In this document: piece by piece, positions 1 through 64,000 of the stretch
How the letters are laid out: each line of letters starts with the position of its first letter
Numbering within the stretch: the first letter of the stretch is position 1
DNA from: Actinomycetota bacterium
GTDB taxonomy: Bacteria; Actinomycetota; Aquicultoria; Subteraquimicrobiales; UBA9087
NCBI GenBank assembly: GCA_030019215.1
Contig: JASEEZ010000003.1
Coordinates: 12,109 to 76,108, forward strand
Length of the DNA: 64,000 nt
Direction: 5' to 3'
Translations under genes and position numbers: made by a program
Notes under the pieces: generated by a model
Databases searched by the model: none
The model's input: the letters and a program-made list of their open reading frames with translations, nothing else
Told to the model about the DNA's origin: nothing

Positions 1-657
1 GAGCTTCGGGCCAAGGGTCTGAGCTCTTACAAATTGGCCCTCTTCGGTGCCCTCGAGGACATCGATGTCGAGGTCGCCAGCGGCCAGATCGCTCTAGCCC
101 TAAAGGACATCACCCTCGCCGACCGAGCATATTCTCTCTACAGGGTTGAGGCCCAGGGGGTTCTGGAGAAGAAGGACGTCGGTGCCTCGATTCCGGAGTC
201 CACCTTTTTGAAGGATGAGACCGTCTACGAGAAGACAAACCTGGTCGACTACATCAAGCGACTCAAGGGAGTGGAGGAACTGGAGGAGGTCCATGGGGTC
301 GCAATCACTGCCCTATCCACGCAGCCTGAACAGAAAAAATACGATCCGGCGAGAGGGCTGGCCGAGCTACCCAGATCGGAGGAGCTTCTGGTGGTAATCA
401 CCGTGGAGAATCAGGGGAATCAGGTTGAAAGGGATATCCCCGTGGTGGTCACGCTCAAGTCAGAGATAGATCCCCGCGAGCAAAAGCGGGAGACGAAAAT
501 GTCATCCCTCCTGCCCGGAGAGAAAAAGACGAGCACAATCAGTGGGCTCAAGCCAGTGGCCGGGGTCGTGAATCTCCTCACTGTGACGGTGGGTCCGGTT
601 CCGAACGAGAAATACACCCGGAACAACGTGAGGGAGTTCAAATTCACTATGCCTTAG
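1..657 (+). CDS. hypothetical protein; 5' end lies outside the window because the frame is open from base 1
   Basis: Frame 1 is open from base 1 to the TAG at 655-657. The track ORF at 34..657 is the in-window part. I recognise no family confidently; there is a possible beta-rich GerM-like C-terminal region. Confidence 0.4.
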   Translation, partial: ELRAKGLSSYKLALFGALEDIDVEVASGQIALALKDITLADRAYSLYRVEAQGVLEKKDVGASIPESTFLKDETVYEKTNLVDYIKRLKGVEELEEVHGVAITALSTQPEQKKYDPARGLAELPRSEELLVVITVENQGNQVERDIPVVVTLKSEIDPREQKRETKMSSLLPGEKKTSTISGLKPVAGVVNLLTVTVGPVPNEKYTRNNVREFKFTMP

Positions 658-1858
658 CTGGCCCCTCTGGTTTTAATCGCTTTTCGGCCTCCCTTTTCAC
701 CACCGTATAGACGATTCTTAAAGGAACCTTTGCCTCCCCAGCCAGGCGAGCGCAGTCTTCATATTCCGGTGAAAGGCTGACCACTTTTCCTTTAAACCTC
801 CCCACCTTGACCCTGGCCTGGCCAAAGTCGGTTTTGACTTCGATGGTTTCTCGGCTGATCTTTCTTCTGGTTTTCCTGGAGAGGTGAACTCCAAAGGTGG
901 TCGTTTCCCTGAAGAGGATGTTCAGGATCTCACTCTCCTCGCCCGCCTTGGCGAGAACGGAGAGGGCCAGTCCGGGTCGATTCTTCTTCATGTAGATGGG
1001 GGATGCCCAGACGTCAAGGGCCCCGGCCTTAAACAACTTGTCCATGACGTAGCCGTAGAATTCTGGGTTGAGGTCGTCGATGTTGGTCTCGATCACTAGG
1101 ACTTCATCCATCTCGGCCGACTCAAACTCTTCGATCTCTCCCAAGATGAGCCGAAGCACATTGGGTATCTCCAGGTCTCTGGTTCCCGCTCCGTAGCCGA
1201 TTGAGCTTATCCTCATTGGTGGCATATCTCCGAAGCTTTTAGCGTAGGTTTTAATGATGGCCGCCCCTGTGGGTGTGGTCAGCTCGGCTGTTATTCCTCG
1301 ACTGTAGATGGGTGCCTCTCTTAGGATTTCCAGAGTGGCGGGTGAGGGAATGGGGATGGCACCGTGTTCTGTCCTTGCCAGCCCCATCCCGGTGGCTAGG
1401 GGCGAGGAGTAAACCTCTTCGATGCCCAATTGGTGGAGTCCGATGGCCGCTCCCACAATGTCGATGATGGTGTCGGTGGCCCCTATCTCGTGAAAATGAA
1501 TTTGATCAAGACTTTTTTGGTGTATTTTCGCCTCCGCCTGGGCCAGCTTGAGGAATATTTCCTTGCTTTTTTCCTTGACGGGAGGGGCGATCGCGCTCTC
1601 ATTGAGCAGATTTTTGATATTTGTCCAGGTACGAACGATGCCCCTTTCCTCCGCTCGAATGCTTACCTTGGTGGCTCCTATCCCTAGTTTGCTGACTTTC
1701 CCCGCCTCTATCTCGTAGTTTTGCAGGGGGAGCTTTTCCAGCTCTTTCCGGAGAGCCTCCAAAGGAAGCCCGACATCCAGGAGGGCTCCCAGAACCATGT
1801 CCCCGCTTATTCCAGCGAAGCAGTCGAAATAGGCTATCTTCATTCCATCAGCCTCCAA
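647..1858 (-). CDS. larC: LarC-like nickel insertion protein (DUF111) for the nickel-pincer nucleotide cofactor
   Basis: 403 aa. N-terminus 'MKIAYFDCFAGISGDMVLGALLDVG' is the hallmark LarC/DUF111 start. Length and C-terminal domain fit. Confidence 0.75.
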   Translation of the reverse strand: MEADGMKIAYFDCFAGISGDMVLGALLDVGLPLEALRKELEKLPLQNYEIEAGKVSKLGIGATKVSIRAEERGIVRTWTNIKNLLNESAIAPPVKEKSKEIFLKLAQAEAKIHQKSLDQIHFHEIGATDTIIDIVGAAIGLHQLGIEEVYSSPLATGMGLARTEHGAIPIPSPATLEILREAPIYSRGITAELTTPTGAAIIKTYAKSFGDMPPMRISSIGYGAGTRDLEIPNVLRLILGEIEEFESAEMDEVLVIETNIDDLNPEFYGYVMDKLFKAGALDVWASPIYMKKNRPGLALSVLAKAGEESEILNILFRETTTFGVHLSRKTRRKISRETIEVKTDFGQARVKVGRFKGKVVSLSPEYEDCARLAGEAKVPLRIVYTVVKREAEKRLKPEGPAKA

Positions 1859-2050
1859 GAATTAGGACTGAAGTCAAAAAGACTGAAAACCGAAGTAACT
1901 AATTAAAGCTGAAGTTTCTAGGTTGAAGCCTGAAGTTAAAAACTTTTTTAAAATCTAACCCCTTCAGCTCTTCAATCTCTTTACCCCACACCCTTTACCT
2001 TTTAACCATCTGCCATTCGCCATCTACAATAGCTGCTTAATCCTTGCAGC

Positions 2051-2860
2051 TTACTGCTCCTTTATTCCATATTCTTTGCTATCAGCCATCTGATTTATTA
2101 CTGCCGCGAGATAACCGGCTCCGAAACCATTGTCGATGTTGACTACTCCCACACCGGGGGCACAGGAATTTAGCATGGTGAGGAGAGCCGCCAAACCGCC
2201 GAAGCTTGCCCCATAACCAACGCTTGTGGGAACGGCAATGACCGGACAGGCAACCAGCCCGCCGACGATGCTGGGCAGTGCCCCCTCCATCCCGGCGACA
2301 ACCACGATCACCCGGGCTCTAGACAATTCTTTTCCGTGGGCCAGCAATCGGTGAAGGCCGGCGACCCCCACATCGTAGAGGCGTTCGGCCCGGCTTCCCA
2401 TTAGTTCGGCGGTCAGGGCCGCTTCCTCGGCCACAGGGATATCGGATGTTCCCGCCGTCAGCACGAGAACGAAGCCGACCTTCCTTGCCCTCCTTCTTTC
2501 GACCGTGATTATCTTCGCCCGCTTGTGATATTTGGCCGCCCGAGAGATCTTCTTCATGGCCAGATAATGTGACTCTTCGGCTCTGGTGGCCAGGATATTT
2601 TGGTCGCCTTCCAGGAGCTCTCTGGCGATCTCCTCAATCTCCGCGGGCGTTTTTCCGGCGCAGTATATTACCTCGGGGAATCCTTTCCTCAAGGCTCGAT
2701 GGCGATCTGGTTTGGCGAATCCCAGGTCGGAAAAGGGAAGACGCTTGAGTTTCTCCACCGCGGCCTCGATTTCAATCTTTCCCTCTCGAACCCCCTTTAG
2801 TAGGCGGAAAAGCTCGGTTTCAAGCAATTTTTCCCTCCTCAAGAGATGATTCAACCGCAT
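2051..2860 (-). CDS. larB: LarB, pyridinium-3,5-biscarboxylic acid mononucleotide synthase (PurE-like)
   Basis: 269 aa. 'VLVLTAGTSDIPVAEEA...VVVAGMEGALPSIVGG' is a PurE/AIR-carboxylase-like core with the LarB N-terminal extension. It lies between larE and larC. Confidence 0.75.
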   Translation of the reverse strand: MRLNHLLRREKLLETELFRLLKGVREGKIEIEAAVEKLKRLPFSDLGFAKPDRHRALRKGFPEVIYCAGKTPAEIEEIARELLEGDQNILATRAEESHYLAMKKISRAAKYHKRAKIITVERRRARKVGFVLVLTAGTSDIPVAEEAALTAELMGSRAERLYDVGVAGLHRLLAHGKELSRARVIVVVAGMEGALPSIVGGLVACPVIAVPTSVGYGASFGGLAALLTMLNSCAPGVGVVNIDNGFGAGYLAAVINQMADSKEYGIKEQ

Positions 2861-3671
2861 TTACTTTTCGATGATCGGCTGAGTGCAGGATTGTGCGGGC
2901 CAAGCCGAGCTCCTTGAATCGGCCGAGGACCCGATCATAGTCTCTCAGCAGCCGGGGGATTTCCGTATCCTTGATCTCGATTTCAGCGAACCTATCGTTC
3001 TGGAGGCGTACCCTCACCTGAGCGAATCCGATTTCTTTGAGGAAGGTTTCGGCTAGATCAACGAGGCGCAGTTTCTCGATGGTTATCCTCTCTCCGTGCG
3101 GTAGCCTGGTGGCCAGGCAGGATTGAGGGGGTTTGTCCCACGTGGTCAGGGCGAGGTCTTTGGAGAGCAGACGAATCTCCTCTTTGGTCAGCTTCGCTTC
3201 GGCTAGTGGACTGCGTATCCTAAGTTCCTTGGCCGCTCGAAGGCCCGGGCGAAAGTCGTTCAGATCGTCGCGGTTTGTGCCATCGATCACCTGAGCGATC
3301 TCCCTTTTCAGGGCGAGGTCGATCAATTTCGAATATAGGTTGCGTTTACAGAGGTAGCACCGCTCTTCCGTGTTGGCCAGAAATTCATCTCGAAGTTCAT
3401 CGGCAATCACTATATGTTCTACGCCCATTTCTTGGGCTAGCCTCTTGGCCTCCTCCAGCTCGCCGGAGGGAAGGATTTCAGAGGAGGCGGTGATGGCGAT
3501 CACTTTCTTTCCTAGAACCGCCTGAGCTATATTTAACAGAAGGGTGCTGTCGGCTCCTCCGGAAAAGGCAATCATCACGCTTCCCATATCGAGAACGGTC
3601 TCGCGCAAATTTTGATATTTGCATTTTAAGGGGATGTCCTTGTCTATCGTCTGCTTCGAGGGACTCACCAT
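2820..3671 (-). CDS. larE: LarE, ATP-dependent sacrificial sulfur transferase (PP-loop ATPase)
   Basis: 283 aa. PP-loop 'AFSGGADSTLLL'. Adjacent to larB (41-nt overlap) and co-directional with larB and larC. Confidence 0.75.
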   Translation of the reverse strand: MVSPSKQTIDKDIPLKCKYQNLRETVLDMGSVMIAFSGGADSTLLLNIAQAVLGKKVIAITASSEILPSGELEEAKRLAQEMGVEHIVIADELRDEFLANTEERCYLCKRNLYSKLIDLALKREIAQVIDGTNRDDLNDFRPGLRAAKELRIRSPLAEAKLTKEEIRLLSKDLALTTWDKPPQSCLATRLPHGERITIEKLRLVDLAETFLKEIGFAQVRVRLQNDRFAEIEIKDTEIPRLLRDYDRVLGRFKELGLARTILHSADHRKVNAVESSLEEGKIA

Positions 3672-3810
3672 CTCTCCTCCCGGCGCTTGAGCCGGTTTCG
3701 GGCAAAAATTGCCTCGGTGCGGATTCCCGATCCTATCCGATGGTCAGCTTTTTCTTAAAGAGCTTGTATTGTATAATCTAAACCAAACTTTAGAAAGGAG
3801 CAATCAGCTT

Positions 3811-4281
3811 TTGGACATACCTCTCCTGGCCTGGCTTGTGACCTGCTTTATTCTGCTGGCCTGGCTTGCTTTTCTCACAGTGAGCGTAAGGGGACTTCAG
3901 CGCCGGCACAGGGTTGTCTCGGAAGCGGCGAGGCGGGAGAACTTGAGCGATACCATCCTCCGCTTTGCCGAGGATATGCAGTTCCTGCGGGGGCGACTCG
4001 AGGGGCTTGAATCGGCTCAGCGAGAGATGGCAGATTACCTTCGGAGCACCATTCAAAAGGTGGGATTGGTGAGATTCGATGCCTTCGAGGATGTTGGAGG
4101 TAAACTCAGTTTCGCAGTGGCCTTTCTCGACGACCACGGTGATGGAGTCGTGGTGAGCTCCATCAATGGGCGGCAGGAAACTCGAATCTACGCCAAGCCG
4201 ATTCGAAAAGGGGAGTCCATCTACGCTCTCTCCGCCGAAGAGCGAGGGGCCCTGGCCAGGGCCATGAGTAAAGGTGTTTAG
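3811..4281 (+). CDS. DUF4446 family membrane protein
   Basis: 'VRFDAFEDVGGKLSFAVAFLDDHGDGVVVSSINGRQETRIYAKPI..GESIYALSAEE' matches the DUF4446 core. An N-terminal TM helix is present. I chose the TTG at 3811, 10 nt after AGGAG, which gives 156 aa, typical for the family; the track ATG at 3709 would give 190 aa. Confidence 0.55.
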   Translation: MDIPLLAWLVTCFILLAWLAFLTVSVRGLQRRHRVVSEAARRENLSDTILRFAEDMQFLRGRLEGLESAQREMADYLRSTIQKVGLVRFDAFEDVGGKLSFAVAFLDDHGDGVVVSSINGRQETRIYAKPIRKGESIYALSAEERGALARAMSKGV

Positions 4282-5797
4282 GGTGAGGAGATTATCCCCG
4301 ATCGATCAAGTTTATCTGGTCATCCGCTTCTCGAGCATCCTTGTGATCTGGCTTGCTTTCGGTCTCGGTCGCTTCCCACCTGAGATCCCACGGCTGTTTG
4401 CCTGGCTTCTACCATCCATTTTTACCCTCTACAGTGCCATTTTTGCTCTCTCACTGGGGTTGCTTCCAAGGCATCACCGACTCTTATATCTGATCGTCTT
4501 GCCGTTTGACCTCTTCTGTCTGACCTTTGCGGTCTACTTCACGGGTGGGGCCGATAGCCCATTCTACGTGGGCTACTTCATCTTGGCCAGCATCTATGCC
4601 CTTTGCTTCAAGGCTAGCTTGGGTATAGCTGTCGGATTTTCCTCAGCTGCCCTTTTTTCCCTGGGTAGCCTGAGGGAGCTTCCCACATCGGGCTGGGCCG
4701 ATCTGGGCGTCAAGACCAGTCTCCTCGTGGGAATGACCATCCTTCTGGCCATGATAACCGGAACCGAAAGGATGGAGAGGGAGGAGATAAGGAGGCTTAA
4801 CCTTATTCTTTCGGAGAAGAACGAGGAGCTTTCCAGGAAGGTGACAGAGCTCAACGCCATCTCCGGAATGGCCATGGCCATTCACTCCACACTGGACGTC
4901 GACGCCCTCACCAAGTTGACACTGAATCTGCTCAAGAAGGTGCTGAATTTGGGTGCTTGCTCCTTAATGATGATTGAGAAGAAAACCGGACAGATCCTTT
5001 TCTCGGCTACGGAGAGCTTGTCGAAGGAGGAGGCCAAAAAGGCTCTCTCCGAGGAGATAGCCAAGGGCATTTTATCGGGCAGGGAACAAAAGGTTGCCGA
5101 CTATGAACAGCTGAGCTTCTTCAGATGCATTCCTCTTCTTCACAGAGAGAACATAGTAGCTGCTCTTTGCACCGACTCCAAGGCCCTCGATGACATTTCC
5201 TCCGACGATGTGATGATACTCTCGGCCATCGCCAGCGAGTTGGCGGTGGCGATAGAAAATGTCCGCCTCTACGAGTTGACCAAAAAGCTTTCCGTAACCG
5301 ATGAGCTCACCGGTCTTTACAACTACCGACATCTCCAGCAGAGGCTAGAAAGCGAGCTCGAACGAGCGGAGCGCTACGTTCATCCTCTCTCCCTGATCAT
5401 GATAGATGTGGATGATTTTAAGTTGTATAACGATACTTACGGACATGTTCAGGGTGACTCTGTCCTGGCGAAAGTGGCTCGGATAATAAAAGGTAGCTGT
5501 CGGGAGTTGGATGTGGTGGCCAGATATGGAGGAGAGGAGTTTGCTATAATTTTGCCAGAAACTGACAGTTCCGGTGCTTTTGTGGTGGCGGAGAAGGTCA
5601 GGGAGGCGGTAGCCGAGCATAAGTTTTTGGGCCGGGATGGCCAAAGGGATGCTCGACTGAGTGTGAGTCTTGGAATAGCCAGTTACCCGGTTCACGCGGC
5701 TGATCTTGAGGGTTTGGTTAAAGAGGCGGATAATGCTCTTTACAGAGCCAAGACTGGGGGCCGAAACAGAATCTGCAAACCGGGCGAGGAGGGATGA
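4274..5797 (+). CDS. membrane-anchored GAF-GGDEF diguanylate cyclase
   Basis: 507 aa. About 5 N-terminal TM helices, a GAF domain, and a GGDEF domain with 'RYGGEEFAIILPETD' and the RxxD-like region. GTG start at 4274 overlaps the DUF4446 stop. Confidence 0.75.
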   Translation: MFRVRRLSPIDQVYLVIRFSSILVIWLAFGLGRFPPEIPRLFAWLLPSIFTLYSAIFALSLGLLPRHHRLLYLIVLPFDLFCLTFAVYFTGGADSPFYVGYFILASIYALCFKASLGIAVGFSSAALFSLGSLRELPTSGWADLGVKTSLLVGMTILLAMITGTERMEREEIRRLNLILSEKNEELSRKVTELNAISGMAMAIHSTLDVDALTKLTLNLLKKVLNLGACSLMMIEKKTGQILFSATESLSKEEAKKALSEEIAKGILSGREQKVADYEQLSFFRCIPLLHRENIVAALCTDSKALDDISSDDVMILSAIASELAVAIENVRLYELTKKLSVTDELTGLYNYRHLQQRLESELERAERYVHPLSLIMIDVDDFKLYNDTYGHVQGDSVLAKVARIIKGSCRELDVVARYGGEEFAIILPETDSSGAFVVAEKVREAVAEHKFLGRDGQRDARLSVSLGIASYPVHAADLEGLVKEADNALYRAKTGGRNRICKPGEEG

Positions 5798-5804
5798 TGT
5801 ACAA

Positions 5805-6641
5805 GTGGCGATAAGGATAGGATACCTGGGTCCCCAAGGGACCTTCACCGAAGAAGCCTTGCTTTCGGCTATCCCTCTCGAGGGCAAGGAACTCGTCTCC
5901 TACTCCACCGAACAAGAGGTCATCTACGCGGTGGAAAGAAAAGAGGCGGATAAGGGCATCGTCCCCATCGAAAATTCCATCGAGGGTTCGGTGAATGTGA
6001 CCCTGGATATGCTCACCTTCGAAGCGAGTCTTCTAATCGAGAGGGAAATAATCACTCCCATCAGGCATTACTTGATCTCTTCCCCGGGCATGAGCCTCAA
6101 GGATGTCTCTCTCTTGATCTCTCATCCGCAGGCCACCGCCCAGTGCCGGGGTTATCTGGCCGGGAATTTGCCCAACATTCCCGTGGTGGCCGCGAATAGT
6201 ACGGCCGAGGCAGTTAAGAGGGCGGCCGAGGAAGGGAGAACGGTGGCGGCCATCGGCACCAGGTTGGCGGCGGAACTCAATGGCTTGGTGATTCTGGACT
6301 CGGATATCCAGGACTTCAAGGACAATAAAACTAGATTCGTCATCGTGGGCAGGGAAGCGGCGCCCCGCACCGGCAATGATAAGACTTCCATGGTCTGCTT
6401 CATCTATGAGGATAGACCCGGCAGCCTTCTCCAGATATTGCAGGAGTTCGCTTACCGGTATATCAATCTGACAAAGATACAATCACGTCCTACCAAGAAA
6501 GCCTTGGGGGATTACTGCTTCTGGATCGATATGGAGGGACATCTGGAGGACGAGGCCATTGCCTCAGCCATCAAGTGTCTGCGCTGCAAGCTCCGCGATG
6601 TGAAGGTGCTCGGTTCCTATCCCAAAGCGGATAAGACCTAG
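5805..6641 (+). CDS. pheA: prephenate dehydratase with C-terminal ACT domain
   Basis: 'VAIRIGYLGPQGTFTEEA', '...TKIQSRPTKK...', ACT domain. I chose GTG 5805 as start (classic 'M-IAYLGP' N-terminus). The track ORF begins at 5706 inside the upstream gene. TAG stop. Confidence 0.75.
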   Translation: MAIRIGYLGPQGTFTEEALLSAIPLEGKELVSYSTEQEVIYAVERKEADKGIVPIENSIEGSVNVTLDMLTFEASLLIEREIITPIRHYLISSPGMSLKDVSLLISHPQATAQCRGYLAGNLPNIPVVAANSTAEAVKRAAEEGRTVAAIGTRLAAELNGLVILDSDIQDFKDNKTRFVIVGREAAPRTGNDKTSMVCFIYEDRPGSLLQILQEFAYRYINLTKIQSRPTKKALGDYCFWIDMEGHLEDEAIASAIKCLRCKLRDVKVLGSYPKADKT

Positions 6642-6756
6642 TGCCGTTACAACTTTAAGATAGTACCGTTACAACCTAATTTGCCTGATTGGTCTTACTC
6701 CATTAGAAAAGTGACCTTCTAACAAGGTAAAGTGAAAATAGTTGTAACGGCACTAG
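6638..6756. repeat. MITE-like element with inverted termini CTAGTGCCGTTACAAC / GTTGTAACGGCACTAG and an internal direct copy (TAGTACCGTTACAAC); copy 1 of 2
   Basis: Terminal inverted repeats read directly at 6638-6653 and 6741-6756. AT-rich interior. A second copy with the same termini is at 22975-23152. Confidence 0.6.
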
Positions 6757-8962
<2,206 letters not shown>

Positions 8963-9121
8963 TGTTCCCTCCAAATGATGCAACTCTTTTTAAACACAAT
9001 AGCTGGGAGGCGTCAAGTGTTGCACCCGATGGTGGAAGAAATTCCCTCGACTGCGCTCAGGATATTCGAGTGGCGCTGTGAAATTGTTTAAGCAGTTACC
9101 CTGTGGTAAACTTTTTCTGGA

Positions 9122-9163
9122 GGGTTACGCTAACTGGTAAGCGGGCGGTCTTGAACCCCGCAG
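9122..9163 (+). other. decayed tRNA 5' fragment (D-arm and anticodon-arm-like) immediately 5' of tRNA-Ser(TGA)
   Basis: 'GGAGGGTTACGCTAACTGGTAAGCGGGCGGTCTTGAACCCCGC' aligns with the 5' half of the fragment at 10772 and with type-II tRNA-Ser. It lacks a T-arm and an acceptor 3' strand. Confidence 0.4.
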
Positions 9164-9167
9164 ATAT

Positions 9168-9256
9168 GGTGGGATGGCAGAGTGGTTGAATGCACCGGTC
9201 TTGAAAACCGGCAAGGTCGTAAGGCCTTCAGGGGTTCGAATCCTCTTCCCACCGCC
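9168..9256 (+). tRNA. tRNA-Ser (anticodon TGA), type II with long variable arm, CCA encoded
   Basis: Acceptor GGTGGGA/TCCCACC. Anticodon loop CTTGAAA. T-loop GGTTCGAATCC. Discriminator G followed by CCA. Confidence 0.85.
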
Positions 9257-9466
9257 AATATGTGCGGGGCAAGTCCCTCACCCTCCGCCATTTTTGCGAA
9301 GCAAAAATGTCCTGAGTGAATCGGAGTTTGGCAAAGATGAGCCGAAGGGCAACAGTCCTAAGCAGCCTCGGGGGACAAAACGGGAAATGGACAGTGAGGA
9401 GTCGGCAGTAAATAAATCTTAAATCTTTTTACTCCCGACTCTCCACTAATAAACTCCCAACTTATT

Positions 9467-9559
9467 GGAGAGGTGCCCGAGTGGTTGAAGGGAGCCGCCT
9501 GCTAAGCGGTTAAGCCGGGAAACTGGCTTCGAGGGTTCGAATCCCTCCCTCTCCGCCAC
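9467..9559 (+). tRNA. tRNA-Ser (anticodon GCT), type II, CCA encoded
   Basis: Acceptor GGAGAGG/CCTCTCC. Anticodon loop CTGCTAA. T-arm GAGGGTTCGAATCCCTC. Discriminator G followed by CCA. Confidence 0.85.
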
Positions 9560-9656
9560 ATTTTAGTTGGTAGTTAGGAGTCGGGAGTCGGTAGTAAATA
9601 AAATCTTTATAAATCTTTTCACTCCAGACTACCCACTAACAAACTCCCGACTAAAT

Positions 9657-9732
9657 GCGCTCGTGGCTCAACGGATAGAGCGACGGACTACGAATCCGTA
9701 GGTTGGGGGTTCGATTCCCTCCGAGCGCACCA
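9657..9732 (+). tRNA. tRNA-Arg (anticodon ACG), CCA encoded; the substrate of TadA
   Basis: GCGCTCG acceptor. Anticodon loop CTACGAA. T-arm GGGGGTTCGATTCCCTC. Then CGAGCGC, discriminator A and CCA. Confidence 0.85.
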
Positions 9733-9910
9733 TTCTTGCGTGAAGTTCTCTTTGAATGGTGTAACTGAGGCACTAGGGGGTATGGGGGATTTATCCCCCA
9801 TGATTTAGGGGGTGACAGCCCCGCCGCAGGCGGGGCGTCCTCAGGGGGACTTGTCCCCCTAGGAACGTCGCGGAGGCGACGAGGGGGTTCGATTCCCTCC
9901 GAGCGCACCA
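9733..9910 (+). other. GC-rich multi-hairpin spacer followed by a 27-nt duplicate of the tRNA-Arg 3' end (9884-9910)
   Basis: Three G5/C5 hairpins (GGGGGATTTATCCCCC, GCCCCGCCGCAGGCGGGGC, GGGGGACTTGTCCCCC) nested in a CTAGGGGG/CCCCCTAG outer stem. 'GGTTCGATTCCCTCCGAGCGCACCA' at 9884-9910 is identical to the 3' end of the tRNA-Arg at 9657-9732. Confidence 0.55.
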
Positions 9911-9929
9911 GAAATGCGGTTAATAGTGG

Positions 9930-10121
9930 GTGGTTTGTAGCAAAATTCTGTATGATGTTGAGCCTAGGCTACGGGAGAAACGTTATGGGGAAGGTCTGCC
10001 AAGCGTGTATTATGATTCAGAATCTTATAAAGTTAAAAAAGAATGCTGGAAGAAAACAGGATTTATCAGACGTAGAAGTGTTAGAGAAAGTGGAAAAGGT
10101 TCTTGCAAAGGAAGAGGATGA
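9930..10121 (+). CDS. small hypothetical ORF in AT-rich insert (a 59-aa alternative frame with a CQAC pair also exists)
   Basis: 63-aa ORF in a roughly 35% GC island between the duplicated tRNA-Arg end and tadA. No recognisable family. The coding frame is uncertain. Confidence 0.2.
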   Translation: MVCSKILYDVEPRLREKRYGEGLPSVYYDSESYKVKKECWKKTGFIRRRSVRESGKGSCKGRG

Positions 10122-10303
10122 AACGGACTAAAGTTTTGAAGGGATACCATCATAGCTATTCTGAGGAATCTATTAAACAATATATGGCTTTGCCTACCGA
10201 AATGAAACTCAAATGGTTGGAGGAGGTAAATAGATTTTCTTACTGCGCTTTACCCCCAAAAAACAAAAAAATTAGGGAACTTCTTAGAGCTGGTAAAATT
10301 TAG
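10103..10303 (+). CDS. small hypothetical protein (66 aa, basic N-terminus, helical C-terminus) in AT-rich insert
   Basis: 'MQRKRMKRTKVLKGYHHSYSEESIKQYMALPTEMKLKWLEEVNRF...'. Low-GC codon usage unlike its neighbours. Possibly a remnant cargo gene of an integrated element. Confidence 0.25.
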   Translation: MQRKRMKRTKVLKGYHHSYSEESIKQYMALPTEMKLKWLEEVNRFSYCALPPKNKKIRELLRAGKI

Positions 10304-10315
10304 CTAGGTAAAGAT

Positions 10316-10762
10316 ATGACAGATGAAGAATATATAAAAATAGCTATTGGGGAGGCGAGAAAGGCCGCTTCCCAAGATGAGGTGCCTGTTGGCGCCGTTA
10401 TTGTTTTTGGTGATGAAATTATCGCTCGTGCCCACAATGAGCGCGAGGCCAGGCGCGATCCCACCGCCCACGCTGAGATTTTGGCCATTCGGGAGGCGGC
10501 TCGGCATCTTGGGAGCTGGCGATTGGCGAGTTGCACCATCTATGTGACTAAGGAACCCTGCCCCATGTGCGCCGGGGCGATCTTTCAAGCTCGCATCGAC
10601 CGGTTAGTTTATGGGGCTCCGGACGAGAAAGCGGGGGCGGTGGGCACTCTATACAACATAGTCAACGACGAAAGATTGAACCACCAGGTTGAAGTGGTGG
10701 CTGGAGTTTGCGAAAAAGTTTGTCGAGAGCTCCTGCAAGATTTTTTCAAAAAAAGGCGATAA
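10316..10762 (+). CDS. tadA: tRNA-specific adenosine deaminase (A34 of tRNA-Arg(ACG))
   Basis: 148 aa. CDA-fold zinc motifs 'HAEILAIREAA' and 'PCPMCAGAI'. Confidence 0.9.
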   Translation: MTDEEYIKIAIGEARKAASQDEVPVGAVIVFGDEIIARAHNEREARRDPTAHAEILAIREAARHLGSWRLASCTIYVTKEPCPMCAGAIFQARIDRLVYGAPDEKAGAVGTLYNIVNDERLNHQVEVVAGVCEKVCRELLQDFFKKRR

Positions 10763-10771
10763 AATAGTTTT

Positions 10772-10846
10772 GGAGGGGTCGCATAGTCCGGTCTAGTGCG
10801 GCGGTCTCGAACCCCGCAAAATTTGGCGGTGGCACACGCGGAGCCC
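10772..10846 (+). other. decayed tRNA-Ser-like 5' fragment (pseudo-tRNA) upstream of tRNA-Ser(CGA)
   Basis: 'GGAGGGGTCGCATAGTCCGGTCTAGTGCGGCGGTCTCGAACCCCGC' closely parallels the 5' half of the tRNA-Ser(GGA) at 11218 (acceptor, D-arm, CGA-like anticodon arm). It has no T-arm or acceptor 3' strand. Confidence 0.45.
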
Positions 10847-10882
10847 TGAAGCGATCGGGGAATCTATTTCATAAGATAAGAT

Positions 10883-10973
10883 GGTGGGGTGCCAGAGCTT
10901 GGTTTATTGGGCTGGTCTCGAAAACCAGTGTCCGCTTAGGCGGACCGTGAGTTCGAATCTCACCCCCACCGCC
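10883..10973 (+). tRNA. tRNA-Ser (anticodon CGA), type II, CCA encoded
   Basis: Acceptor GGTGGGG/CCCCACC. Anticodon loop CTCGAAA. T-arm GTGAGTTCGAATCTCAC. Discriminator G followed by CCA. Confidence 0.85.
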
Positions 10974-11217
10974 AATATGTGCGGGGCGAATCCCACCCCC
11001 TCCGCTACCCCGCCTGTGGCAGGGTGCCCTGAGCTTAGCTGAAGGGCGAGATAGCAATTAGTTAGTAGTGGGGGAGTTGGGGGCCGGAGTTAATGAAAAA
11101 TGGAGAACGAAAAATGAAAAATTACAACGTAAAATTAAGAATGTTTTTAAATCCTTAAATCATTCTTCATTTTTAGTTCTTAATTCTGACTGTCAACTAA
11201 CAGACTCTTGATTAACT

Positions 11218-11308
11218 GGAGGAGTCGCATAGTTGGCCTAGTGCGCGCGACTGGAAATCGCGTTGGGTACCAAAAGTACCCTCGAGGGTTCGAATCCCTC
11301 CTCCTCCG
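11218..11308 (+). tRNA. tRNA-Ser (anticodon GGA), type II, CCA not encoded
   Basis: Acceptor GGAGGAG/CTCCTCC. Anticodon loop CTGGAAA. Long variable arm. T-arm GAGGGTTCGAATCCCTC. Discriminator G followed by CTA. Confidence 0.8.
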
Positions 11309-11351
11309 CTAGTTGGAAAATCTTTCTTTTTGATTCATAAACAGATATTTT

Positions 11352-11433
11352 TAGAGTGTAGAGTGGGGACGCTGTAGAGTAGAGTGGGGACGCTGTAGAG
11401 TGGGGACGCTGGTTGCAACTGTTGCAGTCGTCC
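11352..11433 (+). repeat. three tandem TAGAG(TAGAG)TGGGGACGCTG repeats ending in an imperfect GGGACG...CGTCCC hairpin (REP/subterminal-hairpin-like), directly 5' of the Y1 transposase gene
   Basis: Tandem copies read at 11352-11374, 11375-11395 and 11396-11411. Hairpin GGGACGCTGGTTGCAACTGTTGCAGTCGTCCC at 11404-11433. Confidence 0.6.
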
Positions 11434-11456
11434 CTTAATTCTGTTAAATTCAGCCT

Positions 11457-12446
11457 ATGCCCAGACAACCAAGACTTGAAGCCCCAGGACTTATCTATCA
11501 CGTAATTGCACGAGGAATAGAGAGAAGAGAGATCTTTACTGACAAGGATGATTACACCTTCTTTCTTACCTGTTTTGGCGAGATTTTAGTTGAGACTCAT
11601 GCAGATTGTCTTGCTTTCTCTCTTCTTCCCAATCACTTTCACCTTCTGTTTAGATCAGGGGAAATTCCTCTCTCAACCATTATGAGACGACTTCTCACCA
11701 GATATGCTTTATTCTTCAACCGAAGACACAGACGATCTGGTCATCTTTTCCAAAACCGCTACAAATCAATCATTTGTCAAGAAGACCCCTATCTTCTCGA
11801 GCTTGTGCGCTATATTCATCTTAATCCCATACGAGCAGGCATTACAAAATCCTTGAGTGAGCTTAATTCCTATTCCTATACAGGACATAGCGCTCTCTTA
11901 GGAAGAGCACGCTTTGGCTGGTACCTGCCAGAAGCTATTCTTGGCTACTTTGGCAAAACTCAAAAGAAAGCTATCAAGAAATACTTAGAATTCATTGGTG
12001 ATGGTCTATCAATGGGAACAAATCCCACATATACTGGCAACAGCCCTAAGAGCTCTTTTGGTTATCCAAAGAGATATCCCAAGAAAAAGCAGATCTCTGA
12101 TGGGAGAATCCTTGGAGATGAAGATTTTGTCCGCGCTCTACAGGAGTGTGAAGAGAAAGAAAAGGAGAAAGGGAGTAAAGTGAGTATAGAAGAGTTGACT
12201 AAACGAGTAGCTAAGACATATTCTTTGGAGCCTGAGCAAATTAGAGGGAGGGGGAGAGCAAAACAATTAAGAGAAGCGAGAACTTTAGTAGCTTACGTTG
12301 CCACTACTTACCTAGGTTTTTCTTTTGCCGAAATAGCTCGTTACCTGAAAGTACATCGCTCAACATCAGCTAGAATGTTAGAGCGAGGCAAAGAGATTGC
12401 AAAGGGTATCGATGCTAAGCAGTGGATAATAGCAAAGGAGAAGTAA
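11457..12446 (+). mobile_element. IS200/IS605-type (Y1, HUH) transposase domain fused to a DnaA-C-terminal-like HTH domain (RAYT-like)
   Basis: 329 aa. N-terminus 'LIYHVIARGIERREIF...LLPNHFHLLF...FQNRY' (HUH plus catalytic Tyr, the Transposase_17 pattern). C-terminus 'QLREARTLVAYVATTYLGFSFAEIARYLKVHRSTSARMLERG' is DnaA_C-like. It is flanked by REP-like repeats. Confidence 0.7.
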
Positions 12447-12535
12447 TGCAACAAATACAACGAACGTCCCTTATCCCTTTTATCCCTTCAACGAACGTCC
12501 CTTATCCCTCTTATCCCTTATAGTTGCAAAGATTT
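12447..12535 (+). repeat. two direct CAACGAACGTCCCTTATCCCT(Y)TTATCCCTT repeats bracketed by TGCAAC...GTTGCAA, 3' of the Y1 transposase gene; CGTCCC is inverted relative to the upstream GGGACG repeats
   Basis: Direct repeats read at 12458-12489 and 12490-12521. TTGCAA motifs at both ends mirror the GTTGCAAC of the upstream hairpin. Confidence 0.55.
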
Positions 12536-12587
12536 ATTATTTTTCCATCAAAGTCGCGGCGATAACCACCAGAAAAGGTGAGTGTAA

Positions 12588-13565
12588 GTGGACAAAATTA
12601 TAGAGGTTGAGAGTTTGACCAAGAAGTTTGGTGAACTAGTTGCTGTCGATTGTGTCTCCTTCGATGTTGAAAAGGGGGAGATATTTGGCTTTCTCGGTCC
12701 GAATGGGGCGGGGAAGTCGACCACCATAAATATGCTCTGCACGCTTCTCAAGCCCACTTCGGGTGGGGCGATTCTCAATGGATTCGATGTCCTCAAGGAA
12801 CCCCATGCGGTCCGCAGATCGATAGGGCTAGTCTTTCAGGATCCGAGCCTGGATGATCGCCTCACCGCCAGAGAGAATCTGGAGTTTCACGCCATGGTCT
12901 ATAATCTCGCCCCAAAGGATATGTGGGATAGAATAGCGGAAGTCCTCCGCTTGGTTGATCTCGAAGACAGGCAGAATGACCTGGTCAGAAACTTTTCCGG
13001 AGGAATGAAAAGGAGGCTGGAGATCGCCCGGGGTCTCATTCACTATCCGAAGGTTCTCTTTCTGGACGAGCCAACCCTGGGGCTGGACCCCCAAACCAGG
13101 AATCACATCTGGCAATATGTCCACGACCTCAAGGAGCGCGAGGAAATCACCATCTTTTTGACCACCCACTATATGGACGAGGCTGAAAACTGCGGCCGCA
13201 TAGCCATCATCGATTACGGAAGGATAATAGCCCTGGATACCCCGGATGGTCTAAAAAGGCAAGTGGGCGGAGATATCATTACCATAAAGACTGTTGATAA
13301 TGAAAGGGCTGCTCGGGAGATAAAGGAGAGATACGGTCTCGAGGTGTCAAGGGATGATGGGTCGTTAAAGTTTGAGATAGTTCGAGGAGAGGAGTTCATA
13401 CCCGATCTCATAAGCGGACTTAGCATCGAGATAACGTCCATCAACTGGAGGAAACCCACCTTGGAGGATGTGTTCCTCAAGCTGACGGGTCGAGCTATAA
13501 GGGAGGAGGATGCCGGGCCGGTGGATCGCATGCGGATGTACGCCAGGACCAAGGGGAGACGCTGA
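12588..13565 (+). CDS. ABC transporter ATP-binding protein (ABC-2/DrrA-like exporter ATPase)
   Basis: GTG start. Walker A 'GPNGAGKST'. Signature 'FSGGMKRRLEIARGL'. Walker B 'VLFLDEPT'. Confidence 0.85.
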   Translation: MDKIIEVESLTKKFGELVAVDCVSFDVEKGEIFGFLGPNGAGKSTTINMLCTLLKPTSGGAILNGFDVLKEPHAVRRSIGLVFQDPSLDDRLTARENLEFHAMVYNLAPKDMWDRIAEVLRLVDLEDRQNDLVRNFSGGMKRRLEIARGLIHYPKVLFLDEPTLGLDPQTRNHIWQYVHDLKEREEITIFLTTHYMDEAENCGRIAIIDYGRIIALDTPDGLKRQVGGDIITIKTVDNERAAREIKERYGLEVSRDDGSLKFEIVRGEEFIPDLISGLSIEITSINWRKPTLEDVFLKLTGRAIREEDAGPVDRMRMYARTKGRR

Positions 13566-13618
13566 AAATTGGTACACTGACTTGAGCGCCTCTTGCCGGT
13601 GGAGGAGCGGAGGTTCAA

Positions 13619-14398
13619 ATGGAAAATTTGAGAGCGATTTATACGATTTGGCTTAGGGATGTGAAGAGGTTCTGGAGGGACAAGCCCCGAATGATTGGAA
13701 CGGTGGCTCAGGCCTCATTGTTCCTTTTCGTTCTGGGGACTGGTCTGGGAAGGGGTTTGGCGGGTGCCTTCGCCGGCGGCCGAGACCCGTTCCTCGCACC
13801 CGGGATTGACTACGTCGTTTTTATCTATCCAGGCATCATCGGCATGACCATCCTTTTTACCTCCCTCTTCTCCGCCTTGTCCATCATCTGGGATAGGGAG
13901 TTCGGTTTTCTTAAGGAAGTGTTGGTCGCCCCGATTTCTCGGTCAGCCGTGGCCATCGGCAAAGCTCTGGGTGGGGCCACCGTCGCCCTCTTCCAGGGAA
14001 CGATCATGCTCGTCTTCGCACCATTTGTGGGGGTTGCGTTGACCCCTGGGATGGTCATCAAGTTGTGGCTCTTCATGTTCCTGATAGCTTTTTCTTTTAC
14101 CTCCATGGGGATAGTCATCGCTGCCCGGATGAGGACGATGGAGGGCTTTCACATGATAATGAACTTCGTTGCCTTGCCCATGTTCTTTTTATCCGGTGCG
14201 ATGTTTCCCTTGAAAGGTTTGCCGGGGTGGATGGAGTGCCTGGTCAATATGGATCCCTTGACTTACGGCGTGGACATGTTACGCTACACCGTCGTTGGTC
14301 TCAATCAATACCCTCTCTCCCGTGACCTTCTTGTCATGGTCGGCTTTGGTCTGCTCATGATCGTCCTGGCCGTGTTCGAGTTCAATAGGGCGGACTGA
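13619..14398 (+). CDS. ABC-2 family transporter permease
   Basis: 259 aa with 6 predicted TM helices. Immediately downstream of the ABC ATPase. Confidence 0.75.
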   Translation: MENLRAIYTIWLRDVKRFWRDKPRMIGTVAQASLFLFVLGTGLGRGLAGAFAGGRDPFLAPGIDYVVFIYPGIIGMTILFTSLFSALSIIWDREFGFLKEVLVAPISRSAVAIGKALGGATVALFQGTIMLVFAPFVGVALTPGMVIKLWLFMFLIAFSFTSMGIVIAARMRTMEGFHMIMNFVALPMFFLSGAMFPLKGLPGWMECLVNMDPLTYGVDMLRYTVVGLNQYPLSRDLLVMVGFGLLMIVLAVFEFNRAD

Positions 14399-14425
14399 AT
14401 GTGCTTGCCCTGTGTTATAATTGGG

Positions 14426-14697
14426 TTGACCGTGCTAGGCGGGGAGTCAGCGGTGCCCTGTACCCGCAATCCGCTACAGCGGGGCCGAATTCCTGCCTGA
14501 GGCACTGGCTGTGAGGACCGTTCTTGGGCAAGGGATGCTGAAGGCCGGGTCCTGTGCGACGGAGGCTTGCGAACCCCGTCAGGTCCGGAAGGAAGCAGCG
14601 GTAAGCAAATACCTCCGGGTGCCGCAGACAAACCTGGCTGGAGTCACCTACCCGAGTCACGCTCGTGGTTTTGATGTCGAGGGCAGGTGCACGGTCA
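14426..14697 (+). ncRNA. ffs: signal recognition particle RNA, long (Bacillus-type) form with Alu domain
   Basis: The 5' 'GACCGTGCTAGGCGGGGAGTCAGCGGTGCCCTGTACCCGCAATCCGC' is near-identical to B. subtilis scRNA. The universally conserved domain IV 'GTCAGGTCCGGAAGGAAGCAGC' is at about 14576-14597. The 3' 'GGTGCACGGTC' pairs with the 5' GACCGTGC. It is followed by a T-rich tract. Confidence 0.85.
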
Positions 14698-14730
14698 TTT
14701 TTTATTTCACTCTTTTCCTCAAAAACTATT

Positions 14731-14766
14731 GACAACCCCACCCTGAAATCTTATGTTTTGTGTAGT
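14731..14766 (+). promoter_or_regulatory. sigma70-like promoter (TTGACA-17-TATGTT) upstream of the MarR/efflux cluster
   Basis: TTGACA at 14731-14736 and TATGTT 17 nt downstream, read directly. Confidence 0.45.
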
Positions 14767-14856
14767 GAAATATTTTTATCGCAAAGGATTTGGAAATTGA
14801 AGCGGGCAGATGTTGAGAGGTACATAGGAGAGATTGAGTTCCTCTTCGCCCAGGCG

Positions 14857-15240
14857 ATGAAGAGAATTCGGGTGCGGGAACATCGTGAACTCCGCGAGCT
14901 TGAAGTAACCCTTCCCCAATTTGCTGCCTTGATGGCTATAAGTTTCAAGGATGGTTGCATGATGAGGGAGCTGGCGGAGGAGTTATCGCTTGCCCTCGGT
15001 ACGGTGACTGGAATCATCGACCGTCTCGTTCGGGCCGGGCTGGTCGAGCGCTATCGAGATGAAAAGGATAGACGGATCGTCAGGGTGAGACTGACTCAGG
15101 CCGGCGGGGGGTTGGTGCGGAAAATCAAGGAGATGAGGAGGAATCACTATATTTCCATCTTGGAGAAGATGGATGAGGAGGACGTGAGAGCGCTCGTCGA
15201 GTCGCTCAGGAAGTTTCTTTTGGTGGTTGTGGGCGAATAA
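14857..15240 (+). CDS. MarR family transcriptional regulator
   Basis: Winged-HTH pattern 'LTLPQFAALMAI...MRELAEELSLALGTVTGIIDRLVRAGLVERYRDEKDRRIVRVRLT'. Start taken at ATG 14857; the upstream TTG 14797 is also possible. The track ORF 14665 begins inside the SRP RNA. Confidence 0.65.
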   Translation: MKRIRVREHRELRELEVTLPQFAALMAISFKDGCMMRELAEELSLALGTVTGIIDRLVRAGLVERYRDEKDRRIVRVRLTQAGGGLVRKIKEMRRNHYISILEKMDEEDVRALVESLRKFLLVVVGE

Positions 15241-15278
15241 GTTTCGGCGAGCACGTGTTCTTTTGAGGGGGGAGTGCG

Positions 15279-16682
15279 ATGGGCAAAAGAGTAAAATGGA
15301 TGATCTTGGTTGGTGCGGTACTCCTGGTATCAGGGGTGGCCTGGGGTGTTGTCGGAGCCAGGCGAGCTGCCGTGGAGGTGGAGACGATCACTGTCGAGAA
15401 GGGAGATATCTCCACCGTGGTGAGCGCCTCAGGAGAGACGATCGCCACAAAAGAGGTTGCCCTCAATTTTAAGATATCCGGCAAGCTCGATGAGGTTTTG
15501 GTCAAGGAGGGAGATGCTGTCGAGGCCGGTCAAACTTTAGCCCGTTTGGACACCAGAGACCTGGAAAATCAGCTTGAGCAGGCGAGGAAGCAGGTGTCCG
15601 TGTACAGCGCGGCATCCAGCAGCGCCGTGGTCACTCTGAGCGCCGCCAACAAGAGCCTCGGGAGTACCCAGGAGAAGACCACCCAGGACATCGCCGCCGC
15701 CCAGAGTGCTCGGAATGCGGCGAAGGCCAGCCGGGACTGGGCTCTCGTGGTGCGCGAGGAAGCCGTGAAGGAATGGCAAGATTTGGTGAAGAAATACGAG
15801 CATCCCATCTATCACCTCCCAAACTATACAGCGGCGCAGGAGGCCGAGGTGGATGCAGCTAAGGCAGCGGCCGATACGGCTCTAACAACCTATTTAAGCG
15901 CCGACGCCTCTTACAGAGCGGCGGAGGAAGCCCTGGTCACCACCGAGCGCGGTGCTCAAGTTCAGTTGACGACCACGGGGAACCAGGTGAGCACGGCCCG
16001 GGCCCAGTATAAATCGGCCCTGGCCCAGCTCCAGCTGGGGAGAGTCGGGCGGAAAATGGCGGAGGATAGTTTGAGCGACGCCACTCTGGTGGCCCCCTGC
16101 GCCGGGAGAGCGATCTCCATCTTGGCCGAGGAAGGGGAGTTCGTCTCGGGCGGTGCAGGGTTAAGCGCCTCTCTAACCGGAGTATCTTCTGACTTCATTG
16201 TCCTGGCCACCATGGATGAGATACAGGTCAAAGCCGATGTCGATGAGGTCGATATTGGGAGAGTCAAGGTTGGTCAGTCTGCCAATATCATCATGGATGC
16301 GTATCCGGCTAGAGTTTTGAAGGGAAAGGTAGTCGAAATTGCTCTGGCCTCTTCGACTACCAAGGGTGGAGGAATAGCTTTTCCCGTGAAGATTTTAATC
16401 TCTTCCGTTGAGGGCGTCGACCTCCGGCTGGGAATGAGCGCGGATGTGGATATCTTGGTGGACACCAAAGAGGATGTGGTTAAAGTTCCCGTCGAGTCGG
16501 TAGTCAGACGAGACGGGAAGGATCTAATCTTCGTTGTGGAGGACTCCATCGCCGGGATGCGCCAGGTTGAACTGGGTCTCTCCAATGAGGATTTCTACGA
16601 GGTCAAGAAGGGAATCAAAGCCGGTGAAAGGGTTGTCACCAGGGGAGCAAGCAAGCTTAAAGGCGGCGAAAGAGTGAAGTGA
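15279..16682 (+). CDS. HlyD/MacA-family periplasmic adaptor (membrane fusion protein)
   Basis: N-terminal TM helix, long coiled-coil, then beta-barrel/lipoyl-like segments typical of MFPs. Immediately upstream of a MacB-type ATPase and permease. Confidence 0.7.
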
Positions 16683-17398
16683 GTCCAACCGAGGAACTGG
16701 TCAAAGCAAGGGACCTTGTCAAGATCTATCGGCTGGAGGGGGTGGAGGTTCATGCGCTCAGGGGTGTTGCCTTCGATATAAGATGCGGAGAATTCGTTTC
16801 TATAATGGGGCCCTCCGGCTCGGGCAAATCCACCCTGATGCACATAATCGGTTGTCTCGATAGACCCACCTCCGGTTCAGTCCTCATCGATGGGCAGGAG
16901 ACGAAGGAGCTCACCGACAACGAGCTGGCGGCAATAAGGAACAAAAAGATAGGTTTCGTCTTTCAAACCTTCAATTTACTTCCTCGCATGAGTGCCCTGA
17001 AGAATGTGGAGCTACCTCTCATCTATGCCGGGTTTGGCCTCGGCGAGAGGGCGAGAAGGGCTAAGGAGACGCTCGAGGCAGTGGGCCTGGGAGAGCGCAT
17101 CAATCACCGGCCATCCCAACTTTCAGGGGGACAGCAGCAGAGGGTTGCCATCGCCCGGGCTCTGGTGAACGACCCCTCGCTCATTCTGGCCGATGAGCCC
17201 ACGGGGAATCTCGATTCGAAATCGGGTGCGGAGGTGATGTCCATCCTTGAGGGGTTGCACGACCAGGGAAGGACAATAATCCTCGTCACTCACGAGCTCT
17301 ACGTGGCCGAACACGCTCAGCGGATAATCCGCATCCTTGATGGGGAGATAGTCTCCGACGAGTGGGTCGAAAACTGTCGTTCCTTGGGGAGGCGCTGA
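16679..17398 (+). CDS. ABC transporter ATP-binding protein, MacB/LolD family
   Basis: Walker A 'GPSGSGKST'. Signature '[15 protein letters not shown]'. Walker B '[12 protein letters not shown]'. Confidence 0.85.
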
Positions 17399-18603
17399 TG
17401 GATATCCTGGAAAGCTTCCGGCTGGCTTTGGGAGGCCTGGCGGCCAACAAAATGCGCTCGGCCTTGACCATGCTCGGCGTCATCATCGGCGTGTCCGCCG
17501 TCATTCTTCTGGTCTCCATCGGTAGCGGCGTCAAGGCGGACATCTCTCGAGAGATAATGGGCCTTGGTTCGAATGTGACCATGGTCCTGCCGGGGAAAAT
17601 AGAGATGCATCCGGGTGCCGGTCAGACCGGCGGGTCCCTGGGGTTGGTCAACAAGCTTGCCCTCGACCACGTCGAGGCCCTCAAGAGGGAGGGAGCTCAT
17701 ATCAAGGAAGCCCTGCCCATCCTCAGTAGTGCAGCTTCGATGAGATACACCAATCTTTCAAGAACGGTCGATGTGGTGGGCACCGCTCCAGAGTACCCGG
17801 CCGTTAGGAACTTTCCGGTGGCCGAGGGAAGGTTCTTCTCCGCTGGGGAGGTGGGTGGCCTGAGGAGGGTGTGTGTCCTCGGGCAAACCGTGGCCGAAGA
17901 TTTCTTTGGTGACAGCAATCCGGTTGGGGAGAGAATCAGTCTTAGTGACCAGAAGTTTACCGTCATTGGGGTGATGACCGAAAAGGGCGGCGGGGCCATG
18001 GGGATAAACCTCGACGACCAGGTCTTCGTTCCCGTCACGGTGGCCCAAAATCTCTTCGGGACGGAGAATCTCAGTCTCATTTTCGTGGAAGCGGCCAGCC
18101 AGGCCGACGTCGATCTGGCGATGGTTGAGGCGAAGAGGATCCTGGCGAGGAGACTGGATGAAAACGACTTCACTGTCCTGGCTCAAGAGGAACTCCTGGG
18201 CATCCTGCAAACCGTGGTGGGGACATTGACGTTGATGCTCGGTGGCATCGCCAGCATCTCTCTGTTGGTTGGCGGGATTGGCATAATGAACATTATGCTG
18301 GTTTCGGTGACCGAGAGAACGAGGGAGATCGGCATAAGGAAAGCGGTCGGGGCTAAGACCTATGACATCTCCATTCAGTTCGTCATTGAGGCGACGACCC
18401 TGAGTGTTATCGGAGGGACGGTGGGTATAATCCTTGGCGCACTCGGTTCCCTGGTGGCAAGGAGCTTCTTGCCCAGCCAGATCACGGCTTGGTCGGTTGT
18501 CCTCGCCTTTTTCTTCGCGGCGGGGGTGGGTATCTTCTTCGGGGTTTATCCGGCCTACAAGGCATCGCATCTCGATCCCATCGAGGCCCTAAGATACGAA
18601 TAG
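17398..18603 (+). CDS. ABC transporter permease, MacB-type (periplasmic MacB_PCD plus FtsX-like 4TM domain)
   Basis: ATG overlaps the upstream stop (ATGA). N-terminal TM, large periplasmic domain, C-terminal FtsX-like TMs. Confidence 0.8.
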   Translation: MDILESFRLALGGLAANKMRSALTMLGVIIGVSAVILLVSIGSGVKADISREIMGLGSNVTMVLPGKIEMHPGAGQTGGSLGLVNKLALDHVEALKREGAHIKEALPILSSAASMRYTNLSRTVDVVGTAPEYPAVRNFPVAEGRFFSAGEVGGLRRVCVLGQTVAEDFFGDSNPVGERISLSDQKFTVIGVMTEKGGGAMGINLDDQVFVPVTVAQNLFGTENLSLIFVEAASQADVDLAMVEAKRILARRLDENDFTVLAQEELLGILQTVVGTLTLMLGGIASISLLVGGIGIMNIMLVSVTERTREIGIRKAVGAKTYDISIQFVIEATTLSVIGGTVGIILGALGSLVARSFLPSQITAWSVVLAFFFAAGVGIFFGVYPAYKASHLDPIEALRYE

Positions 18604-18611
18604 GGGTTCAA

Positions 18612-19799
18612 ATGAAGAACCAGGAGAAAAGAGATCTGTTACTCGGCGTCAAGAGGAACGTTTTTTTTCTGGGATTGGTCAGCCTGTTCACCGACGTCAG
18701 CAGCGAGATGATCTATCCCCTTGTGCCCATTTTTCTGACCACCGTTCTCGGAGCACCCGTCGCCATCGTGGGGCTGATCGAGGGGATAGCGGAGAGCACG
18801 GCTAGCCTTTTAAAGACCTTTTCTGGTTGGCTTTCGGACAGGTATGCCCGCAGAAAACCCTTCGTTTTGGGAGGCTATTCCCTCTCCGCTTTGGGGAAGC
18901 TCCTTTTGAGTGTGGCCTTCGTCTGGCCGATGGTGCTCGCCGCTCGTTTTGTTGACCGCTTAGGCAAGGGCATAAGAACATCTGCCAGAGATGCTTTGAT
19001 CGCCGACGAGACCGATGTGGCTCACCGCGGTAGGGCTTTCGGATTTCATCGGGCCATGGACACCGCGGGGGCGGTCATCGGTCCCCTGATCGCTCTCTTC
19101 CTGATGGCTGCACTCAAGGAGCGGTACAGGCTCATCTTTCTCCTGGCCTTCTTCCCCGCCGTCCTGGGTGTGGGCTTGCTACTTCTCTTTGTGAAGGAGA
19201 GGATGCGGGTTGGTTCCCCCCAGGCGGGGAAGGCTCCTCGCCTGAAGCTGGCCGGATTCGACAGGAGCTTCAAGTTACTGCTCCTCATAATAATCGTCTT
19301 TGGCCTGGGAAACTCAAGCGATGCTTTCTTGATCCTGAGGGCGAAGGACCTGGGGCTTTCCGCCACCCTGGTCGTCCTGGCCTACGTCCTTTACAACATC
19401 GTCTACGCGGTCTTTGCTATGCCGGCTGGGATCATCTCCGACAGGGTCGGCAGGAAGCGGTTGATGGCGGGAGGACTATTGATCTTCGCGATGGTCTATT
19501 TTGCCTTCGCTCTTGTCTCCAAAGCCATCTACGTCTGGCCCCTCTTCGCAATCTATGGATTTTATATCGCCATGACCGAAGGGGTGGGCAGAGCCCTGGT
19601 CACCGACCTTGCTGTCTCCAGAAGGAGAGGGATGGCTCTAGGTCTATACCACACCGCTGTGGGTCTTACCACCTTCGCCGCCAGCCTCATCGCCGGTCTC
19701 CTCTGGACTTATATTGGGGCATTCGCTCCCTTCGTCTACGGGGGAGCTATGTCCCTGATCGCTTCCCTGATGTTCATCGCGATCATGCCAGAATTGTAA
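18612..19799 (+). CDS. MFS transporter
   Basis: About 12 TM helices. 'GRLSDRYARRKP'-type MFS motif. Start at ATG 18612; the track ORF extends upstream into the permease gene. Confidence 0.7.
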   Translation: MKNQEKRDLLLGVKRNVFFLGLVSLFTDVSSEMIYPLVPIFLTTVLGAPVAIVGLIEGIAESTASLLKTFSGWLSDRYARRKPFVLGGYSLSALGKLLLSVAFVWPMVLAARFVDRLGKGIRTSARDALIADETDVAHRGRAFGFHRAMDTAGAVIGPLIALFLMAALKERYRLIFLLAFFPAVLGVGLLLLFVKERMRVGSPQAGKAPRLKLAGFDRSFKLLLLIIIVFGLGNSSDAFLILRAKDLGLSATLVVLAYVLYNIVYAVFAMPAGIISDRVGRKRLMAGGLLIFAMVYFAFALVSKAIYVWPLFAIYGFYIAMTEGVGRALVTDLAVSRRRGMALGLYHTAVGLTTFAASLIAGLLWTYIGAFAPFVYGGAMSLIASLMFIAIMPEL

Positions 19800-19883
19800 T
19801 CTTTTTGATGAAAAGGCGGTGATTTTTCCCTATTTTTGTGCTAGTTTTAGGGAAGGATTCCTTCCTTGGGGTGAGAAACTCAG

Positions 19884-21632
19884 GTGTCTTACATCTCTCT
19901 GTATAGAAAATATCGTCCTCAGACTTTTGGGGAAGTCGTTGGCCAGACCCACATCACTCAGACCCTGGCCAACGCGGTCAAGCAGAATCGCTTCTCCCAT
20001 GCCTATCTCTTTGCCGGACCCCGAGGAACGGGAAAGACAACCACCGCCAGAATCTTTGCCAAGGCACTCAACTGTGCCAAGGGGCCGACTCCCACCCCTT
20101 GCAATGAATGTGGAATCTGTTTGCAGATAATCGGGGGAAACTCCATCGACGTTCTGGAGATAGATGCCGCCTCCAACCGGGGCATAGATGAGATCAGGGA
20201 TCTAAGGGAAAAGATCCGCTTCACCCCGACGGAGGCTCGATACAAGATGTATATAATAGACGAAGTTCACATGCTTACCCCCGAGGCCTTTAACGCTCTC
20301 TTGAAGACGCTGGAGGAACCGCCTGAATGCGTAGTCTTCGTCCTGGCGACGACGGAACCTCATAAGGTTCTCCCCACGATCCTCTCTCGCTGTCAACGCT
20401 TTGATTTCAGGCGTATCCCGATTTCGGATGCGGTGGGATACCTCCACCAGATTGCGAAGGCCGAGGGAATAGTCATCGACGAGACTGTTCTTCCCTTGAT
20501 TGCCAGGCAGGCTCAAGGCTCCTTGAGAGACGCCATTGGGGTTCTGGAGCAGTTGTCCTCCTTTGCCGGTGAGAAGATCGGCCTGGATGAGGTTATCTCC
20601 CTTCTGGGCATGGTCGAAATTGAACTCCTGTTCGAGATCGTGGATATAGTGAGCAGGAGGGATACGGCCGGCGCCCTTTTCTTCGTGGAGAGGTTGATGG
20701 GGAGCGCGAGAGACATCCGGCAGTTCACGAAGGAACTCATAGACCACCTCAGAAATCTCTTCGTCATCCGGAGCACCGATGAACCGGCGGGGATGATAGA
20801 TGCTACCCCTGATGCCCTGGCCAGGATGGAGGCCCAGGCCTGCTCTTTCCAGCCATCCGAGATAATGAGATTCATGGATATTCTGACGGAAACTCACGGC
20901 GAGATGCGCTGGAGTCCAGATGCCAAGCTTCTCCTGGAGATGGCCCTGGTCAAGATGACAAAGCCGGAGGTGGATGCGTCTCTTGATGGGTTGCTGTATA
21001 GGATCGATGAGCTAGAGAGAAAGATCGAGGGACGAGGGACGAGGGACGAAAGTCAGAAGATAAAGAAGTTAGAGGCGAAAGAAATGGGGGAGGTGCACGA
21101 GGTTGAAGAGGTAAAAGAGGGAGAAGGCGCGAAGAAGGGGAAGGTGGAAGCGGTAAAGGGTACAGCGGGTGGAAAAAGAGATGAAGCGACACCCAGCCAG
21201 CAACCAGTTATCGGAAAGCAGGCTACAGGTCAAAAAATAGATATTGCTAGGGTGAGAAGAGCCTGGCCGGTGATTTTGAATCAGGTTAAAGAGAAGAAGA
21301 TATCCACTTACGCCCTCCTTCTGGAGTGCCAACCCTCCTCGGTAACGGAGAAGACCATCGTCCTGGAGTTCAGCGAGAGGGCCTCCTTTCATTTGCAGGA
21401 GATGGAAAAATCTCGCAATTTGAAGGTGCTCTTGCAATCTTTGAAAAAGGTATTGGGCATGGATGTGGATGTCGAGTGCACTTTGAGAGAGGATGAGGGA
21501 CCGAAGTCTCGGGAGACATCCCTCCGGGAAGAAAAGTTAACCGAGGAGCCGGTCGAGCCCCATATCGTCAAGCTGGTTCAGGATAGTTTCGGAGCAGAGA
21601 TAATCGAGGAAGTTGAATTCACAGAAGACTGA
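19884..21632 (+). CDS. dnaX: DNA polymerase III subunit gamma/tau
   Basis: GTG start. 'YRKYRPQTFGEVVGQTHI', Walker A 'GPRGTGKTT', and clamp-loader sensor motifs. Low-complexity acidic linker. Confidence 0.9.
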   Translation: MSYISLYRKYRPQTFGEVVGQTHITQTLANAVKQNRFSHAYLFAGPRGTGKTTTARIFAKALNCAKGPTPTPCNECGICLQIIGGNSIDVLEIDAASNRGIDEIRDLREKIRFTPTEARYKMYIIDEVHMLTPEAFNALLKTLEEPPECVVFVLATTEPHKVLPTILSRCQRFDFRRIPISDAVGYLHQIAKAEGIVIDETVLPLIARQAQGSLRDAIGVLEQLSSFAGEKIGLDEVISLLGMVEIELLFEIVDIVSRRDTAGALFFVERLMGSARDIRQFTKELIDHLRNLFVIRSTDEPAGMIDATPDALARMEAQACSFQPSEIMRFMDILTETHGEMRWSPDAKLLLEMALVKMTKPEVDASLDGLLYRIDELERKIEGRGTRDESQKIKKLEAKEMGEVHEVEEVKEGEGAKKGKVEAVKGTAGGKRDEATPSQQPVIGKQATGQKIDIARVRRAWPVILNQVKEKKISTYALLLECQPSSVTEKTIVLEFSERASFHLQEMEKSRNLKVLLQSLKKVLGMDVDVECTLREDEGPKSRETSLREEKLTEEPVEPHIVKLVQDSFGAEIIEEVEFTED

Positions 21633-21954
21633 AGACCAGCGGCCAGAGGTCAGGGGTCAAGAGTCAGGGGGCACGGGTCAAGGGATAAAGAACCAGGGAC
21701 GAAGGGTGAGAGAAGCAAAGAACGAAGGGTGAGAGAAATATAGGAACAGGGGGATTAACTTCCTGGTTTCCTAGCTTCCCGGGTTTCCTTGTTTTCATCC
21801 GACAGCCGACATCCATCATCCGACGAGGAATTTTCTCTAAGCTCTGAGCTCTTGGCTCTAAGCTAGCTGACAACTGTCATCTGTGAACTGTCAGCTATTT
21901 CGAATAACTAATAACGAATGGGCATGAAAATTTATGAGTAAAGGAGCGATCTCG

Positions 21955-22263
21955 ATGGATTTGGGAAAGATAATGAAGCAAGCACAGAAAGTACAGAAAG
22001 AGATGGTAAAGGCTCAGGAAGAACTGGCCGGCGAGCGCGTGGAGGCCAGCAGCGGTGGTGGGATGGTCAAGGTGATAGTCAATGGCAAGCAAGAGATCCT
22101 GGAGGTGAAGATAAACCCCGACGCCGTGAATCCCGAGGACGTGGAGATGTTAGAGGACATGGTTCTGGTGGCCGCCAACGAGGCTCTCGGCGAGTCTCGC
22201 GAGTTGGCATCGCGGAAGCTGAGCAAATTGACGGGGGGATTAAATCTCCCCGGGTTGGTGTAG
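21955..22263 (+). CDS. ybaB: nucleoid-associated protein YbaB/EbfC
   Basis: 'MDLGKIMKQAQKVQKEMVKAQEEL...GGGMVKVIVNGKQEILEVKI'. AAAGGAG sits 8 nt before ATG 21955. Confidence 0.85.
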   Translation: MDLGKIMKQAQKVQKEMVKAQEELAGERVEASSGGGMVKVIVNGKQEILEVKINPDAVNPEDVEMLEDMVLVAANEALGESRELASRKLSKLTGGLNLPGLV

Positions 22264-22299
22264 AAGACTGGATTCGTAAGGGTGGGAAGGGGAGGTTTA

Positions 22300-22911
22300 A
22301 TGTATTACGCGGAACCGGTGGCAAGGTTAATCGAGGAGTTGGCCAAATTGCCTGGCATCGGACCGAAATCGGCCCAGAGGTTGGCCTTCCATATTTTGAA
22401 GACCGATTCGGAGGAGACCAAAAAGCTGGCCGAGGCGATTCTGCAGGTCAAAGAGAAGATAAAATTCTGCAAGGCCTGCTTCAACGTTACTGATCAGGAA
22501 CTTTGCGAATACTGCCGCGATTCCAAACGTGATGGTTCCGTCATCTGTGTGGTCGAAGAACCCCGTGACATCGTGGCTTTGGAGAAGACCCGCGAGTTTA
22601 AGGGGCGATATCACGTCCTTCAAGGGGCGATCTCTCCCATCGAGGGGGTGGGACCCGAGGATATCAAGGTCAGGGAACTTTTGGATCGCCTCAAGGGCGA
22701 AGCGCAGGTGGAACAGAGGGTAAAGGAGATAATTTTGGCCACCAATCCCAACATCGAAGGTGAGGCCACGGCCATGTACATCGCCAAGCTGGTCAAGCCC
22801 CTGGGAGTGAAGGTCACCCGTATTGCCAGTGGTCTTCCCGTGGGGGGAGATCTCGAATACGCCGATGAGGTAACCCTGGGAAGGGCTCTGGAGGGTAGGA
22901 GGGAGTTGTAG
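22300..22911 (+). CDS. recR: recombination protein RecR
   Basis: '[33 protein letters not shown]' (HhH). C4 zinc finger '[16 protein letters not shown]'. Toprim domain. Forms the conserved dnaX-ybaB-recR operon. Confidence 0.9.
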
Positions 22912-22974
22912 AAAGGCGTGAAGAGCCTGAAGGAATGGAGGGATTGGCTGCTAGCCACTCTCAGCGGTCGGGGA

Positions 22975-23152
22975 CCAGTACCGTTACAACTAATTTTTCC
23001 TGAGAAATCTAAGCTTTTGTTCAATCTGTTTATTAAAGAAGCGTTCGCTGATATTAAGCCCGTTAGAATTTTTAATGTAAATGCAGTTACTAACATCAAA
23101 CAAAGTAAATTTAATTCTAACAGGCTGAAGCGACAAGTTGTAACGGTACCAG
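22975..23152. repeat. MITE-like element, copy 2 (termini CCAGTACCGTTACAAC / GTTGTAACGGTACCAG, AT-rich interior)
   Basis: Inverted termini at 22975-22990 and 23137-23152 share the CCGTTACAAC core with the element at 6638-6756. Confidence 0.6.
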
Positions 23153-23290
23153 TTATTTTACTATCCAACAAGCTAGATTGCCGTTAATCCATCGAATCCA
23201 GCCACTCGAGGCAAAAAGAGAGCGCTCGGTGGTTTTTGTCTGTATAATCCAGGAAGTATTTTGACGAGCTGAGTTGTGTGAGGTGAGGAG

Positions 23291-23863
23291 ATGAAGGATT
23301 TAGTTGAAATTCGCTGGCACGCAAGGGGTGGCCAGGGTGCCGTCACCGCGGCCAAGTTTTTGGCCGAAACGGCCCTGGCTGGAGGCAAGCACGTTCAAGC
23401 ATTTCCCGAGTATGGGCCGGAAAGAATGGGCGCTCCCATTCAGGCCTTCACTCGCCTTTCAACCGAGCCAATCCGCACCTACTGTAGTATCGTTAATCCG
23501 AACGTGGTCACGGTTTTGGACCTCACCCTCCTCGACGTCGTCGATGTCGCTCAAGGATTTTTGCCCGATAGTGTACTTATCATCAATACTTCGGATAAAC
23601 CTTCCAGCTTGAGGGGAAAGCTTAAATTAAAGGGCGGAAAGGTGTTTACGGTTGATGCCTCGACCATCGCCCTGGAGGAACTGGGGAAGCCCATTCCGAA
23701 TACTCCCATGCTTGGAGCGCTCATAAAGGTCACAGGGATTTTAGGTTTGGGGGAAGTGGTCAAACATTTCGAAGAAGCCTTTGAGGGTAAATTCTCCCCC
23801 AGGGTAATAGAGGGAAACATTAAGGCAATAAAGCGCGCCTTCGAGGAGGTGAAGGGCGAGTGA
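23291..23863 (+). CDS. porG: pyruvate:ferredoxin (2-oxoacid) oxidoreductase gamma subunit
   Basis: 'WHARGGQGAVTAAKFLAETA' gamma-subunit signature. First gene of a four-gene por cluster. Confidence 0.8.
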   Translation: MKDLVEIRWHARGGQGAVTAAKFLAETALAGGKHVQAFPEYGPERMGAPIQAFTRLSTEPIRTYCSIVNPNVVTVLDLTLLDVVDVAQGFLPDSVLIINTSDKPSSLRGKLKLKGGKVFTVDASTIALEELGKPIPNTPMLGALIKVTGILGLGEVVKHFEEAFEGKFSPRVIEGNIKAIKRAFEEVKGE

Positions 23864-24150
23864 AGGAGTGGAGAGCGGAAAAGTTGATGCCTGGAGCGCT
23901 TATCCCGGTTGGTGGGACTGCTCGCCAGTATAAGACGGGTGGCTGGCGCTCGGAGCATCCCGTTTGGGATGAGAGGGCTTGCAAGCAGTGCTTTTTATGC
24001 TGGATTTACTGCCCCGATGGATCGATCAAAGTTAGGGATGGGAAGGTAATTGGGATAGATTACGATTATTGTAAAGGTTGTGGAATTTGCGCCAATGAAT
24101 GCCCAGCAGATGCTATAAAGATGGCCGAGGGAGGTGAACCCAATGGCTAA
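23860..24150 (+). CDS. porD: pyruvate:ferredoxin oxidoreductase delta subunit (2x[4Fe-4S] ferredoxin)
   Basis: 96 aa. 'CKQCFLCWIYCP' and 'CKGCGICANECP' clusters. Confidence 0.8.
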   Translation: MKEWRAEKLMPGALIPVGGTARQYKTGGWRSEHPVWDERACKQCFLCWIYCPDGSIKVRDGKVIGIDYDYCKGCGICANECPADAIKMAEGGEPNG

Positions 24151-25351
24151 GTTGACCGAAAAAATCGTGGCCATAACGGGAAATGCCGCCGTGGCTCAAG
24201 CGATGAGGCAAATTAATCCCGATGTGGTCGCCGCTTACCCCATCACCCCTCAGACCGATATCGCTGAGACCTTTGCCGAATTCGTGGCCGATGGCTTAGT
24301 GGACACGGAATACGTGACCGTGGAGAGCGAACACTCCGCGATGAGCGCCTGCGTTGGGGCATCCGCTGCTGGAGCGCGGGTTATGACGGCCACGTCTTCA
24401 CAGGGGTTGGCCTTGATGTGGGAGATTCTCTACATCGCTGCGGGGATGCGCCTCCCCATAACTATGACCAATGTCAATCGGTGTTTGAGTGCCCCGATCA
24501 ACATCCATTGTGACCATTCCGACAGCATGGGGGCCAGGGATTCGGGCTGGATTCAAATCTACTCCGAGAACGCCCAAGAAGCCTACGACAACGTCATCCA
24601 GGCTATCAGGATAGCGGAGCATAAGTCGGTCTTGCTCCCGGTCATGGTAAACATGGATGGCTTCATCGTCAGCCACAGCATCGAGCGAGTGGAGCTCCTG
24701 GACGATGAGGTGGTCAAGAGATTTGTTGGCGAGTACAAGCCGGTCTATCCTTTGCTCGATGTCGAAAATCCGGTGACCCATGGTCCCTTTGATGGTTTGG
24801 GTGGCTTTTATTTCGAGCACAAGAAAGCTCAGATCGAGGCCATCGAGAGATCCAGGAAGGTCGTCTTGGACGTCGCCGACGAGTTTAAGAGGATATCCGG
24901 TCGAGAGTATGGCTGTTTCGAGCCCTATCGCTTAGACGATGCCGAGGTCGCCCTCGTGGTTTTAAATTCGGCTGCGGGAACTAGCAAGTGTGTTGTCGAT
25001 GCGATGCGAGAAGAAGGATACCCAGTTGGCATCCTAAAACTGAGGGTGTTCAGGCCGTTTCTCGCACGGGAGTTGAGTGAGGCTCTGAAGCACTTAAAGG
25101 CCGTGGCCATACTCGAGCGGGCGACCTCTCCGGGTTCATTTGGTCCTCTCTATGCGGAGATAAGATCGGCCCTTTACGATTTGGAGGCCAGGCCCAAAAT
25201 GGTTAATTTGATCTATGGATTGGGCGGAAGAGAGTTTAGACCCGAGCACGCCAAGGAGGCTTTTGGGGTTTGTCTCAAAGTGGCCCAAACGAAGAGGGTT
25301 GAAAAACCCCTCGGTTACTTGGGGCTCAAGGAAGTGGAGGTGATCTCATGA
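24134..25351 (+). CDS. porA: pyruvate:ferredoxin oxidoreductase alpha subunit
   Basis: 405 aa. 'ITGNAAVAQAMRQINPDVVAAYPITPQT' N-terminus typical of POR alpha. Confidence 0.8.
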   Translation: MNPMAKLTEKIVAITGNAAVAQAMRQINPDVVAAYPITPQTDIAETFAEFVADGLVDTEYVTVESEHSAMSACVGASAAGARVMTATSSQGLALMWEILYIAAGMRLPITMTNVNRCLSAPINIHCDHSDSMGARDSGWIQIYSENAQEAYDNVIQAIRIAEHKSVLLPVMVNMDGFIVSHSIERVELLDDEVVKRFVGEYKPVYPLLDVENPVTHGPFDGLGGFYFEHKKAQIEAIERSRKVVLDVADEFKRISGREYGCFEPYRLDDAEVALVVLNSAAGTSKCVVDAMREEGYPVGILKLRVFRPFLARELSEALKHLKAVAILERATSPGSFGPLYAEIRSALYDLEARPKMVNLIYGLGGREFRPEHAKEAFGVCLKVAQTKRVEKPLGYLGLKEVEVIS

Positions 25352-26268
25352 AAATCAAGGAGCTTTCCGCGACAAAAGAGAGATTCACCTCCGGCCACAG
25401 GCTTTGTGCCGGTTGCGGGGCTGGCATCGTGGTGAGACAGGTCCTGATGGCGACCGACAAGCCGGTCGTCGTCTGCTGCCCAACCGGGTGTCTGGAGGTC
25501 TCCTCGACCATTTATCCCTCGACCGCCTGGGATACTCCTTACATTCACAACGCTTTCGAGAACGCGGCGGCGACGCTGAGCGGGGTGGAATCCGCGTACC
25601 GGTTTTTGAGGAAGAAGGGGAGGATCGACAGGGAAATCAGATTCGTCGCCTTCGGCGGCGATGGTGGCACGTACGACATCGGCCTGCAGGCTCTTTCGGG
25701 AGCTCTTGAGCGTGGTCACGGGATGGTCTACGTCTGCTACGACAACGGCGCTTACATGAATACGGGGATTCAACGTTCTAGCGCCACCCCTCGAGGGGCT
25801 TGGACGACCACCTCTCCGGTGGGTAAAGTCATCCCCGGAAAGACCCAGGACAGAAAAGACCTAACTGCCTGTGTGGCCGCGCACGATATTCCATACGTGG
25901 CGCAAGCTTCACCCAGCCACTGGCGCGACCTCGTTACCAAGGCGCGAAAGGCCTTCGAGGTCGATGGCCCGGCTTTCTTGAACATTCTCTCTCCTTGTCC
26001 TCGAGGCTGGAGGTATCCGGGGAGCCAATCCATCGCCGTGGCCAGATTGGCCGTCGAGACCTGCTTCTGGCCACTTTTTGAGGTTGAGGATGGGCGGTGG
26101 AAGCTCAATTATAAGCCCAAGGAGAAGAAACCCCTGGTAGAATGGTTGAAACCACAGGGGAGGTTCAAGCATCTCTTTGCTCCCGAAAACGAGCATATCA
26201 TCGAGGAGCAACAAGCCAAGGTGGATAAAGACTGGGAAAGACTCCTCAGGCTCTGCGGGGAAGCTTAA
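25348..26268 (+). CDS. porB: pyruvate:ferredoxin oxidoreductase beta subunit (TPP-binding)
   Basis: 'CAGCG...' N-terminus and TPP motif 'GGDGGTYDIG'. Confidence 0.8.
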   Translation: MKIKELSATKERFTSGHRLCAGCGAGIVVRQVLMATDKPVVVCCPTGCLEVSSTIYPSTAWDTPYIHNAFENAAATLSGVESAYRFLRKKGRIDREIRFVAFGGDGGTYDIGLQALSGALERGHGMVYVCYDNGAYMNTGIQRSSATPRGAWTTTSPVGKVIPGKTQDRKDLTACVAAHDIPYVAQASPSHWRDLVTKARKAFEVDGPAFLNILSPCPRGWRYPGSQSIAVARLAVETCFWPLFEVEDGRWKLNYKPKEKKPLVEWLKPQGRFKHLFAPENEHIIEEQQAKVDKDWERLLRLCGEA

Positions 26269-26296
26269 AAGACTCGCTTGTTTAAAGGAGATTGTA

Positions 26297-26334
26297 CCCC
26301 CTCGATAGAATTTTTCGAGGGGGTTTTCTTTTAT
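26297..26334 (+). terminator. intrinsic terminator after the por operon
   Basis: CCCCCTCGA-loop-TCGAGGGGG followed by TTTTCTTTTAT. Confidence 0.7.
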
Positions 26335-26394
26335 CCCGGTTTTTAAAAGACGCGATTTTGCCGATGAAATGAGTGGTGGCCGGAGGAGACAAAG

Positions 26395-28662
26395 ATGGTC
26401 CACGTAAACCTACGAGTGAAGTTGGGTTTAACCATCGCGCTTATAATCCTGTTAGTGGCCGGCGTTATGGTCTACTTCTTTGTGCAACAACAGAAGGCAC
26501 ATTGGCTGGAGAGGGAGAAAGAGAGCAACCATCTGATGACGTCATTTGTTGTGCATCACATCGAGGATTCCCTCGCCGATGGCGAGCTTGATGAAGAAGA
26601 AAGAGGACGTCTCCTGGAGTACATCGAGGCGATGGGGGAAAAGATTGTGCACTTCCGAGTGGTGGACGAAAACGCCAGGATTTTAGTATCGCTGGATGCT
26701 CAAGGGGTGGGTGAGGCGGACGAGGACAAATGCGTCTCGAAGGCGTTGAGGGAAAGAAAAACCATCGAACACATCTGGGCCTTTCACCGCGGAAAAGGAG
26801 AGGAAGGTGAGATAGTCGAGACCTTTGGCTTCTGGGATAGGAGGACCCGGGCTCTGGAGATCGTCGTGCCCTATTTCTCCGGAGGGCGGTTGGCGGGAGC
26901 TGTTCACATCTATACCAGCCTCGTGGAGCTGACCGCAATCATTGACAGGGTCTATTTACAGACCACTCTCTTGGCCACCGCAACTTACGTTCTCTGTTTT
27001 CTATTTCTCTGGATTGGACTCTCAAGATTCGTCTATCGCCCCATTGACATACTGAAGAGCGCCGCCGATCAGGTTGCTCGGGGGGATTTCACCAAGCGGG
27101 CAAGGATCGTCTCGAGAGACGAGTTCGGTGATCTCTTTGTCACCTTCAACAGGATGACCGAGACTCTCTCCTCGCTCATAGCCCAGGTTGAGGCGGCTCA
27201 TCGGCAGACGAAATCTTCTGTGGCCAGCGTGGGGCGGGCGCTGGGCTCCACCCTTGATCGGAGTGAACTGCTGAGGACCATCTTGAATGCGGCCATCGGC
27301 GTCTCCGGTGCCCAGACCGGTTCGGTGATGCTCCTCGACGAGAAAAGCGGGAATTTGGTCATCGAGGCGGCCCATGGTCTGGATGAAAAGGTTGTCCGGA
27401 CCACCAGCCAGAAGCTGGGACAGGGAATCGCCGGCTGGGTGGCCAAAGAGGGGGAGCCCCTGCTTCTCATCGATGGGGTTAAAGATCAGCGCTTTGAGCC
27501 CATAAAGGCCAGGGAGGAGATCAAGGATGCCATCTGCGTTCCCCTGAGAGTCAAGGACAAGATCATCGGGGTGCTGAACGTCAACAACAAGGTGGGGAAG
27601 GAGACCTTTGACCATGATGATCTTGAGTTCCTGGCGGCCCTGGCCAATGAGGCGGCTGTGGCTCTTGAAAATGCCGAGCTTTATCAGGACATCCGCAGGA
27701 ATTTCTTCAGTACCATTCGGGCGTTGGCCGAGGCGGTGGATGCCAAGGATCCCTATACGCGGGGCCACTCGGAGCGGGTGACCCAATATGCCCTGGCGAT
27801 TGCTCAAAAGTTGGGCCTTTTCAAATCTGAAGTGGAGGCCGTCTAGGTCGCTGCCATCCTGCACGATATCGGCAAAATCGGCATCGGTGAGGAAGTTCTC
27901 TTAAAACCGGGCAAATTCAGTCTCGACGAGATGCTTATAATGCAAACCCACCCCCTCATCGGAGTGAACATTCTTGCTCCCATAGAGTTTCCCTGGGATA
28001 TCCTGCCAATAGTTCGCCATCATCACGAGCGCTTTGATGGTCTGGGTTATCCCGCTGGTTTGAAGGGGGGAAGGATTCCCCTGGGGGCTCGCATCCTGGC
28101 TGTTGCCGATGCCTTTGAGGCGATGATTTCGGCGAGGCCTTATAGGAAAGCTCGGCCGCCTGAAGATGCCCTGGAAGAACTCCAAAGGAATGCCGGGACT
28201 CAGTTTGACCCCTCAATGGTTAAGGCATTCGCTGCTGCCTTTAAGAAGGGGAAGGTCGAGTTGCCCGGTGAGCCCGAGGCAAGGGCGGGGATTTTGACCG
28301 AGGGGGCCAAGAAGGAAGCGGTTAAGGAGGTCTTCGCCGGTATGGCCAATTCTCTTCTTAAACAGTATGCAAGGATAAGCGGCCCCCGTCTAAAGAGAAA
28401 ATTAGAGGGAGAGCTGCGAGAGGCTTTTAGGGAGAGGGGTCTCGATGTGAGCCGGGGAAAAGTCGGAATAGGCGAGGTGTCGGGCCTGTCATTTAAGCAG
28501 GAGATATCCCTTTACAGGGATTTCCTTCAGCGGGAGGCCTCTCTCATTGAGCGAGCTGTGGGAAGGCACATTCTGGAATATTTCCTCTCCGTCAGCCTTG
28601 GGGATTTGAGCGAAAGATTGAAACCTCTGGCTGAGGAGTACGGTTTCAATAAGCCCATCTGA
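26395..28662 (+). pseudogene. sensor HAMP-GAF-HD-GYP c-di-GMP phosphodiesterase interrupted by an in-frame TAG at 27844-27846 (inside the HD-GYP domain), plus a C-terminal domain of unknown function
   Basis: Same frame on both sides of the TAG. Upstream: 'DAKDPYTRGHSERVTQYA...SEVEAV*'. Downstream: 'VAAILHDIGKIGIGEE...HHERFDGLGYPAGL', the HD and GYP motifs. TAG is used as a normal stop elsewhere (pheA, ybaB, recR). Confidence 0.7.
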
Positions 28663-28762
28663 GCTTGCTCCCCACTACCCCTGTTGCTAAAATAGGATAA
28701 GCCTGCCCGCCATTGGCTTCCCGATGTTCATCGGGATGGCAGGCGGGCTGTCTGGAGGCAGA

Positions 28763-30004
28763 ATGGGAATAATTGTTCAGAAATATGGTGGCACATCCGT
28801 GGCCAATGTGGAGCGGATAAGGGGCGTAGCCAAACGCGTCGTTAAGACTAAGGAAGACGGGAACTCTGTGGTGGTTGTGGTCTCGGCTCTGGGGGAGACC
28901 ACCGACGAGCTTCTAAGGCTAGCCCACCAAATCTCGCCGCATCCTCCCGAGCGGGAACTGGACATGCTTCTGGCCACCGGTGAGCAAGTTTCGGTGGCCC
29001 TTCTGGCCATGGCTATTCAGGCTCTGGGCCACGATGCGATATCGTTTACAGGTCCACAGGTGGGGATAGTGACCGATGCTGTCCACACCAAAGCCAAGAT
29101 AATCGATATTAAATCCGAGCGCATTTTGGACGAGATCGAGAGGGGTAGAATTGTTATCGTCGCCGGTTTTCAGGGGGTGACCGTCGATCAGGACATTACC
29201 ACTCTGGGAAGGGGGGGATCGGATACCACGGCCGTCGCTCTGGCTGCGAAGCTCAAGGCAGATGTTTGTGAGATCTACACCGATGTGGGGGGAGTGCACA
29301 GTGCCGATCCCAAGATCGTGTCGGATGCCCGGAAGTTACCCATCATCTCCTACGATGAGATGCTGGAGATGTCGGCCACAGGTGCCAAGGTGATGCAGCT
29401 CAGAGCGGTGGAATACGGTAAAAATTACGGAGTTCTTATTCATGTCAGATCGAGTTTTTCCGATGAACCGGGGACGCTGATCAAGGAGGGGGAGGAGATG
29501 CTGGAGAGGCCGATCATAAGTGGCATCACCTATGATGTGGGTGAAGCTAAGGTGACCATCTTGGATGTTCCGGACAGGCCCGGCGTGGCGGCAGGGGTCT
29601 TCAGAGCGCTGGCCGATGCCAACGTGAATGTGGATATGATCATCCAAAACGTGAGCGAGAAAGGTTATACCGATATCTCCTTCACCGTGGCCAAGGAGGA
29701 TCTCCGCAGGGCGAGCGAAGTTATGAAAAGAATAGTCAGTGAGCTGGGTGCTCGCGGTTTGACATGCGATGAGGAGATAGCCAAAGTTTCTCTGATCGGT
29801 GCCGGAATGAAGACTCACCCCGGAGTGGCCGCTGACATGTTTGGTGTTCTGGCGGAAAAAAACATAAACATCGAAATGATTAGCACTTCCTCGATCAAGA
29901 TTTCTTGTGTGATCAGAGCAAGGGAAGTGGAGAGGGCGGTCAGAGCCGTCCATGAAAAATTTGATTTAAGCAAGGAGCAAGTGAAGCAGGTGGCGGGGGA
30001 CTAA
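28763..30004 (+). CDS. lysC: aspartate kinase with C-terminal ACT domains
   Basis: '[19 protein letters not shown]' and '[16 protein letters not shown]'. Two ACT domains. Confidence 0.9.
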
Positions 30005-30135
30005 GCTAAGGGACGAAGGGCGAAGGACGAGGGACGAAGATTTTTTCAGCCGTCATCCGACATCCGACGGCACAAGGCACAAGGCACCTGACATCCGTCA
30101 TCCGACAAGAACTAGAAATGAGTGGTGAAGAAAAA

Positions 30136-31137
30136 ATGAAAGAATATAATGTGGCGATCGTGGGAGCCACCGGGGTGGTTGGTGAAGAGATGAGGAAAAT
30201 TCTCGAAGAAAGGAACTTCCCCGTTGCCAACTTAAAACTCCTGGCTTCCGCAAGATCCGCCGGGCGTAGGCTAACCTTTAGAAGAACGGGCATTCTCGTT
30301 GAGGAGCTTTCAGCGGGCTCCTTCAAGGGAGTTGATATCGCCCTGTTTTCAGCCGGTGCCACGGTGAGCAGGGAGTTCGCCCCTCTCGCGGTGAAGGCAG
30401 GGGCTCTGGTCATCGACAACAGCAGTGCTTTCAGAATGGAGCCTGACGTCCCCCTCGTGGTTCCCGAGGTCAACCCGGAGAAGGCGAGGGAACACAAAGG
30501 GATCATCGCCAACCCGAACTGCTCCACCATTCAGATGGTGATGGTCCTCAAACCGCTCCACGCTAGGTCGCGGATAAGGCGGGTGGTGGTCTCCACCTAT
30601 CAGGCTGTTTCTGGTACAGGCAAGGGGGCCGTACGGGAGTTGCTCGGACAGTCGAAGGCGGTTTTGTCCGGGGAGCCGGCAAGGGTGGAGGTTTACCCTC
30701 ATCAAATAGCCTTCAATCTCCTCCCGCATATCGATGTATTCCTAGAGAACGCCTACACCAAGGAGGAGATGAAGATGGTCAACGAGACCAGGAAGATAAT
30801 GGGCGATTCAGGGATGAGGATCACTGCCACCTGTGTCAGGGTTCCGGTTTTCGTCTCCCACTCGGAATCAGTGAATATTGAAACGGAGAAAAAGATAACC
30901 GCCGAGGAGGCTAGGGAGATTCTTGAGAAGGCTCCCGGGGTTGAGGTCATCGACGATCTCGAATCTTGCGCCTACCCCTTGCCCATTTTTGCTGAGGGGA
31001 AGGACCTCTGCTATGTGGGAAGGATTCGTGAGGATGATTCCATCGAAAATGGACTCAATCTGTGGGTCGTCGCTGACAATCTGCGCAAGGGAGCAGCTCT
31101 TAATGCTGTTCAAATAGCTGAACTTTCGATAAAATAG
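30136..31137 (+). CDS. asd: aspartate-semialdehyde dehydrogenase
   Basis: 'MKEYNVAIVGATGVVGEEM'. Catalytic 'IANPNCSTIQMV'. Confidence 0.9.
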   Translation: MKEYNVAIVGATGVVGEEMRKILEERNFPVANLKLLASARSAGRRLTFRRTGILVEELSAGSFKGVDIALFSAGATVSREFAPLAVKAGALVIDNSSAFRMEPDVPLVVPEVNPEKAREHKGIIANPNCSTIQMVMVLKPLHARSRIRRVVVSTYQAVSGTGKGAVRELLGQSKAVLSGEPARVEVYPHQIAFNLLPHIDVFLENAYTKEEMKMVNETRKIMGDSGMRITATCVRVPVFVSHSESVNIETEKKITAEEAREILEKAPGVEVIDDLESCAYPLPIFAEGKDLCYVGRIREDDSIENGLNLWVVADNLRKGAALNAVQIAELSIK

Positions 31138-31235
31138 TTTTGGGGACAGCCTTCAGGGCGGGCCCTCGGGCAGCGGGAAAAACCTGCGGGACCTTTGCGA
31201 GTGGAACCGCAGGTTTTTAAATACAGAGGTTAAAC

Positions 31236-32144
31236 ATGGATAAAGAGGAACGTTTCCAAAAGGGAGAAAAGACGTGCTGGGTTAGTATTTGGGTAAACCT
31301 GGCCCTGACCATTTTTAAGGCATTGGCCGGTATCCTGGGAAGGAGCCAAGCCATGACGGCGGATGCCGCTCACTCCTTCTCCGATATCTGTAGCGATGTG
31401 GTGGCGCTGGTCAGCCTCAAAATAGCTAAAAAACCGGTGGATGAACGCCATCCCTATGGCCATGGAAAGATAGAGGCGATAGCCGCGGCGGCGGTGGGGG
31501 GGATGGTGGCCCTGGTAGGCGTGACCATTTTGTGGATGGCCGTGCAGACCATTCCGGGCAGGGTCATTCGCATTCCCGGGGCAATCGCTCTGGTAGCTGC
31601 GCTTATATCCATACTGGTTAAGGAGGCTTTATTTCAATACACGGTGAGGGTGGGTAAGCGCTTGGGCAGCCCGGTCGTGGTAGCCAATGCTTGGCATCAT
31701 CGTTCTGATGCTTTCTCATCGGTGGTGGCTCTGGTGGGTATCACAGGAGCTCGGATGGGCTATCCCATCTTGGACCCCCTGACGGGAGTCGCGGTTTCGC
31801 TGTTCGTGGTGAAGGTGGCCTATAATATAGTTTTGGGTGCATTTCATCAGCTGATGGACACCTCCCCCGGGGTAGAGGTGTTGGCTAGGATCACGCAGAT
31901 TGCCGAGGAGGTTCCGGGCGTCGAGCACGTTCACGAGATCAAAGCCCGTCGCACGGGGCAATACCTACTCGTGGATTTAAAGTTGGAGGTCGACCCCGGT
32001 ACCAGCGTGGCTATGGGACACACCATCGCCGGCGAGGTCAAACACAAGATCGTGAAGAACATGGGCGATGTGGCGGATGTCATGGTCCACATCAATCCCC
32101 ATAAACATCATCCTCCCCACCGTCATCCGGGAACCACCGATTGA
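31236..32144 (+). CDS. cation diffusion facilitator family transporter (CzcD/FieF-like)
   Basis: 6 TM helices with 'HSFSDICSDVVALVS' and 'HHRSDAFSSVVALVG' metal-site motifs. C-terminal cytoplasmic domain. His-rich tail. Confidence 0.8.
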   Translation: MDKEERFQKGEKTCWVSIWVNLALTIFKALAGILGRSQAMTADAAHSFSDICSDVVALVSLKIAKKPVDERHPYGHGKIEAIAAAAVGGMVALVGVTILWMAVQTIPGRVIRIPGAIALVAALISILVKEALFQYTVRVGKRLGSPVVVANAWHHRSDAFSSVVALVGITGARMGYPILDPLTGVAVSLFVVKVAYNIVLGAFHQLMDTSPGVEVLARITQIAEEVPGVEHVHEIKARRTGQYLLVDLKLEVDPGTSVAMGHTIAGEVKHKIVKNMGDVADVMVHINPHKHHPPHRHPGTTD

Positions 32145-32186
32145 TTTCCTTTCCCCGTCGGAACCTAGACTCGGTGTTAAGTTAGG

Positions 32187-32436
32187 CTCTTCTCCAAAAA
32201 TGGTGGGCAGAAATTGCCAAGGCGAGATAAAGTGCGGAGAGAACTTTAGGATTCAAGGATCCAAGTGGTCAAGGGGTCTAGTGAAAGTCTTGCAAAATAA
32301 ATCACCTGAATCCTAGGACCCCAGAATCCTTGAATCCTTCTGTAAGAAATTTTTGCCTCCTCGAATCCTTTCATGAACCACTCTTTTGGATGAGAACGAG
32401 ATTAATAATTTTATCCACTAAAAATGGGGAAGAACC
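32187..32436. repeat. ~230 bp repeat element, copy 1 (termini CTCTTCTCCAAAAATGGTGGG ... TTATCCACTAAAAATGGGGAAGAACC; interior GAATCC word repeats)
   Basis: Aligns end-to-end with 58488-58691, with shared blocks 'GAGAACTTTAGGATTCA', 'CAAGGGGTC.AGTGAAA' and 'ACTCTTTTG'. It abuts the start of the helicase gene. Confidence 0.65.
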
Positions 32437-32457
32437 TTGAGTTATAATTTAAGAGGA

Positions 32458-34731
32458 ATGGACCCATTGGCGTTTGTGGACTCGATCAAGAGCAATCCCA
32501 CTTACAAGGGGCAGATCGTCCACGTGGAGAGAATTCCTCCCAGAGAAGCAATCTTCGGAAAGCCGGAGCACCCTCTGCCTTCCCGAATCAAACAGCGCTT
32601 GGCTGATCTGGGGATCACTGAATTATATGGTCACCAGGCTAGGGCCATCGACCTCGTCCGTCAAGGGAAGAACGTGATCGTAGTCACTGGCACGGCGAGC
32701 GGCAAGAGTCTTTGCTACAATGTTCCCGTCTTGGAGGCCATTTTGGAGAACGCCAAGAACACCGCCTTCTATCTCTTTCCCACCAAGGCTTTGGCCCAGG
32801 ATCAACTCAGGGTTCTTGGGGAGTTTGATTTGGCCCCTCTGGTTTCGGTTACCTACGACGGAGATACCCCCGGCGATGAAAGAGTTTGGATTAGGCGCAA
32901 TGCCAATGTGGTCCTCACCAATCCAGACATGCTCCACTATGGGATCTTGCCCAATCACAGGATGTGGGGGAATTTTCTTCTCAATCTCAGGTACGTCGTT
33001 GTGGACGAGGCACATGTCTTTCGCGGTGTCTTCGGTTCCAACGTGGCCAACCTGATCAGGCGTCTGAGGAGGCTCTGCAAGCACTACCGCTCTAACCCTC
33101 AGTTCACCCTGTCCTCGGCGACCGTGGCCAATTCCGGAGAGCATGCCCGAAGGCTGACCGGACTTGAAGTCGAGGTCGTTGACGAGGATTGTTCCCCCCA
33201 CGGAGAAAAGTTCTTCCTATTCTGGAATCCACCCTATCTCGATGAGGCCAAGGAGAGGCGTCGGAGTTCCAACTCGGAGGCCGCTCACCTTTTCGCCTCG
33301 CTCGTTAAGAGTGGCGTCAGGAACATCACCTTCAGCAAATCTCGCCAGACGGCGGAGCTCGTCTTCAAATACGCTCGCGAAGAGCTTAAGGGCAGTCCGG
33401 AACTGTTGGATAGGATGAGGTCGTACCGAGCTGGATATCTGGCCCCCGAGCGCCGGGAGATCGAGCGAGGGCTCTTCGGTGGAGAGCTTTTGGGGGTGAG
33501 CTCCACCAATGCACTGGAGCTTGGGGTGGATATCGGCACTTTGGATGCCTGTGTGATCAATGGATATCCGGGAACCATCGCTTCCACCTGGCAACAGGCT
33601 GGGAGAGCGGGCCGCAAGCGGGGAAGTTCTCTGGCCATCCTGTTGGCCCAGGATGACCCCCTGGATCAGTATTACATGAAGCACCCCGAGGCCTTCTACG
33701 GCAAGAGCTGTGAGGAGGCCATCGTGGATTTCGAGAATCCCTCCATCTTCTTCCAGCACCTTACATGTGCCGCTTGTGAACTTCCCTTAACCAAAGAGGA
33801 TGAGGAGTTCTTCGGTCGTGCCTATCCTGAAATGGTCAAATCTCTCCTCTCTCGGGGGGAGCTCATGGAGAGAAAGTCTAGGTGGTTCTGGGTGGGGCGG
33901 AGGGTTCCTGCCCAGGAGACCAACATCCGTTCCGCCTCTCGGGATGTCTACTCCATAGTCGAGCTGGAAACGGGGGCCCTTCTCGGAACCATAGACTCCA
34001 CCACCACCTTCATTTACGTCCACCCGGGGGCCATCTATCTCCATCAGGGCGATTCCTACCTGGTGGTCGATCTGGACTTGGCTGCTAAGGTTGCCTTTGT
34101 GGAGAGAGCCTGCGGCGATTACTACACTCAGCCCAGGGAAGAGACGAGTCTGGTTGTTCTGGGGGAAGATTTGCGGAGAGAAATTGGCCGGACGAGGGTC
34201 TGCTTCGGGCGAGTCGATGTCACCAGCCATGTCATCGCCTTCCAGCGAAAGCGAATCTTCACGGGTGAGGTTTTGGGGACGGAGAAGCTGGATTTGCCGC
34301 CCCAGCGCTTTAAGACGGAGGCCTTCTGGTTTACCATCCCGGATGATGTCCTCTCCCAGCTTGCCCCGAGTGAGCGGGAGCTGGCCGGGGGCATTCACGC
34401 TGTAGAACACGCCGCCATCGCTCTGCTCCCCATGTACGCGATGTGCGATAGGTGGGACATTGGCGGGGTCTCCACCCCATTCCATCCACACACGGGCTTT
34501 CCATCCATCTTCATCTACGATGGTTTTGAGGGCGGAGTAGGAATCGCTGCCCGCGGATATGATCTCTGTGAGAATCTTTTAAAGGAGACCTTGAGCCACA
34601 TCGGGGACTGCGAATGCAAGGTGGGTTGCCCTTCCTGCATCCAGTCACCCAAGTGTGGAAACTGGAATGAACCCCTGGATAAAAAGGTGGCCATCGAGAT
34701 TTTGGAGAAAATATTAGGGAGGGGTAGGTAG
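32458..34731 (+). CDS. ATP-dependent helicase of the YprA/MrfA family (DEAD/DEAH helicase plus C-terminal DUF1998 zinc-ribbon domain)
   Basis: Walker A 'GTASGKS'. 'LFPTKALAQDQ'. 'VVDEAH'. C-terminal 'CECKVGCPSCIQSPKCGNWNEPLD' (DUF1998 4-Cys). ATG 32458 aligns with the Bacillus YprA N-terminus; TTG 32437 is the alternative. Confidence 0.8.
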   Translation: MDPLAFVDSIKSNPTYKGQIVHVERIPPREAIFGKPEHPLPSRIKQRLADLGITELYGHQARAIDLVRQGKNVIVVTGTASGKSLCYNVPVLEAILENAKNTAFYLFPTKALAQDQLRVLGEFDLAPLVSVTYDGDTPGDERVWIRRNANVVLTNPDMLHYGILPNHRMWGNFLLNLRYVVVDEAHVFRGVFGSNVANLIRRLRRLCKHYRSNPQFTLSSATVANSGEHARRLTGLEVEVVDEDCSPHGEKFFLFWNPPYLDEAKERRRSSNSEAAHLFASLVKSGVRNITFSKSRQTAELVFKYAREELKGSPELLDRMRSYRAGYLAPERREIERGLFGGELLGVSSTNALELGVDIGTLDACVINGYPGTIASTWQQAGRAGRKRGSSLAILLAQDDPLDQYYMKHPEAFYGKSCEEAIVDFENPSIFFQHLTCAACELPLTKEDEEFFGRAYPEMVKSLLSRGELMERKSRWFWVGRRVPAQETNIRSASRDVYSIVELETGALLGTIDSTTTFIYVHPGAIYLHQGDSYLVVDLDLAAKVAFVERACGDYYTQPREETSLVVLGEDLRREIGRTRVCFGRVDVTSHVIAFQRKRIFTGEVLGTEKLDLPPQRFKTEAFWFTIPDDVLSQLAPSERELAGGIHAVEHAAIALLPMYAMCDRWDIGGVSTPFHPHTGFPSIFIYDGFEGGVGIAARGYDLCENLLKETLSHIGDCECKVGCPSCIQSPKCGNWNEPLDKKVAIEILEKILGRGR

Positions 34732-34781
34732 TCCATTTCTGTTGTCCATCGACCACCCTAGCCCTCAAAGGGGGTGACCCA

Positions 34782-35252
34782 ATGTACATTGGTGTGATCG
34801 GCGCCGGACGGTGCGATGCGAGAACCTTCGATATCGCTTATGAAGTTGGCAAGCTCGTTGCACAGAGGGGGGCTATTTTGGTCTGTGGTGGCCTGGGGGG
34901 AGTGATGGAGGCCGCCTGCAAGGGAGCCAAGAGCAAAGCGGGCTTAACGCTCGGCATTCTTCCCTCCGAAGACAGAAAACAGGCCAATCCATATGTGGAT
35001 GTGGCCGTTCCCACAGATCTGGGCGAGGCCAGAAATGCTCTGGTGGTTCGAGCGGCCGATGTGCTCATCGCCGTTGGTGGGGAGTTTGGCACGTTGTCCG
35101 AGATTGCTTTGGCTTTGAAGATTGGAAAACCCGTCGTTGGCATCGGCACTTGGGAATTGGCCAAAAGGGGTAGACCTATCGAGGCCATTCTGGTTGCCAA
35201 GGATCCTCACGAGGCCGTAGAAAGAGCCTTTCAGGCGTTCTTGAAGTCTTGA
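34782..35252 (+). CDS. TIGR00725/LOG-like Rossmann-fold nucleotide-binding protein
   Basis: 156 aa. 'IGVIGAGRCD...ILVCGGLGGVMEAACKGA...IAVGGEFGTLSEIALA' is the LOG/SLOG pattern. Confidence 0.65.
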   Translation: MYIGVIGAGRCDARTFDIAYEVGKLVAQRGAILVCGGLGGVMEAACKGAKSKAGLTLGILPSEDRKQANPYVDVAVPTDLGEARNALVVRAADVLIAVGGEFGTLSEIALALKIGKPVVGIGTWELAKRGRPIEAILVAKDPHEAVERAFQAFLKS

Positions 35253-35388
35253 GCCCCGTAAATATACGGGGTGAAAGGCGGTGGGAACTTCAATGGTTTG
35301 TCAGCCAGACTGGGCGATGTTATACTGAGTTTACTCGTATCGGGCGGTTCTTTTTCTGCCCTGGAGGGAAATTTCTTCTCGGGAGAGG

Positions 35389-35895
35389 TTGTCGATGAAA
35401 ACCAGCGTCGATGTGCATAACTTTTTGCAGTCTCTGGAGGTCCCCCATGAGATTTTCTTGCTGAGGAGCCCCGTCAAAACCGCGAAAGGGGCGGCCGTTA
35501 TCCTGGGGCTGAAAACTTCCGAGATCCTCAAGTCAGTTTTGTTCCTCGCTGATGAAAAACCCATATTGGTTATCCTTCCCGGGGATAAGAAGGTGAGTTA
35601 CAAGAAGTTGAAGAAACTACTGGGCGCCTCTCGCATTCGATTGGCCACCACCCGGGAGGTAATGAATTTAACCGGCTACATAATCGGGGCTACACCTCCC
35701 CTCGCGCACCAGACTTCCCTCCTCAGCCTGATCGATGGGGATGTCATGAAGTGCGATGTCGTCTACACTGGTGGCGGGGAACTGAATGCCATGCTCAAGA
35801 TGAGAGCGGAGGATCTGAAGCAGGTGACCAATGGTGAGGTGGTAGACGTGGCCGACCCGCTCAAAGAAACACCCCGAACGTTTTTGGAAAGTTGA
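35389..35895 (+). CDS. YbaK/ProX-family aminoacyl-tRNA deacylase
   Basis: 168 aa. 'KSVLFLADEKPILVILPGDKKVSYKKLKKLLG' YbaK/EbsC editing-domain pattern. Confidence 0.7.
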   Translation: MSMKTSVDVHNFLQSLEVPHEIFLLRSPVKTAKGAAVILGLKTSEILKSVLFLADEKPILVILPGDKKVSYKKLKKLLGASRIRLATTREVMNLTGYIIGATPPLAHQTSLLSLIDGDVMKCDVVYTGGGELNAMLKMRAEDLKQVTNGEVVDVADPLKETPRTFLES

Positions 35896-36073
35896 TGCAT
35901 CTTGACAGCGTTCTATGGTTTGGGTAACTTAGGTGGTTAGCTTTCCCGAGTCCTCTTTTGGGCGCACTTCAAGAACCGGCTTTGGTTTGCCATCAAACGG
36001 AGGTGTTTGGGGGAGATTCTTTCAGGGGCGAAGGCGTTGTAAAAATTAGAGGGGCAAAGCATGAGGTTCTTAA

Positions 36074-37879
36074 ATGGAGATCATCGAAACCCCCGAAGGA
36101 CGTTGCAAGCAGTGTTATGCCTGTGTTCGCCTCTGTCCCGTTAAAGCCATAAAGGTTGGCCAGGGACAGGTGAAAGTCGATAGCAAAAAATGCATTTTTT
36201 GCGGTCGCTGTATAGTCGCTTGTTCCCGAGGAGCCAAGGTTGTCGTCTCGGAGAGGGAGGCGGTCGAGGATTTGTTGGCCAAGGGCCAGGCCGTGGCAAT
36301 CCTGGCTCCCGAGTATGTGGCCTACTTTCATCCCACCGATCCCCTCAGAGTTCAAGCTGCCCTGTTGAAAATGGGTTTTCATGTTGTTGAGGATACTATC
36401 GTCGGCGAGGAGCTCGTGGCCGATGAGTATCTGCGCTTGTTCCGGGAGTCTAAGGAGCCCGTCATCCGCTCCGCTTGCCCAGTCATCGTGGAATGGGTGG
36501 AAAAGTACTTCCCCGACCTCCTCTCTTATCTTGCCCCCCTCGTTTCCCCACCCATAGCTCAGGGAAGATTGTGCAAGGAGATTTATGAGGGTGCCGCCAC
36601 GGTCTACATCGGTCCCTGCCTGGCCGTGAAGGCAGAGGCCAGAGCGGAGGGCCTTGAGGAGGCTCTCGATGCCGTCTTGACCTTTCCCGAGCTGGAGGAG
36701 GTGTTCAAGGGGGCGAAGATCGACCCAAAGTCTTTAAAGGGACTTCCTGCCGAAAAAAAGACCTCCAAATTGGCTGGCTTGCGCATTCTCCCTCAAAGGG
36801 TTTCCCTCTTCGGGGGTTTCCCTCGGGAGGAGATCGCCAGGAGAAGTCTCTTAGACCGCGATATTCGAGTGGTAAGGGATGTGGGCGAGATGCAACCCTT
36901 GGTGGAGGCCTTTGGCCGGAAAGAGGTGAAACCCAAGATAATCGATGCCCTGAGCTGTGATGGTTGTCTGGCCAGCCCCTTGATGGGAAACTCCCCGCGG
37001 CTAGCTATAAGTAAACTGAGCCTCTTTGCGAGGCGAAAGGTTGTGGAGAGGCACTACCAGAAATTGGCGAAGGGGGCGAGGAGCGCCGAAGATCGCACCA
37101 AAATACTTTCGGGGTTACCCTCCATCGAGATGGGGAGGAAATTTTCGTCCAAGAAGGTGGACTTTCCTCTGCCTCATGAAAGAGAGCTCAAGGAAATTTT
37201 GGCTTCCGGGAAGATCAAATCGGTGGAAGACATCCTCGATTGTGGCGCTTGTGGTTATGATACCTGCGAGGCCACGGCAATCGCCATTTATCAGGGGGAT
37301 GCGGAATGGGGGATGTGCTTTCCCCATCAAAGAGAGGAAATGGTTCGCCTAATGAAAGCCCTGGAGAAAACCTCCATAACCGATGGGGTGACCGGCTTGT
37401 TCAACTACCATGGTTTGACCCACTGTGTGGGGAAGGAGATCAAGCGATGTCAAAGATATCAGGATACTTTTTCGGTGATCATCTTTGACGTCGATTACTT
37501 CAAGCTCATCAACGACACGTACGGGCACGTGAAGGGCGACTTATTGCTCAAGCTTATTGCTGATGTCTTAAGGCAGAATTTGCGGGAGGCGGACTCCGCA
37601 GCTCGCCAGGGAGGCGATGAGTTCACGGTGGTCCTGCCGGAGACGACAAAAACGGAAGCATTCGCCGTGGGGGAGAAGCTTCGTCAGAGGGTCGGTGAGG
37701 TCTCCTTCAAATTAGATAGTAAGGAAAAGGTGAAGGCCACCATAAGCCTGGGCATCGCCGGTTATTCGCCCGGGATAGCGAATCCCGAAGAGTTGATGGA
37801 GTTGGCCGATCAGGCCATGTACAAGGCCAAGAAGAGTGGCAGAAATTGTGTCTACATTGCTCCCGATAAGGGTGTCTGA
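36074..37879 (+). CDS. [FeFe]-hydrogenase-like iron-sulfur sensory domain fused to a GGDEF diguanylate cyclase
   Basis: N-terminus has two ferredoxin-like CxxCxxC sites ('CKQCYACVRLCP', 'CIFCGRCIVAC'). Degenerate H-cluster-like motifs ('SACPVIVEW', 'GPCLAVKAE', 'LSCDGCLASPLMG'). Cys-rich 'CGACGYDTCEA'. C-terminal GGDEF with 'RQGGDEFTVVLPE'. Confidence 0.7.
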   Translation: MEIIETPEGRCKQCYACVRLCPVKAIKVGQGQVKVDSKKCIFCGRCIVACSRGAKVVVSEREAVEDLLAKGQAVAILAPEYVAYFHPTDPLRVQAALLKMGFHVVEDTIVGEELVADEYLRLFRESKEPVIRSACPVIVEWVEKYFPDLLSYLAPLVSPPIAQGRLCKEIYEGAATVYIGPCLAVKAEARAEGLEEALDAVLTFPELEEVFKGAKIDPKSLKGLPAEKKTSKLAGLRILPQRVSLFGGFPREEIARRSLLDRDIRVVRDVGEMQPLVEAFGRKEVKPKIIDALSCDGCLASPLMGNSPRLAISKLSLFARRKVVERHYQKLAKGARSAEDRTKILSGLPSIEMGRKFSSKKVDFPLPHERELKEILASGKIKSVEDILDCGACGYDTCEATAIAIYQGDAEWGMCFPHQREEMVRLMKALEKTSITDGVTGLFNYHGLTHCVGKEIKRCQRYQDTFSVIIFDVDYFKLINDTYGHVKGDLLLKLIADVLRQNLREADSAARQGGDEFTVVLPETTKTEAFAVGEKLRQRVGEVSFKLDSKEKVKATISLGIAGYSPGIANPEELMELADQAMYKAKKSGRNCVYIAPDKGV

Positions 37880-37996
37880 TCCACTGGCCAGGAACCAGAG
37901 TTCAGGGGCCAGCCTTCAGCTACCAGTCACCAGGTACGAGGCACAAGGAACCAGGAACCAGGAACCAGGAACATCTGTCATCCGACAAGATCGTTT

Positions 37997-39016
37997 ATGA
38001 AGAAAGCCATTCTCCATACGAGACTGAAGGACAATAAGGTAAAATGCAACGTTTGTCCGAGGCGGTGTACCATCGCTCCGGATAAGCGCGGTTATTGCGG
38101 GACCAGGCTAAACAGAGGGGGAACCCTGTACACTCTGATTTATGGCAAGGCCTCCTCTATCGCTGCCGACCCCATCGAGAAGAAACCCCTTTTTCATTTC
38201 TATCCCGGCAGTTCCGTTCTTTCCTTCGGTACGCTGGGATGTAATCTCAGGTGCAAGCATTGTCAGAACTGGCAGATCGCTCACGCCGAACCGGATCTTG
38301 AGGGAAGGGGGCTGACCGATGTCTCTCCCGAGGAGGCCGTGCGGCTGGCCGAGAGATATGGTTGTCGGGGAATTGCCTGGACATACAACGAGCCCATCAT
38401 CTGGCTTGAGTATACTCTGGACACGGCCAAACTCTGCAAGGAGCACGATCTGTACACCGTTTACGTCACCAACGGCTACATAGCCCCCGAAGCTCTCGAT
38501 GCCATGGGGCCCTACCTCGACGCTTTCAGGGTGGACGTCAAGGGGTTCAGCAATGATTTTTACAGGTGGCTTGCCCAGGTGCCCGACTTCACCCCCATCC
38601 TTGAGGCCGCCATCCGGGCTAAGGAGAAATGGAATATGCACGTGGAGGTGGTGACGAATATAATCCCCACGCACAATGATGACGAGGGGCAACTTCGGGG
38701 AATCGCCAGATGGATTCGAGAATCCCTTGGTGCTCTCACCCCCTGGCATGTGACCCGCTTCTACCCCTATCTTGAGCTCTCGCATCTCTATCCAACACCC
38801 GTTGAAACCATCGAGCGGGCCAGGGAGATAGGCTTCGAAGAGGGGCTCTGCTTCGTCTACGTGGGCAATATCCCGGGACACCCCGGTGAACATACCCAGT
38901 GCTACAACTGCAAAAACCTGGTCATCGAGAGAAGAGGCTACTCTCTTGGGAGGTACGAGGTCGAGGACGGGAAGTGTAACTTCTGTGGCGCCGATTTGAA
39001 TATAGTCGGCGGCTAA
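37997..39016 (+). CDS. radical SAM enzyme, AmmeMemoRadiSam-system type (AmrS / PFL-activase-like)
   Basis: 339 aa. 'CNLRCKHCQNW' CxxxCxxC radical SAM motif. N-terminal 'CNVCPRRCTI...GYCG' auxiliary Cys cluster typical of AmrS. No AMMECR1 or Memo partner in the window. Confidence 0.65.
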   Translation: MKKAILHTRLKDNKVKCNVCPRRCTIAPDKRGYCGTRLNRGGTLYTLIYGKASSIAADPIEKKPLFHFYPGSSVLSFGTLGCNLRCKHCQNWQIAHAEPDLEGRGLTDVSPEEAVRLAERYGCRGIAWTYNEPIIWLEYTLDTAKLCKEHDLYTVYVTNGYIAPEALDAMGPYLDAFRVDVKGFSNDFYRWLAQVPDFTPILEAAIRAKEKWNMHVEVVTNIIPTHNDDEGQLRGIARWIRESLGALTPWHVTRFYPYLELSHLYPTPVETIERAREIGFEEGLCFVYVGNIPGHPGEHTQCYNCKNLVIERRGYSLGRYEVEDGKCNFCGADLNIVGG

Positions 39017-39077
39017 TCTCACCTTTTGCCACTCGTTCCGAGTTCCGTTATTAGGAATTAGTTATTCGAAATTCGTC

Positions 39078-39215
39078 TGTCAGCTTAGAGCTCGGAGTTT
39101 AGAGCTTAGAGAAAAATCTTTTGTCTCTACGCTCTCTGCTCCCTGCTCTCTGCTTTCCTCGTTATTCGTCCTTTCGCCCTTCGTCCCTGACCCCTGGCCT
39201 CTGTCAACCGTCAAC
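39078..39215. repeat. ~135 bp repeat element, copy A (CAGCTTAGAGCTCGGAG...CTCTACGCTCTCTGCTCCCTGCTCTCTGCTTTCCTCGTTATTCGTCC...CCTGGCCTCTGTCA)
   Basis: About 95% identical to the reverse complement of 54062-54200. The termini are shared with a diverged third copy at 61141-61380. Confidence 0.7.
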
Positions 39216-39362
39216 CAACTTTGTGTCCCCACATATCTCTATTAATCTCAATTTATCTCCACGAATCCCCATCTCGCCGAAATCCAGCATCCAACCGCCA
39301 ACTAGTTTTAGAAGGTGTTCCTCTTTTTTACCCGAAATATAAATTGAAAAGGGGCGGGGAGA

Positions 39363-39800
39363 ATGAGAACGAAACGGGCTGTATCTTCAGGGGGAGTAAT
39401 CTTCCGCCGGGCGGGAGAGGGATTTGAGGTCGCCATAGCCAGAAGGAAAGAGGATGTCTGGTGTCTACCCAAGGGATTGGTGGAGGAGGGAGAGGAGCTG
39501 GAGGGAACAGCTCTGAGGGAGGTTGAAGAGGAGACCGGACTCTCCGGTAAGATCGTTGGCAAGATTGGCGTCGTCGATTACTGGTTCTACTGGAAACCGG
39601 AGGATGTTCGATACCACAAGTTTGTCCACTTCTATCTGGTTGAATACCAGAAGGGAAGCGTGGAAGACCACGATTACGAGCTGGAAGAGGTGAGGTGGGT
39701 ACCCATCGACGAGGCGACAAAGATGCTTTCCTACAAAAGCGAGGTGGAGATGGTGAAAAAAGCAGAGAGGATGCTCCGCGGCCGAGGAGGGGGAAAGTGA
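39363..39800 (+). CDS. NUDIX hydrolase
   Basis: Nudix box 'GLVEEGEELEGTALREVEEETGL'. Confidence 0.8.
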   Translation: MRTKRAVSSGGVIFRRAGEGFEVAIARRKEDVWCLPKGLVEEGEELEGTALREVEEETGLSGKIVGKIGVVDYWFYWKPEDVRYHKFVHFYLVEYQKGSVEDHDYELEEVRWVPIDEATKMLSYKSEVEMVKKAERMLRGRGGGK

Positions 39801-40747
39801 TAGCCCTTCCCCATCAGTGGGAGCGGGCCATAGAAAGGATATTGGATGCTCCGAAGGGGGTTGTCTTCCTGTTGGGGGGCATCGATACCGGGAAGACTAC
39901 CTTTTCTCAGGCTCTGGCTGCTGCGGCGACCGAGAAAGGGGTGAAGGTGGGAATCATCGATGCCGATGTCGGCCAATCTACCTTTGGTCCTCCAGCAACT
40001 ATTGGGTTCGTCTCCATCCCGAAATCGCCAAAGTTCGAGAAGCTTGAGCCCAGCGATCTTTACTTCGTGGGCAACAACTCCCCCCGGGGGCACCTGTTGC
40101 AGGCGGTCGTGGGGGTCAAAAAGATGGCTGAGAGGGCTTTTCGAACGGGTTGCGAGATGGTCATAGTGGATACCAGTGGCCTCATCGCTCCCCCCATGGG
40201 GGAGGCGTTGAAGTTCCATAAGATAGATATACTCCGTCCCAGGCACATCGTGGCTTTCCAAAGGGCTAAAGAGCTGAAGAGCATCTTGGAATTTCTGGGA
40301 GGCTACGGGTATTTCAGGCTACACCGTCTGGCGGTTCCGTCCACGGTGCCCACTATCTCCACGGAGAAAAGGATAGAGATTCGAAGAAAAGCCTACAGCC
40401 GCTATTTCAAAGGTGCCCAGCTGGTTGGGTTGGATCTGGGGAATGTCTCTACATTTCCTCCTGATGCTGATATCGGGGGAAGGCTCGATCTGATGCATCT
40501 TTTGGTTGGCCTGAAGGATGATAGGGGGCAGACTTTGGGCATTGGCATCCTGACTCACTTCTATCCCAGGAGGAATTCGGTGGAGGTATTAACTCCGGTG
40601 GGTCCCAGTAGCCGAATTTCCGGTCTTGTGCTGGGGTGCATCAAGCTGCTTCCTCATGGTGAGGAGGTGGAGAGAATGCCTCCCTGGAAGGTCCGGAAGG
40701 AGGTCTCGACCCCGGAGGGCTCTCCGACCCGAGGGGGAAAGAAATGA
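39797..40747 (+). CDS. Clp1/Grc3-family P-loop polynucleotide kinase-like protein
   Basis: GTG overlaps the NUDIX stop (GTGA). Walker A 'GGIDTGKTT'. Clp1-type Walker B 'IIDADVGQS'. The track ORF 39695 starts inside the NUDIX gene. Confidence 0.6.
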   Translation: MIALPHQWERAIERILDAPKGVVFLLGGIDTGKTTFSQALAAAATEKGVKVGIIDADVGQSTFGPPATIGFVSIPKSPKFEKLEPSDLYFVGNNSPRGHLLQAVVGVKKMAERAFRTGCEMVIVDTSGLIAPPMGEALKFHKIDILRPRHIVAFQRAKELKSILEFLGGYGYFRLHRLAVPSTVPTISTEKRIEIRRKAYSRYFKGAQLVGLDLGNVSTFPPDADIGGRLDLMHLLVGLKDDRGQTLGIGILTHFYPRRNSVEVLTPVGPSSRISGLVLGCIKLLPHGEEVERMPPWKVRKEVSTPEGSPTRGGKK

Positions 40748-41352
40748 GCCCCTCTCCCAAAGAGATATTCTCGAAATACCTGGATAAGGCCATAGCGGAG
40801 AGTCTTTCCTTGGCTGAGGAGGTGAGGGAGTGCAAGCGATGCGACCTTCCCGGCCGGGGGGATTTTTCTCCTCTTCCTGGGTCTGGCTATCCCTTGGCTG
40901 ATATTTTCTTGGTTAAGGATTTCCCCAACCGATTAGAGAGTGAGGAGGGCATCCCCTTTTTCGGGGAAGTGGGGGAGGCTTTAAGGCGCGCCTTTGTCAC
41001 CCTCGAGTTGGAGGTTGCCACTCTGTATGGTACCAATTCGATAAAGTGCCACATAACGGATCGGGTAAGTGAGCAGCAGATCGATGCCTGTTCTGAGCAT
41101 TTGAAGCTGGAAATAGAGATAGCTGAACCCAGGTTGATTTTAGCCATGGGTTCTCTAGCGGTATCCACTCTGCGGAGAGCTATCGGGCAAGGAGATGGGG
41201 AGCTTTCCTTCGAGCCAGGCGAGTTATTTCGGCCACGCCCGGACATTCAGGTTCTGGTTACCCACGATCCGGAGGCGGCTTTGAAGAAACCCCGGTTGAA
41301 GGGGGAGCTTTGGAGGGATCTCAAGAGACTCAAAGAACTATGTGGTAAATGA
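40744..41352 (+). CDS. uracil-DNA glycosylase superfamily protein, family 4-like Fe-S type with a divergent catalytic motif
   Basis: 'CKRCDL' plus 'C..(14)..C' 4-Cys set. 'IPFFGEVGEAL' motif B-like. The GE(A/G)PG catalytic motif is replaced by 'VKDFPN'. Confidence 0.55.
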   Translation: MSPSPKEIFSKYLDKAIAESLSLAEEVRECKRCDLPGRGDFSPLPGSGYPLADIFLVKDFPNRLESEEGIPFFGEVGEALRRAFVTLELEVATLYGTNSIKCHITDRVSEQQIDACSEHLKLEIEIAEPRLILAMGSLAVSTLRRAIGQGDGELSFEPGELFRPRPDIQVLVTHDPEAALKKPRLKGELWRDLKRLKELCGK

Positions 41353-41353
41353 A

Positions 41354-41384
41354 AGAGGAGCCCCGCCGTCGGCGGGGCTCCTCT
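41354..41384. terminator. GC-rich hairpin between convergent UDG-like and ferredoxin genes
   Basis: AGAGGAGCCCCGCC-GTC-GGCGGGGCTCCTCT perfect 14-bp stem. Flanks are only weakly U-rich. Confidence 0.5.
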
Positions 41385-41402
41385 TGCTCCTCTCGTCCTT
41401 TC

Positions 41403-41588
41403 TCAGTCCTCTTCGATCTTGATGGCTCCCATCGGGCACTCCTCGACGCAGATTCCGCAACCGGTGCACTCTTCTTCATTGACCACCACTGATATCTCAT
41501 CTACCAGGTCGAGCACCCCATTTGGGCAGCTATCGACGCAGATTCCGCAACCTGAGCACTCGTCTTTGTCGATTACTGGTCTGGACAT
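41403..41588 (-). CDS. 2x[4Fe-4S] ferredoxin
   Basis: 61 aa. 'CSGCGICVDSCP' and 'CTGCGICVEECP'. AAGGAG sits 8 nt before the ATG (MSRPV...). The track ORF is longer (77 aa). Confidence 0.75.
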   Translation of the reverse strand: MSRPVIDKDECSGCGICVDSCPNGVLDLVDEISVVVNEEECTGCGICVEECPMGAIKIEED

Positions 41589-41705
41589 TGTTTTCACTCC
41601 TTCCCCTCGTCGCGAATTTTCAAAAGATTTATACAAAAATTACTCGCGGTTGTAAAGGGAAATTTTGAAAAAATGAAGAAATTATCGAGGGAAACGGGGG
41701 TTGCC

Positions 41706-41840
41706 ATGGGCAGAAAAATCTTTTGGGCGATTTTGATCGCCTCTCTTCTCCTCCTGGCGGTGGGCGCCTATCACCGGGAATTCTCGGAGATCTACACCAA
41801 TGCCAGGTACATCTGTCTCTCTTGTGTGGGGATCGAGTGA
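41706..41840 (+). CDS. small membrane protein (44 aa) with C-terminal CxxC, translationally coupled to the NapH-like gene
   Basis: 'MGRKIFWAILIASLLLLAVGAYHREFSEIYTNARYICLSCVGIE', translated by hand; it is not in the track because it is under 60 aa. Its TGA stop overlaps the downstream ATG (ATGA). Confidence 0.45.
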   Translation: MGRKIFWAILIASLLLLAVGAYHREFSEIYTNARYICLSCVGIE

Positions 41841-42622
41841 TGGCCGGGAAAGCGCTGTTCTTTAAGAGCCTTAAGCGCCGGATAAAATATCAACTCCTCT
41901 TTCTGGTCTTCGCCAACGCCTATTTTTTATCATTTTTGAAGGTCATTCCCTGCCCCATCCTCAACTGCTATTCTTGTCCATTGGCGACCTTTGCCTGTCC
42001 CATCGGGACGATTCAACATTTTCTGGCAATCGGTGCTTTTCCCTTTGTTGTGGTTGGGGTGCTGGGTTTGGTTGGCGCCTTTGTGGGCAGGATGACCTGT
42101 GGCTGGCTCTGCCCCTTTGGTTTTCTTCAGGATCTCATGGCGAAGTTGAGCCGCAAGAAATACCCCATCCCCCATTTCTTAACCCATTCTCGCTTTGTTA
42201 TCCTGGTTGTTTTGGTGGTTTGCCTGCCATTTGTTTTGCACGAGCACTGGTTTTGCAAGCTGTGCCCGGCGGGTGTCCTGGAAGCCGGTCTCCCGGTGGT
42301 CGTGGTCAACCCCGATATCCGTTCCCAGATAGGCTTTCTCTTTGTGGTGAAGATAGTGATCCTTGTGGGATTTCTGGTCTGGATGGTCTTTTCAAAGAGA
42401 CCCTTTTGCCGAGTGGCCTGTCCATTGGGAGCGATCCTCTCCCTTTTCAATCGGGTGAGCTTTTACAGAATAAGGGTAACCGAAAGGAAAGCAATGTTTG
42501 AGGCTTGCCGAAAACTTTGCCCCGTCGATTTAAATATCTACGAAGACCCCGACTCCATCCACTGCGTTAGAGCCCTCGATTGCCTAAAGTGCCCCGGTCT
42601 CTCGTGGGGGAAGAGGACCTAA
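41840..42622 (+). CDS. NapH/MauN-like membrane polyferredoxin (COG0348 4Fe-4S binding protein)
   Basis: TM helices with 'CPIGT', 'CGWLCPFGFLQD', 'CKLCPAGVLE' and 'CRVACPLGA' Cys motifs. ATG 41840 chosen; the track ORF 41723 is an upstream in-frame extension. Confidence 0.7.
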   Translation: MAGKALFFKSLKRRIKYQLLFLVFANAYFLSFLKVIPCPILNCYSCPLATFACPIGTIQHFLAIGAFPFVVVGVLGLVGAFVGRMTCGWLCPFGFLQDLMAKLSRKKYPIPHFLTHSRFVILVVLVVCLPFVLHEHWFCKLCPAGVLEAGLPVVVVNPDIRSQIGFLFVVKIVILVGFLVWMVFSKRPFCRVACPLGAILSLFNRVSFYRIRVTERKAMFEACRKLCPVDLNIYEDPDSIHCVRALDCLKCPGLSWGKRT

Positions 42623-42652
42623 AAGCTTACCTCCAAAAAATTTTTACCCAAG

Positions 42653-42681
42653 ACTTGACAATATTAGACTTAGTTTTTATA
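42653..42681 (+). promoter_or_regulatory. sigma70-like promoter (TTGACA-17-TATATT) upstream of dnaK
   Basis: Read directly. About 45 nt upstream of the dnaK ATG. Confidence 0.5.
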
Positions 42682-42724
42682 TTAGTAATAGGCTTAGATA
42701 ATTGTGAAAAGGAGTGATACCGAA

Positions 42725-44596
42725 ATGGCAAAGGCGATTGGTGTCGATTTGGGGACGACTAACTCTTGTGTGGCCGTCTTGGAGGCAGGAGAATCTGTGG
42801 TTATCCCCAATGCTGAAGGGGGGAGGGTTACTCCTTCCGTTGTTGCTTTTTCCAAGACGGGCGAGGTACTGGTTGGGGAGGTGGCGAAGAGACAAGCCAT
42901 CGTCAACCCCGAGCACACTATAGGGTCGATCAAACGCTTGATGGGAACGGATGAGAAGATAAAAATCGAAGACAAGGAGTACACACCGCAACAGATTTCC
43001 GCCTTCATCCTTCAGAAGCTAAAGAGGGATGCCGAGGCCTACCTCGGCGAGAAGATCACTCAGGCTGTCGTCACCGTTCCCGCCTACTTCGACGATGCTC
43101 AGCGTACTGCCACCAAAGATGGGGGAACCATCGCTGGGCTCGAGGTCTTGAGGATTATCAATGAGCCGACCGCGGCCTCCCTGGCTTACGGTCTGGAAAA
43201 GGAAAAGGAGGAGAGGATTCTCGTCTTTGACCTGGGCGGGGGAACCTTTGACGTTTCCATCCTGGAGATAGGTGAGGGTGTCTTTGAGGTCAAGTCCACC
43301 AGCGGCAACACCCATCTGGGTGGAGACGATTGGGATCAGAAGGTCATCGATTGGATGGCCAACGATTTCAAGGCAAAACACGGCATCGATTTGAGGAAGG
43401 ATAAGATGGCGTTGCAGAGGCTCAAGGAGGCGGCCGAGAAGGCCAAGTGTGAGCTCTCCTCGGCTCTCACAACCGCCATTCATCTTCCCTTCATCACGGC
43501 GACCCCCGAGGGCCCTTTGCATCTTGAGATGACCTTAACCAGGTCGGAGTTGGAGAAAATGACCTACGATCTTTTGGAGAAGTGCACTGGTCCCTTCAAT
43601 CAGGCCATGAAGGACGCCGGTATCGAACCCAAGGATCTAGATCACGTGATCCTCGTCGGCGGAGCGACGCGCATGCCCATGGTCCGAGAGCTGATCAAGA
43701 AGTTGACCGGGGGCAAGGAACCCCATAAGGGGGTCAATCCCGATGAGGTTGTGGCCGTTGGGGCGGCCATCCAGGCTGGTGTTCTCATGGGTGAGGTCAA
43801 GGAAGTGCTGCTTCTCGATGTCACTCCTTTGTCTCTGGGCATCGAGACCAAGGGCAGTATCTTTACGAAGTTGATTGAGCGAAACACCACCATTCCCACG
43901 AAGAAAAGCGAGATATTTACCACGGCCGAGGACAACCAGACTAGCGTGGAGATACACGTCCTCCAGGGCGAGCGTCCGATGGCCACAGACAACAAGACCC
44001 TGGGCAAGTTTCATTTGATCGGCCTACCACCGGCGCCACGGGGCATACCCCAGATTGAAGTCGCCTTCGACATTGATGCTAATGGCATCGTTCATGTCTC
44101 GGCAAAGGATCTCGCTACCGGCAAAGAGCAGGCGATGACTGTAACCGGGACGAGCGCTCTGGCTAAAGAGGAGATCGGCAAGATGATTAAAGAGGCGGAG
44201 GCTCACGCCGAGGAGGATCGCCGCAGGAGAGAAGAGGCCGAAGTGAGAAATAATGCCGACAATCTAATTTACGCTACCGAGAAGGCTTTGAGGGAAGCGG
44301 GCGATAAGCTGAGCGCTGAGGATAGGTCCAAGATCGAGAGCGCTCTCACCGAGGCCAAGGAGGCCCTGAAGGGGACGGATATCCAGAGAATCAAGACCGC
44401 TGCCGAGAATCTCTCGCAGGCCTCCCTCAAGATAGGCGAGATACTCTACGCTGCCCAGCAGGCTAAAAGCCGGGCTCAGACTGGTGGAGAACAGGCTGGC
44501 CCCGCCGCTGGCGAGGGTCCCGCTGAGGGCGAGGTTGTCGATGCCGACTACGAGGTCGTTGACGAGGAAAAGAAGAAGGAGAAGGAAGAAAAGTAA
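42725..44596 (+). CDS. dnaK: molecular chaperone DnaK (Hsp70)
   Basis: '[20 protein letters not shown]', '[12 protein letters not shown]', and C-terminal EEVD-like acidic tail. Confidence 0.95.
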
Positions 44597-44652
44597 CCCC
44601 AGAGCTATTTTTGGATGCCCCGCCTTTGGCAGGGTGGAGGGTGGTGAGGTGA

Positions 44653-45186
44653 GTGACGGAAAGAAGCATGGAGGAACTCGGAACGGACAAGGACAAAGGA
44701 GCGCACAAGCGCGTCTCCTGGAAGAAGAGGTGTGAGAAGAAGGAGGAGGAACTCGCCGATTGCGTAGATACGCTCAAGAGGCTTCAAGCGGAATTCGAAA
44801 ACTATAAAAAGCGTATTATCAGGGAACAGTCACAGTTTTTGGAGTTCGCCTCCCAGAATCTCATTGGCGAACTCCTTCCCGTTTTGGACAACTTTGAAAG
44901 GGCGCTGGCGGCGGGCGAGTGTAATCGGGATGACTTTCTGAAGGGGATCGAGCTGGTTTGCGCACAGTTCAAGAAAGTTCTGGAGAAGGAGGGCTTGCAG
45001 GCCATCGATCCTCTCGGAAAACACTTCGACCCTCATGAGCACGAGGCGATGATGCAGGTGGAAAGCGACGAGCATGAAGAGGGCACCGTGGCCGAGGTTT
45101 TACAAAAAGGTTATCTCTTAAAAGGCCGGGTCATCCGCCCTGCCATTGTGAAAGTGGCCAGAAAGAGCGGCGAAGGCAAGGAGTGA
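44653..45186 (+). CDS. grpE: nucleotide exchange factor GrpE
   Basis: Coiled-coil N-terminus. 'LLPVLDNFERAL' and 'KGYLLKGRVIRPAIVKV'. Confidence 0.9.
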   Translation: MTERSMEELGTDKDKGAHKRVSWKKRCEKKEEELADCVDTLKRLQAEFENYKKRIIREQSQFLEFASQNLIGELLPVLDNFERALAAGECNRDDFLKGIELVCAQFKKVLEKEGLQAIDPLGKHFDPHEHEAMMQVESDEHEEGTVAEVLQKGYLLKGRVIRPAIVKVARKSGEGKE

Positions 45187-45225
45187 AACAACCCCGCCCC
45201 GACGAGTCGGGGGGTGGTGGATGGA

Positions 45226-46344
45226 ATGAATGGCAGAAGGTATAAGGATTACTACGCTATTTTAGGTGTATCTCGGGACGCCAGCCAGGAAGAGATCAAG
45301 AAGGCCTATCGAAAGCTGGCTCGAAAGCATCACCCGGATGCCAATCCTCAGAACAAAAAAGAGGCAGAGGAAAAGTTCAAGGAGATATCCGAAGCCTACG
45401 AGGTTTTGGGGAATACTAAGAAGCGCCAGGAGTACGATCAGGGCGTTCGGTTCTTCGAGACGGGGTTTCGGCCGGGGTTTGACTTTCGAGATTTCGGCTT
45501 CGAGAGGCCCTTTGGTAATTTCGGTAGGTTTGCCGATCTCTTCGATCTTTTTGGTTTCGGGGGAGGCGCTTACGAGCGGGCACCCGAGCGTGGCAAGGAT
45601 CTACATTACAGCATCCAGCTCTCCTTTGAGGATGCTATGAGGGGAGTAGTTACCAAGATAAATATCCCCAGGCAGACAACATGTCCCGCTTGCAGGGGTA
45701 GCGGTGCCAGAGCCGGTACCGCTCCCAAAGTCTGTCCCGAATGCAGTGGCCGAGGGATGGTTGCTCAGAATCAAGGATTTTTTAGCATCAGCCGCACTTG
45801 CCGAAGGTGTATGGGGCGGGGCACCATAATTGAGAATCCCTGCCCTTCCTGCCATGGAGCGGGGGTCACCAAGGAGACCCAACCTGTAACGGTTAAGATC
45901 CCCGCCGGGGCTGAGAATGGCACCCGGATAAGATTTGCCGGAAAAGGCGAGGGGGGTTTGAGGGGCGGACCCCCGGGTGATCTTTACATCATCACGAAGG
46001 TTGCAACGCACCCCACATTTAAACGGAGAGGTGGCGACATTTTATTGGATTTGCCCTTGACCTTTACCGAGGCTGCCCTGGGAACCAAGATTAAAATCCC
46101 CACTCTCAATGGCACGGTTTCTTTGAAAGTGCCTCCGGGAACCCAGGACGGTCAGGTTTTGAGATTGAGAGGGAAAGGGGCTCCCAGGGTGAAGGGTTTG
46201 GGGAAAGGAGATATGCTGGTTGTAGCGAGAATTGCTGTTCCCCGCAGGCTCTCATCGAGAGAGAAAAAGATTTTGGAGGAGTTTGCGAAGGTGCATAAGG
46301 AGAATCCCCGGGAACACCTAGAGGGGCTGAAGAGCAAAAAGTGA
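45226..46344 (+). CDS. dnaJ: molecular chaperone DnaJ
   Basis: J-domain 'DYYAILGV...HPD'. G/F-rich region. Four CxxCxGxG zinc motifs. Confidence 0.9.
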
Positions 46345-46428
46345 AAGAAACAATCCTTAAGGATTTCTCGATCTTGGGCTGGCAGCTAGTAGCTGGGGGC
46401 TGGCAGCTAAATCCGTGAGGTGCGAGAG

Positions 46429-46818
46429 ATGACCGAAAAAAAGAAGCGAGGTCTATATATGATAGGGGTCGTGGCCAGGTTGGCGGGAGTCCATCCTCAG
46501 ACCCTGAGGATGTATGAACGAAAGAAGCTAATTTCCCCCTCCCGTAGCGAGGGTAGCACTCGCCTTTATTCGGATGAGGATATCGAGACCCTTAAATACA
46601 TTCAGGGGCTAACACGAGATTATGGTATTAACCTGGCCGGCGTGAGGATGATCATGGATTTGAGGAGAGAACTCAAGCGGATGCAGAGATTCATCGAGGA
46701 GATGGAGAAACACACGAAGGAACTCGAGGAGGAAATGAAGCGCGAGATAGAGAGGGTTCACCGGATCTACCGGCGCGAGATCATCCCAGTTTCCCGAGGG
46801 CAGATAATGAAGAGATGA
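46429..46818 (+). CDS. hspR: MerR-family heat-shock repressor HspR
   Basis: 'YMIGVVARLAGVHPQTLRMYERKKLISPSRSEGSTRLYS' MerR HTH. Sits between dnaJ and clpB as in HspR regulons. GAGGTG 7 nt before the ATG. Confidence 0.75.
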   Translation: MTEKKKRGLYMIGVVARLAGVHPQTLRMYERKKLISPSRSEGSTRLYSDEDIETLKYIQGLTRDYGINLAGVRMIMDLRRELKRMQRFIEEMEKHTKELEEEMKREIERVHRIYRREIIPVSRGQIMKR

Positions 46819-46836
46819 AACGAGGGGTTATGAGAG

Positions 46837-49425
46837 ATGTTCGATAGGTTCACAATCAAGTCACAGGAGGCAATAAGCGAAGCTCAACGAAAGGCGGGGC
46901 GCCTGAGCCACCAGGGGATAGATGTGGAACATCTGTTGTTGGCCCTCCTTGAGCAACCAGAGGGAGTGGTGCTCTCCCTTCTGCGGAGGCTCGAGGTGGC
47001 TCCGGAGGCCGTTAAGGCCAGGGTCGAGGCGGAACTAGATGGGTTGCCCAAGATTTCCGGGGTGACCGAGACCTACATTACGCCTCGCCTTAGAAGGGTC
47101 TTTGATATTGCTCTCGCCGAAGCGGAGAAGCTTAAGGACGAGTATGTGAGCACGGAGCACCTTCTCATCGGCATCTTGGAGGAAGGTGGGGTCGCCTCTT
47201 CCATTCTCGGGGAGTTCGGCGTCACCAAAGATAATGTACTCCGCGTCCTTGCCGATGTTCGAGGTCCTCATCGGGTAACGGATCCGAATCCGGAGCAAAA
47301 GTATCAGGCACTTCAGCGCTACGGGCGTGATCTCACGGAACTGGCTCGGCGAGGGAAGCTTGATCCCGTCATTGGTCGGGATGATGAGATAAGGCGGGTC
47401 ATGCAGGTGCTCTCCCGCAGAACCAAGAACAACCCCGTTCTTATCGGTGATCCCGGTGTGGGCAAGACGGCCATCATCGAAGGCCTGGCCCAGAGAATAG
47501 TTGCCGGGGACATTCCCGATGGCCTCAAGGACAAAAGAATTGTGGCTCTGGATATGGGAGCTCTGGTGGCGGGGACCAAGTATCGCGGCGAGTTCGAGGA
47601 CAGGTTGAAAGCGGTTCTCAAGGAGATAGCCGAGGCCGAGGGACAGGTCATTCTGTTCATCGACGAGCTACACACGGTGGTGGGAGCCGGAGCTGCCGAG
47701 GGGGCAATCGATGCCTCCAATATGCTCAAACCCATGCTCGCCCGGGGCGAACTTCGCTGCGTTGGAGCCACAACCCTCAACGAATACCGCAAATATATCG
47801 AGAAGGATGCGGCTTTGGAGCGAAGATTTCAGCCGGTTTATGTTGGGCAGCCCACCGTCGAGGACACCATCGCCATCCTCAGGGGCTTGAGGAAACGCTA
47901 CGAGGTTTACCACGGGGTCAAGATCACCGATTCGGCCCTCGTCGCAGCGGCCCTCCTTTCCGATCGGTACATAAGTGACCGATTCTTGCCGGATAAGGCC
48001 ATCGATTTGGTGGATGAAGCCGCCTCTCGCTTGAGAATCGAGATCGACAGTTTACCCACGGAGATCGACGAGGTTGAAAGGAGAATCAAACAACTTGAGA
48101 TAGAGCGCGCGGCTTTGAGGAGAGAGAAGGATAAGGCCTCCAAGGAACGCCTGGAGAAGCTGGAAAGGGAACTGGCTGAACTCAAAGAAAAGTCGACCCG
48201 GATGAAGGCCCACTGGCAAGCCGAAAAGGAGGCCATCACCCGCATCCGCGATCTCAAGGAAAAGATTGAGCAGACTAAGATAGATGAGCAGAAGGCGGAG
48301 AGAGAAGGAGATCTTGAGAGAGCGGCCAGGCTCAGATACGGTGTCCTCCCTGATTTGGAGAAAGACTTGAAGGCGGCAACCAAGAGGTTGGCCGAGCTCC
48401 AGAAGGAACAGCGAATGCTCAAGGAAGAGGTCGATGAGGAGGACATTGCTGAGGTGGTCTCCAGGTGGACAGGAATCCCCCTCACCAAGCTCATGGAAGG
48501 TGAAGTCGAGAAGCTCGTTCACATGGAGGATCGCCTGAGGCGGCGAGTGGTTGGTCAGGATGAGGCCGTCAAGGCGGTCTCCAACACCATTCGCCGGGCG
48601 AGAGCGGGTCTTCAGGATGTCAACAGACCTCTTGGCTCCTTCCTCTTCCTCGGTCCAACAGGGGTGGGCAAGACGGAACTCGCTCGATCCCTTGCGGAGT
48701 TCCTCTTCGACGACGAGCGGGCGATGGCCAGATTGGATATGAGCGAATACATGGAGAAACACACTGTCTCCCGGATGATAGGGGCTCCCCCGGGCTACGT
48801 CGGTTATGAGGAGGGTGGTCAGCTCACCGAGGCGTTGAGGAGAAGGCCTTATTCTGTGATCCTCTTGGACGAGATAGAGAAGGCCCATCCGGATGTCTTC
48901 AATATCCTCCTTCAGATACTCGATGAGGGCAGGCTCACGGATGGCCATGGGAGGACGGTTGATTTCAGGAACGCTATAATCATCATGACCTCCAACATCG
49001 GGAGTCAGTGGATTCAGGAGTTGACTGACAGGAAGGAGCTCAAGGAGAAGGTCACCGAGGCTCTCAAGACGAGCTTCCGCCCGGAGTTTTTAAACCGCAT
49101 CGATGAGGTAGTCATCTTCAACAGGCTCGGCATGGAGGAAATCGAAAAAATTATCAACATTCAAGTTGAGCATTTGAAGCACCGCTTGGCCGAGAAGGGC
49201 TTGACTATCGAGTTGACTCCGGCGGCCAAGGAGCTTCTGGCCATGGAGGGATTCGATCTCGTCTACGGCGCTCGCCCGCTGAAACGGGTCATTCAGCGGA
49301 TGGTTCAGGATGCCTTGGCCCTCAAGATATTGGCGGGTGAGATTAAGGAGGGCGATCACATCGTGGTGGATGCCGAGGCCGGTGAAATAGCCTTCAAGAG
49401 ACCCAAGAAAAGAGCGGCTAGCTAA
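46837..49425 (+). CDS. clpB: ATP-dependent chaperone ClpB
   Basis: 862 aa. Two AAA+ modules ('GDPGVGKTA', 'GPTGVGKTE'), the middle coiled-coil, and an N-domain. Confidence 0.95.
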
Positions 49426-49526
49426 GCCAAGAGCGCCCCACCAGTGGCAGGGTCATCCTGGTTCGAAAGACAAAAAGGCCAACCAAGGAGAAACGCTGAA
49501 ATTATCTCGGGTTCCGGTAAGAATTT

Positions 49527-49793
49527 TTATTGAAATCTGCCTAGATCGCGCCGGTGAAGAACAGCTAAAATAGTCACGGTTTGAGCGCCAACTTCATAAA
49601 TTATTCGATAATCCCCCACTCGATACCGAAAAGTCTTTTCCGCCCCTTTTATGGTTTTTATTTTCTTGCCGGATGGGAAAGGGTTTTCTTGTAAGCCTTC
49701 TATCGCCTTCGCGGTGGAATTGAGAGTCTCCTTGGGGAGCTTTTTAAGATCGTTCTTAACTCGCCTTTTTGCTTCGAGTTTGAACTTTCTCAC
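49527..49793 (-). CDS. type II toxin, RelE/ParE family
   Basis: 88 aa. 'FKLEAKRRVKNDLKKL...YRVGDYRIIYEV' ParE/RelE pattern. Overlaps the upstream antitoxin gene. Confidence 0.7.
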   Translation of the reverse strand: MRKFKLEAKRRVKNDLKKLPKETLNSTAKAIEGLQENPFPSGKKIKTIKGAEKTFRYRVGDYRIIYEVGAQTVTILAVLHRRDLGRFQ

Positions 49794-50043
49794 CTTTTAC
49801 CTCAGCTAGTAATTCTTCCCAGGAGACAGAGGGCTCTTTTCTTGCCTCTTCGATAAAGGTTTTAAACTTTGGGTTATCCATGGAGAGAATTAAATTCTCA
49901 AGTTCCTCTTCGTCAACGGCAGTAAGTCTTGCGACCGGTCTCCCCCGTAGGGTTATAATATAACCCTTTACTTTGCCTGCTCGAAGCGATCTTAAGATGA
50001 GTGAAGCTTGGCTTTTTAGTTCCTTTACTCCAATAACTGGCAT
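49756..50043 (-). CDS. type II antitoxin, Phd/YefM family
   Basis: 'MPVIGVKELKSQASLILRSL...GYIITLRGRPVARL' Phd/YefM pattern. Start taken at MPVIG. Confidence 0.65.
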   Translation of the reverse strand: MPVIGVKELKSQASLILRSLRAGKVKGYIITLRGRPVARLTAVDEEELENLILSMDNPKFKTFIEEARKEPSVSWEELLAEVKGEKVQTRSKKAS

Positions 50044-50045
50044 AC

Positions 50046-50118
50046 CATACCCCTTAGTGGTCAATTAAGTAACCACTTTATTTTTACATCAGAAATTTTG
50101 TTTGTCAAGTGGTAACTC
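50046..50118 (-). promoter_or_regulatory. toxin-antitoxin promoter (TTGACA-16-TAAAAAT on the minus strand) overlapped by an imperfect inverted repeat GTTACCACTT/AAGTGGTTAC, a probable autoregulation operator
   Basis: Read on the minus strand: AGTTACCACTTGACAAACAAAATTTCTGATGTAAAAATAAAGTGGTTAC. Confidence 0.45.
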
Positions 50119-51148
50119 ATAGCGAGGTCTGTATCAAATCTTCTACTTTACCTTTCAGTCCCGAGGAGACGTGGACCTTTCCGTCCGAGGTAACGAGCAC
50201 TCCTTCGATATCCCTGGTTTGTTCAATGAATTTCATCCCCCTGGGATAGCCCATTACGAAGATGGCCGTGGAGAGGATGTCCGCCTCCGCACAACTACGG
50301 CCGGTCACGACCGTCACGCTCATCACGCCACCGGCGGGTCTACCGGTCTTCGGGTCGAGGATGTGGTGGTAGCGTTTTCCATTCTTGATAAAATATTGCT
50401 GGTAGTCCCCCGAGGTGCTCACGCTCTTGTTCACCAGGCTCAAAATCCCGATGGTCTGCCCGCTCTTTCGAGGGTGCTCTATGCCGATCCTCCAGGGCTC
50501 GCCGTCGGGCTTGGAACCCCGGACCCTGGTGGTGCTCCCCGTGGTTATCAGGGCCTGGGTCACCCCCCTTTTCTTTAATGACTCTATAGCCTTGTCTGCG
50601 GCGTATCCCTTGGCCACTCCTCCGAGGTCGATCATCATCCCGGGCCTTTTGAGCAAGACGGTTTTGGTCTTCTCATCGATTTTGATATCTTTCAGGTCGA
50701 ACAAGGGTAAAATCCCGTCTATTTCACTCTGTCTTGGGAGCCGCGGATTCTCACCGAATTTCCAGAGCGGAATCAGAGGACCCACGGCAATGTTGAAGGT
50801 TCCCCCCGTCTCCTCCCCGTAAGATTTACTCAAAGAGATCACCGCGAGGACTTCGTCGGACACTTCGACTGCCTTCTTTCCCGCCGCCCGATTTATCTTC
50901 GAAATCTCGCTCTTTGGGTCGAAGAAGTTCATCGAGTCCTCCACTTTTCTCACCTCGGCCATGGCTTCGTCCACAGCTTTCTCAACTCGGGCTTTGCTAT
51001 CTCCGTAGGCCTTGATTTTAACGAAGGTGTCCAGGAGTATCTCTTCTCTGACGAAGGGCTCTCCGGTATAGCCCCGGTTTTGGGTCGTCCACAGGATGAC
51101 CCCCAAGCCGATGAGCAGGATGGCAATCCAAATCCACTTCGGTTTCAT
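50117..51148 (-). CDS. apbE: FAD:protein FMN transferase (ApbE family)
   Basis: 343 aa. N-terminal signal/TM. 'LGGVAKGYAADKA', 'SGDYQQYFI..GKRYHHILDPKTG' ApbE motifs. Confidence 0.8.
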   Translation of the reverse strand: MKPKWIWIAILLIGLGVILWTTQNRGYTGEPFVREEILLDTFVKIKAYGDSKARVEKAVDEAMAEVRKVEDSMNFFDPKSEISKINRAAGKKAVEVSDEVLAVISLSKSYGEETGGTFNIAVGPLIPLWKFGENPRLPRQSEIDGILPLFDLKDIKIDEKTKTVLLKRPGMMIDLGGVAKGYAADKAIESLKKRGVTQALITTGSTTRVRGSKPDGEPWRIGIEHPRKSGQTIGILSLVNKSVSTSGDYQQYFIKNGKRYHHILDPKTGRPAGGVMSVTVVTGRSCAEADILSTAIFVMGYPRGMKFIEQTRDIEGVLVTSDGKVHVSSGLKGKVEDLIQTSL

Positions 51149-51234
51149 GTTCTCTCCTTGCCCAGGTTAAGGCGGCCAGTATAAGTAGTATAATTAAACC
51201 ACAATTTTGCCGGGGAGTCTCAAGATCGGAGACG

Positions 51235-51876
51235 ATGGCAGAGATGCTTGAGTTGGTCAAGATATTTACCGCCGCTCTGGGGATAGCCTTTTCCGGAGCG
51301 ATGGTTCCCGGGCCCCTGCTCACCGTGACCATATTTGAATCGGCGCGCAGGGGATCTGGAGCGGGCTTTCTCATAGTGGTTGGACACGCCGCGCTCGAAC
51401 TGGTCCTGGTGATCGGTTTTCTCTTCGGGTTGCAAAGGTTTTTGGGAAATCCCTTTGTGGTCAGGGCGATTGGGGTAGTCGGCGGGGTTTTCCTTCTCTG
51501 GATGGGCTTTGGCATGTTGCGGGGATATGCGCGCCGGGTGGTCTTGAACCTCGACGGCGACGAGAAAAAAATTCGGCTGGGTCCATTTGCCGAGGGCATC
51601 GTCGTCAGTCTCTCCAATCCCTACTGGACCATCTGGTGGATCACGATCGGCCTTGCCTTGGCCATTTACTCCTTGAAATACGGACTTCTGGGGTTGAGTG
51701 TCTTTTACGTGGGCCACATCCTGGGGGATTTTATCTGGTACGGGTTGGTCATCGCTGGGGTGGTCTCCGGGAGGCGTTTCTTGAGCGATAGGGTCTATCG
51801 GGCAATTTTGCTCGTCTGCGGTCTTTTCTTGATTCTCCTGGCGGTCTGTTTTATCCTCGGCCTCAAGTTATTTTAA
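51235..51876 (+). CDS. LysE/RhtB-family amino acid efflux transporter
   Basis: 213 aa, 6 TM helices. 'GIAFSGAMVPGPLLTVTI' N-terminal motif. Confidence 0.7.
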   Translation: MAEMLELVKIFTAALGIAFSGAMVPGPLLTVTIFESARRGSGAGFLIVVGHAALELVLVIGFLFGLQRFLGNPFVVRAIGVVGGVFLLWMGFGMLRGYARRVVLNLDGDEKKIRLGPFAEGIVVSLSNPYWTIWWITIGLALAIYSLKYGLLGLSVFYVGHILGDFIWYGLVIAGVVSGRRFLSDRVYRAILLVCGLFLILLAVCFILGLKLF

Positions 51877-51995
51877 ATGTCGATTTTTGCCACCGACGGG
51901 GTTATAATTAGGGTGCTAAACGATGAGTCGAATTGTTGCCCCGGCATTTTCACTGAGCCAGGATGATCGGGGAGTGGATGGCGAGGGGATCGGCT

Positions 51996-52961
51996 ATGCC
52001 GAAAATAGGGGTACCTCGGGCCCTTCTCTATTATAAGTACTTCCCCCTCTGGAAGACTTTCTTTGAGGGATTGGGGGCGGAGGTTGTGGTATCTCCCCCC
52101 ACCAACAAGCGTATCTTGAATCTGGGGACGGAGACGGCGGAAAGCGAGGCTTGTCTCCCGGTGAAGGTCTTCTATGGCCACGCACTAGCGCTCAAAGGGG
52201 AGGTGGATGCGCTCTTTGTTCCCCGCGTGGTGAGTGTGGAGGGGAAGGCCTATACCTGCCCGAAGTTTCTGGGGCTTCCCGACATGATCAAGGCCCTCGA
52301 CGATGATTTGCCGCCCGTGCTGGGCACCACCTTTAACCTCCGCCAGGGCTGGCGAAGGTTTTTTGCCTCTATTTATGAGCTTGGAAGCCATCTCACGAGA
52401 AATCCCTTAAAGATATTGCGGGCTTTCTATAATGGTGCCAGGGAGCTCAAGATATTCGACCAAAAACTGCGCGAAGGTTCTCTCGTCCCTGAGGCATTGG
52501 GCGAGACCGACTTCAAAAATCTTGCTAATCCCACCCTCACTATAGGGGTTGTTGGTCATCCCTACAACATCTTCGATTCCTATGTGAGCATGAATCTCGT
52601 AAAGCGCCTGCACAGGCGAGGGGCGAAAGTTCTTACCCCCGAGATGGTTCCCCCGGAGGCGATCGAGGAGAGCATCTCCTCACTCCCAAAGAGTCTCTTC
52701 TGGACCTACGAGAAGGACGTTGTGGGAGCGATCTTTTATTGGCTCGAGAACAATATGGTCAATGGCATTATCTATATGATCTCCTTCGCCTGCGGACCCG
52801 ACTCTCTCATCCAGGTTTTGGTGGAACAGGAGGCGAGAAAGATATCACCCGTGCCCTTGATGCCTTTGGTCATCGATGAGCACAGTGGCGAAGCTGGCCT
52901 GGTCACGCGTCTGGAGGCCTTTCTGGATATGATCGATCGGAAGAGGGCGAGGGTCCATTGA
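51996..52961 (+). CDS. DUF2229 (CoA-enzyme activase-associated) domain protein, first of two
   Basis: 'MPKIGVPRALLYYKYFPLWKTFFEGLGAEVVVS' is the typical DUF2229 N-terminus. GAGGGGA 7 nt before ATG 51996. Confidence 0.65.
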   Translation: MPKIGVPRALLYYKYFPLWKTFFEGLGAEVVVSPPTNKRILNLGTETAESEACLPVKVFYGHALALKGEVDALFVPRVVSVEGKAYTCPKFLGLPDMIKALDDDLPPVLGTTFNLRQGWRRFFASIYELGSHLTRNPLKILRAFYNGARELKIFDQKLREGSLVPEALGETDFKNLANPTLTIGVVGHPYNIFDSYVSMNLVKRLHRRGAKVLTPEMVPPEAIEESISSLPKSLFWTYEKDVVGAIFYWLENNMVNGIIYMISFACGPDSLIQVLVEQEARKISPVPLMPLVIDEHSGEAGLVTRLEAFLDMIDRKRARVH

Positions 52962-54046
52962 AGGTGACCTTCCCTCACATGGGAACGATAGATTCACTGC
53001 TTTCCGATCTCTTCACTCGCCTGGAGATCGATTTCCTCGTGCCCCCAAAGACCTCGACGAAGACGATAAGTTTGGGGGCGAGGTATGCCCCGGAGTTTGC
53101 CTGTTTTCCTCTTAAGGTCAACATCGGAAATCTTATCGAGGGACTGGATCTGGGAGCGGATACCGTGGCTATGGTTGGGGGGTTGGGTCCCTGTCGCTTT
53201 GGTTTCTATGCCGAGGTTCAAAATAGAGTCCTTCGCGATATTGGATACGATTTCGAGATGATCGTCCTGGAGCCGCCCGCCATCGGGATGAAGATTTTCC
53301 TGGAGAGATGTCGGAGGTTGGCGCCGAAGAAATCACTCTGGCAGATCTTCCAGGCGGTTAGGATTGGCTGGAAGAAGGCCGTCGCCGTTGACGAGGTGGA
53401 AAAGAGGGTCTTGCAGACCAGGGCTTTTGAGAGGAAAAAGGGTGATACCACAAGAGCTCATCGCAGGGCTCTGAAAGTTCTCAGCGAAGCTGTGACGGCG
53501 GAGGAAATTCGGTCTGCCCGCGAGGAGGCCCTGGCCATCATCGATTCCGTGGAGAGAAGGGAACAAGATTCTCTTCGGGTGGGCATAGTTGGTGAGTTTT
53601 ATATCCTCCTTGAACCTTTTGTGAATTTTGGCATCGAGGAGTATTTGGGGAACGAGGGTATTTATCTTGAGCGCTCGGTTTATCTGACGGATTGGCTCAA
53701 TCCCGGTGGGAAGAAACCGGTTTTTGGCACGACCAGGGAGAAGATCCATCACGCGGCCGAACCCTATCTCGCTCATTTCGTTGGCGGGGAAGGGCAGGAT
53801 ACCATCGGGCACATAGTGGAGTGGGCGCGGGAGGGCTTCGATGGAATAATTCACTTCCTCCCCTTTACCTGCATGCCGGAGATAATCGCCAAAAGTATTT
53901 TCCCCAAAATTGACAGGGAGCTGGATATTCCCATTCTCTCCCTCGTCATCGATGAGCAAACGGGAAGGGCCGGGGTCATCACCCGCCTGGAAGCTTTCAT
54001 CGATTTGATGAGGAACAAGAGAAAGAAACGGCTGGTGGCCAGCTGA
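52958..54046 (+). CDS. DUF2229 domain protein, second copy
   Basis: 'FPHMGTIDSLLSDLFTRLEIDFLVPPKTSTKTISLGARYAPEFACFPLKV'. Overlapping start/stop with the upstream DUF2229 gene. Confidence 0.65.
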   Translation: MKVTFPHMGTIDSLLSDLFTRLEIDFLVPPKTSTKTISLGARYAPEFACFPLKVNIGNLIEGLDLGADTVAMVGGLGPCRFGFYAEVQNRVLRDIGYDFEMIVLEPPAIGMKIFLERCRRLAPKKSLWQIFQAVRIGWKKAVAVDEVEKRVLQTRAFERKKGDTTRAHRRALKVLSEAVTAEEIRSAREEALAIIDSVERREQDSLRVGIVGEFYILLEPFVNFGIEEYLGNEGIYLERSVYLTDWLNPGGKKPVFGTTREKIHHAAEPYLAHFVGGEGQDTIGHIVEWAREGFDGIIHFLPFTCMPEIIAKSIFPKIDRELDIPILSLVIDEQTGRAGVITRLEAFIDLMRNKRKKRLVAS

Positions 54047-54061
54047 CAGATGCTGGGTGTC

Positions 54062-54200
54062 CAGAGGCCAGGGTTCAGGGACGAGGGACGAAGGACGAAT
54101 AACGAGGAAAGCAGAGAGCAGGGAGCAGAGAGCGTAGAGGCAAAAGATTTTTCTCTAAGCTCTAAGCTCCGAGCTCTAAGCTCCAAGGAACCAGGAACAA
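54062..54200. repeat. ~135 bp repeat element, copy B (inverted relative to copy A at 39078-39215)
   Basis: The reverse complement aligns at about 95% identity with 39078-39215. Confidence 0.7.
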
Positions 54201-54258
54201 GAAACCAATCATCCGACCTCCGTCATCCGACATCCGGCAGAGTGAGGAGGAAGAAAGA

Positions 54259-55245
54259 ATGGAGGGCTATCTCGGGGTCGACGTTGGCTCCGTCAGCACG
54301 AATCTCGTGATCATGGACGAGAAAGACGATCTTTTGGCCTATGTTTATCGGCGCACGATGGGTCAGCCAATAGTCGCCGTTCAGGAGGGGCTGAAGGAGC
54401 TTGAGGAAAAGCTCCCCGCATCGGTTGAGGTTCGAGGGGCGGGTACGACTGGAAGTGCCCGGTATTTGAGCGGGGTCATCGCCGGAGCCGACATCGTCAA
54501 AAACGAGATCACAGCCCACGCGGTGGCCGCCAGTCACGTTGTTCCCGATGCCCAAACCGTTCTGGAGATCGGGGGGCAGGACTCCAAACTCATCATCATC
54601 CGCGAGGGGGTAGTCGTTGATTTCGCCATGAATACCGTTTGTGCGGCCGGAACTGGTTCCTTTCTGGACCATCAAGCTGCGAGACTGGGTATTCCCATCG
54701 AGGAGTTTGGTTCCTATGCTCTGAAATCGAAGTCGGCAGCGCAAATCGCCGGGAGGTGCACCGTCTTCGCCGAATCCGACATGATTCACAAGCAGCAAAT
54801 AGGATACCGGTTGGAGGATATCATCTACGGATTGTGCCAGGCCCTTGTCCGGAATTACCTGAACAATTTGGCCAAAGGAAAGGAAATTTTATCTCCCGTC
54901 GTCTTTCAAGGTGGGGTAGCTGCCAATCTTGGTATCCGGAGAGCTTTTGGGGAGGCTCTGGAGAGCGAGATAGTCGTTCCCGAATATTATCACGTGATGG
55001 GAGCCATCGGTGCTGCACTTTTGGCCAAGGAAGCTGTAGAAGGAAGGACCGCTCCCTCCAATTTCAAGGGCTTCTCCGCTGCGGAGATAAAATATGAAAC
55101 TAGCAGTTTTCACTGCAAGGGCTGTTCCAATAACTGTGAGATCGTGAAGATTGAAGTTGGGGGAAGGGTGCTCGCTCGCTGGGGTGGGCGTTGTGGTAAG
55201 TGGGAAGTAGAGCAGGTTGAGGAAGCTGTTGCCGGACCCATCTAG
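54259..55245 (+). CDS. BadF/BadG/BcrA/BcrD-type ATPase (CoA-substrate-specific enzyme activase, HgdC-like)
   Basis: 'LGVDVGSVSTNLVIMDE', 'GAGTTGSARYLSG' and 'VCAAGTGSFL' ASKHA-fold activase motifs. Confidence 0.75.
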   Translation: MEGYLGVDVGSVSTNLVIMDEKDDLLAYVYRRTMGQPIVAVQEGLKELEEKLPASVEVRGAGTTGSARYLSGVIAGADIVKNEITAHAVAASHVVPDAQTVLEIGGQDSKLIIIREGVVVDFAMNTVCAAGTGSFLDHQAARLGIPIEEFGSYALKSKSAAQIAGRCTVFAESDMIHKQQIGYRLEDIIYGLCQALVRNYLNNLAKGKEILSPVVFQGGVAANLGIRRAFGEALESEIVVPEYYHVMGAIGAALLAKEAVEGRTAPSNFKGFSAAEIKYETSSFHCKGCSNNCEIVKIEVGGRVLARWGGRCGKWEVEQVEEAVAGPI

Positions 55246-55274
55246 TCTCAATGAGAATGGGAATGAGAGGACAA

Positions 55275-55314
55275 GGGGTGCCCCGATGAACATCGGGGCA
55301 CCCCTTTACTTTAT
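55275..55314 (+). terminator. intrinsic terminator after the activase gene
   Basis: GGGGTGCCCCGATG-AA-CATCGGGGCACCCC followed by TTTACTTTAT. Confidence 0.7.
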
Positions 55315-55667
55315 CCGGTGCGGACTTTCGTGTTTTAAAGCTACAGGCAAACAATTAATTTTGCAAAGGCTAGACCTCCAAAAACACGCAGTTGTCTGCC
55401 CCAGCGAAGCGAGCTTTGCGGGGCTGCTCGGCTCTCGGCCTCGCTCCCCGCCTTCGGCGGGACCGTGCCCGCTCGGCCTCTGAGACGGTTTTCTTGAGGT
55501 CTAACCTTTGCCTTGGTCAAATCTTCGGTTGTTTGCGACGAATGAGTGAGTTTTCTTGCCTGAGAACACAAACGTTTTGTCTTGTCTTTATCTTAGATAG
55601 CGATCGCGAGTTGACTTTTAATGAGGCGAACTGTAAAAATTAGGAACAGCGGCTTAAAAAGAGGTGC

Positions 55668-56576
55668 TTGGTGTTCAAGATCGTTAAAAAAGAAGAACTC
55701 ACCGCCGATGTTTACCTGATCGAGTTGGAAGCCCCCGACATTGCCAGGAAAGCACAGCCTGGTCAGTTCATCGTGCTTCGCATCGGCGAGCGAGGCGAGC
55801 GCATCCCTCTGACCATCGCCGATTTTGACCGGGCAAAAGGAACGATTTCCATCCTCTTTCTGGTGGTTGGTAAGTCCACCAGGTGGCTTTCCGATCTCCG
55901 GGCCGGGGATCACCTTGTTGATGTCAGCGGTCCACTGGGCAAACCGAGTGAGATAGAAAGGGTGGGGACCGTCCTTTGTGCTGGTGGTGGAGTGGGGATA
56001 GGTGCCATTCATCCAATTGCCCGAGCCTTTCGCGAGGCGGGCAACCGTGTCATCGTGGTCATGGGTTTCCGCAGCAAAGACCTCATCGTCTTCGAGGATG
56101 AGATGAGGGCAGTCTGCGACGAGTTTCATATCTGCACCGACGATGGTTCCCGCGGTTTTAAGGGTTTCGTAGCCCAGTTGGTCGACAAAATTCTTAAAGA
56201 AGACGAGGTCGATCTAGTCTATGCCATTGGCCCCACGATGATGATGCGCACCGTCTGTGATACCACTCGGCCTCACAGGATAAAAACTGTGGTTAGCCTG
56301 AACCCAGTTATGGTGGATGGTACGGGGATGTGTGGTTCTTGCCGGGTCTCGGTGGGTGGAAAGACTAAGTTCTGCTGTGTGGACGGCCCCGAGTTCGATG
56401 GCCAGCAGGTGGACTTTGACCTGCTCATGGCCAGACAAAAAATTTATCTAGAAGAAGAGAAACTATCGATGGAGCGATATGAAGCAAAAGGGGAAGGACG
56501 AAGGGCGAAGTCCGAAAGGCGAGTGAAGGACGAAAAGCGAAAAGCGGAGGGCGAGTGTCGAAAAGTGAAGAGTTGA
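55668..56576 (+). CDS. nfnA: NfnA/SudB-type ferredoxin-NADP+ reductase small subunit (FAD/NAD-binding, PyrK-like, [2Fe-2S]); its C-terminal ~30 aa are encoded by a GGACGAAGG-type repeat
   Basis: 'GQFIVLRIGERGERIPLTIA', 'LCAGGGVGIGAIHPIA', 'CGSCRV...C'. The tail 'AKGEGRRAKSERRVKDEKRKAEGECRKVKS' is translated from repeat DNA. Confidence 0.75.
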   Translation: MVFKIVKKEELTADVYLIELEAPDIARKAQPGQFIVLRIGERGERIPLTIADFDRAKGTISILFLVVGKSTRWLSDLRAGDHLVDVSGPLGKPSEIERVGTVLCAGGGVGIGAIHPIARAFREAGNRVIVVMGFRSKDLIVFEDEMRAVCDEFHICTDDGSRGFKGFVAQLVDKILKEDEVDLVYAIGPTMMMRTVCDTTRPHRIKTVVSLNPVMVDGTGMCGSCRVSVGGKTKFCCVDGPEFDGQQVDFDLLMARQKIYLEEEKLSMERYEAKGEGRRAKSERRVKDEKRKAEGECRKVKS

Positions 56577-56577
56577 A

Positions 56578-56964
56578 ATGAAAGATAGATTGGAAAATAA
56601 CGATATCTATCAAAAAGCAGTTGAAATATATAATAAATTTTTGGAAGAGGATTTGGATATTTTGAGGAGAGATTATTGCGGCCGCGAAGTTGGAAAACAG
56701 CTGATATGTAGTTTGGGTTCGATAAGTTCGAATATCGAAGAGGGTTATGGAAGAGGATTCGGTAAAGAGTATATATATTTTTTAAGGGTTGCTCGAGGGT
56801 CGGCGAGGGAAAGCAAAGGTTGGTATCAGCGAAGTAAAAAATTTCTTCCGCCTAAGATTATTGACCAAAGAGTAAAAGCATTGGATGAAATTATTTCTAT
56901 GTTGGTTGTGACTGTAAATAAACTGGAAACAAAAATTCGTCCTTCGTCCCTCGACCTTCCGTGA
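56578..56964 (+). CDS. four-helix-bundle protein (TIGR02436, 23S rRNA intervening-sequence protein family), low-GC insert between nfnA and nfnB
   Basis: 'VGKQLICSLGSISSNIEEGYGRGFGKEYIYFLRVARGSARESKGW' matches the family's GKQLxRSxxSIxxNIAEGYGR...ARGSxxE core. About 35% GC versus about 55% in the neighbours. Flanked by inverted GGACGAAGG / CCTTCGTCC repeats. Confidence 0.75.
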   Translation: MKDRLENNDIYQKAVEIYNKFLEEDLDILRRDYCGREVGKQLICSLGSISSNIEEGYGRGFGKEYIYFLRVARGSARESKGWYQRSKKFLPPKIIDQRVKALDEIISMLVVTVNKLETKIRPSSLDLP

Positions 56965-56979
56965 GAGGTCCGATAATAG

Positions 56980-58407
56980 GTGACGAGAGTTAGGAGCAAT
57001 CGGGGATTGGAGAAATCAAAGAAAGCGATGGTTTTGAAACGTGTGCAAATGCCCGAGCGGGCTCCCGGGGTGCGCGTTACGAATTTCAATGAAGTTGCTC
57101 TGGGTTATTCCCCGGAGCGGGCCATCCAGGAAGCCAGCCGCTGTCTTCAGTGCAAGGATTCTCCCTGCAGGCGAGGTTGCCCGGTGGAAGTAGACATTCC
57201 CGCCTTTGTAAAATGCATCAAGGAAGGGGATTTCACAGGGGCCATTCGCGAGATCAAGAAGAAGAACTTTCTTCCGGCCATCTGTGGACGGGTCTGTCCT
57301 CAAGAAAATCAATGTGAGCGATTCTGTGTCTTGGGTAAGAAAAGGGATCCTCTGACCATCGGGGGACTGGAGAGATTTGCCGCCGACCACGGACGCGACA
57401 AAAACCCACTGGATGAGCCATCGAAACCGAAGCCAACAGTTAAAAGAGTGGCGGTCGTCGGCTCCGGTCCCGCCGGACTCACGGTCGCCGGTGACTTGGC
57501 CAGGGTGGGCCATGAGGTTACCCTTTTTGAGGGACTGCACAAACCCGGTGGGGTTCTGGTCTACGGGATCCCTGAGTTCAGGCTCCCCAAGGAGATCGTC
57601 GAGTTCGAGGTCGACTACGTTAGGCAGCTGGGTGTGGAGATAAAAACCAACGCTGTCATCGGAAAACTCTTCACCATCGATGAACTCTTCAAAAGAGGTT
57701 ATCATGCCATCTTCATTGGGGTGGGGGCGGGCCTTCCGCTGTTCATGGGCATCCCCGGCGAGAATCTCGATGGAGTCTATTCCGCCAACGAATTTCTAAC
57801 CCGCGCGAATCTAATGAAGTCCTATCTGTTCCCGGAATACGATACCCCCATCAAACGTGGCGGGAGGGTGGCGGTTGTCGGCGGGGGAAATGTGGCCGTT
57901 GATGCCGCCCGAGTGGCTCTTCGCCTGGGGGCCGACGAGGTTTACCTCGTCTATCGGCGAGGCGAGGCGGAGATGCCGGCAAGGGCGGAGGAGATACGTC
58001 ATGCCAAAGAGGAGGGAATAATCTTCGAGGTTTTGACCCTCCCGGTTAGGTTGTTGGGGAAGAACGGCTGGGTCTGCGGAATGGAGTGTGTGAGGGTGGA
58101 GTTGGGCGAGCCGGATGAATCAGGACGCCGCCGTCCAATCCCCATCAAAGGCTCGGAGTTCGCCCTCGACGTGGATGTGGTGGTCGTCGCCATCGGGACG
58201 AGGGCAAACCCTCTTCTTCCGAGCACCACCCCGGGTCTGGAGCTCAATGAGCGTGGTTACATTGTTGCCGATGAAGAGACCGGAAGAACGAGCAGGGAGG
58301 GGGTTTTTGCCGGCGGAGATATTGTCACCGGTGCGGCCACGGTGATTTCGGCCATGGGGGCGGGGAGGAAAGCCGCCCGCGCCATCGATGAGTATTTAAA
58401 AAAGTAA
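56980..58407 (+). CDS. nfnB: NfnB/GltD-type NADPH-dependent oxidoreductase large subunit (glutamate synthase small-subunit-like)
   Basis: 'CLQCKDSPCRRGCPVEVDIP', 'VAVVGSGPAGLTVAGDLAR', 'VAVVGGGNVAVDAAR'. GTG at 56980; ATG 57028 is the alternative. Confidence 0.8.
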   Translation: MTRVRSNRGLEKSKKAMVLKRVQMPERAPGVRVTNFNEVALGYSPERAIQEASRCLQCKDSPCRRGCPVEVDIPAFVKCIKEGDFTGAIREIKKKNFLPAICGRVCPQENQCERFCVLGKKRDPLTIGGLERFAADHGRDKNPLDEPSKPKPTVKRVAVVGSGPAGLTVAGDLARVGHEVTLFEGLHKPGGVLVYGIPEFRLPKEIVEFEVDYVRQLGVEIKTNAVIGKLFTIDELFKRGYHAIFIGVGAGLPLFMGIPGENLDGVYSANEFLTRANLMKSYLFPEYDTPIKRGGRVAVVGGGNVAVDAARVALRLGADEVYLVYRRGEAEMPARAEEIRHAKEEGIIFEVLTLPVRLLGKNGWVCGMECVRVELGEPDESGRRRPIPIKGSEFALDVDVVVVAIGTRANPLLPSTTPGLELNERGYIVADEETGRTSREGVFAGGDIVTGAATVISAMGAGRKAARAIDEYLKK

Positions 58408-58487
58408 GCCCGCTGCTTGCTCAAGAAATCCGGGATATTTGTCGATAAATATTAAGACGTCTGGGACCATCTGGGTTAACAAATTTG

Positions 58488-58691
58488 ACTCTTCTCCAAA
58501 AATAGTGGGTGGAACAACTAGGTGCGATGAAGCCTAAAGAGAACTTTAGGATTCAGGGATTCTAGGGGCCAAGGGGTCAAGTGAAAAACACTTGAATCCT
58601 CGAATCCTTGAACCCTCGAACCCTTCTACGTGCAACTCTTTTGAGAAAAGAACAAGATTAAAAGTTTATCCACTAAAAATGGAGAAGAACC
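58488..58691. repeat. ~230 bp repeat element, copy 2 (same termini as 32187-32436)
   Basis: End-to-end alignment with copy 1. Sits directly upstream of the histidine kinase gene. Confidence 0.65.
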
Positions 58692-58720
58692 ATAAATTTG
58701 GATTATTATCGGGGTGAGAA

Positions 58721-60480
58721 ATGGATTTTGAGCCAGGAATGAGGCTGGGAATAGTCAGGAATGCGGCCAGAGTGCGGTGGCTGGTCATTGCCTACGTTCT
58801 TCTCTTTGTCTATTTTAACCCCACCCCACTGATAAAACTGCCCTTGGTTCTGGCGCTGATGGCCATGGCGGCCGCGTATAATCTCCTGGTTCATTTTGGC
58901 ATCTTTCCCTTTAAACTGACCGAAGGCGAAGGTCCAGGAGCGGTCTATGCCACGGTTTTAGGGGACATTGCGCTGGTCACTATGCTTATCGTGCTAACGG
59001 GCGGGGCCCATAGCCAGTTTTACTTTCTATATTTCCTCATTCTCCTTCTCGTGGCCGTCGCTTTCACCCTCCCCGTTGCCCTCGCTTTTACCCTTCTCAT
59101 CTCCACGATCTACTTTACCATTTACTCTTTGAGGCATCCTTTTCCCATGGAGTGGCTCAACGTCTCCTTGGGCCTGATCCTGGTTTGGTTTGCCATGACC
59201 CTGGCTTGTTACTATCTAGTTGGTGAGATCAGAAGGCAATCGGAGAGCTGCCGAATTGCCTACGGCGATCTCCAAAGTCACCATGAAGAGGTGGAGCGCC
59301 TTTCCCAAAAACTGGGAAGGGCTCTTACCGATTTGTCCACCATCTATAAACTCAGCAGGCAGATGGTGGCCAAGACCAACCCGCGAGAACTTTTGGATAT
59401 GGCGGTGCGGATGTGTAGGGAGGTTCTCGGTGCGGAATCGGTCTCCATAATGCTTCTGGGTAAAGACAGAGGAGAGCTCACCATTGAAGCAGCTCAAGGT
59501 CTAAGTGAGGAGTTGGTTAAGAATACTCGGGTGAAGGTCGGTGAGCGTGTCGCCGGCTGGGTGGTCAAAGAGGGCAAACCCTTACTGCTCGATCAAGATC
59601 TCAGCGGAATGGAGTTTAAGAAATTCCACAAGAGAGCGTCGGTCAAGTCCTCTTTGTGTGTCCCTTTGGTTGTGGGGGAGAGCCGATCGGGGCATTGAAC
59701 GTCACGAACAAAAAGTCGGGAGAGGAATTTACTCGAGATGAGCTGGAGCTACTCACCTCCTTCGCCGAGCACGTGGCAATAGTTTTGCAGAGAAATGTTC
59801 TCCTTTCAGAATTGGAGGAGAACCGGAGCATTCAGGAGCGCTTGACGAAAAAGATAATCGATGCGCAGGAGGAGGAGAGAAAGAGAATCGCTCTGGCTAT
59901 CCACGATAGTGTGGTTCAACTGATCGCCAGTACTCTTTTAAGACTCGACGCCTGCGAAGCACACCTTAGTGGCAATGATCGAGCAAGGGCGGAGCTTTAT
60001 AAGGCAAAAGAGGTGCTCGATGACAGTTTGGGTGAGATGAGAGGGCTCATCTCGGATCTTCGTCCAGTTCTCCTCGACGATCTTGGTCTCATTCCCGCTC
60101 TGCGCAAGACTGCGGAGGAGTGGGGAAAGGAAATGGGTATAACGACGGAGATCACGCTCGAGGGGCCTCACCCCGATTTGCCAAAGTCGGCGGAGACGGC
60201 CCTGTTCCGGATTGTCCAGGAGGCCTTGGCCAATGTGAAAAACCACGCCAAGGCCACCCGGATGGATTTGAAGATAACATCTGCAGATGGGCGACTGGAA
60301 ATCAAAGTGAAAGACAATGGTGTAGGTTTCGATTTTGAAAAAATCATCGCCAAATCCCTTACCAGCAAGAACATCGGTTTTGAGTCCATGCAGGAGAGAG
60401 CGAAGATGTGCGAAGGCAGCCTGGAGATAAATAGCGCCCCTGGGAAGGGAACGGAGGTCAAAGTTGTCGTCCCGCTTTGA
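58721..60480 (+). pseudogene. membrane GAF sensor histidine kinase (HisKA_3/NarL-type) split by a frameshift in a G5 run at 59674-59678 (inside the GAF domain)
   Basis: Frame 2 gives '...SSLCVPLVVGESRSGH*'. Frame 1 continues 'GGEPIGALNVTNKKSGEEF...' and then 'IHDSVVQLIAS' (HisKA_3) and HATPase_c. Adding one G restores 'CVPLVVGGEPIGALNV'. Confidence 0.7.
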
Positions 60481-60498
60481 GAGCGATAGGAGTGTTTA

Positions 60499-61130
60499 AT
60501 GGAGAAGATAAGGGTTCTTATCGCTGATGATCATACTCTGGTGCGGGAGGGCCTGCGGGCGATATTGGAACTGGCCGAAGATGTTGAAGTCGTCGGCGAG
60601 GCGAAGGATGGGGAAGAAGCTGTTCGGAAGGCACGCGAGCTGACCCCCGACATAGTCTTGATGGATGTAAAGATGCCGAATATGGATGGGTTGCAGGCGA
60701 CCCGGCTGATCAAGGAGGAGCTACCCCAGGTGGATGTAGTTATGCTGACGATGTACGCCGACGACGAGTACGCGCTGGAGGCTATCAAGGGTGGAGCCAC
60801 CGGATACATTTTGAAGAACACCCCCGGGATACCTTGCTCGACATCCTCCGCAGGATACATCGGGGTGAGGCCTTCGTCCAGCCTGAAGTCACCAAGGGGC
60901 TGCTTGGGGAAATCGTCAAACCCACTTCCAGGGAGAAGGTTTTAACCGATCGGGAAAGGGAAATTCTACAGCTAATGGCCGATGGGCTGACCAACAAGGA
61001 GATTGCCAAGAGGCTCTTCGTCGGTCTGGAGACCGTCAAGAGCCATGCGAGAAACATCTTTGCCAAGCTCGAGGTCTCCGATAGAGCGCAGGCCGTCGCC
61101 AAAGGCTTGAGAGAGCGCCTGGTCAAGTAA
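60499..61130 (+). pseudogene. NarL/LuxR-family response regulator split by a frameshift in a C5 run at 60821-60825
   Basis: The REC domain ('IADDHTLVREGL...VLMDVKMPNMDG') ends 'GYILKNTP' then goes out of frame. The LuxR HTH ('LTDREREILQLMADGLTNKEIAKRLFVGLETVKSH') follows in the +2 frame. One extra C restores 'KNTPRDTLLDILRRIH'. Confidence 0.7.
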
Positions 61131-61140
61131 CTGACCAGCA

Positions 61141-61380
61141 AAATCAGCTTAGAGCTCAGAGCACGGAGCTAGTGAGTTGATAGTCGTCAGTCGGGAGTCG
61201 TCAGTTTTTAGCCCCCAGCTTCCAGTCGCCAGTTACCAGTCCTCTTTGGTTTTGCTGAAAGCTGGCAGCTGGAGGCTGGAGGCTGTTATTTTTACTCCCC
61301 ACTCCCGACTTTCTATCCACGCTGGTGGCTGGAAGCTGGTAGCTGGCCCCTGGCCTCTGTCATTTGTTATCCCTCATTTG
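61141..61380. repeat. diverged third member of the CAGCTTAGAGCTC...CCTGGCCTCTGTCA element family with a different word-repeat interior (AGTCGTCAGTCGGGAGTCG; GCTGGCAGCTGGAGGCTGG)
   Basis: Shares both termini with the copies at 39078 and 54062. The interior is replaced by other oligo-word tandem repeats. Confidence 0.5.
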
Positions 61381-61514
61381 AGGGATATTTTTTTACCCCT
61401 TTTGAGTAAGAAAAAATCTCCCTTTGGTCTATTGAGTCCACCCGTACATCTCCCGATATAAAAAATGGAAAGAGCGTTAATTTATTCACATGCCTGATAG
61501 GCAGGTGGAAAGCG

Positions 61515-62384
61515 ATGCTTCAGCTGAGAGAAAAGATTCACCTGGTGAGAATAAGCATACCGTTGGTGTTGGTGCTGGTTCTGGCTATGGTGGCACCGAC
61601 TTATGTGAGCTTTGCCTTCTATCCCACGGCCATCGTGGAGCCGTATAAGATGATTTCCAGCACTCTTCCTGCTGAGGACCCTCTGTTGAGTGTGGTGATG
61701 GAGAGGCAGGTTCCGGGGGAGAAGGCCACCTTGACTTTCTTCGATGTTGGCCACGGCGACTGCGCCTTGGTTGAATATGTGGGGAAGGTGGTGATGGTGG
61801 ATGCCGCCACTGCCCAGGCTTGCCGTGATAAGGTCATTCCCCGGCTCAAGCAAAAAGGTATATCCAAGATTGATGCGTTGATAGTAACCCATTTCCATCC
61901 CGATCACATCGGTGGCCTGCCCGAATTGCGCAAGGAGTTCGAGATAGGGGAGATAATCCAGAGCGGGACGACCATGAGAGATTTCTTCGCCGTGATAGAT
62001 CCAGAGGAGGAGCTCAGGCTATATGCGGGTGAGAATGACAGGAGCCTCATAACTGCCTTCAATATTCACGGTGAGATGGTGCTCATCTTCGGCGACAACG
62101 AATTCTACAGTCAGAGTGAGTTCTGCAAGGAGTTTCTGGAGTATCAATGGAGCGGTGAGGATTGGGAGAGGAAACCCCTTGAGGTCAAAGTGCTCAAGTA
62201 CCCCCATCATGGAGTACATGACTATCCTCTCTTCGAGGACATCGAGGCCGAGAGTGTGGTCATAAGCTGTGGCACCGACGCACTGCGGTGGAATGTCCCG
62301 ACCACCGTCATCAAGCAGTACGAGGGCATTGGAAGCAAAGTTTACTGGACAGCCAAAGATGGAGATGTAGAGATAGCTTTTTGA
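61515..62384 (+). CDS. MBL-fold metallo-hydrolase (ComEC C-terminal-domain-like) with N-terminal TM/signal
   Basis: 'LTFFDVGHGDCALVEY' and 'LIVTHFHPDHIGGL' metallo-beta-lactamase motifs. Confidence 0.7.
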   Translation: MLQLREKIHLVRISIPLVLVLVLAMVAPTYVSFAFYPTAIVEPYKMISSTLPAEDPLLSVVMERQVPGEKATLTFFDVGHGDCALVEYVGKVVMVDAATAQACRDKVIPRLKQKGISKIDALIVTHFHPDHIGGLPELRKEFEIGEIIQSGTTMRDFFAVIDPEEELRLYAGENDRSLITAFNIHGEMVLIFGDNEFYSQSEFCKEFLEYQWSGEDWERKPLEVKVLKYPHHGVHDYPLFEDIEAESVVISCGTDALRWNVPTTVIKQYEGIGSKVYWTAKDGDVEIAF

Positions 62385-62494
62385 TGGAGAAATAATTTGA
62401 ACTAAAGGGGAAGATGTTAGACCGAGCACTCAGCGCCTGAGTGCTCGGTCACTCCATTTAAAAGTATTGAGGCCGGTGTTGATTGAATTAGCTA

Positions 62495-62680
62495 TTATTT
62501 CTTCTGGGCGATGGTCATGAGCACGAATGCGATTGCGAAAAGCAGGGAGGTGTCGGCAAATCTCAGGAAAGCACTCGGCGAGATGTTAAAAACGGGCGCG
62601 CCAATGATGAATTTTGCAACCAGGGAACCGATTAGGCTTACGACGGCAATAATGAGTGCGATGGTGCTCAAAGTCTTCAA
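62495..62680 (-). CDS. small membrane protein (61 aa, two TM helices)
   Basis: TTG start preceded by AAAGGTGGTGA. Hydrophobic 'TIALIIAVVSLIGSLVAKFIIG' and 'LLFAIAFVLMTIA'. Lies downstream of, and on the same strand as, the CpsB gene. Confidence 0.4.
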   Translation of the reverse strand: MKTLSTIALIIAVVSLIGSLVAKFIIGAPVFNISPSAFLRFADTSLLFAIAFVLMTIAQKK

Positions 62681-62768
62681 CTTTCTTCACCACCTTTCTT
62701 GCCTATTTAAATTTACTTCCTTCATTCTCCGAATATGAGGAATCTCCTTTTATTTTTACCTGAAGGGT

Positions 62769-63536
62769 TCACTCTGGAGGTTCACCCTGTCGCCCTGAAG
62801 AGATAACTTTACCGTCGATGACTTTTCTCGGATTTTCGACGAAGAGTTCCCGAACCTTTTCCGGCCCGACGCATCTTTCAACTGCCTCGATTGCCTTCGA
62901 CAATGACGTCAGGCGCTCGTCGGGATGGTGGGCATCGGAGGCGATCAAATGCACGAGGTTTTGCCTCAGCAGTTTTTTGCAGAGTTGCTGGATGGGATCT
63001 TCACGGGGGCCGGCTATGCTCACGGCGTTTATTTGTATTAGGCAGCCCTTATTGACGAACTTGGAGATAAGCGCCGGATTCTCCACGATCTGCTGGTTTC
63101 TCTCCGCATGGGCGATGATTGGAGTTAGTCCCCTAAGTTGTAGCTGGAATAAGAGATCCTCGGCGAAGATGGGTACCTCCTGGAAGGGGAGTTCGACCAG
63201 CAGGTGTTTTCCATTGGAGTTTATGGTCAGCATCTCGTCTTCCAACTGATTAAGGATTTCAGGAGAGAGGGAGACCTCCATTCCGAGCAGGACCTCGAGG
63301 GGAATCTTTCCCTTCCTCAGTCGGCGCTTAAGTTCCGCAAGTTTGGTTCGAATATCATTTCGGGACGGGTTGTAAAACCCCTCTTTAAGGTGGGGGGTGG
63401 CCACCATCGTCCCGATGCCATTTTTCACCGCCAGTACGGCGATCTTGAGACTTTCATCGAAATTCCCCGCCCCATCGTCGATTCCGGGGAGGATGTGGGA
63501 GTGAATATCTATAAACTCTATAAATTGGTTTAGCAT
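62769..63536 (-). CDS. CpsB/YwqE-family manganese-dependent protein-tyrosine phosphatase (PHP domain)
   Basis: 'FIDIHSHILPGIDDGA' hallmark N-terminus. 'ATPHL' and 'IASDAHH' motifs. Start taken at MLNQFIEF. Confidence 0.8.
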   Translation of the reverse strand: MLNQFIEFIDIHSHILPGIDDGAGNFDESLKIAVLAVKNGIGTMVATPHLKEGFYNPSRNDIRTKLAELKRRLRKGKIPLEVLLGMEVSLSPEILNQLEDEMLTINSNGKHLLVELPFQEVPIFAEDLLFQLQLRGLTPIIAHAERNQQIVENPALISKFVNKGCLIQINAVSIAGPREDPIQQLCKKLLRQNLVHLIASDAHHPDERLTSLSKAIEAVERCVGPEKVRELFVENPRKVIDGKVISSGRQGEPPE

Positions 63537-63681
63537 TTTTTCATAAATCCTCCCAAAGCAAAGATATTTAGTGTATCCTTCCACAAGGAGAATGCTTTAC
63601 CCTTATTTAAAATATCTAATGGACAATCCCTGCATAGTTAATTTTCGTGGCATCTGGAAAAGAGAAAACGGATGGCCAAAA

Positions 63682-64000
63682 TCAGCGCTGAGTGGCAGCA
63701 AATTCGATAGCGTTAGCCAGAACTCGGACTTGTTCACTGCTTTTAGCAATTTGAGAGGCTGGGGTGTTAAAGGCAGGCACAGGAGTCCAGATATGGAATG
63801 ACAGAGTGATAGCAATGGCTTTACCATTTCTATAATCTGCCACGGTGGCAGCAGGCTCTCCGAGTTCGTTTTCAACGATTGTTTTAACTGTAGGGTTCGA
63901 GTAGACATCCAGCCCCAGGGTGCTGGTATCGTAGGATGAAGCAAAGGATGCCGGTAAATTTTTTGCCAGAGGATGTTTGCGCTGTAGAACCGTGTATTTA
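63682..64000 (-). CDS. hypothetical protein, C-terminal part only; the gene continues beyond the window end
   Basis: Hand translation of the minus strand gives an open, protein-like frame ending '...NGKAIAITLSFHIWTPVPAFNTPASQIAKSSEQVRVLANAIEFAATQR*' (TGA at 63682-63684). It is not in the track because there is no Met in the window. It sits upstream of cpsB, so it may be a polysaccharide-locus gene. Confidence 0.4.
   Translation of the reverse strand, partial: KYTVLQRKHPLAKNLPASFASSYDTSTLGLDVYSNPTVKTIVENELGEPAATVADYRNGKAIAITLSFHIWTPVPAFNTPASQIAKSSEQVRVLANAIEFAATQR

Follow-up and report, generated by a model that had tools for sequence, protein, structure and literature searches.

A putative fully split form of the anaerobic ether-lipid enzymes PlsA/PlsR and Ger in an uncultured actinobacterium

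In an uncultured anaerobic actinobacterium, three neighbouring genes, RedA, RedB and Act, encode as separate proteins two DUF2229 modules and an ATPase of the HgdC/BadF type. Which enzyme do these proteins form, and on what substrate would it act? We examined the cassette within its window, the whole 64-kb stretch of DNA that was analysed, and across 86 loci.

The RedA-RedB-Act cassette and its surroundings

The features of the locus are collected in Table 1. A first-pass annotation had described two DUF2229 genes with overlapping stop and start, tightly linked to a BadF/HgdC-type ATPase gene; coordinates and Pfam matches confirm this arrangement, with the TTG start of RedB lying on the TGA stop of RedA in a 4-nt overlap (TTGA) and a single, separate ATPase gene downstream of both Red genes. 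The TTG start is supported by tblastn alignments to relatives, which begin at residue 1, and the RedA start is preceded by a GAGGGG ribosome-binding site and agrees with the N-termini of homologues. NCBI places the RedA start at 51978 (327 aa, MDI6891714.1) and labels the cassette proteins 'acyl-CoA dehydratase activase-related'. The first pass had also seen no dehydratase or reductase partner, and Pfam scans of the window (selected ORFs, mostly at least 150 aa) revealed no other HGD-D or benzoyl-CoA reductase subunit in the 64 kb. Pfam scans of window ORFs likewise placed no CoA-transferase, 2-hydroxyacid dehydrogenase or aromatic-degradation genes near the cassette.

Table 1. Features of the cassette and its flanks (positions in the window)
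Feature	Position	Strand	Remarks
RedA	51996-52961	+	DUF2229 protein, 321 aa; counterpart of the Red1 module in fused PlsA/Ger-type proteins
RedB	52958-54046	+	Second, more divergent DUF2229 paralogue, 362 aa, TTG start; counterpart of Red2
Inserted repeat element in RedB-Act spacer	54062-54182		~121 nt; blocks of tandem heptamers, long imperfect hairpin
Act	54259-55245	+	HgdC/BadF-type ASKHA ATPase, 328 aa; matches Act2 of fused proteins
Act C-terminal extension	55066-55218	+	~50 aa, C286-x2-C289-x3-C293...C312; from Cys conservation and model
G+C-rich hairpin	55273-55306	+	15 bp, 28 nt past Act stop; terminator-like scan
NfnA-like FAD/NAD-binding [2Fe-2S] subunit	55668-56576	+	NF004862, 406.5 bits vs cut-off 220; Pfam DHODB_Fe-S_bind
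NfnB-like (GltD-type) NADPH-dependent Fe-S flavoprotein subunit	56980-58407	+	TIGR01316, 591 bits vs 472; Fer4_20, Pyr_redox_2

The 212-nt spacer between RedB and Act contains the repeat already noted there, at a size smaller than the ~135 bp first reported. It folds into its hairpin with z = -3.3, and an inverted copy, ~95% identical, is present at 39082-39203. The equivalent spacer of the relatives L007 and L001 lacks the repeat, which we therefore regard as a lineage-specific insertion, incidental to the system and no part of it. Because the T-tract that follows it is weak, the G+C-rich hairpin beyond Act is a predicted terminator, one that likely ends the RedA-RedB-Act transcript.

Act is separated from the NfnA-like gene by 420 nt and a hairpin. 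The NfnA-like ORF runs into a repeat, so the true C-terminus of its product is probably near residue 280; relatives comprise 279-281 aa. Act is followed by an NfnA-like gene in the window and in loci L001-L004 and L006-L008, and among the 86 loci the NfnAB adjacency is kept only in Aquicultor-like Actinomycetota, the window's own lineage. By virtue of this adjacency, the NfnA-like and NfnB-like proteins may be part of the electron supply of the cassette.

The ATPase and the two DUF2229 proteins

Act belongs to Pfam family BcrAD_BadFG (E = 5e-45), exceeds the cut-off of TIGR00241, 'acyl-CoA dehydratase activase' (184.8 vs 125.4 bits), and matches MbdQ, HadI and HgdC among PDB sequences (E = 1e-41 to 1e-34). 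Foldseek comparison with solved activators gave TM scores of 0.86-0.91, normalised to the target, indicating the HgdC/HadI/MbdQ fold. Residues Cys128 and Cys167 do not vary among 68 split and 16 fused modules. We take them to stand where HgdC has Cys127 and Cys166, which together bridge a [4Fe-4S] cluster across the dimer, as reportedly described by Locher et al. in 2001. The C-terminal extension of Act is covered by no Pfam domain and is absent from the solved activators, which are 260-270 aa long and were aligned over ~265 columns only. It is predicted to form a small three-stranded module (strands 280-285, 294-300 and 303-308). Every one of the 68 split Act proteins has all four tail Cys. 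The eight Act2 modules from fused proteins all have the first three, and seven of them have the fourth as well; the Act1 modules lack them. Act shares its Cys4 tail only with Act2.

RedA matches DUF2229 (PF09989) over the entire model (positions 1-218 of 218; E = 8e-52), and RedB, which is 24% identical to RedA (E = 1e-16), matches it at E = 5.7e-11. Both proteins also contain a weak HGD-D match, in RedA at the C-terminus (model positions 263-342); the scores of 17.8 and 19.8 bits compare with a cut-off of 28.4 and concern the last ~70-80 residues only. Pfam provides no name for the Red proteins beyond DUF2229, and no NCBIfam model matched. Structure comparison of a predicted model assigns RedA to the fold of HAD, BCR and DCCP catalytic subunits (the HgdA/B-BcrB/C fold). 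By structural alignment the Red proteins are ~10-13% identical to 2-hydroxyacyl-CoA dehydratases, and HadC is a PDB sequence match to a Red query at E = 0.37.

RedA contains three Cys residues (Cys53, Cys88 and Cys266), all invariant; RedB contains four, of which Cys49, Cys79 and Cys305 are conserved across 69 split RedB and 40 fused Red2 sequences. These three-Cys sets are invariant in split as well as fused forms, and in the alignment the third conserved Cys falls in the F-C-x-P cluster-ligand region of HadC and DCCP. Three invariant Cys per Red subunit are as expected for a putative [4Fe-4S] cluster with an open site. RedA, which keeps an invariant D294-E295-H296 motif, is probably the catalytic subunit, and RedB, without the His of this motif, probably acts as an electron relay or scaffold. 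An ASKHA ATPase with a Cys pair, a catalytic-subunit fold and conserved Cys in each Red protein are all features of the HAD/BCR/DCCP superfamily. The first-pass suggestion that the DUF2229 pair is the ATPase's own partner is supported by the RedA fold and the three invariant Cys in each of RedA and RedB, together with the co-travel of the cassette genes and their collinearity with fused proteins, described below.

Assignment to class I benzoyl-CoA reductases (BcrABCD, BzdNOPQ, MbdONPQ) fails: these enzymes have two different ATPase subunits versus one in the cassette, Act widely misses all NCBIfam equivalog cut-offs (109, 72 and 65 bits vs 578, 380 and 313), and the scanned window ORFs include no aromatic-degradation genes. 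Membership of the 2-hydroxyacyl-CoA dehydratases (PF06050) fails as well, the HGD-D match being partial and under the gathering score.

Fused counterparts, gene neighbours and competing readings

As the first pass had stated, in other anaerobes these modules are fused into one giant protein, and ~1400-aa fused versions exist in large numbers. Its description of that protein as 'of unknown function' is out of date: two functions are known for the fused protein, plasmalogen synthesis in anaerobes as PlsA/PlsR (Jackson et al. 2021, cited through PMC12838417, PMC9702350, PMC10191378) and glycerol ester reduction as Ger, built of exactly these Pfam domains (PMC13159169, PMC8788747). In other anaerobes, PlsA/Ger converts ester-linked membrane lipids to ether lipids (PMC12838417, PMC13159169). 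Proteins with BcrAD_BadFG, DUF2229 and HGD-D domains yielded 1-alkyl glycerol ethers in E. coli, under anaerobic conditions only (PMC13159169), and plasmalogens were likewise obtained by expression of the layout Act1-Act2-Red1-Red2 (PMC12838417). PlsA/PlsR, which is oxygen sensitive and found in anaerobes (PMC12838417, PMC10191378), is exemplified by CPE1194/CPE1195 of Clostridium perfringens and by single-gene PlsA in Enterococcus, Lactococcus and Bifidobacterium; Ger is exemplified by Tmari_0479 of Thermotoga maritima and SHJ90043 of Desulfatibacillum alkenivorans. Since the function of the fused protein is known, the cassette is not an entirely uncharacterised enzyme class. The earlier view of the DUF2229 pair as an uncharacterised ATP-driven redox enzyme thus holds for the split single-ATPase form and not for its fused homologues.

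Concatenated as Act, RedA and RedB, the cassette aligns with ~1400-aa fused proteins over 98-100% of the length, with ~770-814 bits and 32-35% identity. Module-wise identities refer to the five nearest fused proteins, a set separate from the tested PlsA/Ger sequences (Q8XL48/Q8XL47, Q835P9, AGL49404, SHJ90043): Act is 50-53% identical to Act2, the C-terminal tail included in four of the five, RedA 29-32% to Red1, and RedB 24-27% to Red2 (residues ~975-1395). Act is closer to Act2 (51%) than to Act1 (48%), and the Red proteins are collinear with the fused proteins, RedA corresponding to Red1 and RedB to Red2. Fused protein P0212 has the same pattern of DUF2229 plus weak HGD-D as RedA and RedB. 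The best full-length matches with a named source are fused proteins of Thermodesulfobacteriota/'Deltaproteobacteria', Pseudomonadota or Zixiibacteriota MAGs. The sole, indirect link to the tested enzymes is a fused protein of Thermodesulfobacterium geofontis (24-52% identity per module), an ether-lipid producer named as carrying a Ger-type 'modified plsA' (PMC8788747).

Like PlsA/PlsR, the cassette combines an HgdC-type ATPase with two paralogous reduction/dehydration modules, in which DUF2229 is followed by an HGD-D-like C-terminal part (PMC12838417), and with conserved Cys for [4Fe-4S]; with Ger it shares the defining Pfam domains PF01869, PF09989 and PF06050 (PMC13159169). Unlike PlsA/PlsR, all modules are separate genes, with one ATPase gene versus two tandem modules, and the gene order is Red1-Red2-Act versus Act1-Act2-Red1(-Red2); judged from reported sizes, Red2 is apparently already a separate gene, PlsR, in C. 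perfringens (PMC12838417). The cassette also lacks the 'BBD' fusion of PlsA/PlsR-Ger, two tandem BcrAD_BadFG domains before DUF2229, which is reported to be conserved in all alkyl-ether producers (PMC13159169), and its sequence does not distinguish an alkyl from a vinyl ether product.

Scanning the GTDB species genomes gave at least 572 confirmed matching stretches. The RedA-RedB-Act order is kept in 68 of the 86 loci, from Actinomycetota, Bacillota and Chloroflexota, each of these cassettes having a single Act match and the two diverged Red paralogues always being paired. The split neighbourhoods show a cassette kept across three phyla, with plsX or ACP adjoining it in some lineages: plsX starts within ~20 nt of the Act stop, or overlaps it, in eight Dehalococcoidales-type loci, where it is probably co-transcribed with the cassette, and in seven other Actinomycetota loci RedA is directly preceded by a stand-alone ACP gene. 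These two are the recurrent metabolic neighbours; Pfam scans show neither adjoining the cassette in the window. Bacillota loci have it behind the spoVA sporulation operon, a position that is uninformative on lipids. We found no lipid data for the source lineage, an uncultured MAG, and no description or test of the split form in the literature, widespread as it is.

We consider it reasonably probable that the cassette is a fully split PlsA/PlsR-Ger, made up of three subunits: a low-potential reductase/dehydratase driven by ATP, from the HAD/BCR ('archerase') superfamily. This assignment is favoured by the collinearity with fused proteins, the invariant Cys, the Act fold, the shared Cys4 tail and the kept gene order, and the plsX and ACP adjacencies are independent lipid links. 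The missing 'BBD' fusion and the restriction of the NfnAB adjacency to one lineage speak against it, as does the Red identity of 24-32% to the nearest fused proteins, which is far below the 41-55% among tested PlsA/PlsR (PMC12838417) and makes a different substrate possible. New here is a fully split arrangement with just one ATPase gene; the fused PlsA/PlsR-Ger enzyme kind was known already.

The ATP-driven radical machinery could instead act on a soluble metabolite, a 2-hydroxyacyl-CoA or other activated acid, as a distant HAD/BCR dehydratase or reductase. In favour of this, the matches in fold and the weak ones in C-terminal sequence point to HadC, HgdB-type and BCR subunits, the Red identity to fused PlsA/Ger-type modules is only 24-32%, and the NCBI label points the same way; nonetheless, we judge this unlikely, as the HGD-D match is below the Pfam cut-off and confined to the last ~80 residues whereas DUF2229 is full-length, and the recurrent metabolic neighbours are plsX and ACP; genes for CoA-transferases, hydroxyacid dehydrogenases or fermentation are absent both from the window ORFs scanned and from the annotated recurrent neighbour families of the 86 loci. 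The Cys4 tail, moreover, is common to the fused PlsA/Ger-type proteins and absent from solved HAD/BCR activators. The 2-hydroxyacyl-CoA dehydratases (HgdAB with HgdC; HadBC with HadI) thus differ from the cassette in their HGD-D scores, in an activator without the tail and in the CoA-ester metabolism genes that the cassette does not have nearby; they also recycle one electron, whereas the reaction proposed for the cassette would consume two.

Quite unlikely, in our estimation, is a distinct, possibly ancestral minimal enzyme, with a symmetric Act homodimer that has a Cys4 tail on each subunit, a different substrate entry (the ACP/PlsX sn-1 acylation step) or a different product, and electron-bifurcating NfnAB as donor in Aquicultor-like Actinomycetota.

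An enzyme of the early lipid pathway would reduce an acyl group on ACP, acyl-phosphate or lysophosphatidate at the PlsX/PlsY sn-1 step, feeding an alkenyl or alkyl chain into glycerolipids. Both the probably co-transcribed plsX immediately downstream and the ACP gene immediately upstream of RedA-RedB point to acyl-ACP and sn-1 acylation, but plasmalogens derive from finished diacyl lipids, and the fused enzymes act on E. coli phospholipids without extra partners (PMC13159169, PMC9702350). As these adjacencies fit any membrane-lipid function equally, and the window has neither gene close to the cassette, this role seems very doubtful.

A general low-potential reductase, with RedAB acting on acetylene, hydrazine or azide at a special cluster and Act serving as DCCP-R, is highly improbable: both component folds of DCCP and DCCP-R (Carboxydothermus hydrogenoformans; PDB 6eno, 7yyl) match those of the cassette, but BCR and HAD subunits match as well or better, the three Cys of RedA and three conserved of four in RedB are too few for the double-cubane [8Fe-9S] cluster, which reportedly needs six per subunit in a homodimeric protein (said to be the finding of Jeoung & Dobbek in 2018), and two diverged, always paired paralogues, a proposed heterodimer, take the place of the DCCP homodimer.

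Proposed reaction and biological meaning

As a fully split PlsA/PlsR-Ger, the cassette would work as follows. By homology to HgdC, an Act homodimer would hold one [4Fe-4S] cluster between its Cys128/Cys167 pairs, to be reduced by reduced ferredoxin or flavodoxin; in this lineage the adjacent NfnAB may regenerate the donor from NADPH. ATP binding and hydrolysis would push an electron into the RedA/RedB heterodimer, each Red subunit of which, given its fold and conserved Cys, would hold a [4Fe-4S] cluster by three Cys, leaving one iron site open. There, an acyl ester carbonyl would be reduced by two electrons via a ketyl radical, then protonated and dehydrated. By analogy with the fused homologues and from the gene neighbours, the most likely substrate would be the sn-1 ester of a glycerophospholipid, and the product a vinyl ether (plasmalogen) or, upon further reduction, an alkyl ether.

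Bacterial ether lipids, both plasmalogens and alkyl ethers, bear on the 'lipid divide' debate, on sediment lipid biomarkers and on gut-microbe signalling. Published anaerobic-pathway searches target the fused Act-Act-DUF2229 architecture (PMC13159169, bioRxiv 10.64898/2026.06.23.733905). If the cassette performs the same chemistry, predicted ether-lipid synthesis would extend to Aquicultoria, Geothermincolales, Dehalococcoidales and many spore-forming Clostridia. If the distinct minimal form is real, ether lipids would also be made, so far unrecognised, by hundreds of Actinomycetota, Dehalococcoidia and spore-forming Clostridia, most of them uncultured, which current plsA/ger searches for the fused 'BBD' would miss. 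Should the chemistry differ, the cassette would be a new branch of ATP-driven radical enzymes. With the split form, biochemistry that a 1400-aa fusion makes difficult, including tests of what the Act Cys4 tail does, could be done on three small proteins, each expressed by itself.

Gene content and conserved residues of the split cassette

The cassette comprises genes for two paralogous DUF2229 proteins, RedA and RedB (24% identity, E = 1e-16), and for Act, an HgdC/BadF-type ATPase. The TTG start of RedB and the TGA stop of RedA overlap by 4 nt, and a 212-nt spacer separates RedB from Act. RedA, which is identical (100%) to MDI6891714.1 from an Actinomycetota MAG and has its closest relatives (50–70% identity) in 'Candidatus Aquicultor'-like Actinomycetota, matches the whole DUF2229 model (Pfam, E = 8e-52) and, below threshold, HGD-D over its last ~80 residues; for RedB, the DUF2229 match (E = 5.7e-11) comes with a similarly weak HGD-D tail. 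Act matches BcrAD_BadFG (Pfam, E = 5e-45) and is assigned to TIGR00241 'acyl-CoA dehydratase activase' (NCBIfam), falling far under every NCBIfam benzoyl-CoA-reductase equivalog cut-off. No NCBIfam model matched RedA or RedB, and Rfam detected neither a riboswitch nor any other RNA close to the cassette. A Pfam scan of selected window ORFs, mostly ≥150 aa, revealed no additional gene of HGD-D, BcrB/C or BadF type within the 64 kb; together with the gene calls and a repeat search, this bears out in every point the first-pass annotation's description of the locus, including a repeat between the second DUF2229 gene and the ATPase and no dehydratase or reductase partner gene elsewhere in the window.

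Features of the split cassette
Feature	Position	Strand	Length and remarks
RedA	51996-52961	+	321 aa
RedB	52958-54046	+	362 aa, TTG start
Repeat element in RedB-Act spacer	54062-54182		~121 nt
Act	54259-55245	+	328 aa

The same annotation had taken the DUF2229 pair itself as the probable electron acceptor of the ATPase, correctly so in view of the conserved cysteines, a profile match to known enzymes and the fold of Act. Cys53, Cys88 and Cys266 are the only cysteines of RedA and, like its D294-E295-H296 motif, are invariant across 74 split and fused homologues, the fused proteins being ~1400-aa polypeptides of Act1–Act2–Red1–Red2 architecture. In RedB, Cys49, Cys79 and Cys305 are invariant among 69 split and 40 fused sequences, and where RedA has D-E-H, the RedB counterpart has no His. 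In 2-hydroxyacyl-CoA dehydratases (HAD), three cysteines per subunit are characteristic of a [4Fe-4S] cluster that has one iron open. The RedA profile gives weak matches at the C-termini of double-cubane cluster proteins (DCCP) and HadC, placing its third cysteine on their F-C-x-P motif. Act adopts the HgdC/HadI/MbdQ-type fold, and its invariant Cys128 and Cys167 are presumably the cluster-bridging positions (Cys127/Cys166 in the HgdC structure). As far as sequence and structure show, the DUF2229 pair is the partner of the Act ATPase.

Act ends in a ~50-residue extension carrying four cysteines (C286-x2-C289-x3-C293...C312), modelled as a small three-stranded module in the predicted structure; solved activators, of 260–270 aa, lack this tail, and we found no description of it. 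All four cysteines are invariant in 68/68 split Act proteins. Of the eight fused-protein Act2 modules examined, every one has the first three and seven have the fourth as well; Act1 has none of the tail cysteines. The Cys4 tail, a possible site for either zinc or an additional Fe-S cluster, links split Act specifically to PlsA/Ger-type proteins, and not to classical activators of HAD or benzoyl-CoA reductase (BCR).

Relation to anaerobic plasmalogen synthases and glycerol ester reductases

The fused form, described in the first-pass annotation as being of unknown function, corresponds to the anaerobic plasmalogen synthase PlsA/PlsR and the glycerol ester reductase Ger (PMC12838417, PMC13159169), so that this description is outdated. 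PMC12838417, together with PMC9702350 and PMC10191378, both of which cite Jackson et al. 2021, describes PlsA/PlsR as Act1–Act2–Red1–Red2 proteins of the BCR/HAD family and reports that the Clostridium perfringens plsA-plsR operon, as well as single-gene plsA (Enterococcus, Lactococcus, Bifidobacterium), yields plasmalogens when expressed in Escherichia coli. Tmari_0479 of Thermotoga maritima and a homologue from Desulfatibacillum alkenivorans, named Ger, have an architecture of PF01869 x2 followed by PF09989 and PF06050/PF09989 repeats, and produce 1-alkyl glycerol ethers only anaerobically (PMC13159169).

A concatenate of Act, RedA and RedB aligned with the ~1400-aa fused proteins over 98–100% of its length (~770–814 bits, 32–35% identity). 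Module by module (blastp, five fused proteins), Act shared 50–53% identity with Act2, with the C-terminal tail included in 4/5, and 45–50% with Act1; RedA shared 29–32% with fused residues ~650–975, and RedB 24–27% with residues ~975–1395. One of the five, from Thermodesulfobacterium geofontis, shows the same Pfam pattern as RedA, and this species is listed among ether-lipid producers with a 'modified plsA' (PMC8788747). The Red modules of the split form nevertheless share only 24–32% identity with the nearest fused proteins, well below the 41–55% among the tested PlsA/PlsR enzymes (PMC12838417); the split form also lacks the 'BBD' fusion reported in all alkyl-ether producers (PMC13159169).

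Distribution, gene neighbourhoods and repeat elements

A GTDB scan with one genome per species returned at least 572 relatives, the best 80 of which are all of the split type; these and six others make up the 86 cassette loci examined. By tblastn of the window proteins, 68 of the 86 have the order RedA–RedB–Act with a single Act. The loci belong to Actinomycetota, Bacillota and Chloroflexota (Dehalococcoidales), with Desulfotomaculum copahuensis, Anaerovirgula multivorans, Alkaliphilus peptidifermentans and Caloranaerobacter azorensis as cultured Bacillota carriers. One Dehalococcoidales locus (L028 8999-11124) has two consecutive RedB-like genes (RedA, RedB, RedB', Act). Neither a paper describing the split cassette nor lipid data for the lineage of the window turned up in the library-limited literature searched, which included the sporulation-gene survey PMC3533761.

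Clustering of the genes around these loci revealed several patterns. Dehalococcoidales-type loci run from an M20 peptidase-like gene through RedA, RedB, Act, plsX, thioredoxin and DUF1462 to thioredoxin reductase, and in eight such loci the start of plsX overlaps the Act stop or is no more than ~20 nt away from it. In seven Geothermincolales-like Actinomycetota (L005, L010, L012, L015, L018, L019, L021), a stand-alone acyl carrier protein (ACP) gene lies 30–160 nt upstream of RedA–RedB and Act is not adjacent; either the ATPase must have its gene elsewhere or these loci work differently. Through plsX and through ACP, the cassette is tied independently to acyl-chain and sn-1 glycerolipid metabolism, where PlsA and Ger act. 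In 13–16 loci of spore-forming Bacillota (including L014, L020, L023, L043, L058, L060, L076, L077 and L081), the cassette lies directly 3' of spoIIAB-sigF-spoVAC-spoVAD-spoVAE-spoVAF (in the ~6 kb upstream of it), an adjacency that raises the question of expression in the forespore and gives no mechanism.

Other neighbours were considered as parts of the system. Of the genomes compared, the window and its Aquicultor-like relatives (L001–L004, L006–L008) alone have NfnAB-type genes 3' of Act, and in the window 420 nt separate these genes from Act, with a strong hairpin and a site resembling a promoter in between; we therefore rejected NfnAB as an obligatory partner and retain it as a candidate only. 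A ~305-aa flavoprotein downstream in Dehalococcoidales was rejected as a dedicated electron donor because it is paired with a thioredoxin gene and looks like half of an ordinary Trx/TrxR pair. The ApbE and LysE genes upstream of the cassette were excluded because the content of this slot varies among relatives, which carry CBASS-like genes, a sigma factor with an RsgI-domain (anti-sigma-like) protein, or a sortase. In L001, a Candidatus Aquicultor MAG, the clpB–cassette slot (4930-7286) holds a SMODS/DncV-like nucleotidyltransferase and two unannotated genes and looks like a CBASS-type defence island.

In the RedB–Act spacer repeat, blocks of tandem heptamers surround a long imperfect hairpin, and an inverted, ~95% identical copy lies at 39082-39203. 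As the element is missing from this position in relatives, we rejected it as a regulatory part and regard it as an incidental insertion. Successive tandem heptamer blocks (for example AGGGACG, AGCAGAG, CTCTAAG, AGGAACC, CATCCGA), often forming imperfect hairpins, occupy intergenic regions at 9565-9595, 21014-21059, 21644-21919, 30009-30107, 37929-37972, 39047-39203, 54063-54236, 56480-56560, 56936-56959, 58520-58625 and 61146-61360. They resemble the short tandemly repeated heptamers of cyanobacteria and do not occur in L007, a 65%-identical relative. The blocks at 56480-56560 and 56936-56959 flank a gene for a 128-aa '23S rRNA-intervening sequence protein' (PF05635, four-helix bundle; 56578-56964) between nfnA and nfnB, which are directly adjacent in all relatives; the window nfnA ORF extends ~20 codons into the heptamer repeat. 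A separate direct repeat of ~220–265 bp (32179-32443 and 58481-58698; ~80–86% identity) immediately precedes two unrelated genes, one for a DEAD/MrfA-type helicase (32437) and the other for a GAF sensor (58721), and may be a shared promoter or a mobile intergenic element.

Elsewhere in the window, a GAF-HisKA_3-HATPase sensor kinase is apparently split by a frameshift into ORFs 58721-59698, which stops within GAF (profile 2–98 of 133), and 59656-60480, which opens with 97–133; this is a pseudogene or else the result of misassembly. A cluster of tRNA genes, four for Ser and one for Arg, lies at 9168-11309, where G+C dips to 0.46 and the tRNA-Arg 3' end is duplicated exactly (28 nt) at 9883-9910; in the ORF that follows (11457-12446), an IS200-type Y1 transposase domain is joined to a C-terminal helix-turn-helix of the DnaA type, and the region may be an integration hotspot. 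ORF 36074-37879 carries a GGDEF diguanylate cyclase domain in fusion with ferredoxin-like domains and those of an [FeFe]-hydrogenase large subunit, possibly forming an H2- or redox-sensing c-di-GMP signalling protein. Genes for LarC-like nickel-insertion, LarB-like (AIR carboxylase family) and LarE-like (ATP pyrophosphatase family) proteins at 647-3671 (−) constitute a nickel-pincer cofactor set, and no LarA was noticed alongside them in the window.

Proposed reaction and alternative assignments

On balance, we read the cassette as a probable lipid ester reductase. An Act homodimer with a bridging cluster would take an electron from ferredoxin or flavodoxin and, driven by ATP hydrolysis, deliver it into the three-Cys clusters of RedA/RedB. 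An ester carbonyl at the open iron would then be reduced by way of a ketyl radical to a hemiacetal, with uptake of another electron and of protons, and dehydration of the hemiacetal would produce a vinyl ether; additional reduction would yield an alkyl ether. Unlike the dehydratase reaction, this proposed reaction would use up two low-potential electrons per turnover, and the neighboring NfnAB, linking NADPH to reduced ferredoxin, would therefore be sensible, the link being positional only.

An HAD/BCR-like enzyme acting on a soluble substrate is unlikely, the Cys4 tail setting Act apart from the activators of those enzymes. Action at the acyl-ACP/PlsX stage would fit the plsX and ACP neighbors and is less probable still. 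A DCCP-like reductase is very improbable. Returning to the lipid ester reductase assignment, the locus appears, as judged from homology, to be a new architectural variant of a known enzyme family rather than a new kind of system, and the split cassette can serve biochemistry as well as the prediction of ether-lipid producers.
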